Translations under genes and position numbers: made by a program
In this document: positions 1-64,000 of the stretch, in pieces
How positions within the stretch are numbered: the first letter of the stretch is position 1
How the letters are laid out: every line of letters begins with the position of its first letter
The notes under the pieces: model-generated
What the model was told of the DNA's origin: nothing
The model's database searches: none
Seen by the model: only the letters and a program-made list of their open reading frames with translations
Source of the DNA: an uncultured bacterium
GTDB lineage: Bacteria; Patescibacteriota; Minisyncoccia; Phycocordibacterales; CAIZLB01
Direction of reading: 5' to 3'
NCBI GenBank assembly: GCA_903936565.1
Contig: CAIZVZ010000009.1
Coordinates: 44,840 to 108,839 of the forward strand
Length of the DNA: 64,000 bases

Positions 1-200
1 CCATCGGTGTCCCACGAGCTCCTCAGGCTTCCAGTGATTCAACTCACTCAACCGACTGATGGATAGCGGGTCAGTGAACTTATTACACCGCCGATGGGCC
101 AAGATACGACCAAAAGACAGCATTTGCACCATCGTCACTGCAACTAGAATCGCTGAGGTGATCACAACAAAACAAACAAACAGGGTGGAATTCATGATGA
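1..200 (-). CDS. partial ORF running off window edge (N-terminal hydrophobic segment), hypothetical
   Basis: Open minus-strand frame from ATG near 198-200 to the window edge (MMNSTLFVCFVVITSAILVA...). Locally GC-richer than surroundings. Confidence 0.25.
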
Positions 201-362
201 ATTGAGTTAGACCTATGTTAGACCCCTAATCCAAATCTGGCACCTGCCAGTAAGATAAAAGGTCCTCCGTCAGTAAATATACACCAGCAAGAGGTTTTGT
301 AAACTGACCCCCTATCCAACAATTCAAGTGATCACACAATCCTAGAACTGCTTTGGATCTAA

Positions 363-391
363 TTGTAACCACCATTGATTATTGCTATAAT
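363..391 (+). promoter_or_regulatory. sigma70-like promoter, TTGTAA-17-TATAAT
   Basis: Hexamers ttgtaa (363-368) and tataat (386-391) with 17 nt spacing, about 35 nt upstream of the ATG at 426. Confidence 0.35.
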
Positions 392-425
392 TTAGTAGTT
401 ATTATTTAAATTAAAAATAAAAATT

Positions 426-722
426 ATGAGTGGATCACCCGAAGACCCAATAGCAGTGGCAGCCCCGGAAGCAGTATTTGACAAACAAGTATTACTTACA
501 ACAATGGATGAGGCTGTAATCGCAATGTGCGCGAAATATGGTACTAATATTCCACCCGAAATTAGACAGCTTAGTGAGGAAATCCTAGATACGATGGAGG
601 AGGCAGCTGAAAGTTCCCAAATTAACACAAGAGGCGAATTAATAGCCGCTCTAGAATACTGCACGAGACCAGGTGGAACCTTGTCTCGAAAAGCCTACGA
701 TTTCATAATTGAACATATCTAA
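426..722 (+). CDS. small acidic hypothetical protein (98 aa)
   Basis: Complete ORF with an upstream promoter-like motif and a downstream hairpin plus T-run. No recognisable domain. Confidence 0.45.
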   Translation: MSGSPEDPIAVAAPEAVFDKQVLLTTMDEAVIAMCAKYGTNIPPEIRQLSEEILDTMEEAAESSQINTRGELIAALEYCTRPGGTLSRKAYDFIIEHI

Positions 723-747
723 TTAATTTACATATATCAACTAAAAC

Positions 748-773
748 AAAAGCCATCCTGCAGGATGGCTTTT
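748..773 (+). terminator. rho-independent terminator-like hairpin (aaaagccatcctgcaggatggctttt)
   Basis: Perfect 10 bp stem followed by a T-run. Being palindromic, it could also terminate rpmG on the minus strand. Confidence 0.5.
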
Positions 774-798
774 GTTTATATTCACTTTGTAGCAAATA

Positions 799-954
799 TT
801 ATTTCTTTATCTCTGTAAACTCCACGTGCTTGCGAAGCTTTGGACTGTATTTCATAAGCTTAAGCTTACGCTCAACCTTCTTCTTGTTTTTACTTGTGTG
901 GTATACCTCACCAGTTTTCTTGTTTGCTACCTTAACTAATCTAGTTTGTGACAT
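799..954 (-). CDS. rpmG: 50S ribosomal protein L33
   Basis: The minus-strand translation MSQTRLVKVANKKTGEVYHTSKNKKKVERKLKLMKYSPKLRKHVEFTEIKK matches the L33 pattern (TxKNKR...KLELKKYDP..RKHV.Y.E.K). It is under 60 aa, so absent from the ORF track. Confidence 0.8.
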   Translation of the reverse strand: MSQTRLVKVANKKTGEVYHTSKNKKKVERKLKLMKYSPKLRKHVEFTEIKK

Positions 955-1014
955 GTTTTTAATATATATATTGGCCCGACTTAATAATGTTGGGACGAAG
1001 CCCGTGTCTTGACC

Positions 1015-1100
1015 TGGTGCGCAGGGTAGGATTTGAACCTACGTAGCCCGGAGGCGTCTGATTTACAGTCAGATGCAATTGACCACTCTGCCACCTGCGC
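1015..1100 (-). tRNA. tRNA-Tyr (anticodon GTA)
   Basis: Cloverleaf on the minus strand: acceptor gcgcagg/cctgcgc, anticodon loop cuGUAaa, long variable arm, T-loop ggttcaaatcc. CCA is encoded. Confidence 0.85.
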
Positions 1101-1325
1101 GTAAAGATATCATATCAGATATCTCTATTTTTTCCAAATTTACAACCCAAGGATAGCCACAGGGTTGCAACTATTACAAATTATAGACCTGATAGTAACT
1201 TACGTTGACAGCACCCTATGTATATATTACCCTTACAATGCAATAGTTAGGAGAAAATAGACTACGAGATAATTAGACTTCGCGTAGCCAAAAACTCCCC
1301 TTCCAAACCACAACCGCCACCACAA

Positions 1326-1637
1326 ATGAATCATAGAAAGAGAAAACAACTAGACTTTCTGGGTAAAATTGCCGACGAGATTTACAGGAATAGCCTAACC
1401 CACAGAAATATACCTAGGCTAATTGCCTTCTTCAAAGGGCATTGTCGCAACGGTACAATTCGAGAATTGCTAGTAGAATTCATTGAACAGGAAAGAGTGA
1501 GGCTTACCACACCACACGATGTCCTTTTTCAAACAGCACTCGAGAAACATGACATCGAAACGGTTTTTGACAAAGCCAAGCGGAAATTCAAAGACAACCA
1601 CCCTACTCTTTGGGCAGAAACCGAAGCGCTGGAATAA
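1326..1637 (+). CDS. hypothetical protein (103 aa)
   Basis: Complete ORF with no recognisable domain. Moderately higher GC than neighbours. Confidence 0.4.
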   Translation: MNHRKRKQLDFLGKIADEIYRNSLTHRNIPRLIAFFKGHCRNGTIRELLVEFIEQERVRLTTPHDVLFQTALEKHDIETVFDKAKRKFKDNHPTLWAETEALE

Positions 1638-1747
1638 GCGCGACCATCGTGCAAACCCCAAACTAATCCACCCACCAATGCAGACACCCACCTGCTCGGT
1701 GGGTGTTCGCATATTTAATGACTGTGGCCATTAAAAATATTTTTTAA

Positions 1748-4453
1748 TTAACTTGTCACCTTTGATTCACTAACCATCATTCCAACTTTTCTACCTTTCA
1801 TCATTTTCTTCACATCAAAGGTAAACTCTGCATTATTGTCTGTATTCTTTGGATCAATTCCAACACTAATCGTTCCACCCTTAAGTACTCCCTGATCGAT
1901 AATCAATCCCGCCACGTTAGTTAGAATCTTTGATTGAATCAAACGCTTAAGTGGTCTTGCACCGTACTGAGGATTATATCCCTCCTTTGCAAGATATTCA
2001 TAAACACTCTCTGAGATAACAAGTTTGATTTCCTTTTCAAGAAGTCTATCAATAACTTTTTGAACTTCAATCTTAACAATATTTTTAATAGCCTCAGGCG
2101 AAAGAATATCAAAGATAACAATCTCATCAACTCTGTTTAGAAATTCTGGTCTAAAATTATCTTTAAGCGCACCCATCACACGTACCTTTGCATCTTCGTA
2201 ATTTGATTTATCAGATTGCTCAACTGCAAAACCGATTCTTTGCATATTATCAATATATTGCGCACCAATGTTTGATGTCATTATGATAATAGTATTTTTG
2301 AAGTTTACAATTCTTCCCTTTGAATCAGTCAGACGGCCATTATCAAGAACTTGAAGTAGGATATTAAATATCTCAGGATGAGCCTTTTCAATTTCATCAA
2401 ACAAGATTACAGAATATGGACGATGTCTTACAGTGTCCGTTAGTGTCGCACTCTCATCATGTCCAACATATCCTGGAGGCGCACCAATAATTTTGGAAAC
2501 TGAATGCTTCTCCATGTACTCAGACATATCAACACGGATAAGTGACTTATCATCGTCAAACATAAACTTAGCAAGTGCTTTTGTTAATTCTGTTTTTCCT
2601 ACACCGGTTGGACCAAGGAAAATGAAAGAACCGATAGGCTTTTGTGGATCATTAATGCCAGCACGTGATCTTTTAATAGTGTCAGAAACTTTCTTAACCG
2701 CATTGTCTTGTCCAACTACTTGATTCTTCAATTCATCTTCAATTCTTGCAACCTTCTTTGCTTCCTCTTCAAGCATTCTTGAAACTGGAATTCCAGTCCA
2801 ACGAGAAACAACTCCAGCGATATCATTCTCAGTGATTTCTTCCTTTAGAATTCTTCTAAATACCTGCAACTTCTTCAGACGCTTTGATTTACTCTCCAAA
2901 TCCTTATCAAGCGCTGGGATTTTGACATACCTAATATCCGCTGCTTTTGATAAATCGGCATAAGCCTCAGCTCTTTCTGCGTCTTGTCTAAGGGACTCTA
3001 ATTGCTTTTTGATTGCCTTAATATCAGCAAGAGTTTCTTTTTCATTAATCCATTTAGCCTCAGTCTCCTTTGTTCCCTCTTTTTGATTTGCAATATCAGC
3101 TTCGATTTCTTTTACACGAGCCTTTGCTGTCTTGTTAGTTTCAGCTTCTTTTAGAAGAGCCTGTCTCTCAATTTCCAAACGCATGATTTTTCTGTGAGCA
3201 ACTTCAAGTTCTGGTGGCTTATTTTCCAATGCAATCTTAAGCGCAGACGCCGCCTCATCAATCAAGTCAATTGCCTTATCCGGCAAAAATCTATCTGAGA
3301 TATATCTTGAAGAAAGTTTAACCGCTGAGATTATTGAATCGTCAGTGATATGGACTCCATGATACAGCTCATACTTTTCCTTAAGACCACGCAAGATTGC
3401 TATTGCATCTTCTTCTGTTGGTTCATTTATATAAATTGGCTGGAAACGTCTTTGTAGTGCTGGATCCTTTTCAATATGCTTTTGGTATTCTTTAAGTGTT
3501 GTCGCACCAATTGTGTGAAGTTCCCCACGTGAGAGCGCAGGCTTTAGCATATTTGATGCATCAAGGGAACCATCAGCTCCTCCAGCGCCGACAATTGTGT
3601 GGATTTCATCAATAAAAAGAATTATCTTTCCATCTGATTTCTCTATTTCTTTCAAAATGTTTTTTAGACGCTCTTCAAATTCTCCACGATACTTTGTACC
3701 AGCAACTAGAAGCCCCATATCTAGGGACACGAGTTCTTTGTCACGCAATGATTCTGGGACATCACCCATTGCAATTCTGTTGGCCAACCCTTCTGCAACA
3801 GCTGTCTTTCCAACTCCAGCTTCTCCGATAAGCATTGGGTTATTTTTTGTTCTACGTGATAGAATTTGAATTACTCTTGCAATCTCGGCATCTCTTCCGA
3901 TGACTGGATCTAATTTATTCTCTCTTGCAAGCGAAGTTAAGTTACGAGTGAATTTAATAATCGCCTTCATCTTCTTTGGACCCAAATCTGCATTTACCCC
4001 CTTTGTTGCCTTTAGAGACTCAAGCGCTTCAATGACCATCGGCTTTTCTAGTTTGAATTTGAACAATAATTCACGCGCAGATGATGCAACGTCAAATAGT
4101 GCAAGAAGCAAGTGCTCAACTGATACAAATTCATCCTTTAGTGACGCAGATACTCTGCCTGAGGCCTCTATGACCTGAGCAAGCTCTGGTGTTAGGTACA
4201 ACTGATACGATGTGGACATTGTATTAGCTGGTGCCCCGTCTACCTCAATTTCCTCCAAAAGGTTGTCTGCAAGGAGAATTGTGTCAACTTCCAACTTATC
4301 CAGGATTGCCAAAACGATGCCGTCTTCTTGAACGACAAGAGCTGTTAGGAGATGAAGCGGATTTACATGATTTTGACCACGTTCTATGGCTAATTCATGG
4401 GCTTTTTTGATCACTTCCTTGGCTTTGGTGGTAAATTTCGTTAATGGTGGCAT
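1748..4453 (-). CDS. clpB: ATP-dependent chaperone ClpB (AAA+ disaggregase)
   Basis: 901 aa with a Clp N-domain, two AAA+ modules (Walker [14 protein letters not shown] and [15 protein letters not shown]) and a long coiled-coil middle domain between them. Confidence 0.95.
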
Positions 4454-4665
4454 ATGGGGAGCATTATAGCACGGATTAGGGGAAAAGTCCCAAAAGAACA
4501 GGAAAACAACCCTACTTTGAGCACGAGGGAGATGCTTGATTGGAGGGGGTTGCTTTTTTGTGTAAATATGTCATTGTTTTAGGTAGATTCTCGGACGCAC
4601 ACCCGCTTTCTGATAATCAATTTTGAACCAATCGAACAAACTAAACACGGAGGAAATCATAAAGA

Positions 4666-5097
4666 ATGCAAACTGAATCAAAACGGAGGAGTCTACTGTC
4701 GTGGATTCTAAACATCACAGTAACGTTACCCCTGGTTGTCTTGACCACCTACGCCTGCTTGATAGGCTTCGGCAAAATACACGGGGTTCCACCCATTATC
4801 AAAAGCATAATAGTTGCAATCGTCATCGCCCACACCGTCGCTAATGGTGTGCTGGTTGTGAAGATGGCCGCCAAGGCTCGATATGTCCCCTTTACACCTG
4901 CGGAATGCTCAAAAATCAGCAGACTGGCAGTGGCAGTAATTCTGCTAGTAATCGGATCAATGATGTTGATTTACACCCCATCATCAGACTACGGCCTTAT
5001 AGCGATTACCCCTGGAGTTGGTGGGTGGGGCGTCCTGGCTACTGGCCTGTGGTACAGAAAGCCGACAAGACCCGATACCAACAACAAACAGTCCTAA
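4666..5097 (+). CDS. hypothetical 4-TM membrane protein (143 aa)
   Basis: Hydrophobic segments throughout. About 50% GC against a roughly 36% background. Followed by a GC hairpin. Confidence 0.5.
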   Translation: MQTESKRRSLLSWILNITVTLPLVVLTTYACLIGFGKIHGVPPIIKSIIVAIVIAHTVANGVLVVKMAAKARYVPFTPAECSKISRLAVAVILLVIGSMMLIYTPSSDYGLIAITPGVGGWGVLATGLWYRKPTRPDTNNKQS

Positions 5098-5110
5098 CAA
5101 GGCTCACATC

Positions 5111-5160
5111 ACGCCGCGCAGACCCCAGAGGGGCGAGCGCGGCGTTTGAACTTTCTACTT
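5111..5160 (+). terminator. GC-rich hairpin plus T-tract
   Basis: acgccgcgcagaccccagaggggcgagcgcggcgt followed by ttgaactttc. Its style resembles the cassette terminators at 28128 and 28981. Confidence 0.4.
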
Positions 5161-5248
5161 TTCTTACTTTAATTACTCGATTAGATTCGATTACTACCAA
5201 ATTTGACTAAATTGCATATAGAACACCGGGTAGTATAATATATACACC

Positions 5249-6388
5249 ATGAAAAATATAAACAAATTTATTACTTTATTAGCATTATCAATATTAATCT
5301 TCCCTGTTTTCGTTTTTGCTTCGGACTTTAAAGTCGGTGAACAACCATCTTTTACTGCCGGTGAAAAATCAGCAGAGAATCTTTACATGGCAGGTAGCTC
5401 TGTTGTAAGTGCGGGAAGCGCAGAAAAGGATCTTTTGATTGCAGGTGGTACCGCACTTGTTTCAGGTACGGTCGCGGGAGACGTATTTGTTGCCGGAGGT
5501 AGCGTAACAATTTTAAATCAAGTTTCCGGAGATGCGCGCATTGGTGGTGGAAACATTATAATAAGTGGCGATATCTCAGGTGACGCCCTTATCGGCGGAG
5601 GACAAATAATTCTATCTGGTAAAAAAATTGGTGGCGATGCAATTATTGCCGGAGGATCAGTTAGAATGGAATCGGAAGTTGGTGGAAAGGTGAAAATCGG
5701 TGGAGGTGAAGTTTATATCAACGCCCCAATCAAAGGAGACGCAGATATTAGAGCAAGAAAACTAACCCTTGGACCAAAAGCAGATATTTCAGGACATTTA
5801 AATTATAAAGCGGAATCACCAGCAACCCTAGAAGCAGGTGCCATTGTTCGTGGGGAAACAAATTACACTGAAATCAAAAGTCACACGGCAGAAAAGAAAA
5901 GTGTAGCTGCTGGATTGTTCACTTTAATGTTTATTGCTAAATTCCTTTCATTGCTAGTTACGGCTCTAATCATTGGACTTGTTTTCCGCAGGTACAGCAA
6001 AGAATTAGTTAGAACAGCAACTACAAACCCATTGAAAGAAATAGGACGCGGAATCATTACTTTAATCGTGCTTCCAATCGTTTCAATTATTCTTCTTTTC
6101 ACAATCATCGGACTTCCATTTGGAGTACTTGGAATACTTTCATTCATAATGCTCATAGTTTTTGCAACAATAATGACTCCGATTTTCTTGGGAGCACTAG
6201 TTCACAAATGGATTTCAAGAAAGTCAGAATATGTCATCAACTGGAAAACAATTCTTCTTGGAACAATAATCTACTGTATCCTTGGTTTAATACCATTCAT
6301 TGGTTGGATTATCGTATGTATATCAATAGTCACAACTGTAGGTGCAATTATTAATCTAGAGTGGACAATCTATAAGGAGTGGAAATAA
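5249..6388 (+). CDS. bactofilin-like / polymer-forming cytoskeletal repeat protein fused to a C-terminal multi-TM domain
   Basis: Signal peptide, then repeated GD..V.GG.V.I beta-helix-like motifs (GDVFVAGGSVTI, GDARIGGGNIIISGDISGDALIGGGQIIL...) typical of bactofilin/DUF342. The C-terminal ~150 aa is strongly hydrophobic. Confidence 0.5.
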   Translation: MKNINKFITLLALSILIFPVFVFASDFKVGEQPSFTAGEKSAENLYMAGSSVVSAGSAEKDLLIAGGTALVSGTVAGDVFVAGGSVTILNQVSGDARIGGGNIIISGDISGDALIGGGQIILSGKKIGGDAIIAGGSVRMESEVGGKVKIGGGEVYINAPIKGDADIRARKLTLGPKADISGHLNYKAESPATLEAGAIVRGETNYTEIKSHTAEKKSVAAGLFTLMFIAKFLSLLVTALIIGLVFRRYSKELVRTATTNPLKEIGRGIITLIVLPIVSIILLFTIIGLPFGVLGILSFIMLIVFATIMTPIFLGALVHKWISRKSEYVINWKTILLGTIIYCILGLIPFIGWIIVCISIVTTVGAIINLEWTIYKEWK

Positions 6389-6398
6389 ATAAATTTAA

Positions 6399-7139
6399 TT
6401 AGATAAAATAGCTTTTTTGGATCAATAGCACTTCCTCTTCTATAAGTCCATACTCGGATTCAGGAAATACCCCTTCAATTACGATTGGGGTATTTTTTGT
6501 AAGTGATTGTGGCGGTATATTACCAGATCTCGCAAAGGGAAAATGTGTTGTCTTAATAGCCTCAATACTTTTAAAAAATTCGCTTGTTGGTGTTGAAAAA
6601 TGAATTCCTAAGATATTATTTTGTAAATGATCAAGCTCACTATCCAAACTATCCTTTTGAATTTCATCTATGTGATCAATATCCAAAATTATTGGATATG
6701 GTCCTAGTATAGAAATATCTTTTAAATGCTGGAATCCAAACTTTCTCATATCAGAATTCTCTAGCCCAAATTTAAATTGCGGAGAAATCTTCCCTACCTC
6801 CATTTCAGTCATTGAAAAATCGTCACAATGCCAAACTGCGTATTCAATATTCAATCTCTTCATAATTACAGAAATTTTCTCAAGAATTTCATTTAGATCT
6901 TTAGCGTAAGGAGAAATTGATGGAAGGTGAAAAGAGCACGATAAACCTTTTGTCTTTTCCTTATATAGATCGAGAAGTTTGTCATCAAACTTTAAAATAT
7001 CCTCCACGGAAAAATGTATCTCAACTCGACTTACGTATTTTTTAAGTATATCTATTATAGAAAGTTGCTCATTAATCCAATCCTTTTGTGGGACCCAGAA
7101 ATAAAGACACTCTGTACTTATTCCAATTAAATTATTCAT
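6399..7139 (-). CDS. hypothetical protein (246 aa)
   Basis: Complete ORF with no confident domain assignment. Confidence 0.45.
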   Translation of the reverse strand: MNNLIGISTECLYFWVPQKDWINEQLSIIDILKKYVSRVEIHFSVEDILKFDDKLLDLYKEKTKGLSCSFHLPSISPYAKDLNEILEKISVIMKRLNIEYAVWHCDDFSMTEMEVGKISPQFKFGLENSDMRKFGFQHLKDISILGPYPIILDIDHIDEIQKDSLDSELDHLQNNILGIHFSTPTSEFFKSIEAIKTTHFPFARSGNIPPQSLTKNTPIVIEGVFPESEYGLIEEEVLLIQKSYFI

Positions 7140-7211
7140 TTTTAAAGTATAACATAATTGTCACACTCGGCTTCCAGCGTTTTCTCAGCAAATCACACAA
7201 CTAAGTAACCT

Positions 7212-8024
7212 CTATTTGGTCAGCAAAACAACCCTACTTAATTCCTTCAAGCCCTTAATCAACATCTTCCTCCTTTTATCTTCGGCTGAAATCTCGGCCT
7301 TAATGTAAAAGATATATTTACCCAGTTCTTTCTTAGATGGTCTTGATTCAATTTTTAGTAAATTAATCTTTTCTTGCTTAAACACAGAAAGAATATCATG
7401 CAATATTCCGGGTCTATCAATCTTTGGATCTATAACAAAAAGCGTAAAAGGTAAAGATGCCACATTATCATTTTTAGAAATAACAACGAACAATGTCTGA
7501 TTATTTTTTACATCCTGAATATTTTCTTCAATAATAGGTAATTTATAAATACCTGCGGCGAACTTGGAGCCAATTGCTAGTGAGTCCTTTTTTCCATCTT
7601 CTTTAACTTTTTTGATTGCAAAAGAAGTGCTTGGTGTTTGAACCAGCTTAGCTTTTGGATATCTCTCTTTCAAGTATGCTCTACATTGCCCCAAAGCTTG
7701 TGGATGAGAATAGATATATTTAACTTTACTAGGCAATATCTTATTATCAATTCCAGCAATAACATGCTCGATATTTACAATTATTTCTTTATTTATTTTT
7801 AAATTATTATAATAAATACCATCTAGAGTTTCCAACACTGTCCCTTGAATTGAATTTTCGATAGGCAAAACAGCTTCTGTGATTTTATCCGAAGCTAAGG
7901 CATTTATAGTCTCATCAATACTATCAAATAGGATGCGACCCTCATTTTTATTGTACTCAAAAGAAGCCTGCTCAGAGTATGAGCCCTTTGGTCCAAGTGT
8001 CCCCATATATTTTTCTGAAATCAT
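7212..8024 (-). CDS. pheA: prephenate dehydratase (PDT domain plus C-terminal ACT domain)
   Basis: LGPKGSYSEQA N-terminus and an ESRPSKK motif (the ESRP signature of PDT). ACT-like C-terminal region. Confidence 0.75.
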   Translation of the reverse strand: MISEKYMGTLGPKGSYSEQASFEYNKNEGRILFDSIDETINALASDKITEAVLPIENSIQGTVLETLDGIYYNNLKINKEIIVNIEHVIAGIDNKILPSKVKYIYSHPQALGQCRAYLKERYPKAKLVQTPSTSFAIKKVKEDGKKDSLAIGSKFAAGIYKLPIIEENIQDVKNNQTLFVVISKNDNVASLPFTLFVIDPKIDRPGILHDILSVFKQEKINLLKIESRPSKKELGKYIFYIKAEISAEDKRRKMLIKGLKELSRVVLLTK

Positions 8025-8038
8025 ATACTTATTATTTG

Positions 8039-9244
8039 TTAGATCACCCTCTCCACGGCCTCCACAATCAACTTCCCTGCTTTAATAATTTCTGATTTGG
8101 TTGTGTATTTTCCAAGAGTTATACGAAGTGAAGATTTTGAGCACTCGTCTCCTGCGATTTCTTTTACAACATATGAATATGAATCTTCTGTAAGAGTTCT
8201 GCAGCTTGTTACAGAGGAAACACAAACTCCCAAAACATCGAGTGTCAAAACAAGAAACTCAGCGTCGACTTCGGGAATACAAATATTCAAATTATTTGGA
8301 AGTCTCTCACCTTGTGCGGTTGAACCATTTACGGTAAATCTTTTTCCTATTTTTGATGATTTTAAATTCAAAAACAACATATCACGCAACACTTCAATCC
8401 TTTTGAACTCCTTTGCTTTTTCCCTTTCAACCTTCTCTAGTGCTAATGTAAAGCCTGCAACACCTGGCAGATTTTCTGTTCCAGCACGTCTTCCGCTTTC
8501 CTGACTTCCTCCGCTTGTGATTGACTTAAATGGAACAATTCTTTTCACAAACAAAGCACCAACCCCTCTTGGACCATAAATCTTTCCACCATCGAGTGTC
8601 ATTAAATCAACATGAAGGGACGGAATTCTCATTGAAAGATAGGAAACGGCCTGTGATGCATCCGTATGCAAAAAAGGCATATCAAATTCTGTTCTTCCTT
8701 GCTCCTTTTTATACTCTCTAAGTTTTTTTGCAATTGCCGGTAGCGGCATAATTGTTCCAATTTCATTATTAGCATACATTACGCTCACCAATATGGTGTT
8801 TGGTTTTAGCACCTCAGCAATTTTTGTAGGCTCTATAACTCCCTCTTCGTTTGGAGAAATTAAGGACAATTCAATCTCCCCTGTTTTTTCAAGTGAGAAT
8901 AGAAGTTCTCTGATTGATGGATGTTCAATTGTTGAACTAATTACATGAGGCATTTTTCCGCCAACCTCTTGTTTGTCAGATTCATATCCTAAAATCACGC
9001 CCTTGATAGCAAGTGCGTTTGACTCGGTTCCACCAGATGTGAAGATGATCTCATCACTATGTGCTTCAAGCACAACCGCTGTCCTCTTTCTACAAGATGC
9101 CAAAAACTCACCCGATTCTACTCCCTCTCTATAAATTGAAGATGGATTTGCAACGTATTTTTTCGAAACTCGAAAGACCTCCTTTGACACGATGGGGTCA
9201 ACAGGAGTAACAGAAGCGTAATCTAGGTAAATTCTTTTGGACAT
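8039..9244 (-). CDS. cysteine desulfurase (NifS/IscS class V aminotransferase)
   Basis: MSKRIYLDYASVTP start, SGGTESNALAIKG, and LDGGKIYGPRGVGALFV at the PLP-lysine region. Start chosen at the internal Met instead of the ORF-track start at 9292. Confidence 0.85.
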   Translation of the reverse strand: MSKRIYLDYASVTPVDPIVSKEVFRVSKKYVANPSSIYREGVESGEFLASCRKRTAVVLEAHSDEIIFTSGGTESNALAIKGVILGYESDKQEVGGKMPHVISSTIEHPSIRELLFSLEKTGEIELSLISPNEEGVIEPTKIAEVLKPNTILVSVMYANNEIGTIMPLPAIAKKLREYKKEQGRTEFDMPFLHTDASQAVSYLSMRIPSLHVDLMTLDGGKIYGPRGVGALFVKRIVPFKSITSGGSQESGRRAGTENLPGVAGFTLALEKVEREKAKEFKRIEVLRDMLFLNLKSSKIGKRFTVNGSTAQGERLPNNLNICIPEVDAEFLVLTLDVLGVCVSSVTSCRTLTEDSYSYVVKEIAGDECSKSSLRITLGKYTTKSEIIKAGKLIVEAVERVI

Positions 9245-9313
9245 ATTTTTTAATTTTGTCGAGTTAATAACTATACTATACAAAAAAACCAAGGTTCTGT
9301 ATACTTTATTAAT

Positions 9314-9802
9314 ATGTTTTACTTAAGTCCTGACATCCTATCTATTGGCCTGATTTCACTTTCCGCCGTAGTTTTAATATTATTAATACTCATTATTAGA
9401 TTGCAAGTCCGACTTAAAAGACTACTTAAAGGCAACGCAAAATCTCTTGAGGAAAGCATTGATCTTGTTATTAAACACGTAGAAGATTTAGAGGCTTTCA
9501 AAAAGGAATCTCAAGAATACCTAAAACTTGTGGAGAAACGCCTCCGAAACGGAATTCAAGGAGTTGACACACTCAGATTCAATCCATTCAAGGGAACGGG
9601 TGCAGGAGGAAACCAAAGCTTTTCAACCGCTTTCGTAAACGAACAAGGAGACGGAGTTGTATTTTCATCCCTATACTCCAGCGACAGAATGAGCGTTTTT
9701 GCAAAACCACTTCAAAAGTTCAAGTCATCATTTGAGCTAACAGAAGAAGAAGCAAAGTCAATAGCAATGGCACATGATAAGTTAATACTGCCGAAGGCAT
9801 AG
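9314..9802 (+). CDS. hypothetical membrane-anchored coiled-coil protein (162 aa)
   Basis: N-terminal TM segment and a charged helical region. Confidence 0.45.
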   Translation: MFYLSPDILSIGLISLSAVVLILLILIIRLQVRLKRLLKGNAKSLEESIDLVIKHVEDLEAFKKESQEYLKLVEKRLRNGIQGVDTLRFNPFKGTGAGGNQSFSTAFVNEQGDGVVFSSLYSSDRMSVFAKPLQKFKSSFELTEEEAKSIAMAHDKLILPKA

Positions 9803-9846
9803 AAAACATTGCCAAACCCCAAAAAATATTATATATTGGGGGTTAA

Positions 9847-11427
9847 ATGGAAATTCAAACATCAGACGCTAGACCTCCGGTTGTAGTGGTAATGGGACAC
9901 ATTGACCACGGTAAATCGACACTCCTAGACTACATTAGAAAAACTAACGTGGTCGATAAAGAAGTTGGTGGAATTACACAAAGAATGTCTTCATATGAAG
10001 TTGTTCACAAATCAACCGATGCTAATGGAAAAGATGCATCGAAGACTATTGTATTTATCGACACCCCAGGACATGAGTCCTTTAGCGCAATCAGAGCAAG
10101 AGGAGCAACTGCCGCTGATATTGCAATTCTAGTCGTATCAGCCGAAGACGGTGTTAAACCTCAAACGCTAGATGCACTGAAGGCAATCAAGGACGCAGGA
10201 CTTTCATATATCGTCGGGATTAGTAAGATAGACAAACCAAACGCAGATATCGATAGAGTTAAACTATCGTTAGCAGAGAATGAAATCTATGTTGAAGGTT
10301 ACGGAGGAAATATTCCATGGGTAGCATTCTCTGGTAAGACAGGACAAGGAGTTGATGAATTACTTGATCTAATTCTCCTAACCGCTGAAGTTGATGAAAT
10401 AAGTGGAGATCCTTTTACCGATGCAGAATGTATCGTAATTGAAGCCAACAGAGACAAGGTTAGAGGAGTTTCTGCAACACTAATCGTTAAAAACGGAACA
10501 CTCTACACAGGCTCGTTCATCGTTTCTGGTACCGCCCTCTCCCCTGTTAGAATCATGGAAAATTTTCTAGGAAAGCCTCTAAAAGAAGCTGGCCCTTCTA
10601 CTCCAGTTCGTGTTGTCGGTTGGACTGATGAGCCTGAAGTCGGTGGAGTTTGCTTTACATTTGGAAGTAAAAAATCTGCAGAAATTTATATTGAGGACGA
10701 GATGATAAAAGTTAAGGAAAGAAGTGAAGCACTTGAGAAAGTTCGTAAGTCCGACAAGATAATTGCAACAAACAAAGCTAACGCGCTGGCGTTTGAAAAT
10801 GGCGAAGAGATTATCGAGACAGTTACTATCCCAGTAATAATCAAAGCAGATACTTCAGGATCTGCTGAGGCTGTAGTTTATGAAATTAAAAACAAGATTT
10901 CAGTTCCTAATATTGAAATCAGAATTGTAGCCATGAGTATTGGCGACGTATTGGAAAATGACATCAAACTAGCATCTGGAAAAGAAGGAACCGTTGTTCT
11001 GGGATTTAATACAAAGGTTGATAATAGCGCTAAGAGTATGGCTGAAAGGAATGGTATTCACATAATGACTTTTGACATCATTTACAAAATGACAGAGTGG
11101 CTACAAGCTTTTGCTGAAGAGAATCGACCAAGAACTCAAATTGAGGAATCAAAGGGAATGATTAAAGTTCTTAAAATATTTAGCGTTAATAAAGATAAGC
11201 AAGTTCTTGGAGGAAGAGTTGAGGTTGGCTCAATTTCCTTTAATGATGAAGTGAAGATTTTAAGACGCGACATTGAAATTGGAAGAGGTCGAGTTCGTGA
11301 ACTACAACACCACAAAGAGAAAACAAGCACAGTCGATGAAGGCTTAGAATTTGGTTCAATGATCGAATCAAAAGTTGAGATTACAGCTGGAGATAAATTA
11401 GAGTCAATACAGAAGGTTATTAAATAG
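9847..11427 (+). CDS. infB: translation initiation factor IF-2 (short form)
   Basis: G-domain motifs VVVVMGHIDHGKSTLLD and DTPGHE. C-terminal beta-barrel domains. rbfA lies immediately downstream. Confidence 0.9.
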   Translation: MEIQTSDARPPVVVVMGHIDHGKSTLLDYIRKTNVVDKEVGGITQRMSSYEVVHKSTDANGKDASKTIVFIDTPGHESFSAIRARGATAADIAILVVSAEDGVKPQTLDALKAIKDAGLSYIVGISKIDKPNADIDRVKLSLAENEIYVEGYGGNIPWVAFSGKTGQGVDELLDLILLTAEVDEISGDPFTDAECIVIEANRDKVRGVSATLIVKNGTLYTGSFIVSGTALSPVRIMENFLGKPLKEAGPSTPVRVVGWTDEPEVGGVCFTFGSKKSAEIYIEDEMIKVKERSEALEKVRKSDKIIATNKANALAFENGEEIIETVTIPVIIKADTSGSAEAVVYEIKNKISVPNIEIRIVAMSIGDVLENDIKLASGKEGTVVLGFNTKVDNSAKSMAERNGIHIMTFDIIYKMTEWLQAFAEENRPRTQIEESKGMIKVLKIFSVNKDKQVLGGRVEVGSISFNDEVKILRRDIEIGRGRVRELQHHKEKTSTVDEGLEFGSMIESKVEITAGDKLESIQKVIK

Positions 11428-11434
11428 AATATAA

Positions 11435-11773
11435 ATGAAATCAAAAGCAATAATCAAACCTCATAGAGACGAACGAACAATACACATCATCAAGGAGTTG
11501 GCGATGGATTTTATGTCGCGTGAAGCTAACAGGACATCGTTGGTGACTGTTACTAATGTAATCCTTGGTGATAGAGCAAAGAAGGCCACAATCCTTCTCA
11601 GCGTCCTTCCTGAGGATAAGGCACCGGTTGTTGAAGAATTTGCAAATAGAAAGTGCAATGAATTCAGAAGTTATGTTAAAAGTCACTCAAAGCTGGGTAT
11701 AATCCCCTTCTTTGATTTCAAAATAGATTTGGGTGAAATCAATAGACAGAACATAGACAGAATGTTAAAATAG
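11435..11773 (+). CDS. rbfA: ribosome-binding factor A
   Basis: 112 aa. Sits in the conserved infB-rbfA position. KH-like pattern (RTSLVTVTNVIL..D...A). Confidence 0.7.
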   Translation: MKSKAIIKPHRDERTIHIIKELAMDFMSREANRTSLVTVTNVILGDRAKKATILLSVLPEDKAPVVEEFANRKCNEFRSYVKSHSKLGIIPFFDFKIDLGEINRQNIDRMLK

Positions 11774-11813
11774 CAAAAGTCAGTTACGGGCAGAGCAAGA
11801 AATGAGGCCCTTT

Positions 11814-11886
11814 GGCGTAGTGGCGAAGTGGTTAACGCGGCGATCTGCAAAATCGTTATACGCCGGTTCGATCCCGGCCTACGCCT
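11814..11886 (+). tRNA. tRNA-Cys (GCA)
   Basis: Acceptor ggcgtag/ctacgcc, anticodon loop cuGCAaa, T-loop ggttcgatcc, discriminator U. Confidence 0.85.
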
Positions 11887-11897
11887 CAAACACCCAT

Positions 11898-11980
11898 GCT
11901 CGGGTGGTGGAATGGTAGACACGCGACACTTAAAATGTCGTAGGCGAAAGCCTGTGCGGGTTCGAGTCCCGCCCTGAGCA
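11898..11980 (+). tRNA. tRNA-Leu (TAA)
   Basis: Anticodon stem cgaca/tgtcg with loop cuUAAaa. Long variable arm. T-loop ggttcgagtcc. Confidence 0.85.
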
Positions 11981-12129
11981 CAGATCAGATGGTAAATAAG
12001 AATTGCAAAAGTAAGGCCAATATGAGCCTTATTTTTCGTTAAGAACTTGACACCGTCAACAAAATAGATTACAAGTAATAAGGACCGAGTACAAATTGTC
12101 GGTGCCACGAGAACAACAAGAACAGAACA

Positions 12130-12771
12130 ATGGTAAATAAAAATAACGTTAAGGTTGCTGTGTTTGCAGCATTCACCACTATAATCCCATTCAGCGGACA
12201 CGCTGAGGGTGGCGAAAAAAGCAAAAATTACAACCAAAGCGGAAATGGCGCAATGGGTAAACTCGAACAATACACCTTGTCCGTCAGGGCAACGAAGTAT
12301 CACAAGACCGAACCTAATTGTGACATCGACACAAAGCATGAGCGATCATGCACAGGTGTTAGACTCCGAGAAGGAGCGCCTGGGGTCATCGGAACTGTTG
12401 CCGTTGACCCAAATGTTATACCGTTTGGTTCATTGGTTCTAATCAACACAAAAAGCGGGAGCGTGCTTCCGTACTTATGTGTTGACAAAGGAGCGTATGT
12501 AACCAAGAAAATCGCCTCGCAAAAACTTGCAAAACAAGAAAAGCGAGGGGAGGCATGGGCTACACGCCCAGTGATTGACGTATATTCCCCCAAATCAATC
12601 ACGAGCGACTGGACAACAGTACTCGTGATTAAGGGCCCTTCCTTGAGGGGTCTGAATGATGCGGAGAGACTAAAGCGCCTGCAAGAGCGCATGTCTGTCA
12701 ATTACTGGATGTCCATGGGGCTTGAGACGCCGGCGCAACAAAGACGCCAGCTCCTAGCCTGCAATCAGTAA
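12130..12771 (+). CDS. secreted 3D-domain protein (MltA/YuiC-like cell-wall-binding domain)
   Basis: Signal peptide. C-terminal 3D-domain motifs (TASG-like CTGVRLREG, VAVDPNVIPFGS, D-rich). Confidence 0.65.
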   Translation: MVNKNNVKVAVFAAFTTIIPFSGHAEGGEKSKNYNQSGNGAMGKLEQYTLSVRATKYHKTEPNCDIDTKHERSCTGVRLREGAPGVIGTVAVDPNVIPFGSLVLINTKSGSVLPYLCVDKGAYVTKKIASQKLAKQEKRGEAWATRPVIDVYSPKSITSDWTTVLVIKGPSLRGLNDAERLKRLQERMSVNYWMSMGLETPAQQRRQLLACNQ

Positions 12772-12783
12772 CTGGTAACCCCC

Positions 12784-12820
12784 GGGGTCGAGTGCACTGC
12801 ACTCGACCCCTCTTTTTTTA
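12784..12820 (+). terminator. rho-independent terminator
   Basis: ggggtcgagtgcactgcactcgacccc followed by tctttttttt. Confidence 0.7.
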
Positions 12821-12883
12821 CACAAATAAAACACCCAAAATAGTTGTATAAAATATGTTTTTTTGATACCATTATCAGCATAT

Positions 12884-12956
12884 CCGCCCGTAGCTCAGTT
12901 GGTAGAGCAGTCGCCTCTTAAGTGAACGGTCGTAGGTTCGAATCCTACCGGGCGGA
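12884..12956 (+). tRNA. tRNA-Lys-like (CTT anticodon) with a poorly paired anticodon stem
   Basis: Good acceptor (ccgcccg/cgggcgg), D-arm (gctcagttggtagagc) and T-arm (gtaggttcgaatcctac). The anticodon loop cuCUUaa is canonical, but the flanking stem gtcgc/gtgaa forms only about 3 pairs. Confidence 0.5.
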
Positions 12957-13057
12957 CAAGAGTTTAAAACTCTATGAAGTAAGGCACAAAGCTCTAATTC
13001 ATGGGCTGTTAAATTCTTAAAATCAAGTGACCAAAAACTTGAAGAATCGTAAAACAT

Positions 13058-13142
13058 GGGCGAGTGGCGGAATTGGTATACGCGCTAGTCTTAGGAACTA
13101 GTTCCGTAAGGATTGAGGGTTCGAGTCCCTCCTCGCCCACCA
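13058..13142 (+). tRNA. tRNA-Leu (TAG)
   Basis: Acceptor gggcgag/ctcgccc, anticodon stem ctagt/actag with loop cuUAGga, long variable arm, CCA encoded. Confidence 0.85.
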
Positions 13143-13150
13143 GAAAAAAT

Positions 13151-13175
13151 ACAGACGCAAGTCTGTATTTTTTTG
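13151..13175. terminator. bidirectional terminator hairpin (acagacgcaagtctgt) flanked by A- and T-runs
   Basis: aaaaaatacagacgcaagtctgtattttttt. Confidence 0.6.
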
Positions 13176-13503
13176 TGGCTATAGAGAAATCGTTTAGAGG
13201 CACTTCCATGAGTAATGCTTTACACACTAAGTACTCAATGAGTCAGAGACAGCGCAACAATGTTAAGATTTTCACTCTGGAGGCATAGGAGGCTTTTCCA
13301 TATCTTCAGTCACAGAATCGATATTGGTATTTATTGTCTCCTCAATTCCATTTTTCACATCAGAATTTTCTACAGAATTACCACCTTGATTTATTAGTCC
13401 AGTTTTAGATTTACTATTATAAACTAGATAAAACGCTCCAATTAATATTAGTACACCTAATATAATTATGATTATCGCCTTTCTTTTTGAAGTTTTTAAC
13501 ATA

Positions 13504-14787
13504 TTATTTATCTTTTAGAACACAATCATTAGCAACCTTAATAAAATATCCCCTATTTAGTCTTAATTTATTTTCAAATGGCTTTGAAAACTTACGTGTA
13601 TCAAAGAGGTCACTAACTATACTAGTGTGAGTATATATAGTAGCCAAAAATTGCCATGGTCCCCTATCAATTTTACAATCGCCCAAAATATCACTGAAAT
13701 TTAAACGATTAAAATTAGAACCTCCGTCATATTCCTCTCTTTGACCGTAGGCGCTGATTGGCGCACCAATCAAATTCCAACCAGCCTTTAATTTAACACC
13801 ACTTGTCGTCACAGACTTCTTACCAGAAACAAGTATCTCACAATCAATGTCTGATATAGTATTTTTCTTTGTTTGTATTTTTACCCAAACTCCTTTACCA
13901 GCAGGAATCTTTCCTCCTTCTTTTAGGTTACCTAAATTTTCATAATTCTTTGAGCTATTATTCCACCCCCACATCGTAGCCTGATTACATGTGCTTTCCA
14001 GAACTGTTCCATATCCATCACCATCTTCCATGTATATTGAGAATAAGTTCCAGCCTGTTCCAAATGTGACTTTTGAACCGTCTATAATAGTTAAATCAAC
14101 AGAATCTTTACCATAATCATTGACATGAACATAAGAACCAAGAGAAGTTCCCACGCCTTTCCCAACACCAATATATTCATCAATTTTCTTTCCCTGACTA
14201 TTATAGAATGAGAAATAAGGACTACTCCATCTTTGATCAAACGAATCTAGTTTTAATTTGTAACCATTTCCCAAGGTGGTTTCATCTCCAATCTTAAGTA
14301 CAACTTTTTTACCGTTTTTATAAGTCAGAGTTTTGTTGACCTCTTCTATTTTTTTACTTTCTTTACTTGTTACCATCTTTGGCAAAGACTCGTCTATGGA
14401 GGCAATATTCACCCTCACCTTTTCATAAGCTTTTACTAATGGAGAACCGGTTGGAGAAGTTTTGCCCAAAAGCTCTAGTGATTTAATTTCCACCTTTAAT
14501 TTTGAGTCTGTTCCAAATTTCTTCCCAACCTCCGGCTTGGACACAGTATTCTGAAAAGGTGCCCCAGGATATTCTTTTCCTTTTGGATCAAATAACTTAA
14601 AATTAAATTCCTCACCAGAATAACCCCAAAAAATTCCTATAATTTCAACCTTCCAACCATTATCTAATTTAATAACGTCACCCTTCTTCACTTCATGAGT
14701 ACCATCGCCCGAAAAGTCAGAAGCGTAAGCCAAGAAAGGCATCAAAACTACAATTAACAATGTTAATAAGTATGGTAATTTTCTCAT
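13504..14787 (-). CDS. secreted hypothetical protein (427 aa, signal peptide)
   Basis: N-terminal signal peptide (LLIVVLMPFLAYASD). Gly/Lys-rich. No known domain recognised. Confidence 0.55.
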   Translation of the reverse strand: MRKLPYLLTLLIVVLMPFLAYASDFSGDGTHEVKKGDVIKLDNGWKVEIIGIFWGYSGEEFNFKLFDPKGKEYPGAPFQNTVSKPEVGKKFGTDSKLKVEIKSLELLGKTSPTGSPLVKAYEKVRVNIASIDESLPKMVTSKESKKIEEVNKTLTYKNGKKVVLKIGDETTLGNGYKLKLDSFDQRWSSPYFSFYNSQGKKIDEYIGVGKGVGTSLGSYVHVNDYGKDSVDLTIIDGSKVTFGTGWNLFSIYMEDGDGYGTVLESTCNQATMWGWNNSSKNYENLGNLKEGGKIPAGKGVWVKIQTKKNTISDIDCEILVSGKKSVTTSGVKLKAGWNLIGAPISAYGQREEYDGGSNFNRLNFSDILGDCKIDRGPWQFLATIYTHTSIVSDLFDTRKFSKPFENKLRLNRGYFIKVANDCVLKDK

Positions 14788-14946
14788 ATTTAAATGATAA
14801 CATATTTATTTTAAATAACTATCTAGGTATGCACCCGTACTGGACTTTTTACATATTTATGTTAATTTACTTAAGGCTTTGTCAGAAGAACTTAGTAAGT
14901 CTTCCCCTCTCAACCCCAATCAACACAAACCCCAGACCCAAACCGA

Positions 14947-15393
14947 ATGAAACCAGTTATCTTAGTCTTGTTTGCAACAATCTGCTACGCAATCGCCAAC
15001 TCAATTCTCGAGACGAGGTTGTCAAAGTACAACCCACTTTCATTAATGATTTGCTATTTGCCTATTGTGCTGACATGCGCAGTTCTTGCACGCGTCTTCA
15101 CCAAAGTGGAGAATCCATCCTTCGATTTCCCAACAGGGAGCGCTGTCGCTGCGGTAGTTATCCTAGGAGTAGTATACTCCGTAGCTGACTACCTATACAT
15201 CGGCTCATACGCAGTGGGTGGATCGTCAATTACAATCACAAGTGTCCTGACGACGATGCCAATATTTGTCTCTGTCATCAAACTGCTGTCAGATGGCAAA
15301 CTCCCCAACAAATGGCAAATTGGCAGTTACGTTCTAATTTGCATCGCCCTCGCATTAATGGCAAAAGGCAGCGCTGTTACAACGACAAAATAA
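14947..15393 (+). CDS. hypothetical 4-TM membrane protein (148 aa)
   Basis: Hydrophobic segments. Confidence 0.45.
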   Translation: MKPVILVLFATICYAIANSILETRLSKYNPLSLMICYLPIVLTCAVLARVFTKVENPSFDFPTGSAVAAVVILGVVYSVADYLYIGSYAVGGSSITITSVLTTMPIFVSVIKLLSDGKLPNKWQIGSYVLICIALALMAKGSAVTTTK

Positions 15394-15510
15394 CACGAGA
15401 TGCCATTCACCGACAGTCACAATCCCAACCCTACAAGGAGCCGCCCTCTTAGTGGGGCTTCTGATTTTTAATATTTTAAAATAGACCACTAATCACGTAT
15501 AATATAGATA

Positions 15511-16182
15511 ATGTCCAAGAAACCTATTCTAAAATTATTATTCATATTCATAATTGGAATAATCACTATTTTACTTATACAGAACTCGTACTTAAGTTAT
15601 AATTTTTATAACAATATTTTCAGATTATCACAAGAACAAGTTCAGGGATCCTTAATCGTGACAACGCGTCAATGTGAAAAAGTAAAGGACTGCAAACTAC
15701 AACCTGGTGACATACTAATCCGTAGATATATCACGGACAGAACAAGACTTATTGATAGACTATTTCATCCATATTTTACGCATTCAGCTTTTTATCTGGG
15801 AGACGGCCTGCTTGTAGAAGCGGTTGGCACTGAGAAAAATCGTGAAGACGACATACAAATTAGCGAATTATCCAAAAGCGATTGGTTAAACCCCGATGTG
15901 TATAATTTTGTCATCATTAGACCTAAAAACTATTCTTCCAAATTAGACATTATAAAATATAATCTATTGCAAATTGCAAACGATTCCGACTACTTTTTTG
16001 GAATACCAACTCAGGGTGAAAAAAAGGCAACATGCGCGGACCTAATTTATAATCAATTGTCAGATCAATATATTATTAACGCCTCAAATACAGCAAATGT
16101 AATAACTCCAGATTATTTGTTTTTTACACTTACTAGTGATTCAAATAATTTTGAAGTAATTGGCTTTAATATACAAAAATAG
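15511..16182 (+). CDS. membrane-anchored YiiX/YaeF-like permuted papain-fold protein (tentative)
   Basis: N-terminal TM segment. GDILIRRY...HSAFYLGDGLLVEAVG, with a later Cys (ATCADLIY) in the His-before-Cys order of the permuted NlpC/P60 fold. Confidence 0.4.
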   Translation: MSKKPILKLLFIFIIGIITILLIQNSYLSYNFYNNIFRLSQEQVQGSLIVTTRQCEKVKDCKLQPGDILIRRYITDRTRLIDRLFHPYFTHSAFYLGDGLLVEAVGTEKNREDDIQISELSKSDWLNPDVYNFVIIRPKNYSSKLDIIKYNLLQIANDSDYFFGIPTQGEKKATCADLIYNQLSDQYIINASNTANVITPDYLFFTLTSDSNNFEVIGFNIQK

Positions 16183-16203
16183 TTTTTATATTAACCAACA
16201 AAC

Positions 16204-16680
16204 CTAGAAGAAGTAACTAGAGGCAAAGTAAGCAAAGATGCCACCAAACAAAATTATTTCGGCTGCAATTACGTATATAATAAACTTTATGTTCCACTTT
16301 CTAGCATAGACACTGATAGCGTAGAAGATAGCAAAAATGATTGCCGACAAGGTAAAGGTAATACCAAGCAGGGCCGGACCTAGCTCGCAGAGCTTACCCG
16401 TACACGTATTGTAATCATATATAAAATATGGAAGTGGCAACAACAGCAAGATAGGTATTCCATATCCAAAACGGTCTTTAAGTCTACTATTTGATCGCGA
16501 AATCATAACAGGCACTGCAGACAAGACAATAGAAAAACACATCACAACAGAGAACACTGGTTGCTCTATTAATTCAAACAAATTTTCCAATCCAGTAGTA
16601 AAAATCATAGCTAAAGCTACGGCAATATTTTCGATTATCACAGCCAGCCAAATATAAAAGGGTCTTTTGTCTATTTCCAT
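16204..16680 (-). CDS. hypothetical polytopic membrane protein (158 aa)
   Basis: Four hydrophobic helices. Lies immediately downstream of the pilin-like array. Confidence 0.45.
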   Translation of the reverse strand: MEIDKRPFYIWLAVIIENIAVALAMIFTTGLENLFELIEQPVFSVVMCFSIVLSAVPVMISRSNSRLKDRFGYGIPILLLLPLPYFIYDYNTCTGKLCELGPALLGITFTLSAIIFAIFYAISVYARKWNIKFIIYVIAAEIILFGGIFAYFASSYFF

Positions 16681-16830
16681 AAATTTTGATTATTTTAATT
16701 AATATTTTATTAGTATAAGTATAACAAATACCACAAACAATATCACGCTCGAACATAGTACTCCACACAAACAAAAAACACAGAGAATGACTCTGTGTTT
16801 TTTGTTTTATACGAGGCTCCTTAGAATAAT

Positions 16831-17121
16831 CTAAAGCTTCCTAATATTCATGATGCTCCCTGTTGGTCCGCCAACACTGTTTGATATAACCGTCATTATA
16901 CCAAAAACGGTGAACATTATTGCAAATCCAATAATACTCCATAATATATGATTTCTACCTGTCTCCCTTGCTTTTGGATCGCCCGCTCCTCTTACATACT
17001 TAAAAACACCCCATAAGAAAACCACCATTGCAACCGCAAATCCCAAGACAATAAGTGGATTAATTACAAATCTGTTTATAGAGCTTATAAGTGCCTGAAG
17101 TGCAGGAGGTATATTTCCCAT
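16831..17121 (-). CDS. small two-TM VirB2/TrbC-like pilin-like protein, paralog 1 (96 aa)
   Basis: Hydrophobic helix, charged loop (GAGDPKARETGRNH), second hydrophobic helix. Shares the FLWGVFK motif with neighbours. Confidence 0.55.
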   Translation of the reverse strand: MGNIPPALQALISSINRFVINPLIVLGFAVAMVVFLWGVFKYVRGAGDPKARETGRNHILWSIIGFAIMFTVFGIMTVISNSVGGPTGSIMNIRKL

Positions 17122-17178
17122 AATTATTTTATATTATTTATTAGATAAAATTACTCAATGTGAGCAATATACCGATAA

Positions 17179-17502
17179 TTATCTTAATTGAATTGAACCA
17201 TTCGCTGATGGTACGCCAGGAGCTTGAGGAACGTTTTGATTCAAACTGAATGTACTTGTTAGAAGATTTACCAATCCCCAAACTGATACCATCACAGCAA
17301 GACCAATAATACCCCAAATGATGTATCCTCTAGCCTCTGCTCTAGCTTCAGAATCCTTTGAGGAGAAAACTAGTTTAAAGATACCCCACAAGAAAAACAG
17401 AACCGTAAGACTTATAACGTAAGGAATAAGCCTTGTCGTGAAATCACTCACTTGCGCGAGTAACGCATAAAGGCCGCTAATTCCAGGTTGTGCAGTGTTC
17501 AT
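17179..17502 (-). CDS. VirB2/TrbC-like pilin-like protein, paralog 2 (107 aa)
   Basis: FLWGIFKLVFSSKDSEARAEARGYIIWGIIGLAVMVSVWGLVNLL. Same architecture as paralog 1. Confidence 0.55.
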   Translation of the reverse strand: MNTAQPGISGLYALLAQVSDFTTRLIPYVISLTVLFFLWGIFKLVFSSKDSEARAEARGYIIWGIIGLAVMVSVWGLVNLLTSTFSLNQNVPQAPGVPSANGSIQLR

Positions 17503-17624
17503 AATTAAATTATTTTTATTAAATGATAAGCTTATCTTTTATATAAGTAACTGAATGTCACTTATTACTATTATACATCACTATTTGAAAGTTACATACA
17601 TAGTCAACAAAAAAGCTGTGGATT

Positions 17625-17927
17625 CTAAAAAAGTCTAGGAGATGGAAAACCGGGGACCATTGCACCTGTTACACCAAAACCAAAAAAGGATATCAACAAA
17701 TTGACCAATCCCCATATCGATACCATAACAAACAATGCAACAACTCCCCATACAATATAGCCTTTAGCTTGTGCCCTTTCCTTAGAATCCCTATTAGAAA
17801 AGACTAATTTAAAAATTCCCCAAAGGAAAACCAGTACAGTCAGTATTAATATGAATGCGATAAACTTGTTAATAAAACCTATCAAAAATGGTACCAACCC
17901 CCTTGCTCCGTTCGAAGTATTTAGCAT
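17625..17927 (-). CDS. VirB2/TrbC-like pilin-like protein, paralog 3 (100 aa)
   Basis: FLWGIFKLVFSNRDSKERAQAKGYIVWGVVALFVMVSIWGLVNLL. Confidence 0.55.
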   Translation of the reverse strand: MLNTSNGARGLVPFLIGFINKFIAFILILTVLVFLWGIFKLVFSNRDSKERAQAKGYIVWGVVALFVMVSIWGLVNLLISFFGFGVTGAMVPGFPSPRLF

Positions 17928-17952
17928 GTTAGTTAATTAGTATCAATATTTA

Positions 17953-18267
17953 TTAATTAAGCTGAGGAATCAACAATCCTCCTGAGAAGAAGGTTGTTGT
18001 CAAAAGGTATACTAAGCTCCAAACAGAAATCATTACAGCGAGCCCGACAATTCCATAGGTAATAAAGGCGATTCCCTCTTGTCTTTTTTTAGGATCAGCC
18101 CCTGATGTTACAGTTTTAAAAACGCCCCATAAAAAAACCAGCAGTGCTAATGAAATAATAAAGGGTACAATATAGCCCCTAATTATATCTATTAAACTAG
18201 CAACAAGACTTCTGAAATCGTATACACCATTCACTTGTGCCATTAAAGAATTTTTATTTAAATCCAT
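17953..18267 (-). CDS. VirB2/TrbC-like pilin-like protein, paralog 4 (104 aa)
   Basis: FLWGVFKTVTSGADPKKRQEGIAFITYGIVGLAVMISVWSLVYLL. Confidence 0.55.
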   Translation of the reverse strand: MDLNKNSLMAQVNGVYDFRSLVASLIDIIRGYIVPFIISLALLVFLWGVFKTVTSGADPKKRQEGIAFITYGIVGLAVMISVWSLVYLLTTTFFSGGLLIPQLN

Positions 18268-18322
18268 TTTTATAAGTTAAGCTAATAATTTATTCTACCA
18301 TAGTCCAAATTTAGACTCCATA

Positions 18323-18727
18323 CTATTGCCCACTACCAACCTGCATAATTGTGGTTCTAACAACAATAGAAATTGCTTGTGCGCCAAAAATTATGGCGAC
18401 ACCAATAACAACATATAGAAGCATGGTTCTTGCCTTCGTAATCTTTGCAGGGTCCCCAGCCGCCAAGACAAACTTCAGACCAGCAAGGATGATGTATACA
18501 ACAGATAGGACACCAGCAATGATCTGAACTGTAGTAATTATAATGCTCAAAACTTGATCAAGGGTTGTCGTGCTACCTAGGGGGTTAGTAATTCTTCCAC
18601 TGGTATCATTGGTTGTATCTGCATATACCATGTTGGCATGTGGTGTGGTCACAAAACTTAGACCGAATACCGACACTAGCATCATGGCTCCCATAACTGT
18701 GTGTAAAATTAATTTATTTTTTTTCAT
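18323..18727 (-). CDS. VirB2/TrbC-like pilin-like protein with signal peptide, paralog 5 (134 aa)
   Basis: Signal peptide, then VYIILAGLKFVLAAGDPAKITKARTMLLYVVIGVAIIFGA. This is the classic VirB2 layout (signal peptide, helix, charged loop, helix). Confidence 0.55.
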   Translation of the reverse strand: MKKNKLILHTVMGAMMLVSVFGLSFVTTPHANMVYADTTNDTSGRITNPLGSTTTLDQVLSIIITTVQIIAGVLSVVYIILAGLKFVLAAGDPAKITKARTMLLYVVIGVAIIFGAQAISIVVRTTIMQVGSGQ

Positions 18728-18747
18728 TTTATTGACTTATTAACCTA

Positions 18748-19176
18748 TCATATTATGCTATCGTAAAAAAACGGATCAACACCCAAACTCTTTAGTATAA
18801 AGTATACAATAATCCAACCACAAAGTGTATATGCCAAACCCCACATCATCTTGGTGAGCATATCTCTTGCCTTCTTAACCTTGCCCACGTCCCCTCCTGA
18901 AGTCAAATACATAAACCCTGTGTAAAGAAGAACCAAAACTAACAATATCGCAATCAGTTGAACACCATAATGCACAATAGCGTTTATCAAGTTTATCAAA
19001 TCAACCCAACCGCATGATGCTCCGGCTAATGTACAGCCACTTAGGATATTGGACACTGGATTAACTGTATCTGCACCTGCGTATATCGGACTAAATACTG
19101 CAATAAGGGCAATCACAGCCACAAGCTTCATAGTTGGTATAAACGAGAACATTTTATAAAATTTAATTTTTATCAT
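18748..19176 (-). CDS. VirB2/TrbC-like pilin-like protein with signal peptide, paralog 6 (142 aa)
   Basis: Signal peptide, then VLLYTGFMYLTSGGDVGKVKKARDMLTKMMWGLAYTLCGWIIV. Confidence 0.5.
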   Translation of the reverse strand: MIKIKFYKMFSFIPTMKLVAVIALIAVFSPIYAGADTVNPVSNILSGCTLAGASCGWVDLINLINAIVHYGVQLIAILLVLVLLYTGFMYLTSGGDVGKVKKARDMLTKMMWGLAYTLCGWIIVYFILKSLGVDPFFYDSII

Positions 19177-19235
19177 TTTGGTTTGTTGTATTATAACACA
19201 TTAAGTCTTCACTAAAACGGCTTAAGCCAGCTAAT

Positions 19236-20564
19236 TTACCTATTTGGATTCGAGCTCGATATCAAGCTTTCCAATTTCTGATTAAGACCATTTCTCGCTT
19301 CGCTACTTGAAACCTTACCGGTTGTTATTTGATCTATAAACTCTCTAAACATTGAATCTGTTATAGTCGAATTTGGATCCAACCATGTCTTTGATTGAAT
19401 GGTTGCTCTAGCAAATAAATCACCATATGTATTTGCACCAGAAGGTACTGCAAGAATATCTCTTCTGGCCGATGGTAAATTATTTATTTTAGTTAATTCA
19501 GTTTGAGCTTGAGATGATACCAATTGCGTCATAACAACAATTGCCGCAGCTTGATTTCTTGACTGCTTTACAAGGGCTAATGCTTTTATCTTCGCATAAG
19601 AGGTGGACTGAACATTCTTTGCCCTATTTTCATCTTGCGGCATTAAGGCTACATCAAAATTTAAATTAGGATTCTTTCTTTGCAAAATAGGATATTCACT
19701 AGCATAACCAAAATACATTGCCAAATTACCAGCAACAAAAGCATCTCTGGAATTTACAAGCGACTTATTCCAAGAATATCTTTCATTATTAGGATTTGAG
19801 AAGGATGTATAAAAGTTAGTAGATCCCTCAAGTACATTTACACCCTCGGCTGACGGTGTATCCGCTGTTGAAACATATCTTTTAACCCCCTGGTCAAATT
19901 CTATTAAATTATTTCCACCTTGTAGCATCAGGTTAACAAAGATTTCTTTAGAATGGTTAACATTAGATGATTCCCCAAGCGCCACAGCTGATTTAATAAT
20001 TTCTGATCTATCGGTTCTCTGCGTCAAACTTGGAATATCAGAACTTAATTGCTGCCATGTTTTTGGAGGGGAAACGATAGCTGCATCATTGAACATTGTC
20101 TTATTCCAATACATCACCAACGGATCAACACTAAAAGGTAAAGCGTAAATTCCATCGGCTGCCACAAAAATATTTGTTGAATCGATGAAGGTGTCAGTAT
20201 ATGTTCTTTGAGGTAGAGTCTTGAATGAAATTGGCTGAAGTTTTGCTTTCCATGAAAATAACTTTGAATCATCTATCATCACAATGTCGGGCCCTTTACC
20301 TTCAGCTAAAGCATTCACAAACTCGGATTCATACGTGTCAATATTTTTTTGAATATAAGTAACATTCATAACTTTTTTCTGAGGATCTATAGCTTCAAGA
20401 AGATTTTTGAACTCAGTCTCTGGCTCAGTTCCCCACACAACAGCGCTAACCGCTGAGTTATTTGACGAATTAGTGAATGCTGCAAAAATTATTACACCGA
20501 CAACTGCTGCAAAAATGAATACTCCGATGAGAATCACTTGAAATGGGCTTGATGATTTATCCAT
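19236..20564 (-). CDS. membrane-anchored extracellular solute-binding protein (ABC transporter SBP family 1-like)
   Basis: N-terminal TM anchor. Size and composition fit sugar-type SBPs. No permease or ATPase genes are adjacent. Confidence 0.5.
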   Translation of the reverse strand: MDKSSSPFQVILIGVFIFAAVVGVIIFAAFTNSSNNSAVSAVVWGTEPETEFKNLLEAIDPQKKVMNVTYIQKNIDTYESEFVNALAEGKGPDIVMIDDSKLFSWKAKLQPISFKTLPQRTYTDTFIDSTNIFVAADGIYALPFSVDPLVMYWNKTMFNDAAIVSPPKTWQQLSSDIPSLTQRTDRSEIIKSAVALGESSNVNHSKEIFVNLMLQGGNNLIEFDQGVKRYVSTADTPSAEGVNVLEGSTNFYTSFSNPNNERYSWNKSLVNSRDAFVAGNLAMYFGYASEYPILQRKNPNLNFDVALMPQDENRAKNVQSTSYAKIKALALVKQSRNQAAAIVVMTQLVSSQAQTELTKINNLPSARRDILAVPSGANTYGDLFARATIQSKTWLDPNSTITDSMFREFIDQITTGKVSSSEARNGLNQKLESLISSSNPNR

Positions 20565-20580
20565 ATATAAATATTATAAC

Positions 20581-21114
20581 TTAATCTTTAAATTTAAACA
20601 CTAGGCCGTAATGATAGTCCCCCGCATCAAATTCTCTTTCTTGAATCATGTTCTCCCTATCAAACCAAGAGGCAATATGCTCTTTTGGGATTATGCAGTC
20701 TGGGTGGGGACCAAAGTGATTATATGAGTCAACCCAATCTATTACAGCAATTTTCCCCTTCAATTTTAAAATTCTTACAGCTTCCTTTACAGCCCTTTCT
20801 GGATGATCACAAACAAACAATGTGTTTGCAATTATCACCCTATCTACACTTGCATTAATTAAACCAGATCCATTGGGCGACTCTATGTCCCCTCTCAAGA
20901 CTTCAACGTTTTTATGATGAAAAATCTTTGCTTCATTTGCAATTCTAGTCAACAAATCCGCCCTTGTATCTATTGCATAAACTTTTCCATGTGGACCAAC
21001 TTTTTTTGCAAGCGCCATTGTAAAATATCCAGCACCAGCATCAAAATCTACAACAGTCATACCTTCTGCAATATTCATGTCGTGTAATGTTTTTTCAGGT
21101 TTAACAAAACTCAT
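20581..21114 (-). CDS. class I SAM-dependent methyltransferase
   Basis: Motif I VVDFDAGAGYFTMALA. Acidic loop after beta2 (YAIDTRADLL). Confidence 0.75.
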   Translation of the reverse strand: MSFVKPEKTLHDMNIAEGMTVVDFDAGAGYFTMALAKKVGPHGKVYAIDTRADLLTRIANEAKIFHHKNVEVLRGDIESPNGSGLINASVDRVIIANTLFVCDHPERAVKEAVRILKLKGKIAVIDWVDSYNHFGPHPDCIIPKEHIASWFDRENMIQEREFDAGDYHYGLVFKFKD

Positions 21115-21321
21115 ATATAAATATTATAGCACCCAGTAAAAGATTTTGCTAAACCTTAACGGGAATACGAGCTACTTTTTTGTTGAGAGGTATAATTATC
21201 TCCCTTGAGTATTATTGCTGGGACCCGCTTATCATTTATTTTAACTTTACATTGAGTACTTTCATGGTAATCTTTACAAGAACCTGAACCCGCTCTAGGC
21301 GGTATACCTAGAATTTTAAAC

Positions 21322-21876
21322 ATGCCGAAAGAATTCGCTGCAAAACAAAGTCCACGACTGGCTATTATCCTCTGTGGAAGTAGCCGCATTTCCGCAACCA
21401 AGCTATGTGAAATGATGGTTAAAACCGCAAGTCACATCGACCAAATTGCAAACGACCGACCGTTAAACCTCTTGGAAATTGGAATCCCTGACGAGGCGGC
21501 GTACACTGCTCTTATTGAGGCGCTAGGAACTGAAAAAATTAGATCCAGCAGCACCTTAGCTAAGGGCCCAGGCCCGCTGAATGAGGATGAGGTCATCCAA
21601 TTCCTTGAATCAGCAAGAGTGACTACAGACAACACCGTCAGCGTTGTCGTCGTCCAAGACAAGAACGATGGGGCACTATTGATAGACGCCATCGCTCGGC
21701 GTCATTTCAATCGGGAAGTGTCCGCACCAGAAGGTCGTCAATTGGCCGAACTTGGATGTTACACTGCCTTTAAGCCAAAGGGAGGAGGAAGATTCCGAAG
21801 ACTCGACAACCCAATACGTCATGACCTATCCCACATACATGGCCCACCCAAAGCCAGGCAAGGGAAAAAAGATTGA
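21322..21876 (+). CDS. hypothetical protein (184 aa), GC-richer orphan
   Basis: Complete ORF at about 50% GC. Followed by the GC hairpin at 21908. Confidence 0.4.
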   Translation: MPKEFAAKQSPRLAIILCGSSRISATKLCEMMVKTASHIDQIANDRPLNLLEIGIPDEAAYTALIEALGTEKIRSSSTLAKGPGPLNEDEVIQFLESARVTTDNTVSVVVVQDKNDGALLIDAIARRHFNREVSAPEGRQLAELGCYTAFKPKGGGRFRRLDNPIRHDLSHIHGPPKARQGKKD

Positions 21877-21907
21877 CTGACGGGAAGGAAATTAACCAAC
21901 ACCCAAA

Positions 21908-21935
21908 GGGCCGCCCAGATTCGTCTGGGCGGCCC
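21908..21935. terminator. GC hairpin (gggccgcccagattcgtctgggcggccc) between convergent genes
   Basis: Perfect 11 bp stem. Weak T-tract. Confidence 0.4.
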
Positions 21936-21989
21936 TCCATCATTCCTGACAAAAGAAATTCTTGTTACAGGCACATATATATTTATATA

Positions 21990-24461
21990 CTACAGACAGA
22001 TAAGTGACGCCAACCCATCACCCTCTCGTAGTTTCATAATTCTAACCCCTTGAGTATCACGTCCAAGAGTTGGAACTTCTTTCAAATCACATCTGATAAC
22101 CTGACTCTTCTTTGAAATCGCAACAAGCTCTTCAAGTTCAGGTGTTAGAATTCTTGCGGAAATCAAATCACCCGTCTTTGGAGTCACTTTTACAGTTTTA
22201 ATTCCCGATCCTCCTCTTCCCTGAATCTTGTATTCCTTAATTCGAGTTTTCTTTCCATAACCATTCATCGACATAACCATTACAGTTGCATCAGTTACAT
22301 CCTTTGCAATAGTATCAGCCCCAACCACTGAGACATCCTTATCCAATTTCATCACCCGGACTCCTCCAGCGGAGCGCCCCATTTCTCTAACATCACCTTC
22401 GTCGAATCTAATTGATTGTCCATCAGATGCAACAACCATTACAGAATCTTTCTTCTCAACAAATGATGCTGAAACCAATTCATCTTGTGGATCAAGTCTG
22501 ATAGCAATAATTCCACTTCTTCTAACATCGAGGAAGCTTTCTACGGAAACCTTCTTTCCAGTTCCCTGCTTTGTAACCAAGAATAGACTAAGCCCACTTC
22601 CCTTCTTGATTTGCTTTGGCATTGGCAAAACAGATGTCACCTTCTCACTATCAGAAAGAGATAAGAAGTTCATGATTGACTTACCACGAGTGGCACGCTT
22701 TCCTTCTGGAATATCATACATCTTAATTTGGTATGCCTTACCCTTATCAGTGAAGAACAATAAATCACTGTGAGTTGTAGTTGTTATAAGGTGAGTTATG
22801 AAGTCCTCCTCCTTAGTGTCTAGATCAACAACACCAACACCACCTCTCTTTTGTTTTCTATATTCATCAGGATCAGTTCTCTTAATGTATCCTCCTGATG
22901 TTAGAACAAGTACACTTTCTTCATCCGGAATAACATCCTCGATGCAGAAATTTTTTGCTGCATGCTTAATAATCTTTGTTCTTCTATTGTCACCAAATCG
23001 TTCCCTAATATCAGCAAGTTCATCCTTAACAATTTTCAAAACTCTTTTAGGATTCTTTAGAATATCTTCACACTCCTTAATGAAAGCTTGAACTGCCTTT
23101 AATTCATCCTCAATCTTCTTTCGCTCAAGACCAGCAAGCTTCTGCAATTTCATTTCCAAAATAGCAGTAGTTTGTCTATCGGAGAATTTAAACTCCTTCA
23201 TCAAATTAGCGTGAGCGGTAGGAGTATCCTTTGATGCTTTAATAGTTTTAATAATTGCATCAATGTGATCAAGAGCCTTTTTCAAACCGAGCAAAATATG
23301 CTCACGATCTAGCGCCTCTTTCAAATCAAATTCAGTTCTTCTTCTGATAACCTCTTTTCTGTGTTTAATAAATTCTTCAAGACAAGATTTCAAAGATAGA
23401 GTTTGCGGCACACCATCAACGAGTGCAACCATGTTGTAGTGGAAAGTTGTCTCAAGTTGAGTGTGTTTATATAGGAAGTTCAAAATATTCTGAGGATAAC
23501 TTCCACTCTTAAGTTCGATCACAATTCTAATGTCTTTTGTTGACTCATCACGCAAGTCCTTTAGACCTTCTAACTTTTTCTCACGCACCAAATCAGCGAT
23601 AGCTTCAATCAGAGTTGATTTGTTAACTCTATATGGGATTGAAGTAATCACAATCTTAGATTGACCTGCTTTTTCTTCAATAATTTCAGCTTCTCCTCGA
23701 ACTACAACTCCACCTCTACCGTGAATTAGAGCTGCAGCAATATCTTTTTCATTATACGCAACACCACCGAGAGGAAAGTCAGGACCCTTAACAAATTCTA
23801 ACAGATCTTCTGATGATGCATCTGGATTATCAGCCAAGTGAACAGTAGCATCAACAATCTCTCTCAAGTTGTGAGGAGGAAAGTTAGTTGCCATACCGAC
23901 AGCAATACCAAGAACACCATTCAAAAGCAAGTTAGGCACTGCGGTTGGCATAACCGTAGGTTCTTTACTCGTTCCATCATAGTTAGGAACGAAATCAACA
24001 GTTTGTTTTCCGATATCACGAAGTAGTTCAGATGACAGTCTAGACATCTTTGCCTCCGTATAACGTTGTGCAGCAGGTGGATCACCATCAACTGTTCCGA
24101 AGTTACCTTGTCCAATTACCAACGGATATCTCATTGAAAAATCCTGCGCCATGTTAACCATGGACATATAAATAGCAACGTCTCCGTGTGGGTGAAAATT
24201 ACCCATCACATCTCCAACTACTTTAGCTGACTTAACAGTCTTTGCTGAAGCCGTTAGACGCATTCCATTCATGGCATATAAGATTCTTCTGTGCACAGGT
24301 TTAAGACCATCTCTGATATCAGGAAGGGCACGGTCTGTAATAACAGACATGGCATAGTCAATGTATGACTTCCTCATTTCCTGTGTCAGATTTCTGTCTT
24401 GTATTTTGTCAGAATTATCTGCGATAACTTCTACTTCTGCTGTTACTATCTTTTTTGCCAT
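21990..24461 (-). CDS. gyrA: DNA gyrase subunit A
   Basis: 823 aa. N-terminal [28 protein letters not shown] with the active-site Tyr region. C-terminal beta-pinwheel repeats. Confidence 0.95.
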
Positions 24462-24487
24462 TTTTCTTTTCTTATTAAAATTTATAA

Positions 24488-25027
24488 TTAATTTCCCGCA
24501 CTAACTTCTGCATCAATACCAACATCCGCATTCTCTGGAGTAATCGGATTGGTGACAGAGTCAAGACTTTCATCTACCCTATCCGCCTCCACTGTCACAC
24601 CACTTGATGTGGTTGTGGAATAAACTGCATCACTTACTGATGAGCCGAGAACGCCAGAATCATCAGTGGCCCCAACCCCAGTTTGCACCCCAGCATTTTG
24701 TGACAGTCCCAGAGTACCATTATCATATTTAACTTCATATTGACCACCCATAAACTTCTTTTGTGTCAGACCTTTTATCGAATCAAAAAATGAATCGAAT
24801 ACATTTCCAGCCTCCTGCTTCACAATACCAGTTGGACTTAAGCTTCCTCCGTCAATAGCGGTTGCAACAGATGCGCTACTATCAACTGTATTTAGATTTG
24901 GAATAAACCATGAAAAAATCCAAACTCCTCCAACTACACCAGTAAACAAAATTGATGCTGTAATAGCATACAACACTCTAAAGTTTTCTGATTTTTGTCT
25001 TACATTGTCAAAATGTTTAGTTAACAT
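24488..25027 (-). CDS. membrane-anchored hypothetical protein (179 aa)
   Basis: N-terminal TM segment. Ser/Thr/Gly/Val-rich extracellular tail. Confidence 0.45.
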
Positions 25028-25067
25028 GGTTTTGTTTATTTTTACGCATTTGCGCTACTTAAAAATC

Positions 25068-25727
25068 TTATTGTTGTGGCGACAAAACTATTATATCACC
25101 ATTTTTTCCTTCGAGGTCTTTTTTCTTGATTGTTAATTTATCAATCGGCTCCCCGTGATCACCCGCCTCCTTCAAGAATGCAACAAGCGCCTCATCTTTT
25201 TTACTATCGAAGTGAATTGGAATAATAATCTTAGGCTCCATATTCATTGCTAGCTTGTATGCAGTCTTTGCATCAAGCACTCCTTTCCCACCGATTGGAA
25301 GGAAAAGAATATCCACTGAGTCAATCGCGTCCGCCGTATCCTTTGGAAGCGGACCATCTTGTGCGCCCAAGTAGAGCATGTTGATTCCCTCAACTGTCAA
25401 AGCATAAATTGTATTTATAAGCTTAGGCTCATCCTTATCAATATCATATGATGATTCACCCGCTAGGCCTTTGATAAAAATACTATTTACTTCATATTCT
25501 CCAGGACCAGAAACAACAAAAGGCTTCTTATCACCGTAAACCATTTCAGATCCTCCACACATATCCTCATGAGGCAGAGTTTCAAGGGCGATATCCGCTC
25601 CAAATTTATTAATTTTATAAGACGAAGTCTTTGCTGGCGGATTAAAAGCCAACACCAAATCCCCATACTGAATTTTAACAGCCTCACGGCCCAAATACGT
25701 AATAATCATGGCAGTATTATACACCAT
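25068..25727 (-). CDS. MBL-fold metallo-hydrolase (UlaG/beta-lactamase-superfamily-like)
   Basis: YLGREAVKIQYGDLVLAFNPP N-terminus. HxHxDH-like region (IPIHFDS). Confidence 0.5.
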   Translation of the reverse strand: MVYNTAMIITYLGREAVKIQYGDLVLAFNPPAKTSSYKINKFGADIALETLPHEDMCGGSEMVYGDKKPFVVSGPGEYEVNSIFIKGLAGESSYDIDKDEPKLINTIYALTVEGINMLYLGAQDGPLPKDTADAIDSVDILFLPIGGKGVLDAKTAYKLAMNMEPKIIIPIHFDSKKDEALVAFLKEAGDHGEPIDKLTIKKKDLEGKNGDIIVLSPQQ

Positions 25728-25916
25728 TTAAAAATCTTTGTTTAGCCCACCCTCCTTTTAGACATGAAAATATAGGGGTGTAAAGTTGGGGATTCTATTT
25801 CCTGCAGGGTATTGTATTTTCCCAAAAAACATGCATAATAACCTAGTCAGATTATTAGCAATTCCAAGCACTGTAACCCCTGCCGAGCAATTCAGAGACC
25901 CAAGCAGGAGCAGTAC

Positions 25917-27080
25917 TTGATTTTTTATTTCATGACAAAAGATACAGAAGAAACAACAGTTATCGCAAATGATACTGAAAAGGAAGCGGCAGAGGCTATC
26001 GCACAAATGAACGCAAGTGTGATGTCAAAGATTATTGCAGATTCTCACACTCCCCCAAGTGTCTCAGACATAGTGGAAGGAAAGGTTATCGCAATAGACA
26101 AGAAAGGAGTTTTTATAGATCTCCGACCTTATGGAACTGGAATCATCTATGGTAGAGAGTATATAAGTGCCAGAGACATCCTAAGAAAGGTTAATGTTGG
26201 AGACAGTATTGCCGCAAAGGTAGTAGAAGTTAACAACGCCGATGGTTACATCGAACTTTCACTTAAAGAAGCTAAGCAAGCTCTTATCTGGAGTGAAGCT
26301 GAGAGCGCAATCAAAAACAATACAGTTTATGATGTTCCCGTTCTTGAAGCAAACAAAGGAGGTCTTCTTATGGCATGGCAAGGTATTCAAGGATTCCTTC
26401 CAGCGTCTCAATTGAAGGCTGATAATTATCCAAGAGTTGAAGAAGGAAACAAGGATAGAATCCTTGAAGAACTTAAGAAACTAGTTGGTCAAAAGCTTTC
26501 AGTTACAATTATCGCAGCATCTCCAAAGGAAGGTAAACTAATCTTCTCAGAGAAGAATATCGCAGAAGGAGGTGAGAAAGAAAAAGTTGCAAGCAAATAC
26601 GTTGTAGGCGATGAAGTTGAAGGAACTGTAACAGGAGCCGTAGACTTCGGAGTATTCGTTAAGCTTGAAGAAAATCTAGAAGGTCTAGTTCATATTTCAG
26701 AAATTGACTGGGCGCTAGTTGAGGATCCTCGTACAATGTTTAAGGTTGGAGAAAAAATTAAAGTTAAAGTTATAGAAATTAAGGACGGTAAAGTTTCTCT
26801 ATCAATCAAAGCACTTAAGCCAAATCCATGGAAAGATGCTGAGAAGAAATACAAGAGAGATGATATCGTTACTGGAGTTGTAATTAAGTACAACAAGCAC
26901 GGAGCACTTGCAAGTATCGAGGAAGGAATCGCCGGCCTAGTTCACGTTTCAGAATTTGGAAGTGAGCCTAAGCTAAAAGAGAGTCTTGAACTTGGTAAAA
27001 GCTATACTTTTAAGATAAGTCTGTTCGATGCTAAGGAGCAAAAGATGGCACTTTCTTTTGTTGACAAAAACAAGAAATAG
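25917..27080 (+). CDS. rpsA: 30S ribosomal protein S1 (short, 4 S1 domains)
   Basis: Repeated S1 OB-fold motifs (GKVIAIDKKGVFIDL, GTVTGAVDFGVFVKL, GVVIKYNKHGALASI). Confidence 0.85.
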   Translation: MIFYFMTKDTEETTVIANDTEKEAAEAIAQMNASVMSKIIADSHTPPSVSDIVEGKVIAIDKKGVFIDLRPYGTGIIYGREYISARDILRKVNVGDSIAAKVVEVNNADGYIELSLKEAKQALIWSEAESAIKNNTVYDVPVLEANKGGLLMAWQGIQGFLPASQLKADNYPRVEEGNKDRILEELKKLVGQKLSVTIIAASPKEGKLIFSEKNIAEGGEKEKVASKYVVGDEVEGTVTGAVDFGVFVKLEENLEGLVHISEIDWALVEDPRTMFKVGEKIKVKVIEIKDGKVSLSIKALKPNPWKDAEKKYKRDDIVTGVVIKYNKHGALASIEEGIAGLVHVSEFGSEPKLKESLELGKSYTFKISLFDAKEQKMALSFVDKNKK

Positions 27081-27200
27081 GATTAAAAGTAAAGGGTGCA
27101 GGCACAATTTCTTTATTTTGTACGGCCAATGTTGGAGCCAAACTGCTGTTTGATTCCAACGCTGGCTGTACAACTTATGTGAAGCGCGCCGACGATGCAC

Positions 27201-27240
27201 AACACCAAAACCCGCATGAAAGTGCGGGTTTTGGTGTTGT
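27201..27240. terminator. perfect 17 bp-stem hairpin (caacaccaaaacccgcatgaaagtgcgggttttggtgttg)
   Basis: Palindrome followed by ttggggggg. Lies about 120 nt after the rpsA stop. Confidence 0.4.
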
Positions 27241-27322
27241 TGGGGGGGCTAAATTAGATATTCAGCCTGCCATTACGCCGCATTATGGCCGTCTCAAAGC
27301 AGCCTCGCCACCCTTACGTGGC

Positions 27323-27350
27323 TTGACATTTTGTATATGTGTGATAATAT
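27323..27350 (+). promoter_or_regulatory. sigma70-like promoter TTGACA-16-TAATAT with extended -10 (tgtgaTAATAT)
   Basis: Consensus -35 and near-consensus -10 about 60 nt upstream of the structured leader. A related promoter sits before the second cassette (28203). Confidence 0.5.
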
Positions 27351-27411
27351 TTTATAGGTATAGCTCCTTCACAAGCGCGATACATATTTTGGTGAAGTAG
27401 AGTTGAAAATT

Positions 27412-27510
27412 GGAAACTTCTTCTGAACACGGTTTTGATTGCACATTTCTTTGTATTTTACTAAGTACAAAGAAATGTGCAATCAATCCTACGTTAGGAA
27501 GAAGTTGCCA
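27412..27510 (+). promoter_or_regulatory. conserved ~100 nt structured leader (nested hairpin), copy A
   Basis: Outer stem ggaaacttcttc/gaagaagttgcc encloses a 21 bp perfect inner stem ttgattgcacatttctttgta/tacaaagaaatgtgcaatcaa. A covarying homolog lies upstream of the next gene (28296-28395). Confidence 0.5.
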
Positions 27511-27538
27511 AACCAACGACCAATCAACAACACAGCAC

Positions 27539-28117
27539 ATGAATAAATCAATAGCCCATACCATTTTTTACTATTTATTACTACCATTTCTGATTACACT
27601 TGGTTTAATTTTATTGATAGGATTTATAGTAAAAATCAATACCCGCCCACCCCAAAATCAGGGCAGCAGTTTGGAGTACACGGTGATGGTGAGGGACAAA
27701 ATCGCCATACTGCACATGATGGCAATTAAACTGGAAGAAAAGATCGGAGAACTCGATAGCCAGGGGGTCATCGATCAAGAATTCCTCCCATCGACCATCC
27801 AAGAAAAATGGGAGAAATCAGGGAGGAGTGGAAGCATTGCCTTCAATCGAGTTGTAGAAATCGCCATCGGACAAGTTCTTCTAATGAGTGAATTGCTCAA
27901 GAACGATGTGACCAGTGAATCTTCACCGACGTTTGGCCATATTGCTCGCACGAAAACAACCGTACAAGTAAATACCGCTCGACGAACAACGTACGATCAA
28001 CTCCAGGCCATGATGGCCAAATATGAACAACAACCGGAGTATTTACCTTGGTATCAAATTCCAAAGTTTTATGACACTCTCGAACCCGTAACACTGACCC
28101 CTCTCGAGGGAAAGTGA
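27539..28117 (+). CDS. small N-terminally anchored hypothetical protein, cassette paralog A (192 aa)
   Basis: Start chosen at the Met after the leader (MNKSIAH...). N-terminal TM. The C-terminal region shares ELLKNDV...TKTT with paralog B. Confidence 0.55.
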   Translation: MNKSIAHTIFYYLLLPFLITLGLILLIGFIVKINTRPPQNQGSSLEYTVMVRDKIAILHMMAIKLEEKIGELDSQGVIDQEFLPSTIQEKWEKSGRSGSIAFNRVVEIAIGQVLLMSELLKNDVTSESSPTFGHIARTKTTVQVNTARRTTYDQLQAMMAKYEQQPEYLPWYQIPKFYDTLEPVTLTPLEGK

Positions 28118-28127
28118 CAAAAACAAA

Positions 28128-28166
28128 ATCCGTCTCGCCCTCAGGGGCGCGGCGGATGTTTTTTAA
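28128..28166 (+). terminator. rho-independent terminator (conserved between cassettes)
   Basis: atccgtctcgccctcaggggcgcggcggat followed by gtttttt. Confidence 0.6.
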
Positions 28167-28202
28167 TTTATATGTTTTTAATAAATAGTCACCACCCCCC
28201 CC

Positions 28203-28231
28203 TTGACATTATACACATATGTGCTACTATT
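28203..28231 (+). promoter_or_regulatory. promoter-like TTGACA-16-TACTAT, homolog of 27323
   Basis: ttgacattatacacatatgtgctactat aligns with ttgacattttgtatatgtgtgataatat. Confidence 0.4.
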
Positions 28232-28295
28232 ATATAGTTATAGATCTTTTACATCCCTACTGAACACCTTGATGTTTTTTGATTTAAAATTCTTT

Positions 28296-28395
28296 TAAGC
28301 ATTCGGTTTGATTGCACATGCTTCTGTATTTATTTAATAAGTACATAAGCATGTGCAACCAATCCTACGAGAGGACGAAGTTGCCGAAACCAACA
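28296..28395 (+). promoter_or_regulatory. structured leader, copy B (covarying hairpin)
   Basis: Inner stem ttgattgcacatgcttctgta/tacataagcatgtgcaaccaa, followed by caatcctacgagaggacgaagttgccgaaacc. The stem middle differs from copy A, but pairing is preserved. Confidence 0.45.
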
Positions 28396-28413
28396 ACCAC
28401 TACTACCACTACC

Positions 28414-28947
28414 ATGAAATCAACAATCGCTATTCTGTCCCTCACCGGCGCTCTGGTCTTTACGGGCCTCACGGCTCTTGCCCAGTACAAAAGGGCCGAA
28501 ACCTTCAGGGACCAACTCCTTGAAATCGTCCACAACAGGACGGTTTTGACGGATAAGGTCACAGCCGAAAAGGTTGAGGTCATGCAAAAGATGGCGGACA
28601 ATCTGAAGAAGAAATTCGGCGACATCGACGACCTCGGTACCATGAAAATGTGGTGCACACCAAAGGCAATTCAAGGCCGCTGGAGTGACCACCTTAAGGG
28701 GTCGCCGACAGACAGGGACATCTACCTCGAGGCAGACATCGACAATGCTATCGTTGACCTCCTCTTTACGGAGGAGTTACTCAAGGACGACGTCCCTAGC
28801 CCCAACCAAAGGTACCGGGACATTGTCCAGCTCAAGACCACCGACCAAGAACAGGCCGCGATTCGAGCGGCATATGAACAACGTGATGAAATTGTCGCGC
28901 CATTCCAAAAGCGCATCAATGACATCATGAACAGGACCAGAGAATAA
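28414..28947 (+). CDS. small signal-peptide or N-terminal TM-anchored hypothetical protein, cassette paralog B (177 aa), GC-rich
   Basis: MKSTIAILSLTGALVFTGLTALA. C-terminal ELLKDDVPSPNQ...LKTTDQ resembles paralog A. GC is far above the genome background. Confidence 0.55.
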   Translation: MKSTIAILSLTGALVFTGLTALAQYKRAETFRDQLLEIVHNRTVLTDKVTAEKVEVMQKMADNLKKKFGDIDDLGTMKMWCTPKAIQGRWSDHLKGSPTDRDIYLEADIDNAIVDLLFTEELLKDDVPSPNQRYRDIVQLKTTDQEQAAIRAAYEQRDEIVAPFQKRINDIMNRTRE

Positions 28948-28980
28948 CCCGCCACTTGGCGGACCTCCGGTGCAAAAACA

Positions 28981-29018
28981 AATCCGTCCACCCTCCGGGG
29001 TGTGGCGGTGTTTTTTTA
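28981..29018 (+). terminator. rho-independent terminator, homolog of 28128
   Basis: atccgtccaccctccggggtgtggcggtg followed by tttttttat. Confidence 0.6.
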
Positions 29019-29157
29019 TTTGATTTATATTACTTCATTACCTAGTCCACACTCTCTAGATGAAGTTACCTAAACAACGTATTATTATGGCGGTCTCAGA
29101 TAGATATCTTTGACAAAGATTAATTGTACAAAACCGAACCAAGAAAGAACCAGATAA

Positions 29158-29739
29158 GTGAATGGAATACTCAGCAGAGAAATTGAAGCCAGATTCATTG
29201 TAAGCATTTGCCCCGAAGAAAAGGAGCCCGAGCAACTACGGCAGCTTACAATTGACCAACGATACTTGCGTGCCAAGGGACGCATCCGGCGTGTACGAAC
29301 CAAGATAGCTGGACAAGACAAAGAAAAGACGTCCGTTGTCTTGAATCGAAAATGGAAAATGGCGAATACGCTTGGAGGTAATTGGGAGATGGAACTCTGT
29401 CTTCCTAACACCTTCTTCATCGCCAGATTTTGCTTTTGGTTTCTGACCAAATTCCTCAGCGATCCAGCCTGTTACCCCATTCACAAGACCAGAACTGTTT
29501 ACGAATGGGATGGCGGCATGGAACTTGAATGGGACATATTCGCCAGCCAGCATGCCTTACCAGATGGACCATTTGGAATGTTGGAAGTTGAAGTGAGTGC
29601 AGGTTTTGACCTCGCTACGCTACAGGCCAAACTTCCCAAGTGGTTCGAGGTAAAGGATGACGTCACAGGACAAGCGTACTGGAGTAATGTGAATATTTCC
29701 CGACGGCTCCAAAGGATTTACCGCGGAAGAAGACAGTAA
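29158..29739 (+). CDS. CYTH-like (triphosphate tunnel metalloenzyme) domain protein (tentative)
   Basis: N-terminal EIEARFIV matches the CYTH EIERKFLV signature. An alternating-acid LEVEVS motif lies near the C-terminus. GC-rich. Confidence 0.45.
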   Translation: MNGILSREIEARFIVSICPEEKEPEQLRQLTIDQRYLRAKGRIRRVRTKIAGQDKEKTSVVLNRKWKMANTLGGNWEMELCLPNTFFIARFCFWFLTKFLSDPACYPIHKTRTVYEWDGGMELEWDIFASQHALPDGPFGMLEVEVSAGFDLATLQAKLPKWFEVKDDVTGQAYWSNVNISRRLQRIYRGRRQ

Positions 29740-29760
29740 TTTCACACTACACCCCCAACA

Positions 29761-29792
29761 AGACGGGCCGCGACAGCGGCCCGTCTTTTCTA
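29761..29792 (+). terminator. rho-independent terminator
   Basis: agacgggccgcgacagcggcccgtct followed by tttct. Confidence 0.6.
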
Positions 29793-29823
29793 ATATACTT
29801 TTCAAAATATTTAGAGCTATTTT

Positions 29824-30990
29824 CTACAATATCTCTATAACCCCACTCTCCATATCAATCACAATCATATCCCCTTCCTTTAAAACCTTTGATGCATTTC
29901 TTGTTCCAACCACTGTTGGAATTTGTAATTCTCTTGAGATAATTGCTGGGTGACTCATTAATCCACCAAAATCAGTTACAACAGCCAAAGCTTTTTTCAT
30001 AAACGGTAAGTGATCAACAGTAGTCATTGGACTTACAAAAATCACATTCTCCGGTAACTCAACTAAATCATCTCTAAACAAACAAACCCTACCTTCCACC
30101 TTCAAATCTTTTTTATAAACAACAAGACCCTGTATTCTAGATTGGTCTCTACCTGTTGTGCTACCACCAACATCAACCCCAACTTCATCACCACCTTCAA
30201 CCTTTCTCTTAAATTGCAAGATAGCATCTTTAACAGAAATATTATTTGAGATTCTCTTTGTGTTCATATCAGTGAAGGCACTATCTCCATTTTTACCCTC
30301 CACATATTCATAATATCCAATTACATATCCATCAGAAGTCTCATATCCAGCTTCATTTAATTCCGCATCTTTACCATTTGTAGATAATTTATTTAAAATT
30401 TCATTAACTTTTGCCACCATCACTTCATTTTTTGATAAAACAACAACTGGGGAATTCGGTTCTTTAAAAAATGATACGGCACTCTTCCCTTCCTTTACAG
30501 AATCCATGTATGTCAGAACATACAAATCATCATCAACAACCTCTCCAATAATTCCATCTTTTGTAATCAAAATGACCGCCGAAAATCCAAGTGGTGAGCC
30601 TCTAAAATTTGTGATTCGAACCTCTGCCTTATCTAGTGGAATTTCAAGTGTCTTTAATTTATCACTAAATTCATTGAATGTTAGACCATAATGTTTTTGA
30701 ATATCGAAGATGTTTGCAAACCCTTCCATTGGTGCAACTCTAAATGCATGCTGAATATTTTCACCGCCTCTATCCTCAATAACCGATGATAAATCTTTAG
30801 AATTGATATCAAAACTGGAGAGCGGTAAAACATGCGTTTTATTGATTGGTAATCCAATTGTCTTATTTAAAAAAGTTAACCTTTCCGCTTTCTTATTATC
30901 ATATGCAATTGCATCAGCTATTACATCATCATGTTCTTTTGTCTTTGCTAGCCAGTTTATTATTGAAGTAAATCCTTGTTGAAGTTCCAT
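29824..30990 (-). CDS. PEP-utilising enzyme, central region plus C-terminal mobile phospho-His domain
   Basis: C-terminal GGLMSHPAIISRELQIPTVVG...GDMIVIDMESGVIEIL matches the PEP-utilisers swivelling domain (PF00391-type). Confidence 0.65.
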   Translation of the reverse strand: MELQQGFTSIINWLAKTKEHDDVIADAIAYDNKKAERLTFLNKTIGLPINKTHVLPLSSFDINSKDLSSVIEDRGGENIQHAFRVAPMEGFANIFDIQKHYGLTFNEFSDKLKTLEIPLDKAEVRITNFRGSPLGFSAVILITKDGIIGEVVDDDLYVLTYMDSVKEGKSAVSFFKEPNSPVVVLSKNEVMVAKVNEILNKLSTNGKDAELNEAGYETSDGYVIGYYEYVEGKNGDSAFTDMNTKRISNNISVKDAILQFKRKVEGGDEVGVDVGGSTTGRDQSRIQGLVVYKKDLKVEGRVCLFRDDLVELPENVIFVSPMTTVDHLPFMKKALAVVTDFGGLMSHPAIISRELQIPTVVGTRNASKVLKEGDMIVIDMESGVIEIL

Positions 30991-31031
30991 AATTTTATTT
31001 TATTATTTATTAATTTATCATCTTAAACAAT

Positions 31032-31967
31032 TCAGGCTGTTATTGGCCTGCTTTGTAATATGTGAAGCGTACCCCTCTCATAGGCCCACTCAACATCAGA
31101 CGGCGCACCAAAATATTCTTCAATTAATTTTACGGTTTTAACCAATTTTACTAATTGATTATCAGATAATGATTGAGTAGATACTTTTTCTGGTAATACA
31201 TCTATCCATTTTGTATTCCCACCAATCTCAACTGAAAGTGCCGTGTCTTTTTGTGCAATATTTGTATTTAATATTTCCAATGTATCCTTATGCACAACAA
31301 AGCAGTCTGGAATAATAGCACCAGAAACAAGCGCCTCGCCTAAGCCAAAGCAAGATTCAATATAAATATGTTTATCATTTTTTGTTTGAGGATGAACAGA
31401 AAAAGCAACTCCGGATGATTCTGAATTAATCATTTTTTGTATTAAAACTGACATACCCCAATTATCCCCGACGCCCTTCTTTGTAATCTTGTAATATATT
31501 GCTCTGGGAGAATAGACTGACGCCCAACACTTTTTAATGTACTCAATTATTTTATTTTCACTGACATTTAAATATGATTCAAATTGTCCCGCCCAAGTAT
31601 TTAGAGCTCCATCCTCAACAACCGCCGAAGATCTGACAGCAACAAAATCTGTTTGGAGATTTTCAAACACTCCCCCTATTTCTTCCGCAACCTCCTCTGA
31701 AATAGATCCACCCAAAATCAAGTCTTTAATTTTATTGGACACGTCATTTAAATCGTAGCTCTTTTCTAAATCAACCAAACTCAATAGTTTTTCTATTTTT
31801 TCCTTTAAATTATTATCTTCCAAGAAGTAGTTCCAATGCTCTGTTGTAACCACAAAACCATCTGGCACTGGAATACCAGACCTTATCATCTTCGCCAAAG
31901 ACAGGGCCTTTCCACCAACTAGCCCGATATCAGAATCTTGAATTTTGTTTAAATTAATCAATTTCAT
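31032..31967 (-). CDS. pyruvate phosphate dikinase / PEP synthase N-terminal ATP-binding (PPDK_N) domain protein
   Basis: VGGKALSLAKMIRSGIPVPDGFVVTT, ending DVEWAYERGTLHILQSRPIT (the characteristic PPDK_N end). Its stop is 41 bp upstream of the next ORF start. Confidence 0.7.
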   Translation of the reverse strand: MKLINLNKIQDSDIGLVGGKALSLAKMIRSGIPVPDGFVVTTEHWNYFLEDNNLKEKIEKLLSLVDLEKSYDLNDVSNKIKDLILGGSISEEVAEEIGGVFENLQTDFVAVRSSAVVEDGALNTWAGQFESYLNVSENKIIEYIKKCWASVYSPRAIYYKITKKGVGDNWGMSVLIQKMINSESSGVAFSVHPQTKNDKHIYIESCFGLGEALVSGAIIPDCFVVHKDTLEILNTNIAQKDTALSVEIGGNTKWIDVLPEKVSTQSLSDNQLVKLVKTVKLIEEYFGAPSDVEWAYERGTLHILQSRPITA

Positions 31968-32062
31968 GCTGTTACATAGAACAATACAGAAATTGATTTT
32001 AAAATGTAAGTGAGGAGTTCCTCGCTAAATTAATCGTTCTTTTACCACCAGAGCTAGTAAAA

Positions 32063-32794
32063 TCACGGCATCTTATCCCCCTTCCTCACGCTCTCGGTGA
32101 CAAACATCGGCATTCTATGAACAGAACCATCTTTGATAGCCTTCAATACAGTTGTAATTCCAACAATTGAATCAAATGGGTCAGATTCATTTTCAATTGC
32201 CTTATCGATTGGAACCCACATATTTTTACCATACGCAGTCTCCTCTAATATTTCGCCATAACATTCATCAGAATATGTAATAGGAAATAACATATCAGCA
32301 AATAATTCATCCTTTACATACATTAATCTTCTCTCCATTCCGATAAGTTTAAAAGATGCCTCAAGCCCAGTCTCCACTTGCAGCTTTCTATTTGCCGCAT
32401 CTTCAATTGACTCACCTTTTCTAACAACACCACCCATGACACCAACCTTTCCGAAAGATGGATGAGAGGTTCTAAGTTGATTTAAAATTTGAATTTCTTT
32501 GTTATGAATTCTGGAAACTATTGTAATAACATTTAATTTAAAAAGCCCAGCTGAGTCAGGCTTCTCAGGTTTAGTAAAAGGATCCGCCATATACTTAACA
32601 CCAAACTCAGATAATGAATATCCATCTTTTGCTTTATTTAAAAAACCTTTCTTAACTAAAAATTGCAAATGATAATTAAATAAATCATTTGGAACATCCT
32701 TAAACTGAATATCACTGTAACGCAGTGAACTCTCATTTTTCAAAGTCCTAAGAATTCGATTCTGTATGGGAGAGAGAATATTTATATTATTCAT
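32063..32794 (-). CDS. winged-helix plus degenerate Nudix-like domain protein (putative regulator)
   Basis: N-terminal wHTH-like segment. Middle GGVVRKGESIEDAANRKLQVETGLE resembles a degenerate Nudix box. Confidence 0.35.
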   Translation of the reverse strand: MNNINILSPIQNRILRTLKNESSLRYSDIQFKDVPNDLFNYHLQFLVKKGFLNKAKDGYSLSEFGVKYMADPFTKPEKPDSAGLFKLNVITIVSRIHNKEIQILNQLRTSHPSFGKVGVMGGVVRKGESIEDAANRKLQVETGLEASFKLIGMERRLMYVKDELFADMLFPITYSDECYGEILEETAYGKNMWVPIDKAIENESDPFDSIVGITTVLKAIKDGSVHRMPMFVTESVRKGDKMP

Positions 32795-32923
32795 GGTTGA
32801 GTATTATCTAGATACTATACTATATATTGAGTGTTTTTGTAATCAGAACCTCAAAATCAGATTGACATATCAGTACTAGCATGATATATTCATGTCGCTA
32901 ATCACTGTAGGGAAAGGCCCTCT

Positions 32924-33358
32924 TTGGTGGCAAACATCAACTCACAGAACTACATGAAATCGAATGCTAGACTCGTAACACGTTACCGAGGAAATCAAAT
33001 TGTCACTCGCCTCTTTTACAACAAACAAGTAGGCAGCAGTCCTAATGCAAAACCCGGGGGAATTGAAGATCCTGTGGTGACAGTCAAAAAGCGAAGACAA
33101 AATGGTGGGCCGCTTCAAGGTATTGGACAGACTGCCGAGTTGGCAATCCGTAGATTCCTTATCGTGAATCGGCGCCGACTGGAACGTGACATCGACAAAC
33201 CCTATTGCATCTCACGGGTGGACATGGATGAAATTCTGGCGTCGGAGAAGGTGGAATTGGAACAACAACCAGGAGAAGCCGAAAGGAAGTTTCTGGATAA
33301 AGTATGCCGCCACCTACACGTCACCATCGAACTCACTCCAGGATCACCCCGTTGGTAG
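32924..33358 (+). CDS. hypothetical basic protein (144 aa), GC-rich orphan
   Basis: Complete ORF with elevated GC and its own terminator at 33444. Confidence 0.4.
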   Translation: MVANINSQNYMKSNARLVTRYRGNQIVTRLFYNKQVGSSPNAKPGGIEDPVVTVKKRRQNGGPLQGIGQTAELAIRRFLIVNRRRLERDIDKPYCISRVDMDEILASEKVELEQQPGEAERKFLDKVCRHLHVTIELTPGSPRW

Positions 33359-33443
33359 CCGGTAGCGACCTAACAAGACCGTCTGGGAATAATTGCGGTC
33401 ATCACATCAAACCTGCACGGCGTCATATACGTCTTGCAGAAAC

Positions 33444-33476
33444 AAAACCCCGAACCAGCGTGGGTTTTTTCTTTTG
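33444..33476 (+). terminator. rho-independent terminator (aaaaccccgaaccagcgtgggttttttctttt)
   Basis: Hairpin plus T-run. Confidence 0.55.
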
Positions 33477-33498
33477 TAATTTTATACTTGTAACCCGT

Positions 33499-34116
33499 CT
33501 AATTTGTATTCAAACTATTCATCGCCTTATATCTGTCTTCGGTTATTGTCACATATAACCCCTCAACTACTCTCTTGCCTATTTTCTTCAACTCCTTCAT
33601 TTCATCATCCTTAAATTTTCCTAAAATAAACTTCACCACCTTATCCTCACCTTTTGGTTTTTTAATTTTTCCAGTTGGAGTTGTTGGAGAAACACCAATC
33701 TTCACTCTAACAAAAGCCTCGGTCTTAATCGCTCTTTTAATTGACTCTAATCCCTTATGTCCTCCCATTCCCCTATTGAAAACCATTTTCACAGTTCCAA
33801 ATGGTAAATCCAAATCATCCTGAATTACGATCAAATGTTCAGCCTTCTTTTCGCTTGTAATTAAATCAGCCAAGGACTTACCACTTTTATTCATAAAAGT
33901 CTCGGGTAAAATCACAACAACTTTCTCTTCCACCTTATTCTTTCCCTTTCCAGATTCAATTTCGCCCTTAGAAACCAATCCCAAAAACTTCTTGTCATAA
34001 GAAAAATCCGGCAAATCGTATTGTTTTGCAAACATAGAGGCTATGAATCTGCCAACGTTATGTCTTGTTGATTCATATTCTTCCCCTGGATTTCCTAGTC
34101 CTACAATTATATACAT
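33499..34116 (-). CDS. pth: peptidyl-tRNA hydrolase
   Basis: MYIIVGLGNPGEEYESTRHNVGRFIA is the canonical Pth N-terminus. Confidence 0.85.
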   Translation of the reverse strand: MYIIVGLGNPGEEYESTRHNVGRFIASMFAKQYDLPDFSYDKKFLGLVSKGEIESGKGKNKVEEKVVVILPETFMNKSGKSLADLITSEKKAEHLIVIQDDLDLPFGTVKMVFNRGMGGHKGLESIKRAIKTEAFVRVKIGVSPTTPTGKIKKPKGEDKVVKFILGKFKDDEMKELKKIGKRVVEGLYVTITEDRYKAMNSLNTN

Positions 34117-34165
34117 AAAATTATTATATCATTTAATAACATTATGGTATAATCACACACATATT

Positions 34166-34789
34166 ATGAATTTGCACAAAGACAAAGAAACAGACAGCGA
34201 ACCAGAAGAGATTGTCTCACAAGACAAGAAGGAAAAGGCAAAAGAAAAGGACTCGGGCTTTTGGAAATTTACCATAATCACTCTATTAATCTTTCTGGGA
34301 ATTAGATTTTTTGTCGCTGAACCATTTTTGGTTGACGGCGCATCAATGGATCCAAGTTTTTCAACAAATGACTATCTTATTGTCGATGAATTGACTTACA
34401 AACTTCAATCTCCACAAAGAGGTGACGTGGTTGTTCTTCGCCCACCATTTCAAACAAGTAAATATTTTATCAAAAGAATCGTCGGACTTCCTGGTGAGCG
34501 TATAGTTGTCGCAGCAAAACAAACTTATGTATATAACAAAGAGCATCCTGAAGGATTCCTCCTGGATGAGCCTTATGTAAAGTTCAATAGCGACAAGGTG
34601 ACAGATAAAACACTCAGTGATACAGAATATTTTGTGATGGGAGACAACAGAGAGGTTAGCTTCGACTCCAGAAGCTGGGGTGCCCTTCCAAAATCAGACA
34701 TTACAGGACGCGCCCTCTTGCGATTATATCCATTTCCAAAATTAGGCCTTTTTCCAGGAGGACTTGAGGAATTTACCAAAAAGCAGTAA
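34166..34789 (+). CDS. lepB: signal peptidase I
   Basis: GASMDPSF (catalytic Ser box), GDNREVSFDSRSWGALP (box E). Start chosen at the internal Met; the ORF-track start at 34043 overlaps pth. Confidence 0.8.
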   Translation: MNLHKDKETDSEPEEIVSQDKKEKAKEKDSGFWKFTIITLLIFLGIRFFVAEPFLVDGASMDPSFSTNDYLIVDELTYKLQSPQRGDVVVLRPPFQTSKYFIKRIVGLPGERIVVAAKQTYVYNKEHPEGFLLDEPYVKFNSDKVTDKTLSDTEYFVMGDNREVSFDSRSWGALPKSDITGRALLRLYPFPKLGLFPGGLEEFTKKQ

Positions 34790-34802
34790 GGTATAGGTAA
34801 CG

Positions 34803-36173
34803 ATGCCTAAAAACAACAAAAACAAACATATGTCAAAAACAAGTGTTCACAGTAATTTATCTAAGAAAGAAAAAGATAAGGCTACAAATAAGGCTAAAGT
34901 AGAGGTAAAGCATAGCAAAAACAACACCCAAGGAAAGAAGGCAAAGCCTGTACCTGAGGAAAAGCCAGACCCTATATACAAGACCCACAAGATTGCTGAG
35001 GCTTCCGCTCGTCACTATGGTTTCGTGCCTTTTGCTGGTCTTGAGGTGCAAAAAGAAGACATTGTTAAGGCAAAAAGCTTCAAGGCTGGAGTAAAAAGAG
35101 TAAACAAGGATGAAATAATCAGTTCCCTTAAGTTTGAAAACTTTTTAGAGGAATATGTTTCAATAACAAGAGCCTACGTCAACAAAGAGATGTCTGACCT
35201 AGTTCAACCTCCAATGATATGTCACAGTGGCCCCCTTCACGGTAATAGTCATTTTGATAAAAACAAAAACAAAGATCACATATTTTCAATGCACATTCTT
35301 GGTAACGCAAAGAGTATTGCTGATGCAATGATCATTGAGACTGCATACATTATTCTTAAAGACCATGTTGATAAGGGTGAACTTCTAATCGAAATCAACT
35401 CTCTTGGCGACAAGGATTGTTTTACAAAGTTTGCAAAAGAATACAGTTTATATTTTAAGAAAAATATTAGCGAACTCGCAACTCCGTGTAGACACGCTTT
35501 CAAAAAGGACTTGATGAGCACAGTCTCATGTGACCACGATGAATGTCTTGCGATTCAAGACGCTGCACCAAAGCCAATAAGCTATTTAACTGAGGAATAT
35601 CGAGAGCATTTCAGAGAGGTATTAGAATACATAGAATCATTGAATCTACCTTATATAATCAATCACAATCTAATTGGAAGTGGACTTTATGCCGGTGGAA
35701 CAGTATTCCAAATCACAGCTTTCACAATCAAAGGAAGACAAGACAAAAAGGAAGTTTTGGCTATAGGAGAGAGATACAACTCTGTTTCCAAAAAGGCATG
35801 GGGTAAAAAGGATGTACCAGCAATCGCCGCTCACCTTTTAATCGAAGCTGATCCCGCAAGAAAAGTACCAAAGGTCATAGCCGTTGAAGATATTAAATTC
35901 TATTTCATTCACCTTGGATATGATGCAAAGTTGAAATCCCTATCAATTATGGAGATGCTTCGTATTGCCAAGATACCTGTTCATCAAGCGCTATCAAGAG
36001 ACAAGATTACCAGCCAAATTGCAGCGGCCGAGAAGCTAGCCGTTCCCTATATTCTAATATTGGGCCAAAAAGAGGCTATTGAGAACTCAGTAACCGTAAG
36101 ACACATGAATACTAGAGTCCAAGAAACTGTTAAAGTTCAAGACCTAATAGACTATCTCCAAAAGTTGCTATAA
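34803..36173 (+). CDS. HisRS-family class II aaRS-like protein with degenerate motif 2 (HisZ-like?) and a Lys-rich N-terminal extension
   Basis: LEINSLGD, EEYREHF and IINHNLIGSGLYAGGTVFQ align with HisRS LELNSIG / EESREHF / VNQRLVRGLDYYNRTVFE. Motif 3 is GERYN and the C-terminus is an HGTP anticodon-binding domain. The motif 2 arginines are missing (ICHSGPLHGNSHF). Confidence 0.65.
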   Translation: MPKNNKNKHMSKTSVHSNLSKKEKDKATNKAKVEVKHSKNNTQGKKAKPVPEEKPDPIYKTHKIAEASARHYGFVPFAGLEVQKEDIVKAKSFKAGVKRVNKDEIISSLKFENFLEEYVSITRAYVNKEMSDLVQPPMICHSGPLHGNSHFDKNKNKDHIFSMHILGNAKSIADAMIIETAYIILKDHVDKGELLIEINSLGDKDCFTKFAKEYSLYFKKNISELATPCRHAFKKDLMSTVSCDHDECLAIQDAAPKPISYLTEEYREHFREVLEYIESLNLPYIINHNLIGSGLYAGGTVFQITAFTIKGRQDKKEVLAIGERYNSVSKKAWGKKDVPAIAAHLLIEADPARKVPKVIAVEDIKFYFIHLGYDAKLKSLSIMEMLRIAKIPVHQALSRDKITSQIAAAEKLAVPYILILGQKEAIENSVTVRHMNTRVQETVKVQDLIDYLQKLL

Positions 36174-36202
36174 TTGTCTGCTTATGTTAAATTAATGCTC
36201 AT

Positions 36203-36442
36203 ATGACAAATGTTTCAGTTGATAAACACGCAAACGAAAGTGGATCATCAGTACTCCGTCGCTTCACAAAGCGCGTTCAAGAGTCTGGTGTTTTAAACAA
36301 GGTTAGATCTATCAGATATTCTGGTAGAACTCTTTCACCTTACAAGGTTAAGAAATCTACACTTGAGAGACTTCGTCGCCGTACAGAAATGGAAAAACTA
36401 GCCAAGCTAGGTAAATTACCTGTTTCAAAGAAAAAGAGATAA
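36203..36442 (+). CDS. rpsU: 30S ribosomal protein S21
   Basis: 79 aa. LRRFTKRVQESGVL...RRRTEMEKLAKL is a typical S21 sequence. Confidence 0.85.
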   Translation: MTNVSVDKHANESGSSVLRRFTKRVQESGVLNKVRSIRYSGRTLSPYKVKKSTLERLRRRTEMEKLAKLGKLPVSKKKR

Positions 36443-36483
36443 TTACAAGGGCGAGGCCTATTAACCTCTCCCCTCCTAAAAAT

Positions 36484-36888
36484 ATGAAAATTATTTTTGA
36501 TAAAGATAATTTCATAATCTCCTCAACTCTTCAAAATACACCCAAGCACGACTGGGTGCTTTTTGATAAAATAAAAAATAAGGTAATGGGAGAAAAGTAT
36601 GAGCTTGGCCTGACTTTCATCGGAAAAGAGCGGATGCGAACACTAAATCGAACCCACAGAGAGAAGGATTATACGACTGACGTTTTAAGTTTTCCATTAG
36701 ACAAATCAAATGGAGAGATTTTTATCAATATCGAGAAAGCAAATAAAAAATCCAAAGACTTCGATAGAACTCCAAAGAACTATTTAACTTTTCTTTTTAT
36801 ACACTCACTGTTCCACCTGCAAGGACTTGACCATGGAGAAAGAATGGAGAAAAAGGAGATGGAGATAAGAAAATTATTCGGAATATAG
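36484..36888 (+). CDS. ybeY: rRNA maturation endoribonuclease YbeY
   Basis: HSLFHLQGLDH zinc-binding H..HL.G.DH motif. Confidence 0.8.
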   Translation: MKIIFDKDNFIISSTLQNTPKHDWVLFDKIKNKVMGEKYELGLTFIGKERMRTLNRTHREKDYTTDVLSFPLDKSNGEIFINIEKANKKSKDFDRTPKNYLTFLFIHSLFHLQGLDHGERMEKKEMEIRKLFGI

Positions 36889-36990
36889 ATAACTTGAACA
36901 TTTTTCACTCACTTTGTCGACTTTATACACAGTATTTATGAAAAACGCCTATTTTACTATACGATTTTTAGTGTATAATAAAATACATAT

Positions 36991-38259
36991 ATGGCAAAAG
37001 GTCGCAATCTAGCAGTCGGAATAGATGTAGGAACACACCAAATTAAAGTTTTGGTGACAGAGCTTGAGCCTGCTGAATTTCAATCCGAAGAAAAAGGAAA
37101 AGGTGTTGGTTTTAATACTCCAAGAATAATTGCTTCCGCTACAGTTGAAACAAAAGGGATGCGACACGGATATGTTACAAACGTTGCAGAATTATCAAAG
37201 TGTATAAGGACCGCAGTAAACATCGCAGAGAAGAATTCTGGCATTCCGATTAAGAAAGCTTATGTTTCAATCGGTGGTGTCGGACTTGGTGCAATCATTG
37301 CTGTTGGATCCGTTGTCACCACAAAGGCAGATTCAGAGATCACAGACCTAGATGTTAAGCGTGCGATTGAAGAAAGTGAAAAGGAATTACCTAGCACCTA
37401 CATCTTAAACAGAAAAATAATTCACTCGATTCCACTAGAATACAAAGTTGACGGAAGAAAGGTTCTCGGTCGTCCTCAGGGACTGAAGGGGGTAAAGCTA
37501 GAAGCAAGAGTTCTCTATATCACCTGTCTCGCCCATCACTTCACTGATTTACTAAACGCCTTCGATGATGCCAATGTTGAAATGAGAGATATTGTTGCAG
37601 CACCAATTGCAGCAAGCTTGGTATCGCTCACAAAGACTCAAAAAATTGCAGGTTGTATTCTTTTAAATATTGGATCAGAAACTAGTTCAATAATTGTTTA
37701 TGAAAATAATATTCCAGTATCAATGGAAGTTTTCCCGGTTGGATCTAACGATATAACAAATGACATTGCACTAGGTCTTAAAGTTTCAATAGAAGAAGCT
37801 GATCAAATAAAAATGTCTGTTTCAAGCGACCCCAACACAATTGCATCCGCAAGCGCATCGCTTCCTACATTTTCGAAAAAGAAATTAGATGAAATAATTA
37901 TCGCCAGACTATCTGATATTTTTGATTTGGTTGAGAATCATTTAAAGAAAATTGACAGAAACGGACTACTACCTGCTGGAATAATTCTAACAGGTGGAGG
38001 AAGTGGGCTTATTAATATTGAAGAATTAGCACGCGAAGCATTACGTCTTCCATCAAAGCGCCATACATTGAAATTGGAGGGAAACTTAAAAGGTATCGGC
38101 CGAGAGTTCGAATGGTCAGTTGCATACGGTTTGACCATTTTAGCCTTCTCTTCACCGGACGATAGAGGTGATATTGGTTCAGGTGGACTAAGTGCGGTGG
38201 GTGCATTCAATAAGCTGAAAAAGATGATTATTGAGTGGGTCAAGCAGTTTTTGCCATAG
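36991..38259 (+). CDS. ftsA: cell division protein FtsA
   Basis: Actin-like ATPase with an N-terminal LAVGIDVGTHQIKVLV and a C-terminal amphipathic tail. Sits upstream of ftsZ. Confidence 0.9.
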   Translation: MAKGRNLAVGIDVGTHQIKVLVTELEPAEFQSEEKGKGVGFNTPRIIASATVETKGMRHGYVTNVAELSKCIRTAVNIAEKNSGIPIKKAYVSIGGVGLGAIIAVGSVVTTKADSEITDLDVKRAIEESEKELPSTYILNRKIIHSIPLEYKVDGRKVLGRPQGLKGVKLEARVLYITCLAHHFTDLLNAFDDANVEMRDIVAAPIAASLVSLTKTQKIAGCILLNIGSETSSIIVYENNIPVSMEVFPVGSNDITNDIALGLKVSIEEADQIKMSVSSDPNTIASASASLPTFSKKKLDEIIIARLSDIFDLVENHLKKIDRNGLLPAGIILTGGGSGLINIEELAREALRLPSKRHTLKLEGNLKGIGREFEWSVAYGLTILAFSSPDDRGDIGSGGLSAVGAFNKLKKMIIEWVKQFLP

Positions 38260-38376
38260 TCTTACATATTTTCGATTAATGAAAAAGGCCTGCCGCTGGA
38301 ACGACAGGCCGATTGTTGGTTATTGATTTAGTTTATTGAGCTAGTTTGACTGTTTTCATCCAGCAGTCAATTACTG

Positions 38377-38631
38377 TTACTTCTTGTCGGCAATTGCCTT
38401 GGCAATTGCCGTACAACCATCCCTGACAGCAGAGGCAATAATGTCCCCAGAGCGTTCAATGGTTGCTGCAAACACCAAAGTCAAGCCCACGATGGCAATG
38501 CCCGCATGACCACACTCGAAGGCCACACCCGATCCCGTGATGATAAAACCCACGGCGACTATTCTACTATTGATCTTCAGACTTTTTGGCATACTAGCTA
38601 CCTTTAATACCTGTAAATCTAAGCTTTTCAT
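38377..38631 (-). CDS. small GC-rich hydrophobic orphan protein (84 aa) inserted between ftsA and ftsZ on the opposite strand
   Basis: About 50% GC. A minus-strand hairpin plus T-run lies downstream at 38285-38315 (ggcctgtcgttccagcggcaggcc, then ttttt). Confidence 0.4.
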   Translation of the reverse strand: MKSLDLQVLKVASMPKSLKINSRIVAVGFIITGSGVAFECGHAGIAIVGLTLVFAATIERSGDIIASAVRDGCTAIAKAIADKK

Positions 38632-38887
38632 TGACTTAACAACGTGGCACCAGCCCAGATGTCAATCAGATTCCTTCCGAGAAATCCAACCTTACTGACA
38701 TCCTTTTACTTAGCAGAGAATTCGGCGACTCCTCCACATATATTATGATATACACAACCTATCATGTCAAGCGCTTTATGACACACCCAACTCTAGAACA
38801 CCAAAAGTCAATATTGCCTTGATTTTCCGTAAATGGTAGTATAAAGCCCAAGTAAACGTTAACCATAATCGAAATAACAGAAATAAT

Positions 38888-40198
38888 ATGCCACAGGTAA
38901 AAACAGACGTAGAGACATTTGCAAGAATAAAAGTTGTTGGTGTTGGAGGTTCAGGAAAAAACGCAATCAACCACATGATCAACTCCAAAGTTAAGGGTGT
39001 TGATTTTCTTGCAATAAATACTGACGCACAAGATCTACATCACTCAATGGCAAAAAGGAAAATTCACATCGGAAAAAATCTTACTAAAGGATTGGGTGCC
39101 GGAATGAATCCAGAAGTTGGTCGACAAGCAGCAGAGGAAACAAAAGAAGAAATTCAAGAAGCACTAAAGAATTCTGACATGGTTTTTGTTGCTGGAGGAT
39201 TAGGTGGAGGAACAGGATCAGGTGCATCCCCTATCGTTGCAAAAATTTCTAAAGAAATGGGAGCTCTAACTGTTGGAGTCGTTACAAAGCCTTTTTCATT
39301 CGAAGGACAACAACGTATGCGCCTTGCAGAACACGCACTTGAAGAATTGAGTAAAGCAGTTGATGCTCTTGTTGTAATTCCAAACGACAAACTTCTAGCC
39401 GCAGTCACAAAAGACACAACAGCAAAGAACGCGTTTGCAATGTGTGATGAGGTCCTAAAGCAAGCCGTTGAAGGAATTTCAGAACTTATCACAACTCCTG
39501 GAACAGTTGGAAACATTGACTTTGCGGACATCCGAGCAGTCCTTGAGAATGCAGGTCCAGCCCTTATGGGAATTGGTTCAGCATCAGGTGAGAAGAGAGC
39601 AGAGGAAGCAGCTCGTGCAGCAATCAGCTCTCCCCTACTCGATGTTTCAATTCATGGCGCAAAGGGCGTACTATTCTCTATCGCAGGTAACGACGATTTA
39701 ACTATGTGGGAAATCCAAGAGGCAGCAAAGCTTATCACAGACTCAGTTGACCCTGATGCGAAGATTATCTTTGGAACAGTCAAGGATGAAAGACTAAAGA
39801 AAAATGAATTAAAGATTACAGTTATTGCTGCAAACTTCCCTGATAATAGTGCAATAAGAAAAACTATTTTCGATAGTATGTCATCAAGAAATTCTGCTCC
39901 AGTTTTTGGATCAAAAGAAACAATAGAGCGACCTGAGAGACCAGCTTCTTCAAATGTAGAAATAAACACGACAACTCCACAAAATGTTGAAGTTCAAGTT
40001 CAAACAAAGAGTGAGGAAAGCAAAGGTAAGATTCACAACACAATTCATACTCCATCTACAAACACTGCACATAGTACTCCAAAAACAATTGAGGAAACAA
40101 AGGAGGAGGAGAACCCAAATGCCCCACTACAAGGCGTTCAGGACGATGATGATGAATGGAATTCAATTCCAGCATTCCTAAGAAGAGCGAAGAAGTAG
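38888..40198 (+). CDS. ftsZ: cell division GTPase FtsZ
   Basis: GVGGSGKNAINHMI. Tubulin signature GGLGGGTGSGASPIVA. Disordered C-terminal linker. Confidence 0.95.
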   Translation: MPQVKTDVETFARIKVVGVGGSGKNAINHMINSKVKGVDFLAINTDAQDLHHSMAKRKIHIGKNLTKGLGAGMNPEVGRQAAEETKEEIQEALKNSDMVFVAGGLGGGTGSGASPIVAKISKEMGALTVGVVTKPFSFEGQQRMRLAEHALEELSKAVDALVVIPNDKLLAAVTKDTTAKNAFAMCDEVLKQAVEGISELITTPGTVGNIDFADIRAVLENAGPALMGIGSASGEKRAEEAARAAISSPLLDVSIHGAKGVLFSIAGNDDLTMWEIQEAAKLITDSVDPDAKIIFGTVKDERLKKNELKITVIAANFPDNSAIRKTIFDSMSSRNSAPVFGSKETIERPERPASSNVEINTTTPQNVEVQVQTKSEESKGKIHNTIHTPSTNTAHSTPKTIEETKEEENPNAPLQGVQDDDDEWNSIPAFLRRAKK

Positions 40199-40216
40199 GC
40201 AATTTTTATGCGTAAA

Positions 40217-40294
40217 AATTGTGCCAAAATCAGCAGATTTTGGCCGTATTTGTAAACGTGCAAATTGTGCCAAAATCAGCAGATTTTGGCCATA
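40217..40294 (+). repeat. two copies of a 32 bp hairpin-containing direct repeat (aaattgtgccaaaatcagcagattttggccRta), 46 bp period, just after the ftsZ stop
   Basis: Each copy contains the perfect palindrome gccaaaatcagcagattttggc. Copies at 40217-40248 and 40263-40294. Confidence 0.6.
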
Positions 40295-40361
40295 GTGCAA
40301 ACGTTCAATTCTTCCAAACGATGATTTGGAAGAATCACCTACCGGGTGATATAATGATTCC

Positions 40362-41324
40362 ATGAAAACATACGATCTTCTAATAATTGGTGGCGGCCCA
40401 GCGGGAGTTGCGGCTGGCGTTTATGCGTCTCGTAAAAAATTACAAACTCTTTTGGTGACAGAAGATTTTGGTGGGCAAAGTGTTGTCTCAGAAGGAATAG
40501 AAAATTGGATTGGAACTATCAAAATCTCTGGTGCTGATTTAGCAAAGTCACTAGAAAACCATCTAAAGGCTTACGCTGGAGATGTTGTTGAAATAAAAAC
40601 TGGCAACAGAATTATCTCGATTGAAAAGCATACAGATTACACAGAAGTGAATCCCCTATTTATTTCCAAGATGAAAAGTTCATTTGGCGAAGAGATTACC
40701 GAGGTTATTTCAAAGACAGTTTTAATAACAACAGGAAGCGCCCATAGAAAACTTCCAGCAAAAGGTGCTGATACATTCGAACACAAAGGTCTTACATACT
40801 GCGCAACATGCGATGGCCCACTTTTTTCAGATACAGATGTTGTGGTTATCGGTGGAGGAAATGCAGCCCTCGAATCTGCCGCTCAACTTTCAGCGTATTG
40901 CAAAAGTGTAACAATAATTAATAGAAGTAAAACCTGGAGAGCTGATCCAATAACTGTAGAGAAGGTTTTAGCAAAACCAAACGTTAACCTAATTACACCA
41001 GCTGAAGTTGTGGAGGTTAAGGGTGAGCAATTTGTTAGTAGTTTATTATACAAGAACAGTGAGACAGGTGAGGAAAAGGAGCTGGCTGTGAATGGAATAT
41101 TTGTAGAAATTGGAATGATTCCCGCTACATCTTTTGCAAAAGACATTGTCAGCTTAAATGAATACAATAAGATAATTGTCGATCCAATGACCGAAAGAAC
41201 TGAAACAGCCGGTATTTGGGCCGCAGGTGACTGTACAAACGGTTTATATCACCAAAACAATATAGCTGTGGGTGACGCTGTAAAAGCTCTGGAGGACATA
41301 TACATGAGCTTAAGCAGGAGGTGA
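40362..41324 (+). CDS. trxB: thioredoxin-disulfide reductase
   Basis: FAD motif LLIIGGGPAGVAAGVYA. Redox-active CATCDG. NADPH motif VVVIGGGNAALE. Confidence 0.9.
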   Translation: MKTYDLLIIGGGPAGVAAGVYASRKKLQTLLVTEDFGGQSVVSEGIENWIGTIKISGADLAKSLENHLKAYAGDVVEIKTGNRIISIEKHTDYTEVNPLFISKMKSSFGEEITEVISKTVLITTGSAHRKLPAKGADTFEHKGLTYCATCDGPLFSDTDVVVIGGGNAALESAAQLSAYCKSVTIINRSKTWRADPITVEKVLAKPNVNLITPAEVVEVKGEQFVSSLLYKNSETGEEKELAVNGIFVEIGMIPATSFAKDIVSLNEYNKIIVDPMTERTETAGIWAAGDCTNGLYHQNNIAVGDAVKALEDIYMSLSRR

Positions 41325-41377
41325 TTCAGCAGACGATTCAGCAGAATCGCCACATAGGCTCACCTACTGGGCAATAA

Positions 41378-41821
41378 CTATTTGAAATCCATAACACTCA
41401 AAAATATCAATTTACCTTCATTGATTTTACGTAAAACAACCTTAACCCTTAGACACTCTATATCGGCTGTTATACCCCAAAATTCTGCCTTTGTATCTCC
41501 CGCCATTGAGATCCTATATTCAATTTTGGAATTTTCATTTTCCAACACCAATTTACAATATTTCAATAATTCGAATCTCCTTCTTTGCCCAACAAAAGTT
41601 CTGTTATGACCCTCTTTTCTAACTAGATGGTTCAAACCATGTCTATTGAATACAACTTCCTCATCTAAAAGCACTCTGCATTTTACAGTTTTTATTTCAT
41701 AGTATTCTACTCTTTTTTTTAATATGTAGTCATCAAATTTATTCATGTCCACTATCATACAAATAAACACATAAGGTAAAACCAAAGTTTTTCTAAAAAA
41801 GGTTTTGCAATAAACAGACAC
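41378..41821 (-). CDS. hypothetical protein (147 aa)
   Basis: Complete ORF with no known domain. Confidence 0.4.
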   Translation of the reverse strand: MSVYCKTFFRKTLVLPYVFICMIVDMNKFDDYILKKRVEYYEIKTVKCRVLLDEEVVFNRHGLNHLVRKEGHNRTFVGQRRRFELLKYCKLVLENENSKIEYRISMAGDTKAEFWGITADIECLRVKVVLRKINEGKLIFLSVMDFK

Positions 41822-42019
41822 GCCATTGTCAATATTGATTTTTTAAAAAATAGGAGTAATATATAGTTTATAGCTTGTGAACCATTGGTTTTACCACCAA
41901 CATGATTCTTGTGGCATCGTAGCTGCAACAAGCATTACAAAATACCCCTACGGGGGTATTTTGTTTTACTGAAGTTAAACGAAAAACAATATGGATAAAT
42001 CCATATTGTTTTTACTTAG

Positions 42020-42093
42020 TGGGCGATACAGGGCTCGAACCTGTGACCTCAGACACGTCAAGTCTGCGCTCTAGCCAACTGAGCTAATCGCCC
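42020..42093 (-). tRNA. tRNA-Val (GAC)
   Basis: Minus strand. Acceptor gggcgat/atcgccc, anticodon stem cagac/gtctg with loop uuGACgu, T-loop ggttcgagccc. Confidence 0.85.
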
Positions 42094-42172
42094 TTTATTT
42101 CCCGTCCTTACTACCCCAAGTTCTCCCCGCATACTGTTGCATAACAGCTATTAATACAATATCATATAAAGC

Positions 42173-42736
42173 ATGAGTGAATCAACCACCTACTGCGCCT
42201 CAACTACGGAACAGGGGCAAGTGATAGATTTCGAAGCTGGACAAAGATACACCACGACAGGAGGTAATGAATATGTCGTAGATTTTATAGCTAGAGAATC
42301 TGGAAATATTGTTGATCTTTTTGTCGTCTATAATAAGATATCAAAAGAACAAGACGGTGTTCAATCAAGATTTTTTTTAAAGAAAACAACCGACCTAAAA
42401 AGTGCGGACAGCTTTGACGAACAAACATCGACCGATACAGCGCTGGAAACTACAATGGGAGAATCTGAGGATCTCGATATATCTATTGGACAAAAATATC
42501 AGCATTTCAAGACAAATGATTTTTATATAATAAAAGCCATCGCTCATGACCCCGTAAAACCTAAAAATAGATTTGTTATTTATGAAGGTCAATATGATTC
42601 ACCTGATTTTGGACACAATCCAATTTGGGTCAGAGAAATTGGAGATTTTACAGGCATGAAAACTTTTGGAGAAAATGAATTGGACGAAAATGGACAACCA
42701 AAAGCACCAGTTAAGAGGTTTAAATTAATAGAATAA
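42173..42736 (+). CDS. DUF1653-like repeat protein (187 aa)
   Basis: GQKYQHFKTNDFYIIKAIAHDPVKPKNRFVIYEGQYDSPDFGHNPIWVREIGDF fits the DUF1653 pattern (YxHYKG.Y...HSET.E..VVY...YG....WVRP...F). A degenerate second copy lies N-terminally. Confidence 0.45.
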   Translation: MSESTTYCASTTEQGQVIDFEAGQRYTTTGGNEYVVDFIARESGNIVDLFVVYNKISKEQDGVQSRFFLKKTTDLKSADSFDEQTSTDTALETTMGESEDLDISIGQKYQHFKTNDFYIIKAIAHDPVKPKNRFVIYEGQYDSPDFGHNPIWVREIGDFTGMKTFGENELDENGQPKAPVKRFKLIE

Positions 42737-42746
42737 TAAAACATTC

Positions 42747-43325
42747 ATGAATCATGAAATAGATGCATATAATCAAGAAAGGGAATTTCAACATCTAGCT
42801 GTTGAGGCTGTAAGAAAAAGAGTGGCCGAATTCACTTTTCAAATTGAAGAGCTAGACAGACAACAATCTGAAAACGGCTACGCAAACTTTAATCCAGAGG
42901 AAAATGCTGAAATGTTTGGTAGAAGTGACATTACATTACAACAATATTTTTACAATGAAATTAGTAATCTAAGGGCTGGAATGAGTATTATCAGTGATAA
43001 GGGCGTGGGAGAAAGGTTATTTTCAGAGATCAGTGCATTACTAATAAGGATTGATAAAGTTTTTAAACCAGAGGATTTTATAGTCGAGTATATTGGCATT
43101 ATAAGTGCAATACTAACAAACGTTGATAACATAGCTCACACACCAGGACAATCAAAACATATTCCAATTGCACTTACACAGGTGGGAAAAATGGTTTCCA
43201 TCTTTAACTCATTCATTGAAACAAGGAGTTTAGAAATCGATGACGATACCCGTGAAGAAATTATCGACATCAACAAGTTACTCATACACCATAAAATTCC
43301 TGAAATTATCACAACGCAAAACTAG
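42747..43325 (+). CDS. hypothetical protein (192 aa)
   Basis: Complete ORF immediately downstream, probably co-transcribed with the preceding gene. Confidence 0.4.
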   Translation: MNHEIDAYNQEREFQHLAVEAVRKRVAEFTFQIEELDRQQSENGYANFNPEENAEMFGRSDITLQQYFYNEISNLRAGMSIISDKGVGERLFSEISALLIRIDKVFKPEDFIVEYIGIISAILTNVDNIAHTPGQSKHIPIALTQVGKMVSIFNSFIETRSLEIDDDTREEIIDINKLLIHHKIPEIITTQN

Positions 43326-43360
43326 ATTATTTACAAATATATTTTAATTTATCACCAATG

Positions 43361-46300
43361 TTATCTCTGTGTCTTAGATTGATCAGTAACAGACATTCGA
43401 TAGGTTTGACTAACTTTCTTTGATGAATTTGCGACTTGAACCGAGAAAGAATAATCCCCTAATAATCTTGGCCATCCGCTGATACTAGCTTTGTTTGTTT
43501 CAGAGCTTGTACAAGTAGAGTTTAGAAGAGCTGTGCACACTATTGTTTCCTTATTAAGCAACAAACCTGGCGGCAATGCTCCGTCCAAAATAGTCCACGT
43601 TAGATTTGAAATGCTTGAACTTGCAAAACCTGTTGCGGTCAATATTTGCTGATAGAAAGGTCCATTAGTTACAGCATCAGGCAAAGTTATGGGGCTTATT
43701 GACATGTCTGTTGTGGATGAATTTGGGTTTGAAGATGAAGCTTGTAGTCTCAGCTTAGCCAAAAGGGCTCTTGTTGCTTGTCCAAAGTTTCCAGTTGCGG
43801 GAGTAATCTTGTTGGCCTTCTGGAATTTTATTAGTGCTTTTTTTGTTAAAGCCCCAAAATATGTTGACTCTTTTCCCACAGAGCCTGTGCCAGTAGGAGA
43901 TATTATAAAACCACTAGAGTTAAGAAGTATTTGAAGAGCCTTAACATCATTTCCTGTTGAACCAACATTCAAATTTCTGTTAGACAATGCAATGTTTTTT
44001 AGTGAGGTCACAAGCGAAGGCGAAGTTACGGCACCAGGTACTAAACTGTATACAGTGTTGGCCGATGACGATGCGATTGTATTTACCAAGTTTACTGGAG
44101 AGTACGAAGAACTTCCCCCGCTTCCTCCGCCGCCTCCCCCACCACCTCCTCCGCCGCCGCCACCAGCAATAGGTGGAGGTAGAGGGGCCTTAGGTAATAC
44201 AACGGCGTCAATTACATTTAATTCCACAGTATTACTGTCACCAGTTGTGGGATGATTAACACTTACAATATAATCTCCTGGTGGAACATTGGGGGTAAAT
44301 TGGATTACCTGCCCACCTCCTGTACTCACAGCTGTTATCGAAGTGGAACTACCCGTTGATCTATTGAACAAATTTACAGTGTTTCCTGAGTCGGCAAATC
44401 TAATACCCTGAAGAGAGATGGCCAAGTTAGATGGAGTAGAAGTAGCGGAGATTGAAGTAATAATTGGACAGACCTCACCAATAACAGCAATATCATTCGT
44501 GCTGTTATTTGATGAAAATCTTATAAAACTTTGATTTGGATATTTACCTAATGTAATTCCATAAAGTACGCCATGATACAAACCAGCAAACATAGACTTG
44601 GGGTTAGATGATGCGTTTACAGTAAACGTTGCAGTAGTATTTGCTGGAATAATATAGTAATCATTCGAGTCATCTGACGATGTAGCAATTGTACCTGTTG
44701 CTTGTTCATAATATTGACGTCCATATGTGCGCATTGAGGAACAACCCAAGTCTACTGGGCAACTTGAACTCGAATCAATAAATGAATTAAAACTATAAGT
44801 TTGCGAAATGAATTGGTCTTCACTACCCGCATCAACTGCAACATTAAATGTACTTATCAATTCACTTTCCCCATTAGCACCATCATAAGAAAGCGCTAAA
44901 GTGGATGAACCAACAATTGTCACTTGTGGAGGTTTTTGTACTGCAATGGCAACCGAACTTGTAGCAACACAACCGAAACATCCTGTTCGCTGATTATCGT
45001 GGAGTGTTGTAGTCCAATCCATAGCAGTACTATCGTATGCTGTTCCCAAATCAAGCGCAAACAACATTAATCTATTATCATTTCCAAAACCATAGTGAAA
45101 ATCTGAAGGTAGCTCCATTGCCTCCAGAACAATATCTGACTTTCCATCACCGTTAAAGTCATCGACAATCACAGGTGAACCCCAAAAATCTTCTATCGCC
45201 CCAAGGGTTGGTACTTCTATATTTCTTTCCAAAACACCAGCTTTATTTAATATCTGCACACCGGAATTATTACCATCAAAAAAGCGAGATCTATAGCTGA
45301 GAATAATTTGTGACTCTCCATTATTATTTACATCCCCTATTGCAATAGATTCTATATTAGGATTTGTAAACACATAGCCACTTTCGTCGTTTGAAAAAAT
45401 TGTATTCAATGAACCATCAAGTAACATTATTTTATTACTTTGTGATACCGCTCCATATGTATCTTTAAGCACAGCAACAATACCGGGAGTGCTTGTTCCT
45501 ATAAGTTTACCAATGGCTATTTGAGATGCAGAATATCCAAAAATCGGCGAGGATGATGCAACTATATTTCCTTCACTGTCTATAATATTGATGTAAGTAG
45601 TATAAGCATTAGGATTAGATGAATTAGCTTTAAATAGGTCTTTGTCTACAGTACTATACATAAATACCATTTCTGTATTTCCATCATTATGAAAATCTGC
45701 CACTGCAGGTAAAGCAATAGTAATTTGTTCATTTTTACCAGTACCATCATGCATGAGCACTTTATTCAATAGTTGATTATCAGAAGAATACGCATTTATA
45801 TATAATCTGGTATTATCAAAAACATCAAAGTACACTGGGTCCCTATCATAAACTCCGGTTACGACGACCATGTTTTGATTGGTAGTTGATCCATTGTTTA
45901 TATTTCTCAAGAAGGATGGGTGCTGCGCTGAAAATGCATGTGAACTAGTACCTTCAATTGCATCAGATACTACTAATGGGAAATTGCTCATTTTTTTCCC
46001 TTGAAAGTCATACCCGTGCAATCTAATCTTTTGATTAGTAGCATTGATTGATAGCCAATAGACCTCAGGAGTGCCGTCATAGTTTCTATCAAATATAGTA
46101 CTTGGTGAAAAAAAATCAGTCCTATCCTGTAAGATTGTTTTATGAACAACACCATCTAGATTTGTAATATAGGCTGATCCGATACTGTTCACGGTAGCCA
46201 TAAAGTTTTTCTTACCTACGGCGTCGTAATAAATTGCAGGCATTGGATCATCTGCAATTTCAGATCCATCACTTAATGACGAAAGAACAGTATGAGAACC

Positions 46301-48640
46301 ATCACTATTATAAAAATAAAACGTGTAAGGAGGCTCACAAACTCCAAGGGCGCAATTAGAGTAATACGGAACCACCATCCTTTTAGTGGACTGGTCACCG
46401 TCATCCCTAACAATACTTTGTACACCCCTTGGAAAACCTTCTAGCTGTTGGGGCCAATTATTTAGCAACTCCTTTAAAACAACAAACTGAAAAGGATCAC
46501 TTTTCTTCCAAACACCCTGAGATAGTACCTCCAGATAAAGTGAGTGTTTTCCATTTTGCAATATATTAAAATCAACAGAGCATGTCATTTGCACATCATA
46601 AACTGAACTACCACTACATAGAACCGTTCCTGTTACTGCATCATCTGCAAGTATCCTAAAATTAGTTCCTTCTGGGTATAAAATCCTAAATTTTATAGCT
46701 TGAGTGCTACCATTAACATAATTTAAATTATTTCCAACAGATTCAATCCATTCATTTTTTACATCCAACACAGCAACATCTTCACTCGTACTTCCATTTG
46801 TATTTTGGACACTTAGCTTAATCGTATAGTAGCCTTCATCGAGAGATTTTGTATCCAAGGAATAAAGTTTACCGTTTGTAACCTGCTGACTTGATGTTGA
46901 GATGACAGTAAATGAATTTCCAAAACTAGGTGGATAACCATTAGTGTACGAAAGGGTATAACTCGAAAAATTATCGAATGCTGTTGCGGTACCAACGATG
47001 TCCACAATTCCCTGCCCTATTGGCATCGCTGCCAAGTGAGAAACTGGTGGTCTAGAAATCCCCACAGACTGAAGTACATCAATTCTTCCATAACCCACAT
47101 TATTATAATTAGGAGAAATATACTTAGAGCCATTCATAATAGCCGCCTTAACCTCTGCTGGAGTCCAATTAGGATGTAATTGTAATATAAGTGCCGCTTC
47201 TCCAGCAACATGAGGAGTCGCCATTGAAGTTCCTGAAAGTGAGATATGATTTGCATCATTATTACATGCTGTATCTCCTTCTCCCGCAAAAGAAGTGCCC
47301 CAATGCGCCGCACAAATATTTACACCTGGAGCTGTTACATCCGGTTTTGCAAGAGACATTTGAGTTCCACTTGCATTGACCCAAATTACAGGGCCCCGGG
47401 CACTAAAAGAGGCAATGTTATCATCATTGTCAGTTGCTCCAACGGTAATTGCATTTCTGGCTGTACCCGGTGAATTAATTGTTCTAGAATTTGGTCCAGA
47501 GTTTCCAGCTGCAACAGTTACAACAACGCCATTAGCAACAGCATTATCTACTGCCTTTGACATATCATCATCGGGGTCACCAACCCCTCCAAGACTCAAT
47601 GACGCAATATCTAAGTGGTCCGAAACATCTCCATCATGATTAGGGTCAACAGCGGCCTCTATCCCAGCGATGATATTATCAGAAGTTCCCGAACCCGTAC
47701 TATTCAAAACCTTATATGCATATATTGTTGCCCCAGGAGCAACTCCCTTAAGTACACCGTTTCCAGCCGCAATAGAAGCTACATGCGTTCCATGTCCATC
47801 ATCATCCATTGGATCATTATCATTATTAACAAAGTCGTATCCACTAAATACCTTACAATCTACTGTTGTCGTTCCAACTTGTGTACCATAACAGCCCCCA
47901 AGATCAGGATGTAGATAGTCCACACCTGTATCAATTATTGCAATTGTTATACCACTACCTGTTATTGAAGTGCTCGCAACAGCCCCTGCCCAAACTTCTG
48001 GAGCATGGATTAGTGGAACAGAATTCATTAGCGACGCTTTTACAGTTTTAACTTTTTCAATACTTTTTACGTTAGAAAGCTTTTTAAGTTTTGCCAACTC
48101 ATCGCCATTAATGTTTAACACTACAGCATTCAAAACTGCATTAAATCTGTGTAATTTGTTTTTTGACGTTAGTGGATTATTCCTCGCAGCAACCGATGCT
48201 GGTAAGGTACTTAAAAATGAGCTTTGCTGATTTATTATTTTTGTCCTTTGATTTTGTAGTATAGTTCTTGTAGCTTGAGAGGCAAGCACCAGATTCCCTT
48301 TTGGATTTTTTAACCTCATGCTTTTTACAGTCGAGGAAATGGACGGCTCTTTAAGTTCTACAATGTATCTCTGAACCGAATTATCCTTCTCTGGAATGAA
48401 GTCGGCATTTTGAATTTTTAATCTTGGTAACGATGAATCCAATCCGCTTGTCAGAAGAGTGCTATTTAACCTTTTCAAGGCGTTACTTTGTCCTGTAGAC
48501 AGTGCGGATAAAGATTGCTGTATTTTAGATGGGGCTACCTGAGACTCACTTGCAAAAGTAGTGGTTGCAAAAACTATAGCTACCAAAAGACCGAATGTAG
48601 TAATTGAAACTAATGAGAAAAAATACTTACGCCTAGTCAT
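43361..48640 (-). CDS. giant secreted subtilisin-like (S8) serine protease with FG-GAP-like repeat region, poly-Gly linker and C-terminal peptidoglycan-binding domain
   Basis: Signal peptide. Catalytic triad contexts IAIIDTGVDYLHPDL (Asp), DDGHGTHVASIAAGN (His), GTSMATPHVAGEAA (Ser). GGGGGGGGGGGGGGSGGS tract. PG_binding_1-like GNDVKALQILLNSSGFIISPTGTG...TKKALIKFQKANKITPATGNFG. Confidence 0.85.
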   Translation of the reverse strand: MTRRKYFFSLVSITTFGLLVAIVFATTTFASESQVAPSKIQQSLSALSTGQSNALKRLNSTLLTSGLDSSLPRLKIQNADFIPEKDNSVQRYIVELKEPSISSTVKSMRLKNPKGNLVLASQATRTILQNQRTKIINQQSSFLSTLPASVAARNNPLTSKNKLHRFNAVLNAVVLNINGDELAKLKKLSNVKSIEKVKTVKASLMNSVPLIHAPEVWAGAVASTSITGSGITIAIIDTGVDYLHPDLGGCYGTQVGTTTVDCKVFSGYDFVNNDNDPMDDDGHGTHVASIAAGNGVLKGVAPGATIYAYKVLNSTGSGTSDNIIAGIEAAVDPNHDGDVSDHLDIASLSLGGVGDPDDDMSKAVDNAVANGVVVTVAAGNSGPNSRTINSPGTARNAITVGATDNDDNIASFSARGPVIWVNASGTQMSLAKPDVTAPGVNICAAHWGTSFAGEGDTACNNDANHISLSGTSMATPHVAGEAALILQLHPNWTPAEVKAAIMNGSKYISPNYNNVGYGRIDVLQSVGISRPPVSHLAAMPIGQGIVDIVGTATAFDNFSSYTLSYTNGYPPSFGNSFTVISTSSQQVTNGKLYSLDTKSLDEGYYTIKLSVQNTNGSTSEDVAVLDVKNEWIESVGNNLNYVNGSTQAIKFRILYPEGTNFRILADDAVTGTVLCSGSSVYDVQMTCSVDFNILQNGKHSLYLEVLSQGVWKKSDPFQFVVLKELLNNWPQQLEGFPRGVQSIVRDDGDQSTKRMVVPYYSNCALGVCEPPYTFYFYNSDGSHTVLSSLSDGSEIADDPMPAIYYDAVGKKNFMATVNSIGSAYITNLDGVVHKTILQDRTDFFSPSTIFDRNYDGTPEVYWLSINATNQKIRLHGYDFQGKKMSNFPLVVSDAIEGTSSHAFSAQHPSFLRNINNGSTTNQNMVVVTGVYDRDPVYFDVFDNTRLYINAYSSDNQLLNKVLMHDGTGKNEQITIALPAVADFHNDGNTEMVFMYSTVDKDLFKANSSNPNAYTTYINIIDSEGNIVASSSPIFGYSASQIAIGKLIGTSTPGIVAVLKDTYGAVSQSNKIMLLDGSLNTIFSNDESGYVFTNPNIESIAIGDVNNNGESQIILSYRSRFFDGNNSGVQILNKAGVLERNIEVPTLGAIEDFWGSPVIVDDFNGDGKSDIVLEAMELPSDFHYGFGNDNRLMLFALDLGTAYDSTAMDWTTTLHDNQRTGCFGCVATSSVAIAVQKPPQVTIVGSSTLALSYDGANGESELISTFNVAVDAGSEDQFISQTYSFNSFIDSSSSCPVDLGCSSMRTYGRQYYEQATGTIATSSDDSNDYYIIPANTTATFTVNASSNPKSMFAGLYHGVLYGITLGKYPNQSFIRFSSNNSTNDIAVIGEVCPIITSISATSTPSNLAISLQGIRFADSGNTVNLFNRSTGSSTSITAVSTGGGQVIQFTPNVPPGDYIVSVNHPTTGDSNTVELNVIDAVVLPKAPLPPPIAGGGGGGGGGGGGGGSGGSSSYSPVNLVNTIASSSANTVYSLVPGAVTSPSLVTSLKNIALSNRNLNVGSTGNDVKALQILLNSSGFIISPTGTGSVGKESTYFGALTKKALIKFQKANKITPATGNFGQATRALLAKLRLQASSSNPNSSTTDMSISPITLPDAVTNGPFYQQILTATGFASSSISNLTWTILDGALPPGLLLNKETIVCTALLNSTCTSSETNKASISGWPRLLGDYSFSVQVANSSKKVSQTYRMSVTDQSKTQR

Positions 48641-48750
48641 TTATATATTATTACCTGTTATTATCATATATTGTATCAATTAACAGAAAAATTTCCTAAT
48701 GCAACCTAGACACCATTTCAACAAAGTGGCGAATATGCTATCTTATAGTA

Positions 48751-49674
48751 ATGAGTAAGATCTGGACCAGGTTTGGTATTTTTGTAATTTGCGCCTTTGC
48801 CTTAATTGGCTTTACTTTGACCTTCACATATATTGCCGTTAGGTTTGGTTGGACAAATACACCAGGAATCATAGATAATCAACACGACTATTTTAAGAAT
48901 CAAAAAGAGATACCGACAAACTCCGTAGCCACTACAGGTCCAGTATCATCGGAAATTGCAAAAATAAAAGATGCTGTGGAGACAACATTAACTGGTGCAG
49001 CATCAGCGACATCAACCACAACAAACAACGAAGCTTGGAAACAAAGCGATGAATGGAAGACATTAAAATCTGCAATTATCAAAGACAAGGAGTCCATAAA
49101 TAGAGCAGCTCTAGCAGCCAAGGTATCCCCTAGATTAATTGTATCAATACTCATTGTTGAACAGCTTCGTCTATTTCATTCCAATCGAGAAATTTTTAAA
49201 CAATTTTTTGCCCCACTTAGAGTTCTTGGCAATCAAAGTCAATTTTCATGGGGAGTTATGGGAATTAAGCAAGATACAGCTCGACAAATTGAAAATAATT
49301 TGAAAGATAAAAATTCACCATATTATCTTGGAACTGAGTTGGAACAAGCGCTTGATTTTCCAACAACAACGAATGTTGATTCTTTGAGATTTAATCGTTT
49401 AACAAATGATCAAGATCGTTATTACTCATATTTATATACCGGAGTAATGATAAAGGAAATTGAAATTCAGTGGCAAAGGGCAGGTTTTCCAATAAGTAAA
49501 CAGCCCGGCATCATAGCTACACTATTCAATATAGGTTTTAAAAATTCTAAGCCAAAAATGGATCCGCAAATTGGGGGCGCAGAAATTTACATAAATTCCA
49601 CATCCTATAGCTTTGGGGGTTTGGCTTTGAACTTCTATAATTCTAATGAATTGCTTGATGAATTTCCAAGGTAA
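48751..49674 (+). CDS. membrane-anchored hypothetical protein (307 aa)
   Basis: N-terminal TM segment. No known domain. Confidence 0.45.
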   Translation: MSKIWTRFGIFVICAFALIGFTLTFTYIAVRFGWTNTPGIIDNQHDYFKNQKEIPTNSVATTGPVSSEIAKIKDAVETTLTGAASATSTTTNNEAWKQSDEWKTLKSAIIKDKESINRAALAAKVSPRLIVSILIVEQLRLFHSNREIFKQFFAPLRVLGNQSQFSWGVMGIKQDTARQIENNLKDKNSPYYLGTELEQALDFPTTTNVDSLRFNRLTNDQDRYYSYLYTGVMIKEIEIQWQRAGFPISKQPGIIATLFNIGFKNSKPKMDPQIGGAEIYINSTSYSFGGLALNFYNSNELLDEFPR

Positions 49675-49692
49675 TCAGACTACGTCTTTTTG

Positions 49693-49779
49693 CGGAGAGA
49701 GAGGGATTTGAACCCTCGATGAGGTTTCCCCCATGCCGCTTTTCGAGAGCGGTGCCTTCAACCACTCAGCCATCTCTCC
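49693..49779 (-). tRNA. tRNA-Ser (CGA)
   Basis: Minus strand. Acceptor ggagaga/tctctcc, anticodon stem ccgct/agcgg with loop cuCGAaa, long variable arm, discriminator G. Confidence 0.85.
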
Positions 49780-49950
49780 AATGTTGAAACAACCATGAAA
49801 GCATACCATTAACACTGTATATGTGGCAATTTTTAACCAAATTTTAGCAAAATTCGGCCTGTTTTTTGATTTTTTTTGAAAATATGTTATATTCTTCATA
49901 TTGCTTTCATCTCTGATTATAGGCAATAAATTCAGGTATTTAGCCAGCAT

Positions 49951-50022
49951 GGCCCTATCGTCTATCGGTTAGGACGAAAGCTTTTCAAGCTTTAAAGCCG
50001 GGTTCGACTCCCGGTAGGGTCA
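49951..50022 (+). tRNA. tRNA-Glu (TTC)
   Basis: Acceptor ggcccta/tagggtc, Glu-type D-arm tcgtctatcggttaggacg, anticodon stem aaagc/gcttt with loop uuUUCaa. Confidence 0.85.
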
Positions 50023-50159
50023 CAAAATTTAACGAACGGAGTGAGTATAAATTTGTGATGCAGCGGTACTTTATATTTTCGAGCTTTGCGAAGAAAATAT
50101 TCTAGTACCGGCTGCGCACTGAATTTTCCATGCATATTAAGTAATGATATAATCACATT

Positions 50160-50669
50160 ATGCAAACAATAAACCCAAATACACTCAACGGAATTGATCA
50201 GGAATACATTCCAGAAAAACCATTAAGTGAATACGAGCCAAGATTAACAGCGAGAGTATTCGTAATTGATTCAGAAAACAATATTGGATTAATAAGACAC
50301 CCTCCATCCAACATGCTCTTTCCACCAGGTGGCGGTGCAGAAAAAGGAGAAACTGTTTTCGAAGCTTCAACAAGAGAAGTGGCAGAAGAACTTGGTGTTG
50401 TGTGTACCCCAGTTGAGGACTTGGGAATCTTGGAGCATTACCATGACAAATGGATGAAGAAGTTTATAATTCATCACGTGTATGCAACCACGGACAAACA
50501 ATCTATAGAAGTGGATCTCGTAGACTATGATACTAATCTAGAAAGAGTCTGGGTGAGTATTGAAGAATATAGGAACATACTGGATAACTATCTCAAAAAT
50601 GAAAAACCTGATGATGTCTGGGCAAAAGCAATTTTATATTTCTTAGATGCATTTTCTTCCCATAAATAA
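50160..50669 (+). CDS. NUDIX hydrolase
   Basis: Canonical Nudix box GGGAEKGETVFEASTREVAEELGV. Confidence 0.8.
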   Translation: MQTINPNTLNGIDQEYIPEKPLSEYEPRLTARVFVIDSENNIGLIRHPPSNMLFPPGGGAEKGETVFEASTREVAEELGVVCTPVEDLGILEHYHDKWMKKFIIHHVYATTDKQSIEVDLVDYDTNLERVWVSIEEYRNILDNYLKNEKPDDVWAKAILYFLDAFSSHK

Positions 50670-50745
50670 AACGGGTAATGACAAAAAAATAAACTAACGA
50701 GTAGGATATCTGCTCGTTAGTTTATTTTAATCTAAGTTATACTCT

Positions 50746-52179
50746 CTACTTTATAGTAAAATAACCCTCGCTATCCGCGGATATTTTAGCGCCATCGAAA
50801 TCAATAATTCTTATTGAATAATCAGAACCACTAGGCAAAGTTGTTGGTATTTTCCAATCAAAATGATTCTCATTAGCATTTACACGTAATACAATCGACG
50901 CCTCACTAGAATCAAATGAAGAATCTGGATTGTGATATGTATCACTTCCCTTTCTTAATTTAATATATAGATTAGCAATACCTGGGGCATACCAACTTAT
51001 CCTATAAGTCGATCCTTTTTCGACAACTAATCCCGCCTTTGGATAAACAACCTTAATGTAAGGGTCTGACGTACTAACATACTTTGAAGAAACTTTAAAG
51101 TATGTATCGCTGTAATCATAATAGTATTTCACCCCCTTATCTGGTCCATCAGAACGAGTGTATGATACCAACATTCTATACGCTCCATCGGGCAAATCTG
51201 TTGGAACTTTCCATTGATACCCAGATGACACAAAGCCAATTGACTTTATTGCATTTGATTCAATAATTCCACCATTAACAACACCCTTTTGATAATTTTC
51301 TTCACTAATTAGGCTCACAGACGCTTTGTCGCCCTGAGAACCAATTGACCAAGTCCAATTTAGTGTATAGGTTTCTCCTTTAGTAAAATACTCACCTCCA
51401 TTTGGATAAATCACTGCAACATATTTTGTTGCCACTGGCACCACTACGGGCACTGGAGAAACCGTAACGACACCATCTGCGTTTATCACAGCTCGTAGTG
51501 CTGGGCCAAAGAATCCATCGGCTGGCGCAATACCTTTAGCTGTTTGATACTTAATAAGCGCATCTCTAGTCATTTCTCCAAAGTAGCTATTTAAGTAATT
51601 ACCCAAAATAAAACCCTTGGCATTTAGAAAGCACTTCAACCTAAGAACGTCATCACCATAATCTCCAATCTTTAAATTTCCAGTAAAAACGTGGGGCATA
51701 TTTGATGTACACGCTTGAAGATTTGTTGTCTCACTCGCTAGATTAGCTGGTGCTGAAATAATAACTGACGAGCTTGAAGTCGGAGTTACTGGAATATAGG
51801 TAGGTGGTGTTGGAATTGGGTTTTGAGTTATCACCCCTGAACAAGTTTGATTCTTGATCTTTTCTCTAGTTATTGGTCCAACATAGCCAGTTGGACTGAT
51901 ATTATTTTCCTGTTGAAACTTTTTAACCGCCTTAGTAGTCATAAGCCCAAAAAATCCAACTGGATTTGAATTGAGATACCCTGAGGTTTGTAAAAAATCC
52001 TGCAAAACTGACACTTCCCCATCTGTTTTTACATCAGTTGATTTGTATCTCAAATTATTAACAATGGTCACACAAGTTGAATCACCCTGTGGATCAATAT
52101 CCCCAACTTGTGCAAATCCAACTGTTGGAATTATTAATACGAGAATAGCAAAAAATGACCAAAATATTTTCTTATTCAT
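50746..52179 (-). CDS. secreted protein with two peptidoglycan-binding (PG_binding_1) domains and C-terminal beta-rich repeats
   Basis: Signal peptide. Two copies of D..V..LQ/K.FL...G......G.FG..T..A...FQ...G....G..GP. Confidence 0.6.
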   Translation of the reverse strand: MNKKIFWSFFAILVLIIPTVGFAQVGDIDPQGDSTCVTIVNNLRYKSTDVKTDGEVSVLQDFLQTSGYLNSNPVGFFGLMTTKAVKKFQQENNISPTGYVGPITREKIKNQTCSGVITQNPIPTPPTYIPVTPTSSSSVIISAPANLASETTNLQACTSNMPHVFTGNLKIGDYGDDVLRLKCFLNAKGFILGNYLNSYFGEMTRDALIKYQTAKGIAPADGFFGPALRAVINADGVVTVSPVPVVVPVATKYVAVIYPNGGEYFTKGETYTLNWTWSIGSQGDKASVSLISEENYQKGVVNGGIIESNAIKSIGFVSSGYQWKVPTDLPDGAYRMLVSYTRSDGPDKGVKYYYDYSDTYFKVSSKYVSTSDPYIKVVYPKAGLVVEKGSTYRISWYAPGIANLYIKLRKGSDTYHNPDSSFDSSEASIVLRVNANENHFDWKIPTTLPSGSDYSIRIIDFDGAKISADSEGYFTIK

Positions 52180-52280
52180 TTATTTAATTTATATTGTTAT
52201 GAAATAATAATACCATACCTAACACCTTACACATACAAACTTAACAACAGCCATCAAATTAGCTATACTTATAATCATAT

Positions 52281-52607
52281 ATGCATATAATACCCATACT
52301 CATCTTATTTGTAAGTGGAGCAATACTAACAGCCGGAGATTTAATTTTTAGAACATGGGTGGAAAAGGGATCGAATATGCACTCTATAATATATGTAGTT
52401 GGTATTTTTACATATCTAGTGGGTACAATGTTATTAGTTGAAAGCTATAAACATGATATAAACATAGTTTCTGCAGGAATAATACAAATATTATTTAACA
52501 CAATAATATTGGTTGTATTTACATATTTTTATTTCCACGAACCATTAACCGTTGTCCAAATCATTGGATTAGTACTTGGTCTCATTTCAATCTACCTAAT
52601 AGGTTAA
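52281..52607 (+). CDS. small 4-TM DMT/SMR-like membrane protein (108 aa)
   Basis: Four hydrophobic helices and SMR-like size. The TM1 glutamate typical of EmrE is not obvious. Confidence 0.4.
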   Translation: MHIIPILILFVSGAILTAGDLIFRTWVEKGSNMHSIIYVVGIFTYLVGTMLLVESYKHDINIVSAGIIQILFNTIILVVFTYFYFHEPLTVVQIIGLVLGLISIYLIG

Positions 52608-52673
52608 TACATTCATGAAGCTCAGAACATACACGCTGTTATCTTTTGGAAAAAGTTTATAATAAAAAATGAC

Positions 52674-52712
52674 CCCCGCCAGATGAATCTGAGCGGGGGC
52701 CGTGGTTTTAGA
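52674..52712. terminator. bidirectional terminator hairpin (cccccgccagatgaatctgagcggggg)
   Basis: On the minus strand the stem is followed by cattttttatta. It ends the Ter-island operon and abuts the SMR-like gene. Confidence 0.55.
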
Positions 52713-52749
52713 AGACTAGCTCTTGGCTTTTGAGGCCGTAAGTTTTGCC

Positions 52750-53541
52750 TTATTTCTTCAACCACTCGAGCAATTCGTCACCAATCAATTGCTCGTTGAC
52801 TTCCTCGTCCGTCATGTGCACGAACTTTTCGATGTCCCGGATAACGACCAGTCCGACATTCGGGAACTCGTCGCCGAGCTGCTCGATGTAGCGGAATGTG
52901 CTTGGCTGGTTTGAACAGCCAATGAACAGGTAGTAAACCTGGTCACCACGCTCCGCGGATTCCCGCAGTAAGCGACGTGTCGGTTCCTTGTCGTCACCAT
53001 TGTTGTCGCCGTCGGTGACGTGGATGACGAGTGCGCGTTTCTTGGTTTGCGTAGTCGTAACGACCGGCTCAGCGACAGGTTTTGCCCCGCCACCAAATAG
53101 CCGGCCGAGCATTCCACCACCCTGCGGTTTAGCAACGGTTTGATTGCCGCAGCCATAGCCGAAGTGTGCCAAGTTTTTGCGCAGGACGTGTGCATAGTCT
53201 GTACCGCCATTGTAGCCGGGGACTTTGTTGATGATGCACCGGGCGATGTAACCGTCATGGTCATTCTCCGTGATTTCACCCACGTAGTAAGCATGACTGG
53301 CCCCATCACTGAACGTGAACACGTCCATCTTCTTGTCGGGATCAAAGACCATCCCCCAAGGCACGAGCCGAGTGAGAAGTCCTTGAGTGAGGCCGTCTTG
53401 ATGTTCATCCCGGAAGCTCCCACTGACGTCCAAGTTGAACGCCAATTCCATTGGAGGCGGAATGTTGATGCCACGCTTCTGGAGCGAGAGGACAAGGCCA
53501 GCTGCTGCTTTGGTGAGGTTGAGTTGTAATGGTTGTTTCAC
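52750..53541 (-). CDS. von Willebrand factor A domain protein (TerY-like)
   Basis: MIDAS-like LDVSGSF motif and downstream HVTDGDNNGD. Last gene of the ter operon. Confidence 0.65.
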   Translation of the reverse strand: MKQPLQLNLTKAAAGLVLSLQKRGINIPPPMELAFNLDVSGSFRDEHQDGLTQGLLTRLVPWGMVFDPDKKMDVFTFSDGASHAYYVGEITENDHDGYIARCIINKVPGYNGGTDYAHVLRKNLAHFGYGCGNQTVAKPQGGGMLGRLFGGGAKPVAEPVVTTTQTKKRALVIHVTDGDNNGDDKEPTRRLLRESAERGDQVYYLFIGCSNQPSTFRYIEQLGDEFPNVGLVVIRDIEKFVHMTDEEVNEQLIGDELLEWLKK

Positions 53542-53556
53542 TTGTCTATTTGCTTT

Positions 53557-54609
53557 CTATTGTCTTAGTTGTTGTTTTAGCGAGTTGAGTATCCGACTGG
53601 TTTCGCCAATTTCAGTCGGGTTTGTTTGTTTGCTACCATGACGCCCTTTTAAGTTGGCGACACTTTCCATCCAAACAGGCAATGTATTGAACACGACCTG
53701 CTGAATGATAGTTGTCATTCTCATGGGTTGCTCGATTTGGTTATCCCTCGAGAAGGAGCCTGAGCGGATTTGCCCAAGTGTAAGAGTGAGACTAGCAGCG
53801 CGGTCTTCCAACCGCTGTGCTAAATCCTCTCTTGAAATGTTTCTGAAGTAATCCGCAACGACCAAGGCCGCTGTGAGACCTGCTTCAACGTCGTCGCTGA
53901 GTTCAGCTAGAGTTCTTGAGTTTCCTTCCAAACTTTTGCTTAAATCAACGAGTGAAGATATACAATCGCGCATCAACAGAGTGAGCTGATCAATTTCCCT
54001 CAATGCTTCTTCCAGTGATGGAAGTGTGTCGATTTCTGGTGTGGCCGCCCGCATTATCTTCGCGAACAATCCAGCACCTTTTTCAAACACCTTTTCAAGT
54101 CTGATGCTGCTGAGAATTTCCATCATCCTATTTATGTACGAAGTACTTTTTTGAATGACTTCTGATCCGAGCAGCTTTAGAGTTTCCGTGACCAGGTTGT
54201 TGTGCTTTTCCTGAAGGTGTTGCCCCCAAGTAATCACGTCAACCTGATCAAGTTCGTCTTGTCTAGTGGCTTCGACAATTCTAACCACCGCATCCAAGAC
54301 TGGCTCTTTCAAATTTGGAAATTTTATTTTGAGACCCTCTCGCTTTACTGGAATGCGCTTTCGCACGGAACCAGGAATGGCGGAGGGGGTCTGAACGAGA
54401 TTGATCTCAGGTTTTTTGACGACCTGCTCTGCAGCTTTTGTAGCTTGCGCATCACCATATTCATCTCCACCAATAACCGTAGGCTTTGCTTGTGCCGAAG
54501 TGGCAGCGCCACCCATGGTTGTCGGAGTGATTTTTGTGATTGGAGGTACGGCGCACTGAGCACTGTCACCAACAACACCATTACCAATAACAGTCGGTTT
54601 CATTTTCAT
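53557..54609 (-). CDS. TelA-like protein, diverged paralog
   Basis: 350 aa helical protein. Its N-terminus MKMKPTVIGNG...KPTVIGG parallels MKPTTMGAPTVIG of the TelA at 55522. Preceded by the same leader repeat. Confidence 0.5.
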   Translation of the reverse strand: MKMKPTVIGNGVVGDSAQCAVPPITKITPTTMGGAATSAQAKPTVIGGDEYGDAQATKAAEQVVKKPEINLVQTPSAIPGSVRKRIPVKREGLKIKFPNLKEPVLDAVVRIVEATRQDELDQVDVITWGQHLQEKHNNLVTETLKLLGSEVIQKSTSYINRMMEILSSIRLEKVFEKGAGLFAKIMRAATPEIDTLPSLEEALREIDQLTLLMRDCISSLVDLSKSLEGNSRTLAELSDDVEAGLTAALVVADYFRNISREDLAQRLEDRAASLTLTLGQIRSGSFSRDNQIEQPMRMTTIIQQVVFNTLPVWMESVANLKGRHGSKQTNPTEIGETSRILNSLKQQLRQ

Positions 54610-54647
54610 TTCTTGTGGTTGAAGTTTTCAAAGTGCTATGTAGGAAT

Positions 54648-54790
54648 TTCCTCGGACCAAAATTACGTCCTTCTCCCCACTAGATTCCAAACACCGTGTT
54701 TTGAATCTAGATGAGGAGGGCAACATTAATGGAGTTGCCCGTGAACCTGTGGTGGTTCCCAGCAAGAGAAAAGTTCTTGCTACTTGTTTC
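54648..54790 (-). repeat. about 130-140 bp conserved structured leader, copy 1 (upstream of the TelA-like gene)
   Basis: About 95% identical to 56786-56915. Contains hairpins ctagattccaaacaccgtgttttgaatctag and gggcaac...gttgccc. Confidence 0.7.
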
Positions 54791-54813
54791 TAATTGATCA
54801 AAACGGGTGGGTG

Positions 54814-55419
54814 TTATGAGAAGTACCCCAACACAGCGTTGAAGTCACCCATAAACCCGGAGCCGACCGGAGCGTACTCCCAACCCTTGTCGCTGCGAAT
54901 CAAGCTGCCCATCTGGACCGCATTAAACGCAGCAAATTCGTTGGTAAGTTGATACTCGCCGAGCACCTTGCCCTCGTCGTCCTTTATGGTGATCGATGCG
55001 GATTTGACACCAGCAAAGGTTGCACCACCGTGGACTGTGACGAAGATTGGGATTTCGTTGACTTCGCTTCCAACCTTGTCACCAAAGATAGTGATCAGTT
55101 CATCGATGTCCGTCGTAACACCAGTGCGTGCGTCACCCGAGTGAGTGAGTGCACCGCAAGGTGTGGAGAACGACCTGTCTTGATTCGTGACCAGCATCCC
55201 GTTGGGATTGGTACTTTTTGCGTTGTAGGTGCTGAGCACCTGGGCAAAGTCATTGACCTTTGCCCCGTTACCACCGTTGGTGGCGAGCAGCGCATGTGCA
55301 TCCACGTCGTGCGTGCTGTCCCAGCGAAGCTCCACCGTGAAGCGGGCGCCTTTGTTGAGTGACAGTTGCAGTTTCTGGACGACATCACCTGGTTTTGCTA
55401 ATGGAAGTGCCAATGGCAT
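54814..55419 (-). CDS. terD: TerD-family stress protein
   Basis: LRWDSTHDVDAHALL, CGALTHSGDARTG and DDEGKVLGEYQLTNEFAAFNAVQMGSLIR..GWEYAPVGSGF match TerD/CABP signatures. Start placed at MPLALPLAK instead of the ORF-track start at 55491. Confidence 0.8.
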   Translation of the reverse strand: MPLALPLAKPGDVVQKLQLSLNKGARFTVELRWDSTHDVDAHALLATNGGNGAKVNDFAQVLSTYNAKSTNPNGMLVTNQDRSFSTPCGALTHSGDARTGVTTDIDELITIFGDKVGSEVNEIPIFVTVHGGATFAGVKSASITIKDDEGKVLGEYQLTNEFAAFNAVQMGSLIRSDKGWEYAPVGSGFMGDFNAVLGYFS

Positions 55420-55476
55420 ATTTTTGTTTTTTCTTTGTTTCTGATTGTTGTTGTTTGTCGTGCGGTTTGGTTTCTC

Positions 55477-55504
55477 CCCGCGGGCGCGCACGCGCCCGCG
55501 GGGA
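55477..55504. promoter_or_regulatory. perfect 28 bp GC palindrome (ccccgcgggcgcgcacgcgcccgcgggg) in the telA-terD intergenic region
   Basis: Arms of 13-14 bp, entirely G/C. No T-tract. Confidence 0.4.
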
Positions 55505-55521
55505 TTCCCTTGACCTTCTGC

Positions 55522-56718
55522 TTACGCTTTAGGTTTCGAGGAAAGTTGTGCGAGCTCGCCACGCGCTTCGGCAAACATGCCACGCGCAGTGTCAAACTTT
55601 TTGAGATTTTCTGTTCTTGCTGTGTCGACCAACGCTTGAACCTCACCAGTTAAGGCAATAAGTTCTTGGAGTTGGTTCGCCTGTTGAAGCCTGTTGTCCC
55701 CCGGAGCGTTTGCCGCCGTGGTAACAACCTCCCTCATGAGAGTTCCGCGGATTTGTCCCAGCTGCCGATCGAGATCAGCTTGCTTTGCAGCTAGCTGTTG
55801 CACACCCTTGACCTGCATTGCTCCATGAAGAGCGATCAAGGTTGTTTTGATGGAACTGAAACGTGTTGTCGCGGTTGTCGCGGTTTCTTGCAGAGTTTGA
55901 ACCCCAGCCGCCTCGACCTGTTGAATGACCAACTGATCTGCAGGCAACCTGGAGAAAACACCTTCAAGTGCCAAAGCCCGAGATTCCAAAAGTTGAAGTT
56001 TGTTCTCCGCTTCTTGTAGATCAGACTGTGCCAACACACTATTCGCGTCCAACCTCGCCCGTCCAACCTCGGCTCGCGCCGACTCGAGAAACTTGTGAGC
56101 CACTACAGCAACAACTGCGAAGTCATTGATATGTTGACGATAAGTCCCTTTAAGCTGATTGAAACGCTGAAGTTCACGGAGGAGTTCATCCAAAGCTTGC
56201 GCCAATTCCTTCTCGAGGTTTTTCATCACCCCCATTAGGTCTTGAGTACGGCCCGAGACTAATTCACATACAGCTTCGTGTGCAGTATGAGCTGCATCCG
56301 CAACCGCACGCTTACTCATAAAGCCAAGGACTCTCGCCTTGAACCCCAGTTTTCCCGATTGAATCTGCTTGAGCAGATCGGGAAGTTTTGCATCCTCAAC
56401 ACCGCTTTGCAGGCGGTCAAAGAGTGCAAAAAGTTTCGGGTTTCTAGCGCGTTCGATCCCTGACAAGAACCCATCAAGGGTCTCGGTAAGTGCAATTTCA
56501 GCACCGTGTCCAATCATCAGAATGTCCCCCGACGTGATGTCAGAAAACCTCAGACCACTGAGCATAGCTTCCGCAGTTGGAATTTGCTCCGGCAACAGCG
56601 CGATTTGTCCCGCATTACCCGCAAGGGCAACACTGAAGTCCGTCGCTTGTTGAGGAACCATTCCACTACCAGTTGATGCACCAATTACGGTCGGTGCCCC
56701 CATCGTTGTCGGTTTCAT
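55522..56718 (-). CDS. telA: TelA (toxic anion resistance / KlaA family) protein
   Basis: 398 aa, largely alpha-helical/coiled-coil, size and composition typical of TelA. Sits between TerC and TerD. Confidence 0.6.
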   Translation of the reverse strand: MKPTTMGAPTVIGASTGSGMVPQQATDFSVALAGNAGQIALLPEQIPTAEAMLSGLRFSDITSGDILMIGHGAEIALTETLDGFLSGIERARNPKLFALFDRLQSGVEDAKLPDLLKQIQSGKLGFKARVLGFMSKRAVADAAHTAHEAVCELVSGRTQDLMGVMKNLEKELAQALDELLRELQRFNQLKGTYRQHINDFAVVAVVAHKFLESARAEVGRARLDANSVLAQSDLQEAENKLQLLESRALALEGVFSRLPADQLVIQQVEAAGVQTLQETATTATTRFSSIKTTLIALHGAMQVKGVQQLAAKQADLDRQLGQIRGTLMREVVTTAANAPGDNRLQQANQLQELIALTGEVQALVDTARTENLKKFDTARGMFAEARGELAQLSSKPKA

Positions 56719-56785
56719 GTTTGTTCTCTCTGTATCTAGGGCTATGTACCCCGTTTTGATTTTAGTTGTGAATGAGCATAGAGAT

Positions 56786-56915
56786 TTCTTCGGACCAAAT
56801 TACGTCCTTCTCCCTACTAGATTCCAAACACCGTGTTTTAAATCTAGATGAGGAGGGCAACATTAATGGAGTTGCCCGTGAACCTGTGGTGGTTCCCAGC
56901 AAGAGAAAAGTTCTT
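56786..56915 (-). repeat. conserved structured leader, copy 2 (upstream of telA)
   Basis: Near-identical to 54648-54790. Confidence 0.7.
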
Positions 56916-56960
56916 GCTACTTGTCTGAATCCCTAACCCCCTTGGGTCGGCGCCCCGCTG

Positions 56961-57809
56961 TTAGCAGAACAAATTGGTCTTCACAACCTTGAATATAATT
57001 CTCCCACCGTTCAGACTCCACCTAATAGGAATCGTCACGACATAAAAAAGTTTATCCAAGATCACTACAAACTTTTGTCCTACAACAAGCACCGGCTTAA
57101 GCACCTTTCGTCCAATTCGCGACTCCGCATACCATAAGCTGCACAAAGTGATTACCACGATGCCAACAAACTTGTGTACGGAGTTGATGTGAAAATGAAT
57201 TTGAAAGTGTTCAAGCGACAGTTCAACCAACAGAATGAACCCAACAAAGCCAACTAGCATGAAAGCCGTCTTCTGCAAAATCGGAAATCTTTCAATCAGC
57301 TTGATGCAGTAACCTGCAACGAATCGCAGCGCCAGAATGCCAATGAAGACACCGAGGCATACGACCCACAAGCGCTTGTCCAGCGCGACGGCCGCCACTA
57401 CGTTATCCAGCGACAACGAGAGGTCCATGATTTCGATTTGTATTACTGTTGCGACCAGGCTTTTGTAAACCTTAGCCGAGCCGCTTTCATGGATCTCCTC
57501 CTCTGTTTTGCCAGAGAGATGTTCCACCATGAGATAGACTAGGTACAACGCACCAAATATCTTCAACCACGGATTCGAGGCGATAAACGCCACAAGCGCC
57601 AAAGCTAGACCACGAAACGCGTACGCCCCAATGATACCCAACCTCAACGCCTGCTTCTGTTGCTTCTTTGGCAGATCGCTTGCCATCGCGGCAATCGCCA
57701 TCGCGTTATCGACGGAGAGCAAGCCCTCAATCAAGATAAGCGATAATATTACGGGGATTGCTGTACTGAATTCACTCAGAGTGGGCAATTGTGAGAACAC
57801 GGCAGTCAT
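56961..57809 (-). CDS. terC: TerC-family integral membrane protein
   Basis: Two LSxDN repeats (LSVDNAMAIAAMA and LSLDNVVAAVAL). About 7 TM helices. Confidence 0.8.
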   Translation of the reverse strand: MTAVFSQLPTLSEFSTAIPVILSLILIEGLLSVDNAMAIAAMASDLPKKQQKQALRLGIIGAYAFRGLALALVAFIASNPWLKIFGALYLVYLMVEHLSGKTEEEIHESGSAKVYKSLVATVIQIEIMDLSLSLDNVVAAVALDKRLWVVCLGVFIGILALRFVAGYCIKLIERFPILQKTAFMLVGFVGFILLVELSLEHFQIHFHINSVHKFVGIVVITLCSLWYAESRIGRKVLKPVLVVGQKFVVILDKLFYVVTIPIRWSLNGGRIIFKVVKTNLFC

Positions 57810-58163
57810 TTCTATTTTCTTTATTTGTTGTTTCTGTTTTCTCTACAAATTACCAGTCTTCCGAGACTAGATTTGTTAGAGTATGAAATCTGCAGAATCA
57901 AATGCCGTGCACATTTGAAATACAGACTTCATGCTCTAACAAATCCTTAAGGTTTTAAATGAGCTCTATGAATTAACTTGACATACTGTATATTTCTGGT
58001 GCTAATGATAATCCGTTTCGCAAAGTTGTCAATATTTATTAGACGTTCAGAGGGCTATAAATCTATCTTTTTCTGGATGAATCTTTACAAGATACAATAA
58101 AGGCTTAAAATATACTAATCTGGAATAATTGCTTTTGTGATACGTCTAGTTTTAATTAGACGT

Positions 58164-59801
58164 TTAGTACTGATTGAAATTTCCTTCCTTTAATAAGCCT
58201 CTTTCTTCTAAAATACGAGTCAATATTTCGAAGTTACTTTTATACATTGGCATACCAGAATATCCGTCCCCCACTATTCCGTTATATAGATCGTAAAGTA
58301 CTAAATCGTTAAGTCTTCCTAGAAAACACGCAAGCTCAGACTCATCCTTATTAGATAATATGAATTTACATACACGAGCATTTAGGATAAAGTCGCCTGA
58401 CGATATAATTTCTAATAATTTATCTAATCCATCTACCCACCCATGATTCATCACACTTTCAATATCAGGATGCAAAGTAGCAAAATTATTTTCCATATCA
58501 GCAACATACAAGAAATAGGCTTCCTTGATGTTTTTATTTTTTAAGAATGAAACTAAATTGTTTTCATGTGACCCAGTAATTCGAGCATCATCAATCAATA
58601 CAATTATCTTGTTCTTAATAAAGCCCTCCATGATACTTAGATCATTTTTATTCATTAATGACTTTCTTTCTTCGTCCGAGAATGAACCATAATCACCCTG
58701 AAACATTTCCTTTTTTAGAATTGTAATATCAACGACAGAATTTTTACCCATCATAAATAGATATTGATTAATATAATTCTTGAATCCCTTAACGATACCG
58801 CTGGAACCTTTTACAATTGACTTGTAGGGAGAAGTTGTGATTACTAAATCTATATTGTCATTTGTGCTAAATATTTCAGGATTAGCTGAAATAAACTTCT
58901 TAGCTAATTGATGTCCATATTCTTTAGCAACCTTTCCATCTCCATACTTGAATTTGCTGTAGGAAATTAAATCAAATTCGTTTTTTACAACATCTCGATT
59001 CTCATCCTTAGGATTATCTTTTACAATTTCAACTATTTTATCTTCCTCAAAATCCAACTGACACAATGATAAATTGTCATAATGTAAAACTCTTTCATCA
59101 CTGCGCACAATGGACACCAACTCACCTATATCTTTTATGCCTGCAAATCTCTTTGCGTATTTATCAGATGGATCAAACAATAAAGACGAGATACCACTTT
59201 TCCATGCTCCTCTATAGTCGGCAATTAAACTATCCCCTACATGCAGAATTTCATAAGGAAAACATTTAGATTCTTTCACAAGCTGATCATAAATATAAAG
59301 ATGAGGTTTTGCACAACCAACTTCATTTGAGAAATAGGTGTAATCAACCAAATCAAGTACACCCAATTCTTTAAGCCCCCTTCTCATTACATCACCATGT
59401 AAAAAACCAGTATTACTAATCAATGCAATTTTTACACCAAGATTTTTAAGATCTTTCAAAATTTCAAACGTATCTGGATTAATTAGGATCGGTAAATTAT
59501 CCATAAACAGCAAGGATAATTCGCCCCTAAGCTTCTCAACGTGTTTGTCGTCTAAATCCTCGGAAGTGTTGTTTATTTTTTGATTAATCAAATTCAGTCT
59601 TGATTCGAAATCAAAATCAATTCCAACCGCTTCAGATAATCTATCCAACTCAACATCAACTTCATCTTTTACAGATTTCACCAAATCATAATCAGAGCAA
59701 TTAATCGCATCTCCAAATAGTACTGTTCGCTTTTTAACAAAATCAGAATTACTTTTTAACAATGTCTTCCAGACATCGAAACTAATTATTTTATATTTCA
59801 T
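58164..59801 (-). CDS. HAD-superfamily phosphatase fused to a PRTase-like domain protein (545 aa)
   Basis: HAD motif I SFDVWKTLL, motif II ISNTG, motif III K (KPHLYIY), motif IV VGDSLIADY. C-terminal half has a PRTase-type motif KIIVLIDDARITGSHE. Mid-region shares YSKFKYGD with the next gene. Confidence 0.55.
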   Translation of the reverse strand: MKYKIISFDVWKTLLKSNSDFVKKRTVLFGDAINCSDYDLVKSVKDEVDVELDRLSEAVGIDFDFESRLNLINQKINNTSEDLDDKHVEKLRGELSLLFMDNLPILINPDTFEILKDLKNLGVKIALISNTGFLHGDVMRRGLKELGVLDLVDYTYFSNEVGCAKPHLYIYDQLVKESKCFPYEILHVGDSLIADYRGAWKSGISSLLFDPSDKYAKRFAGIKDIGELVSIVRSDERVLHYDNLSLCQLDFEEDKIVEIVKDNPKDENRDVVKNEFDLISYSKFKYGDGKVAKEYGHQLAKKFISANPEIFSTNDNIDLVITTSPYKSIVKGSSGIVKGFKNYINQYLFMMGKNSVVDITILKKEMFQGDYGSFSDEERKSLMNKNDLSIMEGFIKNKIIVLIDDARITGSHENNLVSFLKNKNIKEAYFLYVADMENNFATLHPDIESVMNHGWVDGLDKLLEIISSGDFILNARVCKFILSNKDESELACFLGRLNDLVLYDLYNGIVGDGYSGMPMYKSNFEILTRILEERGLLKEGNFNQY

Positions 59802-59826
59802 GTTTTTTAATTTAATAAGGAGAATT

Positions 59827-60720
59827 TTATAAAGTGAATGAAGGAATACCGGGATTATCTGTTTTAATTAATTGATGATGTCTAATTCTAGATTCTTGTC
59901 TCACCACCTCAAAGCCCTTAGCATACTTTTCGACAGAACCATAACCATCATTAACGCTAGAAATGTAGAGTCCAAAAAGCATTTCATCACTTAGACGTTT
60001 ACAGAAATCTTCAAGCTCTTCTTGATTTTCCCAAGAAAGGATAAATCTACACAGACGAGAATTCAAAACAAATTCATCTGGTTTTTTCATCAACAGTTGC
60101 AGAGTGTCCAAATCATTTACCCATTTGTGATTAATTCGATTTTCAATATCGGGATCGTTTTTACCCGAACCCACATCAACTACATAGATAAATATAATCT
60201 CTTCAAGGCCTGCTTTTTCCATAAAATCTATAATTTTTTGCTCGTGGGCGCCTGTAATTCTAGCGTCTTCAACCAATATCAATCTTTTTCCTTTTAGCAA
60301 AAATGGATCAAAGGAAAGGGTGTCTCTCTTCATATTTTCTAGCCTTTCTCTGTGTGATAATTTACTGAAATCACAGACTGGAGCTGAGGACCTATGAATT
60401 TTTAAAAAGGTTAAGGGTTGATTCTTAGCAGATAACAAAAGCTCATTTAGCATGTAGTGGAAATACATAGCCAAAGAATTTGCTGATGGCGGTGTATACC
60501 AATAAGGTGAAGTAGACACAATGAACTCACTACTTTCTCCAGAAATTTTTTCTAAGGAAAATTTATTCAAAAACTCCGACATCATACTTTCAGCAAATTT
60601 CATTGCTGTAGGTTTGTGACCATACTTAAATTTACTGTACTCAGTGAAATCGAGTGTTGGTTTATTTTCTAAATTATTTTCGGCATCTATTGTGTACGCA
60701 GATATTCTGTTGATTTTCAT
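59827..60720 (-). CDS. PRTase-like domain protein, paralog of the C-terminal half of 58164..59801 (297 aa)
   Basis: LILVEDARITGAHE, YSKFKYGH, and a ...LNSRLCRFILS...NDGYG block aligned with the upstream gene. Confidence 0.5.
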   Translation of the reverse strand: MKINRISAYTIDAENNLENKPTLDFTEYSKFKYGHKPTAMKFAESMMSEFLNKFSLEKISGESSEFIVSTSPYWYTPPSANSLAMYFHYMLNELLLSAKNQPLTFLKIHRSSAPVCDFSKLSHRERLENMKRDTLSFDPFLLKGKRLILVEDARITGAHEQKIIDFMEKAGLEEIIFIYVVDVGSGKNDPDIENRINHKWVNDLDTLQLLMKKPDEFVLNSRLCRFILSWENQEELEDFCKRLSDEMLFGLYISSVNDGYGSVEKYAKGFEVVRQESRIRHHQLIKTDNPGIPSFTL

Positions 60721-60942
60721 ATTGTTGTTTTTATTTTTAAATAATGTGCAACAGTTTTAATCAATTGTGTCAATGTGTCAATAACTAATAGACATAATGG
60801 AAGAGTACATTCCACTTTATTCTGGAATAACAAATAAAGCCCTTTATAAGGGCTTTAAATATGCTTCATTGAAATATTATTCTATATTTTATGTCTAATA
60901 ACAGTTAGACAAGTAAAAGTATCTCTGTCCCGGAAACTACTT

Positions 60943-61701
60943 TTACTTCTTTGCACCCCTTTCTGCTAACTTAAAAATACTCGTTAGGGTCTGCGCAAAT
61001 TCTGGATTTTTTATCAAAATTCCATAAATTGTATCCCCCAGCATGTGAATTCTGACCTCGTCTTCGAATATGTTTATGTCGCAAGAAAGTGGAAATTCAT
61101 CTTGATCTATCTTGAATGCAACCTGACCCTCTCTTGGCTTAATTTCTCCATCATCACATGTATAAATTACGCTATACAAATTATTCCCCTCTAAACGCAA
61201 GTTAATATATTTCTTTAGATTTTTTGATCTAAATAATTTGTATACCAACTCTAGTGGAAATACTCCGTAATCCATCTCTGTTCTAAATCTAGGGTTATTT
61301 GCCAACTCTTCCATAGAAGACTTAACAGCAGCATCCCCTTCGAAGAACTTTATAATAGGAGCCTGACCCTTTTTCCTAAGTGTTGCCTTAAGTTGAGGTA
61401 TTACAATATCTAAGCTTTTAATACTCTCCTCTGTTTTGAGTTTAAGCTCTTCCAAAATGAAACGGAGTCTTTCTGGATCTTCCGCTTGGTATGACAATCT
61501 TTTACCAACATTAACCTCACGCACTAATCCCTTTTCCTTCAATAAATCTAGGATTACATAAGCGGTAGATCTTTTTAGTTTTACTTCCTTGGCGATCTCA
61601 GCGGGTGTTGCAGATTCTGTAGACAAAAGAAACACATATACAACTATTTCCTTTTGTGAGATTCCTATATTTTTAAGATAGCTATAAAAGTTTAAATTCA
61701 T
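60943..61701 (-). CDS. TrmB-like winged-helix transcriptional regulator
   Basis: N-terminal GISQKEIVVYVFLLSTESATPAEIAKEVKLKRSTAYVILDLLKEKGLVRE matches TrmB-family HTH. Confidence 0.55.
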   Translation of the reverse strand: MNLNFYSYLKNIGISQKEIVVYVFLLSTESATPAEIAKEVKLKRSTAYVILDLLKEKGLVREVNVGKRLSYQAEDPERLRFILEELKLKTEESIKSLDIVIPQLKATLRKKGQAPIIKFFEGDAAVKSSMEELANNPRFRTEMDYGVFPLELVYKLFRSKNLKKYINLRLEGNNLYSVIYTCDDGEIKPREGQVAFKIDQDEFPLSCDINIFEDEVRIHMLGDTIYGILIKNPEFAQTLTSIFKLAERGAKK

Positions 61702-62051
61702 GGAAATTGATTTAATTAGTATTTAATAATGATACCACATAAATAACCCTTAACACCATACGGCTAGAATACTTAACAAAACTCTTTAAATCTTCCACAC
61801 TTTTATATAAATCTTCTCACCCCAAAAACCCAGCGACGGTATATCTCCATTCGCTGTCTTGGCAATAATTTGGTATTTTTATGTATACAACAAAAGTGCG
61901 TATGTTAATTTTGTTAATTATCCTTCATCAGACTTAACAATTTTGGCATACGCCTTTTGTGATTTCAAAGGCCAGAGTGTGAACAGCGTTAAGTTATTGT
62001 AATTTACATACTCTATGTTAAAATTTACAATACAACAATTAAAATAAAATA

Positions 62052-63656
62052 ATGAAAAAAAAATATTTACATTTAACTTTAATAATTTCTGGTATTTTAT
62101 TATTAGCTTTAGGTGCAAGTATTTTGGTAGCAAAATATATAGAGAACAAATCTACGTTGACGTCTAGAATATCAAATGCATTTTCAAGTTACCCCCTCTA
62201 TGTATACACAAATGGTGGTAACGGATCAGGGACGATAACAGTAGGACTGAATGGTCGAAAGTCTAATATTCAGAGGACAAATATTGATGGTCAAATTTTT
62301 AAATTTGGAGATGTCGTAAAACTTACCGCTACCCCATACATGGATTCAACTTTTGTTTCTTGGAAGGGATGTGATTCATTATCGGGTGAATTAAATAGTG
62401 TGTGTAATATAAAGATATCAGCCTCAACAACAGTAATAGCAAATTTCAAAATGAATAGTAAGGGTGCTGCTCTTATGCTTTCTGAATTAAAATTACAACA
62501 ACAGACAACAAATGATTTAGATGTGTCCATAATGCAGATAGAAACATTAAAGCAATTTGATTTTATCTCTAAGACAATCGGATTTAATGATGTAGAAGAG
62601 AAAAATAATTTTAACAGTGCCATTAAAGAAGCTATCGAAAATGGAAATATCATAAATTTATATTTTTCAGAGTCTTATGAAGAAGAAAGTATTGGGTATT
62701 TTCCAGAAGACTATAGAGAAATAATAAAAAATAGATATTTAAATTCTTCAATACTCTTGGCTGGTAAGGGCGAAGGAAATAGAAAGGTTGTAAAAGTTTC
62801 AAAGTCTCCTGCGGTTAACCTCCATAGTTATTCTTTAGACACAACGCCAATTTTAAACAAAAATATGTGGGGTGGTATATGCGGTTTATTGTCAATCATA
62901 CAAAATCTTAATTATGTACTTGTGCCTAGTGCAACTTTACCTAATGGCTTTCCAGCTCCTACTTATACTGCGCAAGGAAAGTTATATTGGGATAAGTTGT
63001 ATATGGAAAAAGTAATCAATCTGGTAAAAATTTACAGTAATGAAATTGGACTTCTTAATTCCAAATATATTTCAATTTATAGAGAATACACTAAAAGAAA
63101 TGTTCGGAGTACCGGGTGGAATTATAAACCTAATTCTTCTGGCGAAATTGATGGGTCTCTCTCTGTGGGTGATAATTTTAAAAATCTCTCCGATTTATTT
63201 AGTATAAAAGGTGGTAAAAGAGATACTGTTTGTCACCTTATTACATATCATACCAATACAGTTTATTACAACGCTTTTGGTGCGGAATACAATACTCCAC
63301 AAAAAGTGGAATCTACACATTCTAGTCCTATTGTTGGTATATCAATGGGTTCTACTGTTCAATCACCATCCGAAGCATTTGTCTCTGGTGCTATTTCTGC
63401 CATGTCAACCCCTTCTCCTGTAAAATCAATAGTTATCATGGATACCATGTATCAAGGCTCACATGTACATGATGATAATAAAGCCAAAAAGTATGAAGAT
63501 ATCCCAGTAAAAACAGGAACAATTAAATTTATTTTAAAAGATGATGGCTCACTTAACATAAGCTCTTATAACGGAATTAGTAAATCTGTAAAGGCAGAGT
63601 TTGATAAAATTAATAAAACAAAGACATTTTATATTCAGTGTTATACATTTAAATAA
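62052..63656 (+). CDS. membrane-anchored/secreted hypothetical protein (534 aa)
   Basis: N-terminal TM or signal peptide. No known domain recognised. Confidence 0.5.
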   Translation: MKKKYLHLTLIISGILLLALGASILVAKYIENKSTLTSRISNAFSSYPLYVYTNGGNGSGTITVGLNGRKSNIQRTNIDGQIFKFGDVVKLTATPYMDSTFVSWKGCDSLSGELNSVCNIKISASTTVIANFKMNSKGAALMLSELKLQQQTTNDLDVSIMQIETLKQFDFISKTIGFNDVEEKNNFNSAIKEAIENGNIINLYFSESYEEESIGYFPEDYREIIKNRYLNSSILLAGKGEGNRKVVKVSKSPAVNLHSYSLDTTPILNKNMWGGICGLLSIIQNLNYVLVPSATLPNGFPAPTYTAQGKLYWDKLYMEKVINLVKIYSNEIGLLNSKYISIYREYTKRNVRSTGWNYKPNSSGEIDGSLSVGDNFKNLSDLFSIKGGKRDTVCHLITYHTNTVYYNAFGAEYNTPQKVESTHSSPIVGISMGSTVQSPSEAFVSGAISAMSTPSPVKSIVIMDTMYQGSHVHDDNKAKKYEDIPVKTGTIKFILKDDGSLNISSYNGISKSVKAEFDKINKTKTFYIQCYTFK

Positions 63657-63900
63657 AGTTAATAATTCTTACTGTTGGAAATAAAGAACAGCTTGAATCT
63701 ATGGCATATAAAAGGCTATAATAATGAGTATTTTTATATAGCGCGCCGTGTTTACTTTTGAGAAAGTTGTGTATAACCTTTTATTAGAACGTTGCCTTCT
63801 ACTGTACTTACCCTCCAAAATTTAGTTAAATAGGAGTATGAAAATACTAGCTACTGAAGGGGAATGGGTACTTCGGCGACTTATTCATTATGCTACGCGT

Positions 63901-63918
63901 CACACACACACACACACC
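63901..63918. repeat. (CA)8 dinucleotide microsatellite
   Basis: cacacacacacacacacc. Confidence 0.8.
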
Positions 63919-63949
63919 AGCTGACGCTGATGGTTTAATAATTAACAAA

Positions 63950-63988
63950 AACCCATCGACCACTAATGGATCTGATGGGTTTTTAAAT
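63950..63988. terminator. hairpin aaaacccatcgaccactaatggatctgatgggttttt
   Basis: 10 bp stem flanked by A- and T-runs at the window edge. Confidence 0.4.
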
Positions 63989-64000
63989 TAGTGGCAATAA

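Follow-up and report, generated by a model that had tools for sequence, protein, structure and literature searches.

Patescibacteria, which live attached to host cells, account for a large part of the uncultivated bacteria. One of the few functions demonstrated to be essential for this lifestyle is a T4SS-like system with an array of pilin genes (Wang et al. 2023, PMC10633639), which raises the question of what such an array builds and why it needs several pilins. Comparative results from one array, in a 64-kb stretch of DNA (the window) from a freshwater Paceibacteria (Parcubacteria) MAG, sharpen this question. We add a conserved locus, ordered paralogue classes, an upstream candidate partner of the solute-binding protein (SBP) type and module fusions. 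With moderate confidence, we propose that the six genes encode VirB2-like (PF18895) subunits of the chromosomal T4SS-like apparatus typical of Patescibacteria.

The array consists of six tandem, co-oriented ORFs of 96–142 aa at positions 16831–19176 on the minus strand, separated by gaps of 20–122 nt; a preliminary description of this DNA had given exactly these limits. We name the genes g1–g6 in order of transcription. The first pilin-like gene, g1 (18748–19176, 142 aa), is followed by the TrbC/VirB2-like pilin gene g2 (18323–18727, 134 aa), the core pilin-like genes g3 (17953–18267, 104 aa), g4 (17625–17927, 100 aa) and g5 (17179–17502, 107 aa), and the small terminal pilin-like gene g6 (16831–17121, 96 aa). 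All six are maximal ORFs on the minus strand. Hydropathy and charge analysis revealed in each protein two hydrophobic segments of about 19 residues with a K/R-rich loop between them, in agreement with the helix–charged loop–helix layout described earlier, and the FLWG(I/V)FK..V core attributed to four copies was present in g3–g6 (as FLWGVFK in g3). An AlphaFold2 model of g5 (pLDDT 77) is a helical hairpin, with helices at residues 8–46 and 51–88 joined by a turn. Pairwise local identity between copies is low (23–54%), g4 and g5 being 54% identical and g1 and g2 31% (BLASTP E = 1e-7).

In the two promoter-proximal copies, g1 and g2, a K-rich start is followed by an additional hydrophobic segment at the N-terminus (giving three hydrophobic segments in g1), and by heuristic both appear signal-peptide-like with AxA-like sites, as had been suggested. 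Predicted cleavage in g1 lies at about AGA↓D and is followed by a conserved CxxxxxxCGW segment and the two-helix hairpin; in g2 it lies at about VYA↓D, followed by a variable linker, an invariant NP(L/I) motif and the hairpin. By the same heuristic a signal peptide is absent from g3–g6, and these cannot gain one by upstream extension because their ORFs are already maximal. Orthologues of g5 elsewhere (124 aa) carry a signal peptide, while the g5 of this lineage, which is preceded by a 122-nt AT-rich spacer, has none. The AxAAQ signal-peptide end of these homologues aligns to the start of the window g5, and this therefore fixes an N-out orientation.

The earlier assignment to T4SS pilins came from pattern recognition and was borne out by HMM search. 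Five of the six proteins exceeded the gathering threshold of PF18895 (T4SS_pilin; 26.6 bits, whole-protein score), with 30.4 bits for g2, 31.0 for g3, 36.2 for g4, 40.7 for g5 and 40.0 for g6 and E-values of 2.5e-10 to 4e-7. g1 remained sub-threshold (20.0 bits, E = 7.5e-4); its orthologues in two relatives (L004 and L005), also first in the array and signal-peptide-bearing, match PF18895 strongly. The form of the domain, about 70 residues with two hydrophobic helices and a short charged loop, is found in all six. Given the PF18895 E-values and the BLASTP match between g1 and g2, the array pattern is far beyond chance. Nearly all of the 306 homologues found were PF18895 proteins, and 58,349 cluster representatives matched at E ≤ 1e-3.

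The narrower VirB2/TrbC assignment stood in part. PF04956 (TrbC/VirB2) matched g2 with 23.5 bits (E = 6.4e-5) and g1 with 13 bits but did not match g3–g6, and none of the six window proteins reached its gathering threshold (27.9 bits, whole-protein score). All 66 g2 orthologues, however, match PF18895, and 46 of them match PF04956 at E ≤ 1e-3 (best 8.5e-11); judged by sequence, the g2 orthologue class bridges the array family to PF04956. The NCBIfam model NF045849 (Mbov_0395 family pilin-like conjugal transfer protein) scored g6 at 40.0 bits, exactly at its curated 40-bit cut-off, and g1–g5 below it (19.8–33.1 bits). Flp and competence pilins were also considered: the Flp, N_methyl and pilin families were absent from the Pfam matches even at E ≤ 1, and the G↓F(T/E) prepilin motif of type IV pilus and competence systems was absent from the N-termini of g1–g6.

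Arrays of this kind are already published for Patescibacteria (2023, 2025), and the present locus is a good example of them rather than a novel type of element. Quinonero-Coronel et al. (2025, PMC12102498) counted 441 VirB2 arrays of 2–11 genes, with a mean within-array identity of 25% and a maximum of 54%, defining an array as at least two PF18895/PF04956 genes in tandem or with one non-pilin gene between them; the six consecutive window genes fall under this definition, and their divergence also fits. In Ca. Southlakia epibionticum ML1, an essential six-pilin array lies inside the T4SS locus SEML1_0006-0019 (Wang et al. 2023, PMC10633639; PMC12857230). The window array resembles the published arrays of Southlakia and of Nanosynbacter lyticus TM7x (‘Sec-secreted array’) in phylum, in its Pfam families (PF18895/PF04956), in its tandem co-oriented genes of similarly low identity, and in being chromosomal with no relaxase nearby. 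Unlike the Southlakia array, it lies apart from any T4SS locus. It is found in Paceibacteria, whereas the published arrays are reported to be commonest in Microgenomatia and Saccharimonadia (PMC12102498), and four of its six copies lack a predicted signal peptide. A full-text search of PMC12102498 and PMC10633639 found no description of a gyrA–methyltransferase–SBP–array locus, of position-wise orthology or of module fusions.

With TrbC of RP4 and VirB2 of Agrobacterium the window proteins share the two-helix hydrophobic hairpin and basic loop and, in g1 and g2, a predicted signal peptide. They differ in being six diverged paralogues rather than one major pilin, in having a monoderm host, in the absence of adjacent virB3–virB11 genes and in showing no sequence-level match to solved pilin structures: a PDB profile search with a 50-sequence family alignment returned only unrelated proteins (best E = 0.1), and fold searches with the hairpin were unspecific, hairpins not being distinguished. 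Small membrane proteins with two helices also occur in the conjugation systems of monoderms, namely Mbov_0395 of Mycoplasma ICEs and PrgF of pCF10 (MPF-FATA). Unlike the Mbov_0395 family, five of the six window copies score under the NF045849 cut-off and the locus does not lie on a mobile element; a tblastn search of 72,556 plasmids with g6 and g2 gave no match. PrgF has the same architecture as the window proteins and a G..DP loop motif, and FATA_PrgF-profile matches adjoin VirB2 matches in some Patescibacteria genomes (PMC12102498). Homology to pCF10 PrgF was not demonstrated (hhalign E = 0.065, probability <1%; PrgF had a weak Maff2 match and none to PF18895), and we regard PrgF as an architectural analogue only.

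In the mechanism that we favour, each protein would lie in the cytoplasmic membrane as a helical hairpin, with both ends outside and the K/R-rich loop in the cytoplasm. For g1 and g2 insertion would proceed through a cleavable Sec signal peptide; g3–g6, as signal-less hairpins, would rely on YidC or Sec to translocate their short uncharged N-terminal tails. The subunits in this membrane pool may then be assembled by a VirB4-type ATPase machine, with its genes at another place in the genome, into a heteromeric surface filament or conduit for contact and exchange with the host cell.

The genomic context bears on this T4SS proposal from both sides. As the preliminary description had stated, VirB4, VirB6 and VirD4 were not found in the window, here by a Pfam scan of 56 long ORFs (all those of at least 210 aa except two that merely overlap scanned genes), and no mating-pair-formation genes (virB3, virB4, virB6 etc.) accompany the array within the 64 kb. 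Nor was a VirB4-sized ORF with a Walker-A motif present in any of 80 related loci within 10 kb on either side of the array. As a VirB4 proxy for this genome we used the entries for three related genomes in Table S1 of PMC12102498: the array-bearing relatives L071 (Yonathbacteria) and L077 (Nomurabacteria) are listed as ‘Yes’, and L044 (Taylorbacteria), an incomplete MAG, as ‘No’. Separation of pilin gene and virB4 is common, occurring in 813 of 1948 VirB4-containing assemblies with pilins (~40%; PMC12102498). Further points against the proposal are that the sequence-profile search recovered no solved pilin, that the fold searches were unspecific, that g3–g6 lack the signal peptide of classical VirB2/TrbC, and that no Patescibacteria T4SS has so far been observed to bear a pilus, reviews speaking of a ‘potential to elaborate’ one (PMC12857230).

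Immediately upstream of g1, on the same strand, a gene at 19236–20564 encodes a protein of 442 aa with an N-terminal transmembrane helix. It matches SBP_bac_8 (E = 2.4e-20) and SBP_bac_1 (E = 2.3e-15) and, in the PDB, distant sugar-SBP structures (best 5ci5, E = 1.5e-9); it is a membrane-anchored MalE-like solute-binding-fold protein and probably belongs to one conserved unit with the array. A class I SAM-dependent methyltransferase gene (20581–21114, minus strand, 177 aa; Methyltransf_31/11/25 matches) lies 16 nt upstream of the SBP gene. The order gyrA–methyltransferase–SBP–array recurs in all but one of ~80 related species-level genomes, titled Paceibacterota, Parcubacteria, Taylorbacteria, Yonathbacteria and Nomurabacteria, and is part of a wider synteny across the class (S1, gyrA, methyltransferase, SBP, array, rbfA, infB). 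Of 71 related species-level loci, 69 have an SBP-family ORF directly upstream of the array and co-oriented with it; the median gap is ~5 bp, and several of the gene pairs overlap by 4 bp. The methyltransferase gene immediately precedes the SBP gene in almost every related locus and is a conserved neighbour, its membership of the SBP–array unit being uncertain; in L081 the SBP gene stays beside the array though the methyltransferase is missing. In Paceibacteria, what accompanies the array is thus a tethered sugar-binding-type protein rather than virB4, which gives it a concrete candidate partner. Downstream of the array lie a membrane protein gene (16204–16680) and a YaeF/YiiX-like gene (15511–16182). 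The envelope neighbours listed in the preliminary description were thus borne out, the YiiX-like protein by a weak match (E = 1.5e-4, far short of the cut-off).

This candidate partnership allows a different reading, in which the hairpin proteins form a membrane-embedded hetero-oligomer (a channel, platform or anchor) that works with the co-transcribed, tethered MalE-like protein to capture or import host-derived carbohydrate or another solute, independently of, or only loosely coupled to, a T4SS ATPase. The tight and recurrent SBP–array spacing, its persistence in L081, the absence of VirB4-like ORFs near the array in relatives and the VirB4-negative listing of L044 favour it, as does the finding that no permease or ABC ATPase family matched among the scanned ORFs neighbouring the SBP gene. 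So do module fusions: in some relatives two or three hairpin modules occur in one protein, some at the same array position, and natural single polypeptides with 2–17 modules would be membrane proteins of 4–34 passes. Such fusions constrain how subunits sit side by side and fit poorly with a filament whose subunits are extracted one by one. However, the whole region is syntenic in the class and the genomes are compact, and adjacency may reflect inheritance rather than function; the family is homologous to TrbC/VirB2 pilins; and the arrays of other Patescibacteria classes lie within T4SS loci, with which they share essentiality (PMC12102498, PMC10633639). We consider a membrane assembly of this kind unlikely.

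A related proposal, which we make tentatively and hold to be somewhat more doubtful again, is that in Paceibacteria the array and the tethered MalE-like protein, perhaps with the methyltransferase, form one conserved operon and one surface device, serving either host-glycan recognition (as an adhesin or filament tip factor) or the hand-over of solute to a conduit of hairpin subunits that are ordered and in part fusable. If true, T4SS pilin-like proteins would here serve nutrient scavenging, possibly apart from a classical VirB4 locus.

Returning to the T4SS-like apparatus, why it would need six subunits can be approached through the history of the copies. Position-conserved, reciprocal-best orthologues were found for g1 in 52 of 72 loci, g2 in 72 of 76, g5 in 79 of 82 and g6 in 67 of 82. 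g5 is the most conserved core gene (95% identical to its counterpart in the closest relative, L007) and is second from the 3′ end in 58 loci; g6 is the last gene of the array in 66. g4 was reciprocal-best in only 6 of 82 loci, the remaining matches going to g5, and we take it to be a lineage-specific duplicate of the g5 class. Compared with L007, dN/dS is 0.06–0.16 for all six genes (g3, 0.084; g4, 0.057; g6, 0.075). The array thus holds ancient paralogue classes, at least four in number, whose order is fixed; they are under purifying selection and not recently diversifying. The two signal-peptide-bearing classes come first, followed by the core FLWG(I/V)FK classes and the small terminal class. 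Because the orthologues are position-conserved across ~80 species, divergence predates the lineages and is not a continuing process. Recent tandem duplication or gene conversion was rejected, the only DNA-level repeat between copies being one shared stretch of 38 nt at 74%.

These results weigh on the possibility that the array offers a choice of major pilins, varied for host range or for evasion of host or phage, which has been raised tentatively for Patescibacteria arrays (PMC12102498) and which the preliminary description had read from the graded divergence of the copies as variable surface filaments. Its low within-array identity would suit such a role, as would the dN of g1 and g2, which at 0.10–0.14 is 3–5 times that of neighbouring housekeeping genes (0.024–0.034), and the varying length of the post-signal-peptide linker in g2 orthologues. 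Inspection of orthologue alignments, however, placed most g1 and g2 substitutions in the signal peptide and linker and not in the mature hairpin. The conserved positions of each class, the low dN/dS of all six genes and the absence of recombination-prone DNA repeats also speak against variation, and the reported essentiality of the Southlakia array genes argues against redundancy (PMC10633639). Several diverged VirB2-like genes also lie side by side in Bartonella and Anaplasma phagocytophilum, where, as far as they are treated in PMC12102498, the paralogues are interpreted as antigenic or host-interaction variants; unlike these, the window classes are ancient, ordered and held by purifying selection. 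We therefore did not find the earlier proposal of variable filaments supported, and regard a pilin repertoire as improbable, more so than the surface device. Old, ordered and individually conserved paralogues favour a heteromeric structure over a variable repertoire and point to specialised, non-redundant subunits: the genes would not be interchangeable variants, and, because each class is under purifying selection, each probably has its own structural role.

That these are unrelated small two-pass proteins (holins, bacteriocin immunity proteins or toxin–antitoxin peptides) with a merely compositional likeness to pilins is close to refuted, since although short hydrophobic hairpins match many membrane families weakly and fold searches cannot separate them, the proteins match PF18895 above threshold, the g2 orthologues reach PF04956, and one locus is conserved across the whole class in a housekeeping chromosomal setting with no phage or bacteriocin genes. 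A holin or phage origin was likewise rejected, PHROGs and Pfam giving no holin or lysis match; of the outcomes that the preliminary description had named as counting against it (no pilin HMM match, a topology other than a hairpin, a holin or immunity family), none was found.

Directly after g6, an intrinsic-terminator-like hairpin (16769–16807, minus strand; a 17-bp stem and then a U run) probably ends the transcription unit. Its RNA fold has a free energy of −22.6 kcal/mol (z = −5.9), and 0 of 200 shuffles were as stable; a simple consensus scan missed it. Between the SBP gene and g1, which are 59 nt apart, TGTTATAAT (19190–19198, minus strand) is an extended −10-like match that, as a consensus match only, could be a promoter. 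The evidence for it is weak because the promoter scan returned 20 sites against 22 expected by chance in this AT-rich region, and is uninformative.

One relative, L006, has a bAvd-like gene inside its array. A DGR there was rejected: the called genes include no reverse transcriptase, and no pair of template and variable repeats of the DGR type was conspicuous. The repeats found in L006 comprise stretches of paralogous pilin-coding sequence, one short tandem repeat and repeats in intergenic DNA.

The six co-oriented ORFs of the preliminary description were recovered with identical limits as maximal ORFs on the minus strand at 16831–19176. In order of transcription they are g1 (18748–19176, 142 aa), g2 (18323–18727, 134 aa), g3 (17953–18267, 104 aa), g4 (17625–17927, 100 aa), g5 (17179–17502, 107 aa) and g6 (16831–17121, 96 aa). 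The spacer ahead of g5 is AT-rich and 122 nt long; the other gaps between genes measure 20–57 nt. Directly 3′ of g6, a hairpin with a 17-bp stem leads into a U run (−22.6 kcal/mol, z = −5.9). Each of the six proteins contains two hydrophobic helices connected by a K/R-rich loop. An additional signal-peptide-like N-terminus, with a K-rich start, a hydrophobic core and AGA↓D (g1) or VYA↓D (g2), precedes these in g1 and g2, while g3–g6 have an FLWG(I/V)FK core in common; the ORFs of g3–g6 are already maximal, so no upstream extension could supply them with a signal peptide. Pairwise protein identity among the six is 23–54%, with almost no similarity at the DNA level.

Family comparisons supported the earlier VirB2/TrbC-like assignment. 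Five of the six proteins scored 30.4–40.7 bits against the Pfam T4SS_pilin family (PF18895), exceeding its gathering score of 26.6 bits. The sixth, g1, was sub-threshold at 20 bits; it is related to g2 (BLASTP E = 1e-7), and the first-in-array genes of relatives do match PF18895. Strict membership of TrbC/VirB2 (PF04956) was found for none of the six window proteins, g2 remaining under the family threshold (E = 6.4e-5), but individual scans of 66 orthologues of g2 in other genomes matched PF18895 in every case and PF04956 in 46 (best 8.5e-11), so the family-level link to classical VirB2/TrbC pilins is real. Against the NCBIfam model of Mbov_0395-family pilin-like conjugal transfer proteins, g6 scored exactly at the cut-off, and the array proteins gave no match to Flp or type IV pilin families. 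The family is very large: at E ≤ 1e-3 it comprises 58,349 cluster representatives.

The two-helix architecture with a charged loop was borne out by an AlphaFold2 model of g5, a helical hairpin (helices 8–46 and 51–88, pLDDT 77). Structure searches with this hairpin returned unspecific matches, and searching PDB sequences with a profile returned none; the structural data neither strengthen nor weaken the pilin-family assignment. Homologues of g5 elsewhere (P0032, P0035 and P0040) carry a classical signal peptide whose AxAAQ end aligns to the start of window g5 (MNTAQ...), and this alignment and the positively charged loop set the orientation as N-out, C-out with the loop in the cytoplasm. VirB2-type pilins are known to have this same topology. 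Window g5 starts approximately where the mature protein would begin, and no signal peptide is present in the core pilins g3–g6 (16831–18267), which implies that the core pilins of this lineage have lost the signal peptide and that their insertion would be signal-independent. A short uncharged N-tail could plausibly allow g3–g6 to reach the N-out, C-out topology without a cleavable signal.

Arrays of this kind have recently been published. In Ca. Southlakia epibionticum, a run of predicted pilins was found within the T4SS locus, which is essential (Wang et al. 2023; PMC10633639), and PF04956 and PF18895 searches across 3,035 genomes of Patescibacteria found 441 VirB2 arrays of 2–11 genes in 383 assemblies, with a mean within-array identity of 25% and a maximum of 54% (Quinonero-Coronel et al. 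2025; PMC12102498). A 2025 review singles them out as the sole exception among monoderm T4SSs, which as a rule have no VirB2 (PMC12857230). With six genes and 23–54% identity, the window array falls within these ranges and matches the published arrays in every measurable respect. The locus is in itself of modest interest; the leads worth following are its conserved SBP neighbour, the fixed order of paralogues and the module fusions.

The best-supported reading is that g1–g6 would be pilin-like subunits of a Patescibacteria T4SS-like apparatus, stored as membrane hairpins that a VirB4-type machine, encoded elsewhere, may assemble into a heteromeric surface structure that acts where the cell contacts a host. 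As previously noted from inspection, the 64-kb window holds no such machine: a Pfam scan of 56 long ORFs (including all those of at least 210 aa, except two merely overlapping scanned genes) gave no VirB4, VirB6, VirB8 or VirD4. It is otherwise ordinary chromosome (ClpB, IF-2, RbfA, GyrA, S1, FtsA, FtsZ and signal peptidase), with eight tRNAs and a large subtilase, and the exact proteins are found on many metagenome contigs. The published genome table records VirB4 as present in two of the three array-bearing relatives found in it. Pilin and virB4 genes commonly occupy different loci, a pilin gene lying near virB4 in 1135 of 1948 VirB4-containing assemblies with pilins (PMC12102498). The VirB4-positive relatives and the published separation of loci lend a distal VirB4 machine indirect support.

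In the main rival, which we consider unlikely, the hairpins would make up a membrane complex, with no filament, that works with a probably co-transcribed, tethered binding protein. In its favour is the linkage to the SBP gene (window 19236–20564), which encodes a distant MalE/sugar-type binding protein anchored in the membrane at its N-terminus. Of the 71 related loci with enough upstream sequence, 69 have an SBP-family gene that ends immediately before the first pilin gene, at a median gap of about 5 bp, several pairs overlapping by 4 bp. The window SBP gene is adjoined upstream by a SAM-dependent methyltransferase gene (20581–21114), and no permease or ABC ATPase family was matched among its scanned neighbouring ORFs; the SBP–array pairing has no mention in the T4SS papers searched in full text. 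The rival also draws on the absence of VirB4 within 10 kb of the array in all 80 related loci, and on long module fusions.

Many top family matches are single polypeptides with 2–17 hairpin modules, such as proteins of 368 aa (one signal peptide and three modules), 552 aa (six) and 1775 aa (17); P0241, P0245 and P0279 are among the fusion proteins, P0241 being a three-module fusion within a syntenic methyltransferase, SBP, array locus. Fusions of two or three modules occur in eight related loci (L040:8426–9490, L041:2661–3755, L054:7917–8945, L043, L045, L063, L073 and L077), at array position 3 in seven, several of these arrays being syntenic in other respects. Because each module is N-out and C-out, such fusions are topologically possible, and they suggest that the core classes are direct neighbours once assembled.

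The 80 loci were recovered by scanning GTDB, at one genome per species, with a g5-type alignment. They are titled Paceibacterota, Parcubacteria, Taylorbacteria, Yonathbacteria and Nomurabacteria, which places the window in a MAG of the Paceibacteria (Parcubacteria), apparently of lake-water origin. All but one carry a co-oriented array, of 4–7 genes when complete and fewer where the contig ends; the exception, L026, has a lone pilin-like gene in a different context. The common site is S1, a beta-lactamase-fold protein, GyrA, methyltransferase, SBP and array, followed in syntenic loci by RbfA, IF-2, DUF4446, aminotransferase and ClpB. Reciprocal best matches were found for g2 in 72 of 76 loci, g5 in 79 of 82, g6 in 67 of 82 and g1 in 52 of 72. 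The partners keep their relative position, g6 closing the array in 66 loci and g5 standing next to last in 58. For g4, a lineage-specific duplicate of g5, the count was 6 of 82. At least four paralogue classes, old and in set order, make up the array, which is not the product of recent amplification. Against the closest relative, L007, dN/dS (Nei–Gojobori) was 0.06–0.16 for all six array genes and 0.03–0.05 for the methyltransferase and SBP; on inspection of the alignments, g1 and g2 owe their faster change mostly to the signal peptide and the linker that follows, their hairpins being well conserved. The earlier suggestion that graded divergence reflects variable filaments is a poor fit: a repertoire for antigenic or host-range variation would account for the low identity among copies, but the fixed orthology of classes, purifying selection and lack of recombination substrates between copies make it distinctly improbable. 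An origin as holins or immunity proteins can be all but dismissed; no array protein matched a holin family.

Within the pilin-like reading, the ordered, individually conserved classes and the reported essentiality of the Southlakia array argue for non-redundant roles. The most conserved of the six, g5 and g6, are candidate bulk subunits, and g1 and g2, with signal peptides and exposed N-terminal segments, are candidate specialised subunits.

A conserved cysteine pair (CTxxGxxCGW) stands immediately ahead of the first helix in g1, and a C...C-NPLG motif occurs in 12 of 72 g2 orthologues (for example, L008–L011), being lost in window g2 (NDTSGRITNPLG); these pairs could form an exposed disulphide loop. 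In L006, a bAvd/23S_rRNA_IVP-family gene (9420–9788) lies between pilin genes, four copies of a 63-nt repeat that contains a hairpin lie in the array spacers (6602–6664, 8331–8393, 10633–10695 and 11546–11608), GyrA carries an intein, and no reverse transcriptase is present among the called genes. L005 has a gene of the TraX family, that of F-pilin acetylase (PF05857; 19028–19693), about 8.6 kb downstream of its array.

Three window genes lie 3′ of the array: a secreted 427-aa protein without family (13504–14787), a 223-aa protein (15511–16182) and a 158-aa multi-pass membrane protein without family (16204–16680). The second, previously described as a YiiX-like amidase, does match the YaeF/YiiX-like papain fold, but weakly (E = 1.5e-4), and its family stays unassigned. 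These genes are common to the closest relatives only (the 158-aa protein in L008). Many other related loci have instead a convergent protein of 400–590 aa after the array, its N-terminus often hydrophobic, with no Pfam family in the two scanned.

Elsewhere in the window, a Ter-type stress-response cluster occupies a GC-rich island at 52750–60720 on the minus strand (GC 0.44–0.50 versus 0.32–0.40 nearby), comprising vWA-TerF-like (52750–53541), TerD (54814–55491), TerC (56961–57809), HAD + PRTase_3 fusion (58164–59801) and PRTase_3 (59827–60720) genes as well as two long proteins of coiled-coil appearance that lack a Pfam match (53557–54609 and 55522–56718), all on the minus strand. Such a composition points to horizontal transfer into this small genome. 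A 1759-aa protein (43361–48640, minus strand) combines subtilase, FG-GAP and peptidoglycan-binding domains, and a second PG_binding protein (50746–52179) has a Kre9/KNH-like match; both are large surface or envelope proteins for a small genome.

Follow-up and report, generated by a model that had tools for sequence, protein, structure and literature searches.

A stretch of DNA 64 kb in length (the window) carries, directly after rpsA, two tandem copies of a unit (27322-28166 and 28202-29018) consisting, in order, of a promoter, an untranslated leader, an ORF encoding a membrane-anchored protein, and a terminator. We think it fairly likely that the overall arrangement represents a cis-acting mRNA leader attached to a hypervariable and probably surface-exposed accessory protein, two old alleles of which have come to stand in tandem. 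Each unit would probably be a self-contained accessory transcription unit, and the two copies in the window are probably old. An initial annotation of the region had described two units sharing a promoter, a hairpin leader, a conserved tail, and a terminator, and all four parts are found where it placed them (Table 1). Exact matches to the tail (CAATCCTACGNNAGGANGAAGTTGCC) number two in the entire 64 kb, as against none in 100 shuffles, and the only repeats between 26.5 and 30 kb are the non-coding blocks.

Table 1. Positions of the rpsA-adjacent units and their borders within the window
Feature	Position	Strand	Remarks
rpsA (ribosomal protein S1)	25932..27080	+	Conserved anchor gene, with the unit always directly downstream; Pfam S1 domains; BLASTN 84-95% to relatives
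Structured rpsA 3'UTR element	27095..27246	+	Rod-like hairpin plus intrinsic terminator (27199-27246)
Unit 1 promoter	27323..27350	+	TTGACA 27323-27328, 16-nt spacer, TG 27342-27343, TAATAT 27345-27350; extended -10 TGaTAATAT
Unit 1 untranslated leader	27357..27538	+	Folding z = -10; start placed by the -10 box
Box beside predicted transcription start, ATAGCTCCTTCACAAG	27360..27405	+	5' arm of predicted 5'-proximal hairpin; conserved in alignment
Unit 1 three-helix domain (P0/P1/P2)	27409..27512	+	P0 is 27409-27420 pairing with 27501-27512
Unit 1 P1 hairpin	27435..27486	+	21-bp arms 27435-27455 / 27466-27486, extendable to 24 bp
Unit 1 P2 hairpin	27487..27499	+	UCCUA-CGU-UAGGA
Unit 1 A/C-rich, G-poor stretch before start codon	27513..27538	+	Without Shine-Dalgarno motif
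Unit 1 coding region	27539..28117	+	192-aa protein (X)
Unit 1 terminator block	28114..28165	+	GTGACAAAAACAAA box, G+C-rich hairpin, T-run
Junction between units	28187..28202	+	Box GTCACCACC, then C8 tract abutting unit 2 -35
Unit 2 promoter	28203..28230	+	TTGACA 28203-28208, 16-nt spacer, TG, then TACTAT 28225-28230 (TGcTACTAT)
Unit 2 untranslated leader	28237..28413	+	Counterpart of unit 1 leader
Unit 2 P1 hairpin	28308..28362	+	Arms 28308-28328 / 28342-28362; one C-U and one A-C mismatch
Unit 2 P2 and invariant UUGCC	28363..28388	+	P2 28363-28375; UUGCC 28381-28385
Unit 2 coding region	28414..28947	+	177-aa paralogue of X
Unit 2 terminator block	28970..29017	+	80% identical to unit 1 block
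Box TACCTAGTCCACACTC	29039..29054	+	Right border of repeated module; read directly from sequences

To judge from their sequences, the promoters of the units are likely to be strong ones of the sigma-70 type with an extended -10 element. That of unit 1 scored 10/12 in a promoter scan, with the TG present, and its architecture (-35, spacer, extended -10) is common to all seven full-length orthologues. Transcription of unit 1 would begin near position 27357, and the untranslated leader is ~185 nt long. At the other end of the unit, the TGA inside the GTGACAAAAACAAA box is the stop codon of the unit 1 ORF, and the terminator block to which the box belongs is kept in L004, L011, and L012. L003, L004, L007, and L012 likewise keep, past the end of the unit, the box that forms the right border. 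The left border of the variable region is the rpsA 3' element, which lies outside the repeated unit and which, in an alignment of five genomes, shows double changes in 10 of its 56 predicted pairs. The C8 tract at the junction and a G7 tract (27242-27248) are the sole G or C homopolymers of at least 6 nt in the 64 kb.

The two units resemble each other far more outside their coding regions than within them, as the initial annotation had proposed. Promoters are 77% identical (shuffled 52%), leader cores 77% (shuffled 51%), and terminators 80% (shuffled 48%), as against 52.7% for the coding regions (shuffled 51.1%) and 29% for third codon positions, which is near the shuffled level. With third positions and coding regions so far gone and the flanks still at 77-80%, the split between the units must be old, not the product of a recent duplication. 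The leader is conserved in sequence only in its core, a correction to the initial annotation; the sequences of its 5' third (55%) and of the stretch just before the ATG (58%) are near shuffled values. The coding region of unit 2 was correctly said to be the more GC-rich (GC fraction 0.52 vs 0.43, and 0.67 vs 0.45 at third positions). A high third-position GC was observed in X coding regions.

Nevertheless, one might suppose that the units were duplicated in tandem not long ago and that selection on the ORFs has since been relaxed, or that their flanks are kept alike by gene conversion, the hairpin having no function. The units are, after all, adjacent and in the same orientation, with a spacing of 876-880 nt, and long palindromes can maintain their own pairing through repair templated on the other arm. 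It is hard to give this history any credence, however. Equal decay of coding and non-coding sequence, by which the initial annotation would have recognized a recent duplication, is not what the identities given above show. The flanks have not been homogenized within the genome, for the leader of unit 1 is nearer to that of L012 (about 88-91%) than to that of unit 2 (83%), and the blocks are conserved even in genomes with one copy, which has no partner for conversion. Finally, the proteins retain a confident common fold and motifs, so the ORFs are not decaying.

The same promoter-leader-ORF-terminator unit stands directly after rpsA in six related metagenomic genomes (L003, L004, L005, L007, L011, and L012); contigs carrying P0006 and P0010 have it after rpsA. 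It is absent from five close relatives (L013/L014, L015, L016/L017, and L018), whose GyrA is 91-95% identical to that of the window; among close relatives, then, the copy number is 0, 1, or 2 at one fixed site. Neither the window nor the loci examined yielded any further copy, and pattern scans of genome and metagenome contigs gave one true match each (L005 and L007). Matches in L006, L008, L009, and L010 were attributed to chance, and a phage origin was set aside, as the leader pattern is absent from viral contigs. On the sequences compared, the unit is confined to a genus-level clade of Paceibacteria-like CPR bacteria, within which it lies directly after rpsA.

What happens within the unit is best seen by comparison with L011, which is 94.9% identical to the window across the 1436 nt that make up rpsA with its 3' element, yet carries an ORF that BLASTN cannot align. 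Identity is 95% up to the 3' element, alignment is lost directly after it, and the matches within the unit (84-89%) are confined to promoter, P1, and terminator. Since the ORF alleles are saturated at synonymous sites despite flanks that are 95% identical, they have probably been exchanged by homologous recombination, as read from identity profiles. The ORF is hypervariable, the pattern expected under host- or phage-driven diversifying selection.

The leader is the part of the unit for which a function at the level of RNA may be proposed. In unit 1 it contains a nested inverted repeat of ~100 nt (27410-27511; -56.2 kcal/mol, folding z = -10.0) around an inner stem that is perfect (27435-27486), and in unit 2 the corresponding hairpin (28305-28365) has a folding z of -5.9. 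The nested hairpin reported by the initial annotation thus holds up as regards the inner stem, but only unit 1 has a strong version of the long outer stem. The unit 2 counterpart is degenerate, and the minimum-energy fold there shows a short closing stem of another kind, in which CCGAA (28384-28388; DNA pair TTCGG/CCGAA) can pair with UUCGG (28302-28306). The inner stems of the two units were said to differ through compensatory changes, and they do, by three double changes (T-A to G-C, T-A to C-G, and C-G to T-A) along with one mismatch.

A model of three helices, P0, P1, and P2, was drawn from eight leaders in seven genomes of one narrow clade, and the covariation statistics are correspondingly modest. 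P1, in a plain MAFFT alignment, has 90.5% of its cells paired (27-48% with partners slid) and five pairs with double changes, a level matched by 1 of 500 shuffles. P2 has 90% of its cells paired, and three of its five pairs show double changes (UCCUA/UAGGA vs AUCCA/UGGAU). P0 is the weakest helix, as it was fitted by hand; 77% of its cells are paired in the hand alignment, and its distal part is degenerate in unit 2. For the full model, 86% of cells are paired, as against 28-41% when slid, and the twelve pairs with double changes are a level reached by none of 500 shuffles. Compensatory changes in P1 and P2 occur also among the leaders of the six other genomes, contrary to the case that the initial annotation had allowed for, a leader found only here and lacking covariation, and L012 retains an extended P0 in which A-to-G changes have produced U-G pairs. 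The invariant nucleotides cluster at the bases of helices and at the junction: the base of P1 is invariant (UUGAUUG / CAAYCAA) and its top covaries, and the closing stem P0 of unit 1 contains the invariant UUGCC (27505-27509). According to predicted folds, P2 competes with an extended P0 (unit 1, L012, and L004), and the domain of unit 2 can be closed by either of two stems. A further hairpin, near the 5' end, is probable, with moderate support, being predicted in 4 of 7 full-length leaders.

P1 by itself does not tell which strand folds, nor whether the folding nucleic acid is RNA or DNA, since its A-C mismatches, read as wobbles if the - strand folds, number 9 and its G-U pairs 8. Folding of the leader as RNA on the + strand is favored by the G-U pairs of P0 (7 valid on the + strand vs 2 on the - strand), by the orientation of the promoter, and by the variable spacing of the two conserved 12-nt halves of P1, which stand 25-33 nt apart. 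Such variation is irrelevant to a hairpin but awkward for a DNA-binding dimer, and it bears upon the notion that the invariant halves (TTGATTGCACAT ... ATGTGCAAYCAA) make up a palindromic operator, bound by a dimeric repressor that would block transcription from a position downstream of the promoter. An operator would fit the position of the site, downstream of a strong promoter, and the near invariance of both half-sites throughout the eight sequences, of which four had been retrieved via the protein rather than the motif. But a change of spacing would alter the helical phase of the half-sites, an operator has no need of a spacer kept self-complementary by compensatory changes, and the covariation of P2 and P0 would be left without explanation. 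We regard an operator as very unlikely, and continue with the leader as a folded RNA.

Might the structure act instead at the level of DNA, P1 serving, as folded DNA or as a duplex, as a recombination site (similar to attC or to the Xer1 sites of vpma) at which a recombinase encoded elsewhere would insert, remove, or exchange units? Much in their distribution invites the comparison: the variable copy number at one fixed site, the replacement of entire alleles between 95%-identical flanks, and the tandem array with its short box-like junctions. P1 also shows no strand preference, and its outer inverted repeats are conserved around a centre that is variable yet palindromic, as in attC sites. In Mycoplasma, clustered vsp/vpma genes for membrane-anchored envelope proteins have conserved 5'UTRs before coding sequences of little or no similarity, and the Xer1 recombination sites of vpma genes do lie in those 5'UTRs (PMC2268961). 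The units share with these genes the conserved 5'UTR before divergent coding regions and the presence of homopolymer tracts near a promoter. They differ, however, in that each has its own promoter and terminator and all are in direct orientation, with no sharing of a promoter by inversion; no Xer-type recombinase is adjacent (gene tables to ~6 kb, ORFs scanned across the window); the N-termini of X are not conserved and carry no consistent L-x-x-C lipobox; and the units have no intragenic repeats, number 0-2 copies per genome, and vary, so far as is seen, between strains.

The likeness to integron cassettes lies in the imperfect palindromes, with conserved outer repeats and variable centre, and in the tandem, exchangeable ORFs. 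There it ends. No IntI, attI, or match of the Phage_integrase type, and no integrase, transposase, or reverse transcriptase, was found (gene tables within ~6 kb; ~40 ORFs across the 64-kb window). An attC site is attached to the 3' side of an ORF that has no promoter, whereas here there is one hairpin per unit, 5' of the ORF, in the transcribed leader between the unit's own promoter and the ORF, and none after the last ORF. The stem of unit 1 is a perfect 24 bp, with neither extrahelical bases nor an R/L box consensus (RYYYAAC/GTTRRRY) nor an in-register GTTRRRY, and in place of the unrelated ORFs of integron cassettes there are ORFs all from one family. Moreover, the 25-33 bp centre far exceeds the core spacer of a tyrosine recombinase, and P2 and P0 covary outside the palindrome, the G-U pairs of P0 being valid only on the + strand as RNA. 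Recombination through P1 is, in our estimation, quite improbable. The initial annotation had likened the units to cassette systems or a regulated family of variable surface proteins; as an analogy this holds only for behavior (allele replacement, presence or absence, tandem array) and does not extend to membership in integrons or in recombinase-driven phase variation. Nor do the units resemble a diversity-generating retroelement, as there is no template/variable repeat pair between 26.5 and 30 kb and no reverse transcriptase among the scanned ORFs, and divergence runs across the whole ORF.

If the leader acts as RNA, it need not be in cis. Perhaps the promoter and structured region constitute a small-RNA gene, the RNA being released by processing or acting in trans and the ORF merely co-transcribed or loosely linked. 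Nothing else in the leader is indeed as well conserved as the structured domain (~105 nt), and what separates it from the ATG varies in length and sequence, and a 21-24 bp duplex is plausible as a processing site. However, no terminator or T-run separates structure from ORF, and the domain is never found without the ORF and is missing wherever the ORF is missing. In one test of complementarity, the rpsA 3' element was set against the start region of X, giving z values from -0.7 to +1.0. Pairing of that element, as an sRNA, with the X start region was rejected, as the energies are no better than shuffled and L015 has the element without X. A small-RNA gene seems to us decidedly unlikely, and the cis-acting leader is retained.

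The leader is non-coding, since 6 of 8 orthologues have in-frame stops within it and the frame in which the conserved leader block would be read differs between units 1 and 2. On the same grounds, the upstream in-frame start that gives the 235-aa and 211-aa ORFs of some annotations was ruled out. What lies between the structured domain and the AUG is a mostly unpaired, A/C-rich, G-poor stretch, 23-45 nt long across the leaders; in unit 1, the 35 nt before the ATG (overlapping the end of P0) comprise 15 A, 13 C, 4 G, and 3 T. The mean unpaired probability around the AUG of unit 1 is 0.78, and that of the start region is 0.5-0.88 in 7 of 8 leaders, the exception being L003 (0.28), where the region is predicted to be mostly paired. 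A motif like that of Shine-Dalgarno precedes none of the 39 long ORFs of the window, and a -10 hexamer ends 5-11 nt before the start in 22 of the 39, whereas a control offset gives 7 of 39. Judged by these counts, the host genome is largely leaderless and lacks Shine-Dalgarno motifs, a background against which a long leader stands out. The AGGA within the leader was considered as such a motif and dropped, since it lies ~45 nt from the ATG and none of the 39 long ORFs carries one.

The protein encoded by the units, X, is predicted to consist of an N-terminal membrane helix followed by an all-alpha domain, ~190 aa in total; in the AlphaFold2 model of the unit 1 protein (pLDDT 79), residues 3-33 form a helix and residues 42-163 a helical bundle. 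We infer an N-in/C-out topology, and X is probably surface-exposed, as drawn from its N-terminal anchor. Its sequence has diverged strongly, just as the initial annotation had it, but what is shared between units 1 and 2 is not limited to a short C-terminal block: homology extends over about 115-117 residues (29% identity, E = 5e-13). Pairwise identities among the X proteins range over 22-43%, and the value for units 1 and 2 (30%) brings them no closer to each other than unit 1 is to its orthologues. Sequence searches of Pfam, NCBIfam, PADLOC, and PDB returned nothing for X and nothing significant for a neighboring 193-aa protein. The idea that the latter is a CYTH-domain protein found no support there and was dropped.

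A covariance-model search of the window against Rfam 15 recovered only eight tRNAs at gathering score, leaving the leader without a family. With permissive settings the best matches within 27000-29200 were models of plant or animal miRNA hairpins, at no more than 35 bits against cut-offs of 67-211. The leader is thus a candidate for a structured mRNA leader not previously described and absent from Rfam. It resembles orphan cis-regulatory 5'UTR motifs in that a covarying, multi-helix structure is conserved upstream of homologous genes in several genomes (eight leaders from seven). It differs from them in having no Rfam match and no clearly visible expression platform (the leader contains no terminator-like site and its start codon, by prediction, is unsequestered, although P2 and an extended P0 compete in some leaders, as described above), in a P1 far longer than the helices typical of aptamers, and in a very narrow, genus-level distribution.

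The ompA 5'UTR and the rpsO-pnp leader of E. coli are examples of structured 5' stabilizers and of leaders processed by RNase III. Like them, the unit has a long structured leader before the gene for an envelope protein, followed by a single-stranded initiation region, and like pnp it follows a gene for a ribosomal protein and its terminator. P1 supplies a duplex that spans roughly two turns of the helix, near-perfect and, at 21-24 bp, at least the ~20 bp looked for in a leader processed by RNase III; the scanned ORFs of the window did not include rnc. There is, however, no sequence relationship with either E. coli leader, only 4 of 7 leaders are predicted to form the 5'-terminal hairpin, and the host lacks Shine-Dalgarno motifs.

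These considerations suggest the following proposal. Purifying selection would maintain promoter, leader, and terminator around a hypervariable ORF. Old alleles would be swapped by homologous recombination, the conserved non-coding blocks serving as the arms, and the genome represented by the window would have ended with two such alleles side by side. The leader itself, whose RNA-level function and mode of action we infer, probably acts in cis and post-transcriptionally. Its structured 5' domain would resist nucleases or be recognized by a protein, P1 having a size that would suit it as a substrate for RNase III or another dsRNA-binding protein. The unpaired A/C-rich stretch would then serve as a landing site for ribosomes, independent of Shine-Dalgarno pairing, in a genome otherwise leaderless and free of Shine-Dalgarno motifs.

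A bolder version of the proposal is also conceivable, though unlikely: the bracket of conserved blocks may be a portable expression-and-exchange module, independent of any recombinase, by which a CPR lineage would swap, stack, or drop deeply diverged alleles of an exposed envelope protein at the rpsA site (a form of antigenic variation), with the hairpin doubling as a regulatory sensor, which would make it a new class of RNA that works like a riboswitch or is controlled by a protein.

To our knowledge, little is known of gene regulation and envelope variation in CPR bacteria. The unit illustrates clearly how an accessory gene can be hypervariable, its alleles saturated, within a regulatory bracket that is conserved, and a covariance model of the leader would provide a sequence handle by which to find and type such alleles in metagenomes. 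The candidate leader, situated in a genome that is free of Shine-Dalgarno motifs and otherwise leaderless, is also a natural test case for the translation and stability of leadered mRNAs. Should it prove to be a mere stabilizing UTR, the interest of the finding would be local. If, on the other hand, the leader senses a signal or mediates the exchange of cassettes, then it would represent a new mechanism of regulation or of variation.

Two units lie head to tail within 27300-29020, as the initial annotation had proposed, and the reading of a tandem duplicated module holds. The units start 876-880 nt apart, and each consists of a promoter, a leader of about 185 nt with a long hairpin, an ORF encoding a small predicted membrane-anchored protein (here called X), and an intrinsic terminator (see the table). 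The tail of the leader, CAATCCTACGnnAGGAnGAAGTTGCC, has exactly two occurrences in the 64 kb and none in 100 shuffles. The non-coding flanks are indeed more conserved than the cargo. Promoter and leader core are each 77% identical between the units (shuffled controls 52% and 51%) and the terminator 80% (control 48%), whereas the coding regions are 52.7% identical, against 51.1% in the shuffled control, with 29% identity at third codon positions. The second coding region is also the richer in GC (0.52 vs 0.43), as had been noted. The proteins had been described as strongly diverged, which they are, and as sharing only a short C-terminal block, which understates their similarity, since they are homologous over 117 residues (29% identity, E = 5e-13). 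The comparison shows selection keeping promoter, folded leader, and terminator around an ORF that has undergone complete turnover.

Features of the tandem units and of their surroundings in the window
Feature	Position	Strand	Description
Unit 1 promoter	27323-27350	+	consensus -35 TTGACA, extended -10 TGaTAATAT
Unit 1 ORF	27539-28117	+	192 aa
Unit 1 intrinsic terminator	28114-28165	+	
Unit 2 promoter	28203-28230	+	consensus -35 TTGACA, extended -10 TGcTACTAT
Unit 2 ORF	28414-28947	+	177 aa
Unit 2 intrinsic terminator	28970-29017	+	
YCACC-type boxes	27308, 28187, 29044		unit borders
G7 tract	27242-27248		about 75 nt upstream of unit 1 -35
C8 tract	28195-28202		abuts unit 2 -35
12-mer TGACAAAAACAA	27062-27073, 28115-28126		rpsA 3' end; unit 1 stop/terminator box
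rpsA 3'UTR element	27095-27246		conserved structured RNA of about 150 nt
Intergenic region	29020-29157		between X terminator and 193-aa gene
193-aa gene	29158-29739		third-position GC 0.49
T4SS_pilin array	17179-19176	-	five tandem small paralogues
Ter-type cluster	52750-61701	-	GC-rich island (up to 0.53)

Some short sequences near the units deserve mention. The YCACC-type boxes may mark the duplication junction. The G7 and C8 tracts are the only G/C homopolymers of at least 6 nt in the 64 kb, and a C9 tract occurs in the 3'UTR of the X gene of a related locus, L012; all three could reflect recombination scars or slipped-strand phase variation. The shared 12-mer may be due to chance in A-rich sequence.

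The X family is tiny, with ten clusters recovered when 1.8 billion cluster representatives were scanned exhaustively with HMMER. Contigs encoding X, together with two pattern scans, gave six more loci with DNA (L003, L004, L005, L007, L011, and L012). Comparison with sister genomes, proposed at the outset, revealed a common architecture in six of six loci and absence of the unit from other relatives. All six have a -35 and extended -10 of the form TTGAC(A/T) / TGn-TAnTAT, a box adjoining the predicted transcription start (ATAGCTCTTTTAAAAG), a hairpin domain, an A/C-rich stretch before the ATG, the ORF, and the conserved terminator; a downstream box, TACCTAGTYCACCCTC, is common to many. Caution is needed with the promoter-proximal sequence of L003, whose contig begins with 29 nt of Nextera adapter (GTGGGCTCGGAGATGTGTATAAGAGACAG), an assembly artefact. 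In the search for further copies of the leader, also proposed, a covariance model of the leader core was run over the window and about 220 kb from related loci, and it recovered these copies only. The leader motif pattern had no match in a viral collection.

Wherever upstream sequence is present, the X unit lies directly 3' of rpsA (encoding ribosomal protein S1) and its structured 3' element. At 82% identity, the host's GyrA matches proteins that carry the labels Candidatus Pacebacteria, Paceibacterota, or Parcubacteria, which makes the host a CPR (Patescibacteria) bacterium. Five close relatives lack the unit (L013/L014, L015, L016/L017, and L018). The GyrA proteins of L015, L016/L017, and L018 are 91-95% identical to that of the window, and L013 and L014 belong to the window's 90%-identity S1 cluster. 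In these relatives pth, HIT/NYN genes, or a different gene come immediately after rpsA, which makes the rpsA-pth interval a variable spot and the X unit accessory, present in zero, one, or two copies. In L011, an IS with a DDE_Tnp_1 transposase (2491-3942) comes immediately after the X terminator, and 4 kb farther along is a transposase gene of the Y1 (IS200/IS605) type (6759-7178), indicating that the interval attracts insertions.

The rpsA 3'UTR element, which ends in an intrinsic terminator, has the form of a rod-like hairpin with GUGCA/UGCAC as its closing pairs; AAACUGCUGUUUGA at the apex and GUGAAGCGCGCCGACGAUGCAC are invariant. It recurs in L004 (3361-3500), L005, L007, L011, and L015, and its basal part only in L013 (5250-5400), hence also in relatives without the X unit. 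Ten pairs covary among five genomes, and Rfam holds no match to the element. On the other side of the units, strong conservation marks the stretch from the X terminator to the 193-aa gene (also L004 4400-4545; L012 880-1020), which runs from TACCTAGTYCACCCTC through TAGATAGATATCTTTGACAAA and an A/C-rich ACCAAGAAAGAACCAGATAA to the start codon and is possibly a further conserved leader. No family matched the 193-aa protein, and a CYTH identity proposed for it was unsupported. Elsewhere in the window, the T4SS_pilin (VirB2/TrbC-like) array adjoins a solute-binding-protein gene and is found also in relatives (L016-L018). The Ter-type cluster comprises vWA-TerF-like, TerD, and TerC genes and two ORFs without matches, followed by two ComF-like PRTase genes (one a HAD hydrolase fusion) and a TrmB-family regulator.

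The hairpin of unit 1 is a perfect 24-bp stem within a nested inverted repeat of about 100 nt (-56.2 kcal/mol, z = -10); in unit 2 the stem is about 21 bp long and is interrupted by one C-U and one A-C mismatch (z = -5.9). The inner stems had been said to differ by compensatory changes, and three such changes are real. Over eight leaders in an unedited MAFFT alignment, 90.5% of the cells of this long hairpin (P1) are paired, against 27-48% with the partners slid, and five pairs are changed on both sides, a count reached in 1 of 500 shuffles. The basal 7-12 bp of P1 (UUUGAUUG... / ...CAAYCAA) are invariant, while the upper part covaries. With a closing stem (P0) and a 5-bp hairpin (P2) included, scored on a register-corrected, N-padded alignment, 86% of cells are paired (28-41% slid), and double changes appear in 12 pairs, a number reached in none of 500 shuffles. 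P2 alternates between UCCUA/UAGGA and AUCCA/UGGAU. In P0, an invariant UUGCC pairs with a GGCAA-like segment upstream, whose distance from P1 varies. This helix, hand-fitted and degenerate in unit 2, is the weakest of the three.

P1 alone does not decide which strand folds, as it has eight G-U cells and nine A-C cells (A-C being a wobble on the other strand). Other considerations favor RNA on the + strand: seven P0 wobble pairs are valid on that strand and two on the - strand; L012 keeps an extended stem through A-to-G changes that yield U-G pairs; the direction of the promoter agrees; and the conserved halves of P1 lie 25-33 nt apart, tolerable for a hairpin but not for a DNA-bound dimer.

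Its reading frames show the leader to be non-coding. The conserved block falls in one frame in unit 1 and in another in unit 2, and between the hairpins and the ATG the frame is broken by stops in six of eight orthologous leaders, so X starts at the ATG directly before its hydrophobic helix. Over the final 23-45 nt ahead of the AUG the sequence varies but is in every case rich in A and C and poor in G, and these nucleotides are predicted to be mostly unpaired (unpaired probability 0.5-0.88 in seven of eight leaders). A scan of Rfam 15 gave no match at the gathering score and only generic hairpin (miRNA) noise at permissive thresholds. The leader is a new candidate cis-regulatory RNA motif of narrow distribution, described from a few sequences (eight leaders), with transcription starts predicted near 27357 and 28237 on the + strand.

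The ORF behaves quite differently from its surroundings. L011 and the window are 94.9% identical over 1436 nt covering rpsA and its 3' element, and within the unit the promoter, P1, and terminator align at 84-89%, while the ORF gives no alignment at all. L012 and unit 1 share a leader 88% identical and X proteins about 35% identical. Pairwise identities among X proteins all fall within 22-43%, giving a star-like pattern, and the proteins of units 1 and 2 (about 30%) are no closer to each other than unit 1 is to its orthologues. Saturation of the ORF between flanks that differ by only 5% is impossible by point mutation in place, and the X alleles are most likely old and swapped by recombination. 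Targeted hypermutation of the ORF would be an alternative source of such divergence, but no DGR-type machinery was found among the ORFs scanned across the window, nor DGR-type repeats in 26.5-30 kb. Third-position GC of X coding regions in the window and in L003-L012 (0.45-0.69, against 0.22-0.30 in rpsA, gyrA, and neighbours) would agree either with GC-biased conversion during frequent recombination or with alleles drawn from a separate or foreign pool.

An AlphaFold2 model of X from a 10-sequence alignment (pLDDT 79) has an N-terminal helix (3-33), a short disordered linker, and a helical bundle (42-163) that is confident, mostly above pLDDT 90. The N-termini are short and positively charged (MK, MKK, or MKRR) and are followed by a hydrophobic stretch, which by the positive-inside rule suggests a signal-anchor that leaves the helical domain extracellular.

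None of the 39 long ORFs of the window has a Shine-Dalgarno-like motif, and a -10 hexamer with its end 5-11 nt ahead of the start codon is present for 22 of 39, compared with 7 of 39 at a control offset. The genome therefore appears largely leaderless, without use of Shine-Dalgarno sequences, and the conserved 185-nt leader is an exception in it. Nor does the AGGA in the leader tail, about 45 nt from the ATG, serve as a ribosome-binding site.

The leader would act in cis on the mRNA, and a model in two parts is the most economical. The structured 5' domain may shield the mRNA or be bound by a protein: in length P1 matches a substrate of RNase III or of a dsRNA-binding protein, and its invariant base suggests sequence-specific recognition. 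The unstructured A/C-rich stretch would then be the landing site for initiation independent of Shine-Dalgarno pairing. Because the start codon is not sequestered and no terminator lies inside the leader, no platform of the classical riboswitch kind is apparent. Predicted competition between helices leaves room for a switch: an extended P0 vies with P2 in unit 1 and in L012 and L004, and the closing stem of unit 2 can form in two alternative ways. The conserved bracket, for its part, would supply the homology that exchange of alleles requires.

In its behaviour the X locus resembles the vsp/vpma loci of Mycoplasma, where conserved 5'UTRs precede unrelated coding regions (PMC2268961), and more loosely integron cassettes. 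The features that define those systems, however, are absent here. No recombinase or integrase was found within about 6 kb of the locus or among about 40 ORFs scanned across the window, no consistent lipobox in X, and no attC boxes or extrahelical bases in the units; each unit has its own promoter and terminator, the units lie in direct orientation, and all ORFs belong to one family. The X locus calls for no new category: it joins a structured leader of the orphan type to a variable locus for an envelope protein whose bracket is conserved, both of them known kinds.

Follow-up and report, generated by a model that had tools for sequence, protein, structure and literature searches.

How does a small, GC-rich open reading frame (ORF) come to lie on the opposite strand between ftsA and ftsZ, and were this ORF and five other GC-rich ORFs scattered around it acquired from elsewhere? 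The first-pass annotation of the locus had proposed the repeated acquisition of small fragments from a high-GC donor. The question touches the CPR/Patescibacteria in general, whose genomes are tiny and carry few recognised mobile elements, and in which gene gain and loss are poorly documented. We analysed the whole 64-kb stretch of DNA around the locus (the window), which is assigned from its sequence to a Parcubacteria/Paceibacterota chromosome. The window contains the core genes ftsA, ftsZ, gyrA, clpB, IF-2, the S1-domain protein gene, ybeY, and rpsU, as well as eight tRNAs, an array of T4SS-pilin paralogues, and a Ter island (TerC/TerD/vWA-TerF). The FtsZ relatives found in a collection of species-representative genomes are all Parcubacteria/Paceibacterota MAGs, many of them from freshwater lakes, and the closest are L006 (96% amino acid identity), L007 (91%), and L008 (85%). 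The contigs that carry exactly the window proteins are 100% identical clones and represent one population.

The six ORFs (o4666, o21322, o28414, o29158, o32924, and the 84-aa ORF between ftsA and ftsZ, o84) are all open in their given frames at the coordinates listed in Table 1, and their GC richness, the starting point of the first-pass annotation, is evident against the rest of the window. The GC content of the window is 38.8% rather than the background of about 36% assumed at first, and the medians over its 61 called genes are 0.385 for GC and 0.305 for GC3 (robust sd 0.058). The six ORFs show a GC of 0.47-0.52 and a GC3 of 0.46-0.66, corresponding to a robust z of GC3 of 2.7-6.2. The only other GC3 outliers in the window are the Ter island, an EamA half-transporter, and a 3D-domain-like gene, the last of which was absent from the first-pass list. 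Compared with mononucleotide shuffles of each slot, five of the six ORFs are longer than expected (P≤0.0075), and the 84-aa ORF alone has a length within chance (P=0.09). The products are predicted to be mostly membrane or secreted proteins, and both the position and the hydrophobicity of the 84-aa product are as originally described.

We then compared the signals around the ORFs. A GC-rich hairpin followed by a T-run is found downstream of all six, and the earlier description had given private hairpin terminators to most of them. The privacy does not hold throughout: the terminators of o84 and o21322 are the bidirectional terminators of the convergent ftsA and gyrA, and because these hairpins are retained in relatives that lack the small ORFs, they are shared. 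Putative promoters close to the consensus, each with a perfect TTGACA as its -35 box and identified as consensus matches only, are located 5' of o84, o32924, o28414, and g27410, a tandem paralogue of o28414. A consensus scan found no convincing promoter upstream of o4666, o21322, and o29158.

Table 1. Coordinates of the GC-rich ORFs, their predicted signals, and neighbouring features in the window
Feature	Coordinates	Strand	Remarks
o4666, 143-aa multi-pass membrane ORF	4666..5097	+	GC 0.49; GC-rich hairpin at ~5111-5145
3D-domain-like gene between tRNAs	12130-12771		GC3 0.50
EamA half-transporter	14947-15393		GC3 outlier
o21322, 184-aa soluble ORFan	21322..21876	+	GC 0.49; converges on the gyrA terminator (21904-21939)
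Variable segment, 6.4 kb, from the S1-domain gene to pth	27081..33498	.	Four GC-rich ORFs
g27410, tandem paralogue of o28414	27410..28117	+	29% identity to o28414; putative TTGACA promoter at 27323-27350
o28414, 177-aa ORF	28414..28947	+	N-terminal hydrophobic anchor or signal; GC3 0.66; putative promoter at 28203-28230; terminator at ~28974-29017
o29158, 193-aa predicted divergent CYTH-like (triphosphate tunnel) ORF	29158..29739	+	GC 0.48; terminator at ~29760-29791
o32924, 134/144-aa basic soluble ORFan	32924..33358	+	GC 0.49; putative promoter at 32862-32890 (TTGACA-17-TATATT with TG); terminator at ~33443-33475
ftsA	36991-38259		
Bidirectional intrinsic terminator of ftsA (+) and o84 (-)	38287..38310	.	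Hairpin present also in L007, which lacks the ORF
3' boundary hairpin, ATTGACTG-N11-CAGTCAA	38346..38371	-	6 nt past the o84 stop codon
o84, small ORF of the ftsA/ftsZ slot	38377..38631	-	84 aa from the first ATG; hydrophobic, peak at residues ~35-58
Leader of o84, ~140 nt	38593..38735	-	81% identity with L006
5' boundary hairpin, ATTGAC-N24-GTCAAT	38631..38666	-	Overlaps the first ATG of o84
Sigma-70-like putative promoter of o84, TTGACA-17-CATAAT	38742..38770	-	11/12 matches; divergent from the ftsZ promoter
Promoter-like ftsZ upstream element, TTGCCT-17-TAGTAT	38814..38842	+	Block conserved in L006 and L007
ftsZ	38888-40198		

The contents of the slot between ftsA and ftsZ were compared across relatives. 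The two genes are indeed normally adjacent, with a gap of mostly 50-250 bp in 79 related genomes, and 15 of the 79 have a gap of 500-1800 bp. In close relatives, the slot is found in at least five different states, plus a 98-aa ORF. The window carries the 71/84-aa membrane ORF, and L006 carries a non-homologous small membrane ORF with the same conserved promoter and leader. There is no insert in L007 (243 bp), the slot is empty in L175 (124-bp gap), L008 contains a 172-aa ORF, L170-L172 contain RhuM-Fic with a reverse transcriptase (RT) and bAvd, and the 98-aa ORF occurs on the minus strand of a further sister genome. In L170-L172, whose RT and bAvd form a diversity-generating retroelement (DGR) alongside RhuM-Fic, 90% identity to the window extends until 14 nt beyond the ftsA stop codon, where homology ends. 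On the other side, the block upstream of ftsZ, which may act as the ftsZ promoter, forms the right-hand limit of the variable slot. In the wider clade, the cargo of the slot is diverse. Some of it consists of small proteins encoded on the opposite strand, of which one weakly matches sigma-70 region 4, with two small homologous pairs (L031/L050 and L056/L077). The slot also holds an HD protein accompanied by a protein with a CYTH-like N-terminal motif (no Pfam match), as well as large surface proteins. The ftsA/ftsZ slot is unusually changeable, and relatives with a nucleotide identity of 85-90% either lack o84 or have unrelated cargo in its place. The DGR of L170 was rejected as a cause of the variability of o84, since the window has no RT/Avd or TR-like match and the difference is one of complete non-homology rather than A-site mutagenesis.

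Similar exchanges are observed at the other slots. The slot of o21322 has the gyrA terminator on one side and the promoter of a methyltransferase gene on the other. In L090 (GyrA 98% identical in amino acids), it carries a 132-aa and a 188-aa ORF between conserved flanks, one of them with an HNH-like motif recognised by eye (no Pfam match); elsewhere, it contains a 276/247-aa ORF (L175/L176) or ~1 kb of other sequence (L087), or is empty (L091/L092). This gyrA/methyltransferase junction is longer than 400 bp in 23 of 56 relatives, while the next junction, which lies within an operon, has a median length of 25 bp. The o32924 ORF occupies the junction of the NUDIX gene and pth, where sister genomes carry either a 584-aa gene plus a NYN-domain gene or a gene of the o28414 family. 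By sequence comparison, both o21322 and o32924 are species-specific. A 3.6-kb segment containing o4666 (4454-8038) is missing in L173, whose ClpB and IF-2 are 97% and 98% identical in amino acids, and another sister genome has a 142-aa ORF at the position and in the orientation of o4666. The 6.4-kb variable segment, which also contains low-GC PPDK_N, PEP-utilizer, and NUDIX genes, is missing in L175, L088, L091, and L092.

Two of the ORFs in the 6.4-kb segment have recognisable relatives. The o28414 family, detectable at the protein level only, occurs in L007, L166, and L169 with 28-44% identity and a GC3 of 0.56-0.69, and the terminator of g27410 is homologous to that of o28414. Three sister species have orthologues of o29158 at the corresponding position, with 71-76% identity and a GC of 0.44-0.46. 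The five-sequence AF2 model of o29158 (pLDDT 62) contains 9-10 strands, and its top Foldseek matches are 2fbl/3typ, 2een, 2dc4, and 1yem (E 1e-4 to 1.5e-3, probability 0.98-1.0), with TM values of only 0.25-0.47. The predicted fold matches the eight-strand beta tunnel of CYTH enzymes (NE1496, PDB 2fbl/3typ), and the motif E8-x-E10-x-R12 (EIEAR), invariant in five orthologues, stands where CYTH has ExExK, with the lysine changed to arginine. Unlike CYTH enzymes, o29158 has no match among Pfam and NCBIfam profiles, nor does its alignment in a PDB profile search, and the model reaches only a pLDDT of 62 with TM values of 0.39-0.47. The model points to a divergent CYTH fold, a likeness of fold and not of profile membership. 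The only PHROG match among the six ORFs is that of o29158 to phrog_6660, a family of unknown function.

Homologues outside the lineage were searched in large protein collections with o84, o21322, and o29158. For these three ORFs, only self or sister-species matches were obtained: exhaustive phmmer of o84 against 1.84 billion cluster representatives returned only itself, and a search of 5.8 billion clusters gave no homologue of o21322. Phage and plasmid collections (tblastn) and IMG/VR contain no match to any of the six ORFs, nor do Pfam, NCBIfam, and PADLOC. As no donor or outside homologue was found, it is composition and patchy distribution that argue for a foreign origin. In addition, no integrase, transposase, or att-like sites were found beside the cassettes, no integrase is present among the window genes around them that were scanned against Pfam, and the cassettes in the window share no common family of flanking direct repeats, so the mechanism of insertion is one that we infer. 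Integron gene cassettes, which end in attC sites and lie near an intI integrase, were rejected as a model, as there is no common direct-repeat family and the cassettes are scattered rather than arrayed.

We conclude that the GC-rich ORFs are probably real, lineage-restricted accessory genes, arranged as autonomous, moron-like cassettes in recombination hot spots that separate the core operons of a small freshwater Parcubacteria genome. Each unit would consist of its own promoter where detectable, one ORF, and an intrinsic terminator, placed at a terminator/promoter junction of core operons. These junctions would be the hot spots: in closely related species the slot there is empty or holds unrelated cargo, and the core genes on either side are conserved together with their terminators and promoters. 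DNA would be taken up and would then recombine by way of the conserved flanks, and selection would tolerate an insertion only at the border between operons. Natural competence is not known for Parcubacteria. For Saccharibacteria, both natural competence and the insertion of a cassette into an intergenic site by means of homologous flanks have been demonstrated (PMC10633639); given this precedent, the conserved flanks, and the insertions at operon boundaries, homologous recombination through the flanks would be the most economical route. The cargo may come from a mid-GC gene pool that is shared within the clade or with its mobile elements, and mid-GC cargo looks GC-rich in an AT-rich host. At ftsA/ftsZ, the unit would express a 71-aa membrane protein from a promoter back-to-back with that of ftsZ. 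Because most of the products are predicted to be membrane or secreted proteins, they probably serve cell-envelope or host-interaction roles, and the ORFan cassette genes are candidates for host-interaction or defence roles.

The likeness to morons was assessed against the definition summarised in PMC4378225 (the Hendrix/Juhala concept). Like phage morons, the cassettes are single ORFs with a factor-independent terminator and, in four of the seven (g27410 included), a putative promoter of their own. They are inserted between two genes that relatives have side by side, their composition is unlike that of their neighbours, and there are no recombinase sites. The terminator and the deviating composition are found for all six ORFs, and insertion is seen at the ftsA/ftsZ, gyrA/methyltransferase, and NUDIX/pth slots, which are empty or otherwise filled in relatives; o28414 and o29158 are embedded in the larger 6.4-kb variable segment. 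Unlike phage morons, the cassettes sit in a bacterial (CPR) chromosome and not in a phage or prophage, three of the seven have no detectable promoter, two use terminators borrowed from a convergent core gene, and some are conserved across several species. By analogy, the cassettes appear to function as morons do, but they do not strictly belong to that class. They also resemble the flexible genomic islets or hot spots of pangenomes, which likewise have conserved core flanks, differing cargo at a junction, and atypical composition, and in sister genomes the same slots hold defence/toxin-type cargo (RhuM-Fic, PemK, DGR). Unlike such islets, the cassettes are unusually small (single genes of 70-200 aa) and have no tRNA or integrase anchors, and one of their slots splits the normally tight ftsA-ftsZ pair. 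This genome flux is of an ordinary kind, and no donor could be identified. It illustrates a known process cleanly and on a small scale and does not overturn current ideas: predicted self-expressing single-gene cassettes turn over at the borders of operons among species with 85-90% identity.

An alternative for the ftsA/ftsZ slot is that the 84-aa ORF is not a gene and that its GC-rich stretch (GC 0.47-0.50, GC3 0.49-0.53) is a decayed cargo remnant or a non-coding RNA, so that the open frame would merely follow from the high GC. In addition to its chance-compatible length and its lack of a homologue among the cluster representatives, the single-sequence AF2 model of o84 has a pLDDT of 50 with implausible strands and is uninformative, the leader is structured, and the counterpart region of L006 contains three overlapping ORFs of 76-82 aa. 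The comparison with L006 nevertheless argues for a gene. The genes flanking o84 are 82-88% identical in nucleotides between the window and L006, and the promoter (TTGACA-17-CATATT in L006), the leader, the SD, the ATG, the motif MP(P)K-LKI, the post-stop hairpin, and the ftsA terminator are all kept. The true start of o84 is likely Met14, giving 71 aa at 38377-38592, because an SD-like AAGGT precedes it, the SD and ATG are retained in L006 (AGGTGA plus ATG at the homologous place), and other annotators call this start. The first ~8 codons are common to both ORFs; homology stops ~20 nt inside the ORF, and the remaining coding bodies are unalignable, with no similarity between the two proteins (BLASTP E=0.12 over 7 residues; global-alignment z ~0). 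Despite this, both species keep an open frame downstream of the shared ATG, a hydrophobic helix starts at residue 43-44 in both products, and codon position 1 is biased in both (77% purine in the window; G-rich/T-poor in L006). Since the leader is ~80% identical and a neutral remnant would be expected to be conserved alike, the body of o84 was either replaced or diverged under extreme pressure. A known structured RNA as the source of the GC richness was also rejected, as Rfam returned no family in the six regions at gathering thresholds or at E≤1. We therefore regard a non-genic origin of this stretch as unlikely.

The idea of a single high-GC donor, from which small fragments were captured repeatedly, recently, and in this genome specifically, was evaluated with the composition of slot cargo across the clade. 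From relatives across the clade, we collected 101 ORFs of 100 aa or longer that occupy slots between genes neighbouring each other in the window. Cargo GC3 follows core GC3 as 0.19 + 0.56 x core GC3 (r=0.54, n=101): the cargo is GC-richer than the core in AT-rich hosts (by >0.15 in 13 of 40) and AT-richer than the core in GC-rich hosts, so that its GC3 regresses towards ~0.4 whatever the GC of the host. This suggests that the cargo is drawn from a shared mid-GC pool with partial amelioration and not from a single high-GC donor. Moreover, low-GC cargo (RhuM, PemK, DGR, DUF3800) uses the same slots in sister genomes, and high GC is therefore no general property of the flux. The single-donor idea agrees with the fact that all six ORFs are GC3 outliers, that o21322, o32924, and o84 are missing in the closest relatives, and that the Ter island is GC-rich too. 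Against it stand the lack of an outside-lineage homologue of o84 or o21322, the restriction of o29158 orthologues to sister species, the absence of phage, plasmid, or viral matches for the six ORFs, the spread of GC3, which makes the sources look heterogeneous, and the presence of o29158 and the o28414 family at the same site in several sister species. Such an origin is thus quite unlikely. As to the first-pass proposal, the foreign-looking accessory status of o84, o21322, o32924, and o4666 is upheld, and the expected patchy presence in sister genomes is seen for the first three and for the segment that holds o4666; the high-GC donor is not upheld, since no homologue from a donor lineage appeared in the protein searches with o84, o21322, and o29158 or, for all six ORFs, in the phage, plasmid, and IMG/VR collections. 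The o29158 and o28414 ORFs are patchy only at greater phylogenetic depth, and conservation at the same position with the same GC, which the first-pass annotation had itself named as speaking against acquisition, is what we find for o29158 and the o28414 family.

This conservation bears on a further explanation, according to which the GC-rich ORFs are native, fast-evolving genes of the lineage, such as surface proteins under diversifying selection, with their patchiness due to loss in relatives and their high GC maintained either by selection or, at recombination hot spots, by GC-biased repair. Orthologues of o29158 and of the o28414 family keep a GC3 of 0.47-0.69 over 28-76% amino acid identity at the same site, the products are mostly of the membrane or secreted type, and the 142-aa ORF at the o4666 position points in the same direction. 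Several sister species retain o29158 and the o28414 family at this site with the same GC; these genes are long-standing residents, or possibly native ones that other relatives have lost. For the ORFs as a whole, native origin seems rather improbable: the slots are empty in more distant relatives (gaps of 16-170 bp), species with 85-90% identity carry non-homologous cargo in the same slot, and no mechanism is known in this clade by which GC3 could be kept 0.2-0.35 higher than in the genome.

The hairpins around o84 raise the last alternative, that the ftsA/ftsZ unit encodes a small membrane protein of a type-I-toxin-like or otherwise post-transcriptionally gated kind and that its payload is swapped between species, with the structured leader and the matching ATTGAC/GTCAAT arms at the 5' and 3' sides permitting fold-back control of translation. 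As in type I toxins (hok/sok, tisB), the product is small and hydrophobic, the leader is long and structured, the 5' and 3' elements could pair, the sequence diverges rapidly, and the location is intergenic. We consider this reading very unlikely. A consensus scan detected no antisense promoter, antisense terminator, or sRNA at o84, the product (66-71 aa) is, at 71 aa, longer than most type I toxins, and there is no sequence or profile match in PADLOC, Pfam, or NCBIfam. There is likewise a slim chance that the unit is a fixed platform (promoter, leader, SD, and first ~8 codons) carrying a body that is bracketed by two hairpins with identical ATTGAC/GTCAA arms and is swapped between species. 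If so, the locus would exchange payloads within hairpin boundaries, and it might be a toxin-like or division-modulating peptide system that only Parcubacteria have. Non-homologous payloads on a conserved platform are what the comparison of the window with L006 displays, and the predicted stem-loops of the conserved leader show 2-3 compensatory changes relative to L006, a weak signal from two sequences only. The hairpin motif is short, and three or more matches arise in 16 of 100 shuffles of the whole window. The two ATTGAC..GTCAA hairpins are the only ones in the 64 kb and bracket the replaced part of o84 exactly, and the 3' one covaries in L006 by one compensatory pair change, which, from two sequences, is suggestive at most.

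Among the relatives of this chromosome, the junction between ftsA and ftsZ carries different cargo. In L170, a relative's contig that is 90% identical to the window, and likewise in L171 and L172, the slot is occupied by a RhuM-Fic gene, a reverse transcriptase gene and bAvd, which together form a diversity-generating retroelement. Neither a target gene nor a VR was identified in L170 up to the contig end. A GC-rich, repeat-like stretch is located 3' of bAvd in this contig.

Five more distant Paceibacteria (L029, L031, L036, L050, and L055) carry small GC-rich protein genes in the same slot on the opposite strand, and these may represent a recurrent regulator adjoining ftsZ. The proteins of L031 and L050 share 36% identity, and that of L029 has a weak Pfam match. 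By eye, this type of protein resembles HTH or sigma-70 region 4 proteins.

Positions of genes in the window and in relatives' contigs
Feature	Location	Strand	Details
GC-rich gene	12130-12771	+	213 aa; GC 0.48, GC3 0.50
Half-size EamA/DMT transporter gene	14947-15393	+	GC-rich; GC3 0.50
T4SS-pilin (PF18895) array	16831-19176	-	five or six paralogous genes, ~100 aa each
Split PEP-utilising enzyme	29824-31967	-	PPDK_N ORF (311 aa) and mobile-domain ORF (388 aa)
PemK toxin and RhuM protein	L090:1424-4521		between S1-domain gene and Lactamase_B gene
gyrA-slot ORFs	L090:8402-9216		132 and 188 aa
RhuM-Fic, RVT_1, bAvd	L170:4284-7269		ftsA-ftsZ slot; likewise L171, L172
Small GC-rich protein genes	L029:5351-5908; L031:5023-5412; L036:5426-5794; L050:5333-5998; L055:5352-5744	-	between ftsA and ftsZ

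In the window, the 3' end of the small hydrophobic ORF between ftsA and ftsZ (38384-38416) contains a self-complementary 12-mer in tandem (GGCAATTGCCTT GGCAATTGCCGT). It encodes the peptide AIAKAIA and could fold into a perfectly paired hairpin or a cruciform. Directly 3' of ftsZ, a 46-nt repeat occurs twice in tandem (40202-40293, 87% identical), and the pair looks like a doubled terminator because the inverted repeat GCCAAAATCAGCAGATTTTGGC is present in each copy.

Other slots also hold cargo in the sister genome L090, whose GyrA is 98% identical to that of the window. Its PemK and RhuM genes, which are low in GC, are defence or toxin-type cargo. The 188-aa ORF in its gyrA slot has no Pfam match, and an HNH-like motif was read in it by eye. 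Within the variable 27.1-33.4 kb segment of the window, the split PEP-utilising enzyme genes adjoin a NUDIX gene, are low in GC and show 78-95% conservation in sister species.

Two further GC-rich genes were found in the window. The 213-aa gene, which is missing from the list of GC-rich ORFs in the first-pass annotation, is flanked by tRNA-Leu and tRNA-Lys and overlapped by longer antisense ORFs that we judged spurious; its product has a weak 3D-domain match and, by eye, a hydrophobic N-terminal stretch. The transporter gene has its own hairpin, and its protein is the sole member of its 90% cluster.

In the Ter island, a 128-nt direct repeat (54660-54787 and 56797-56924; 98% identical) sits upstream of two genes, in the TerD and TerC neighbourhoods. 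The T4SS-pilin genes are kept as an array in the relatives L090 and L175.
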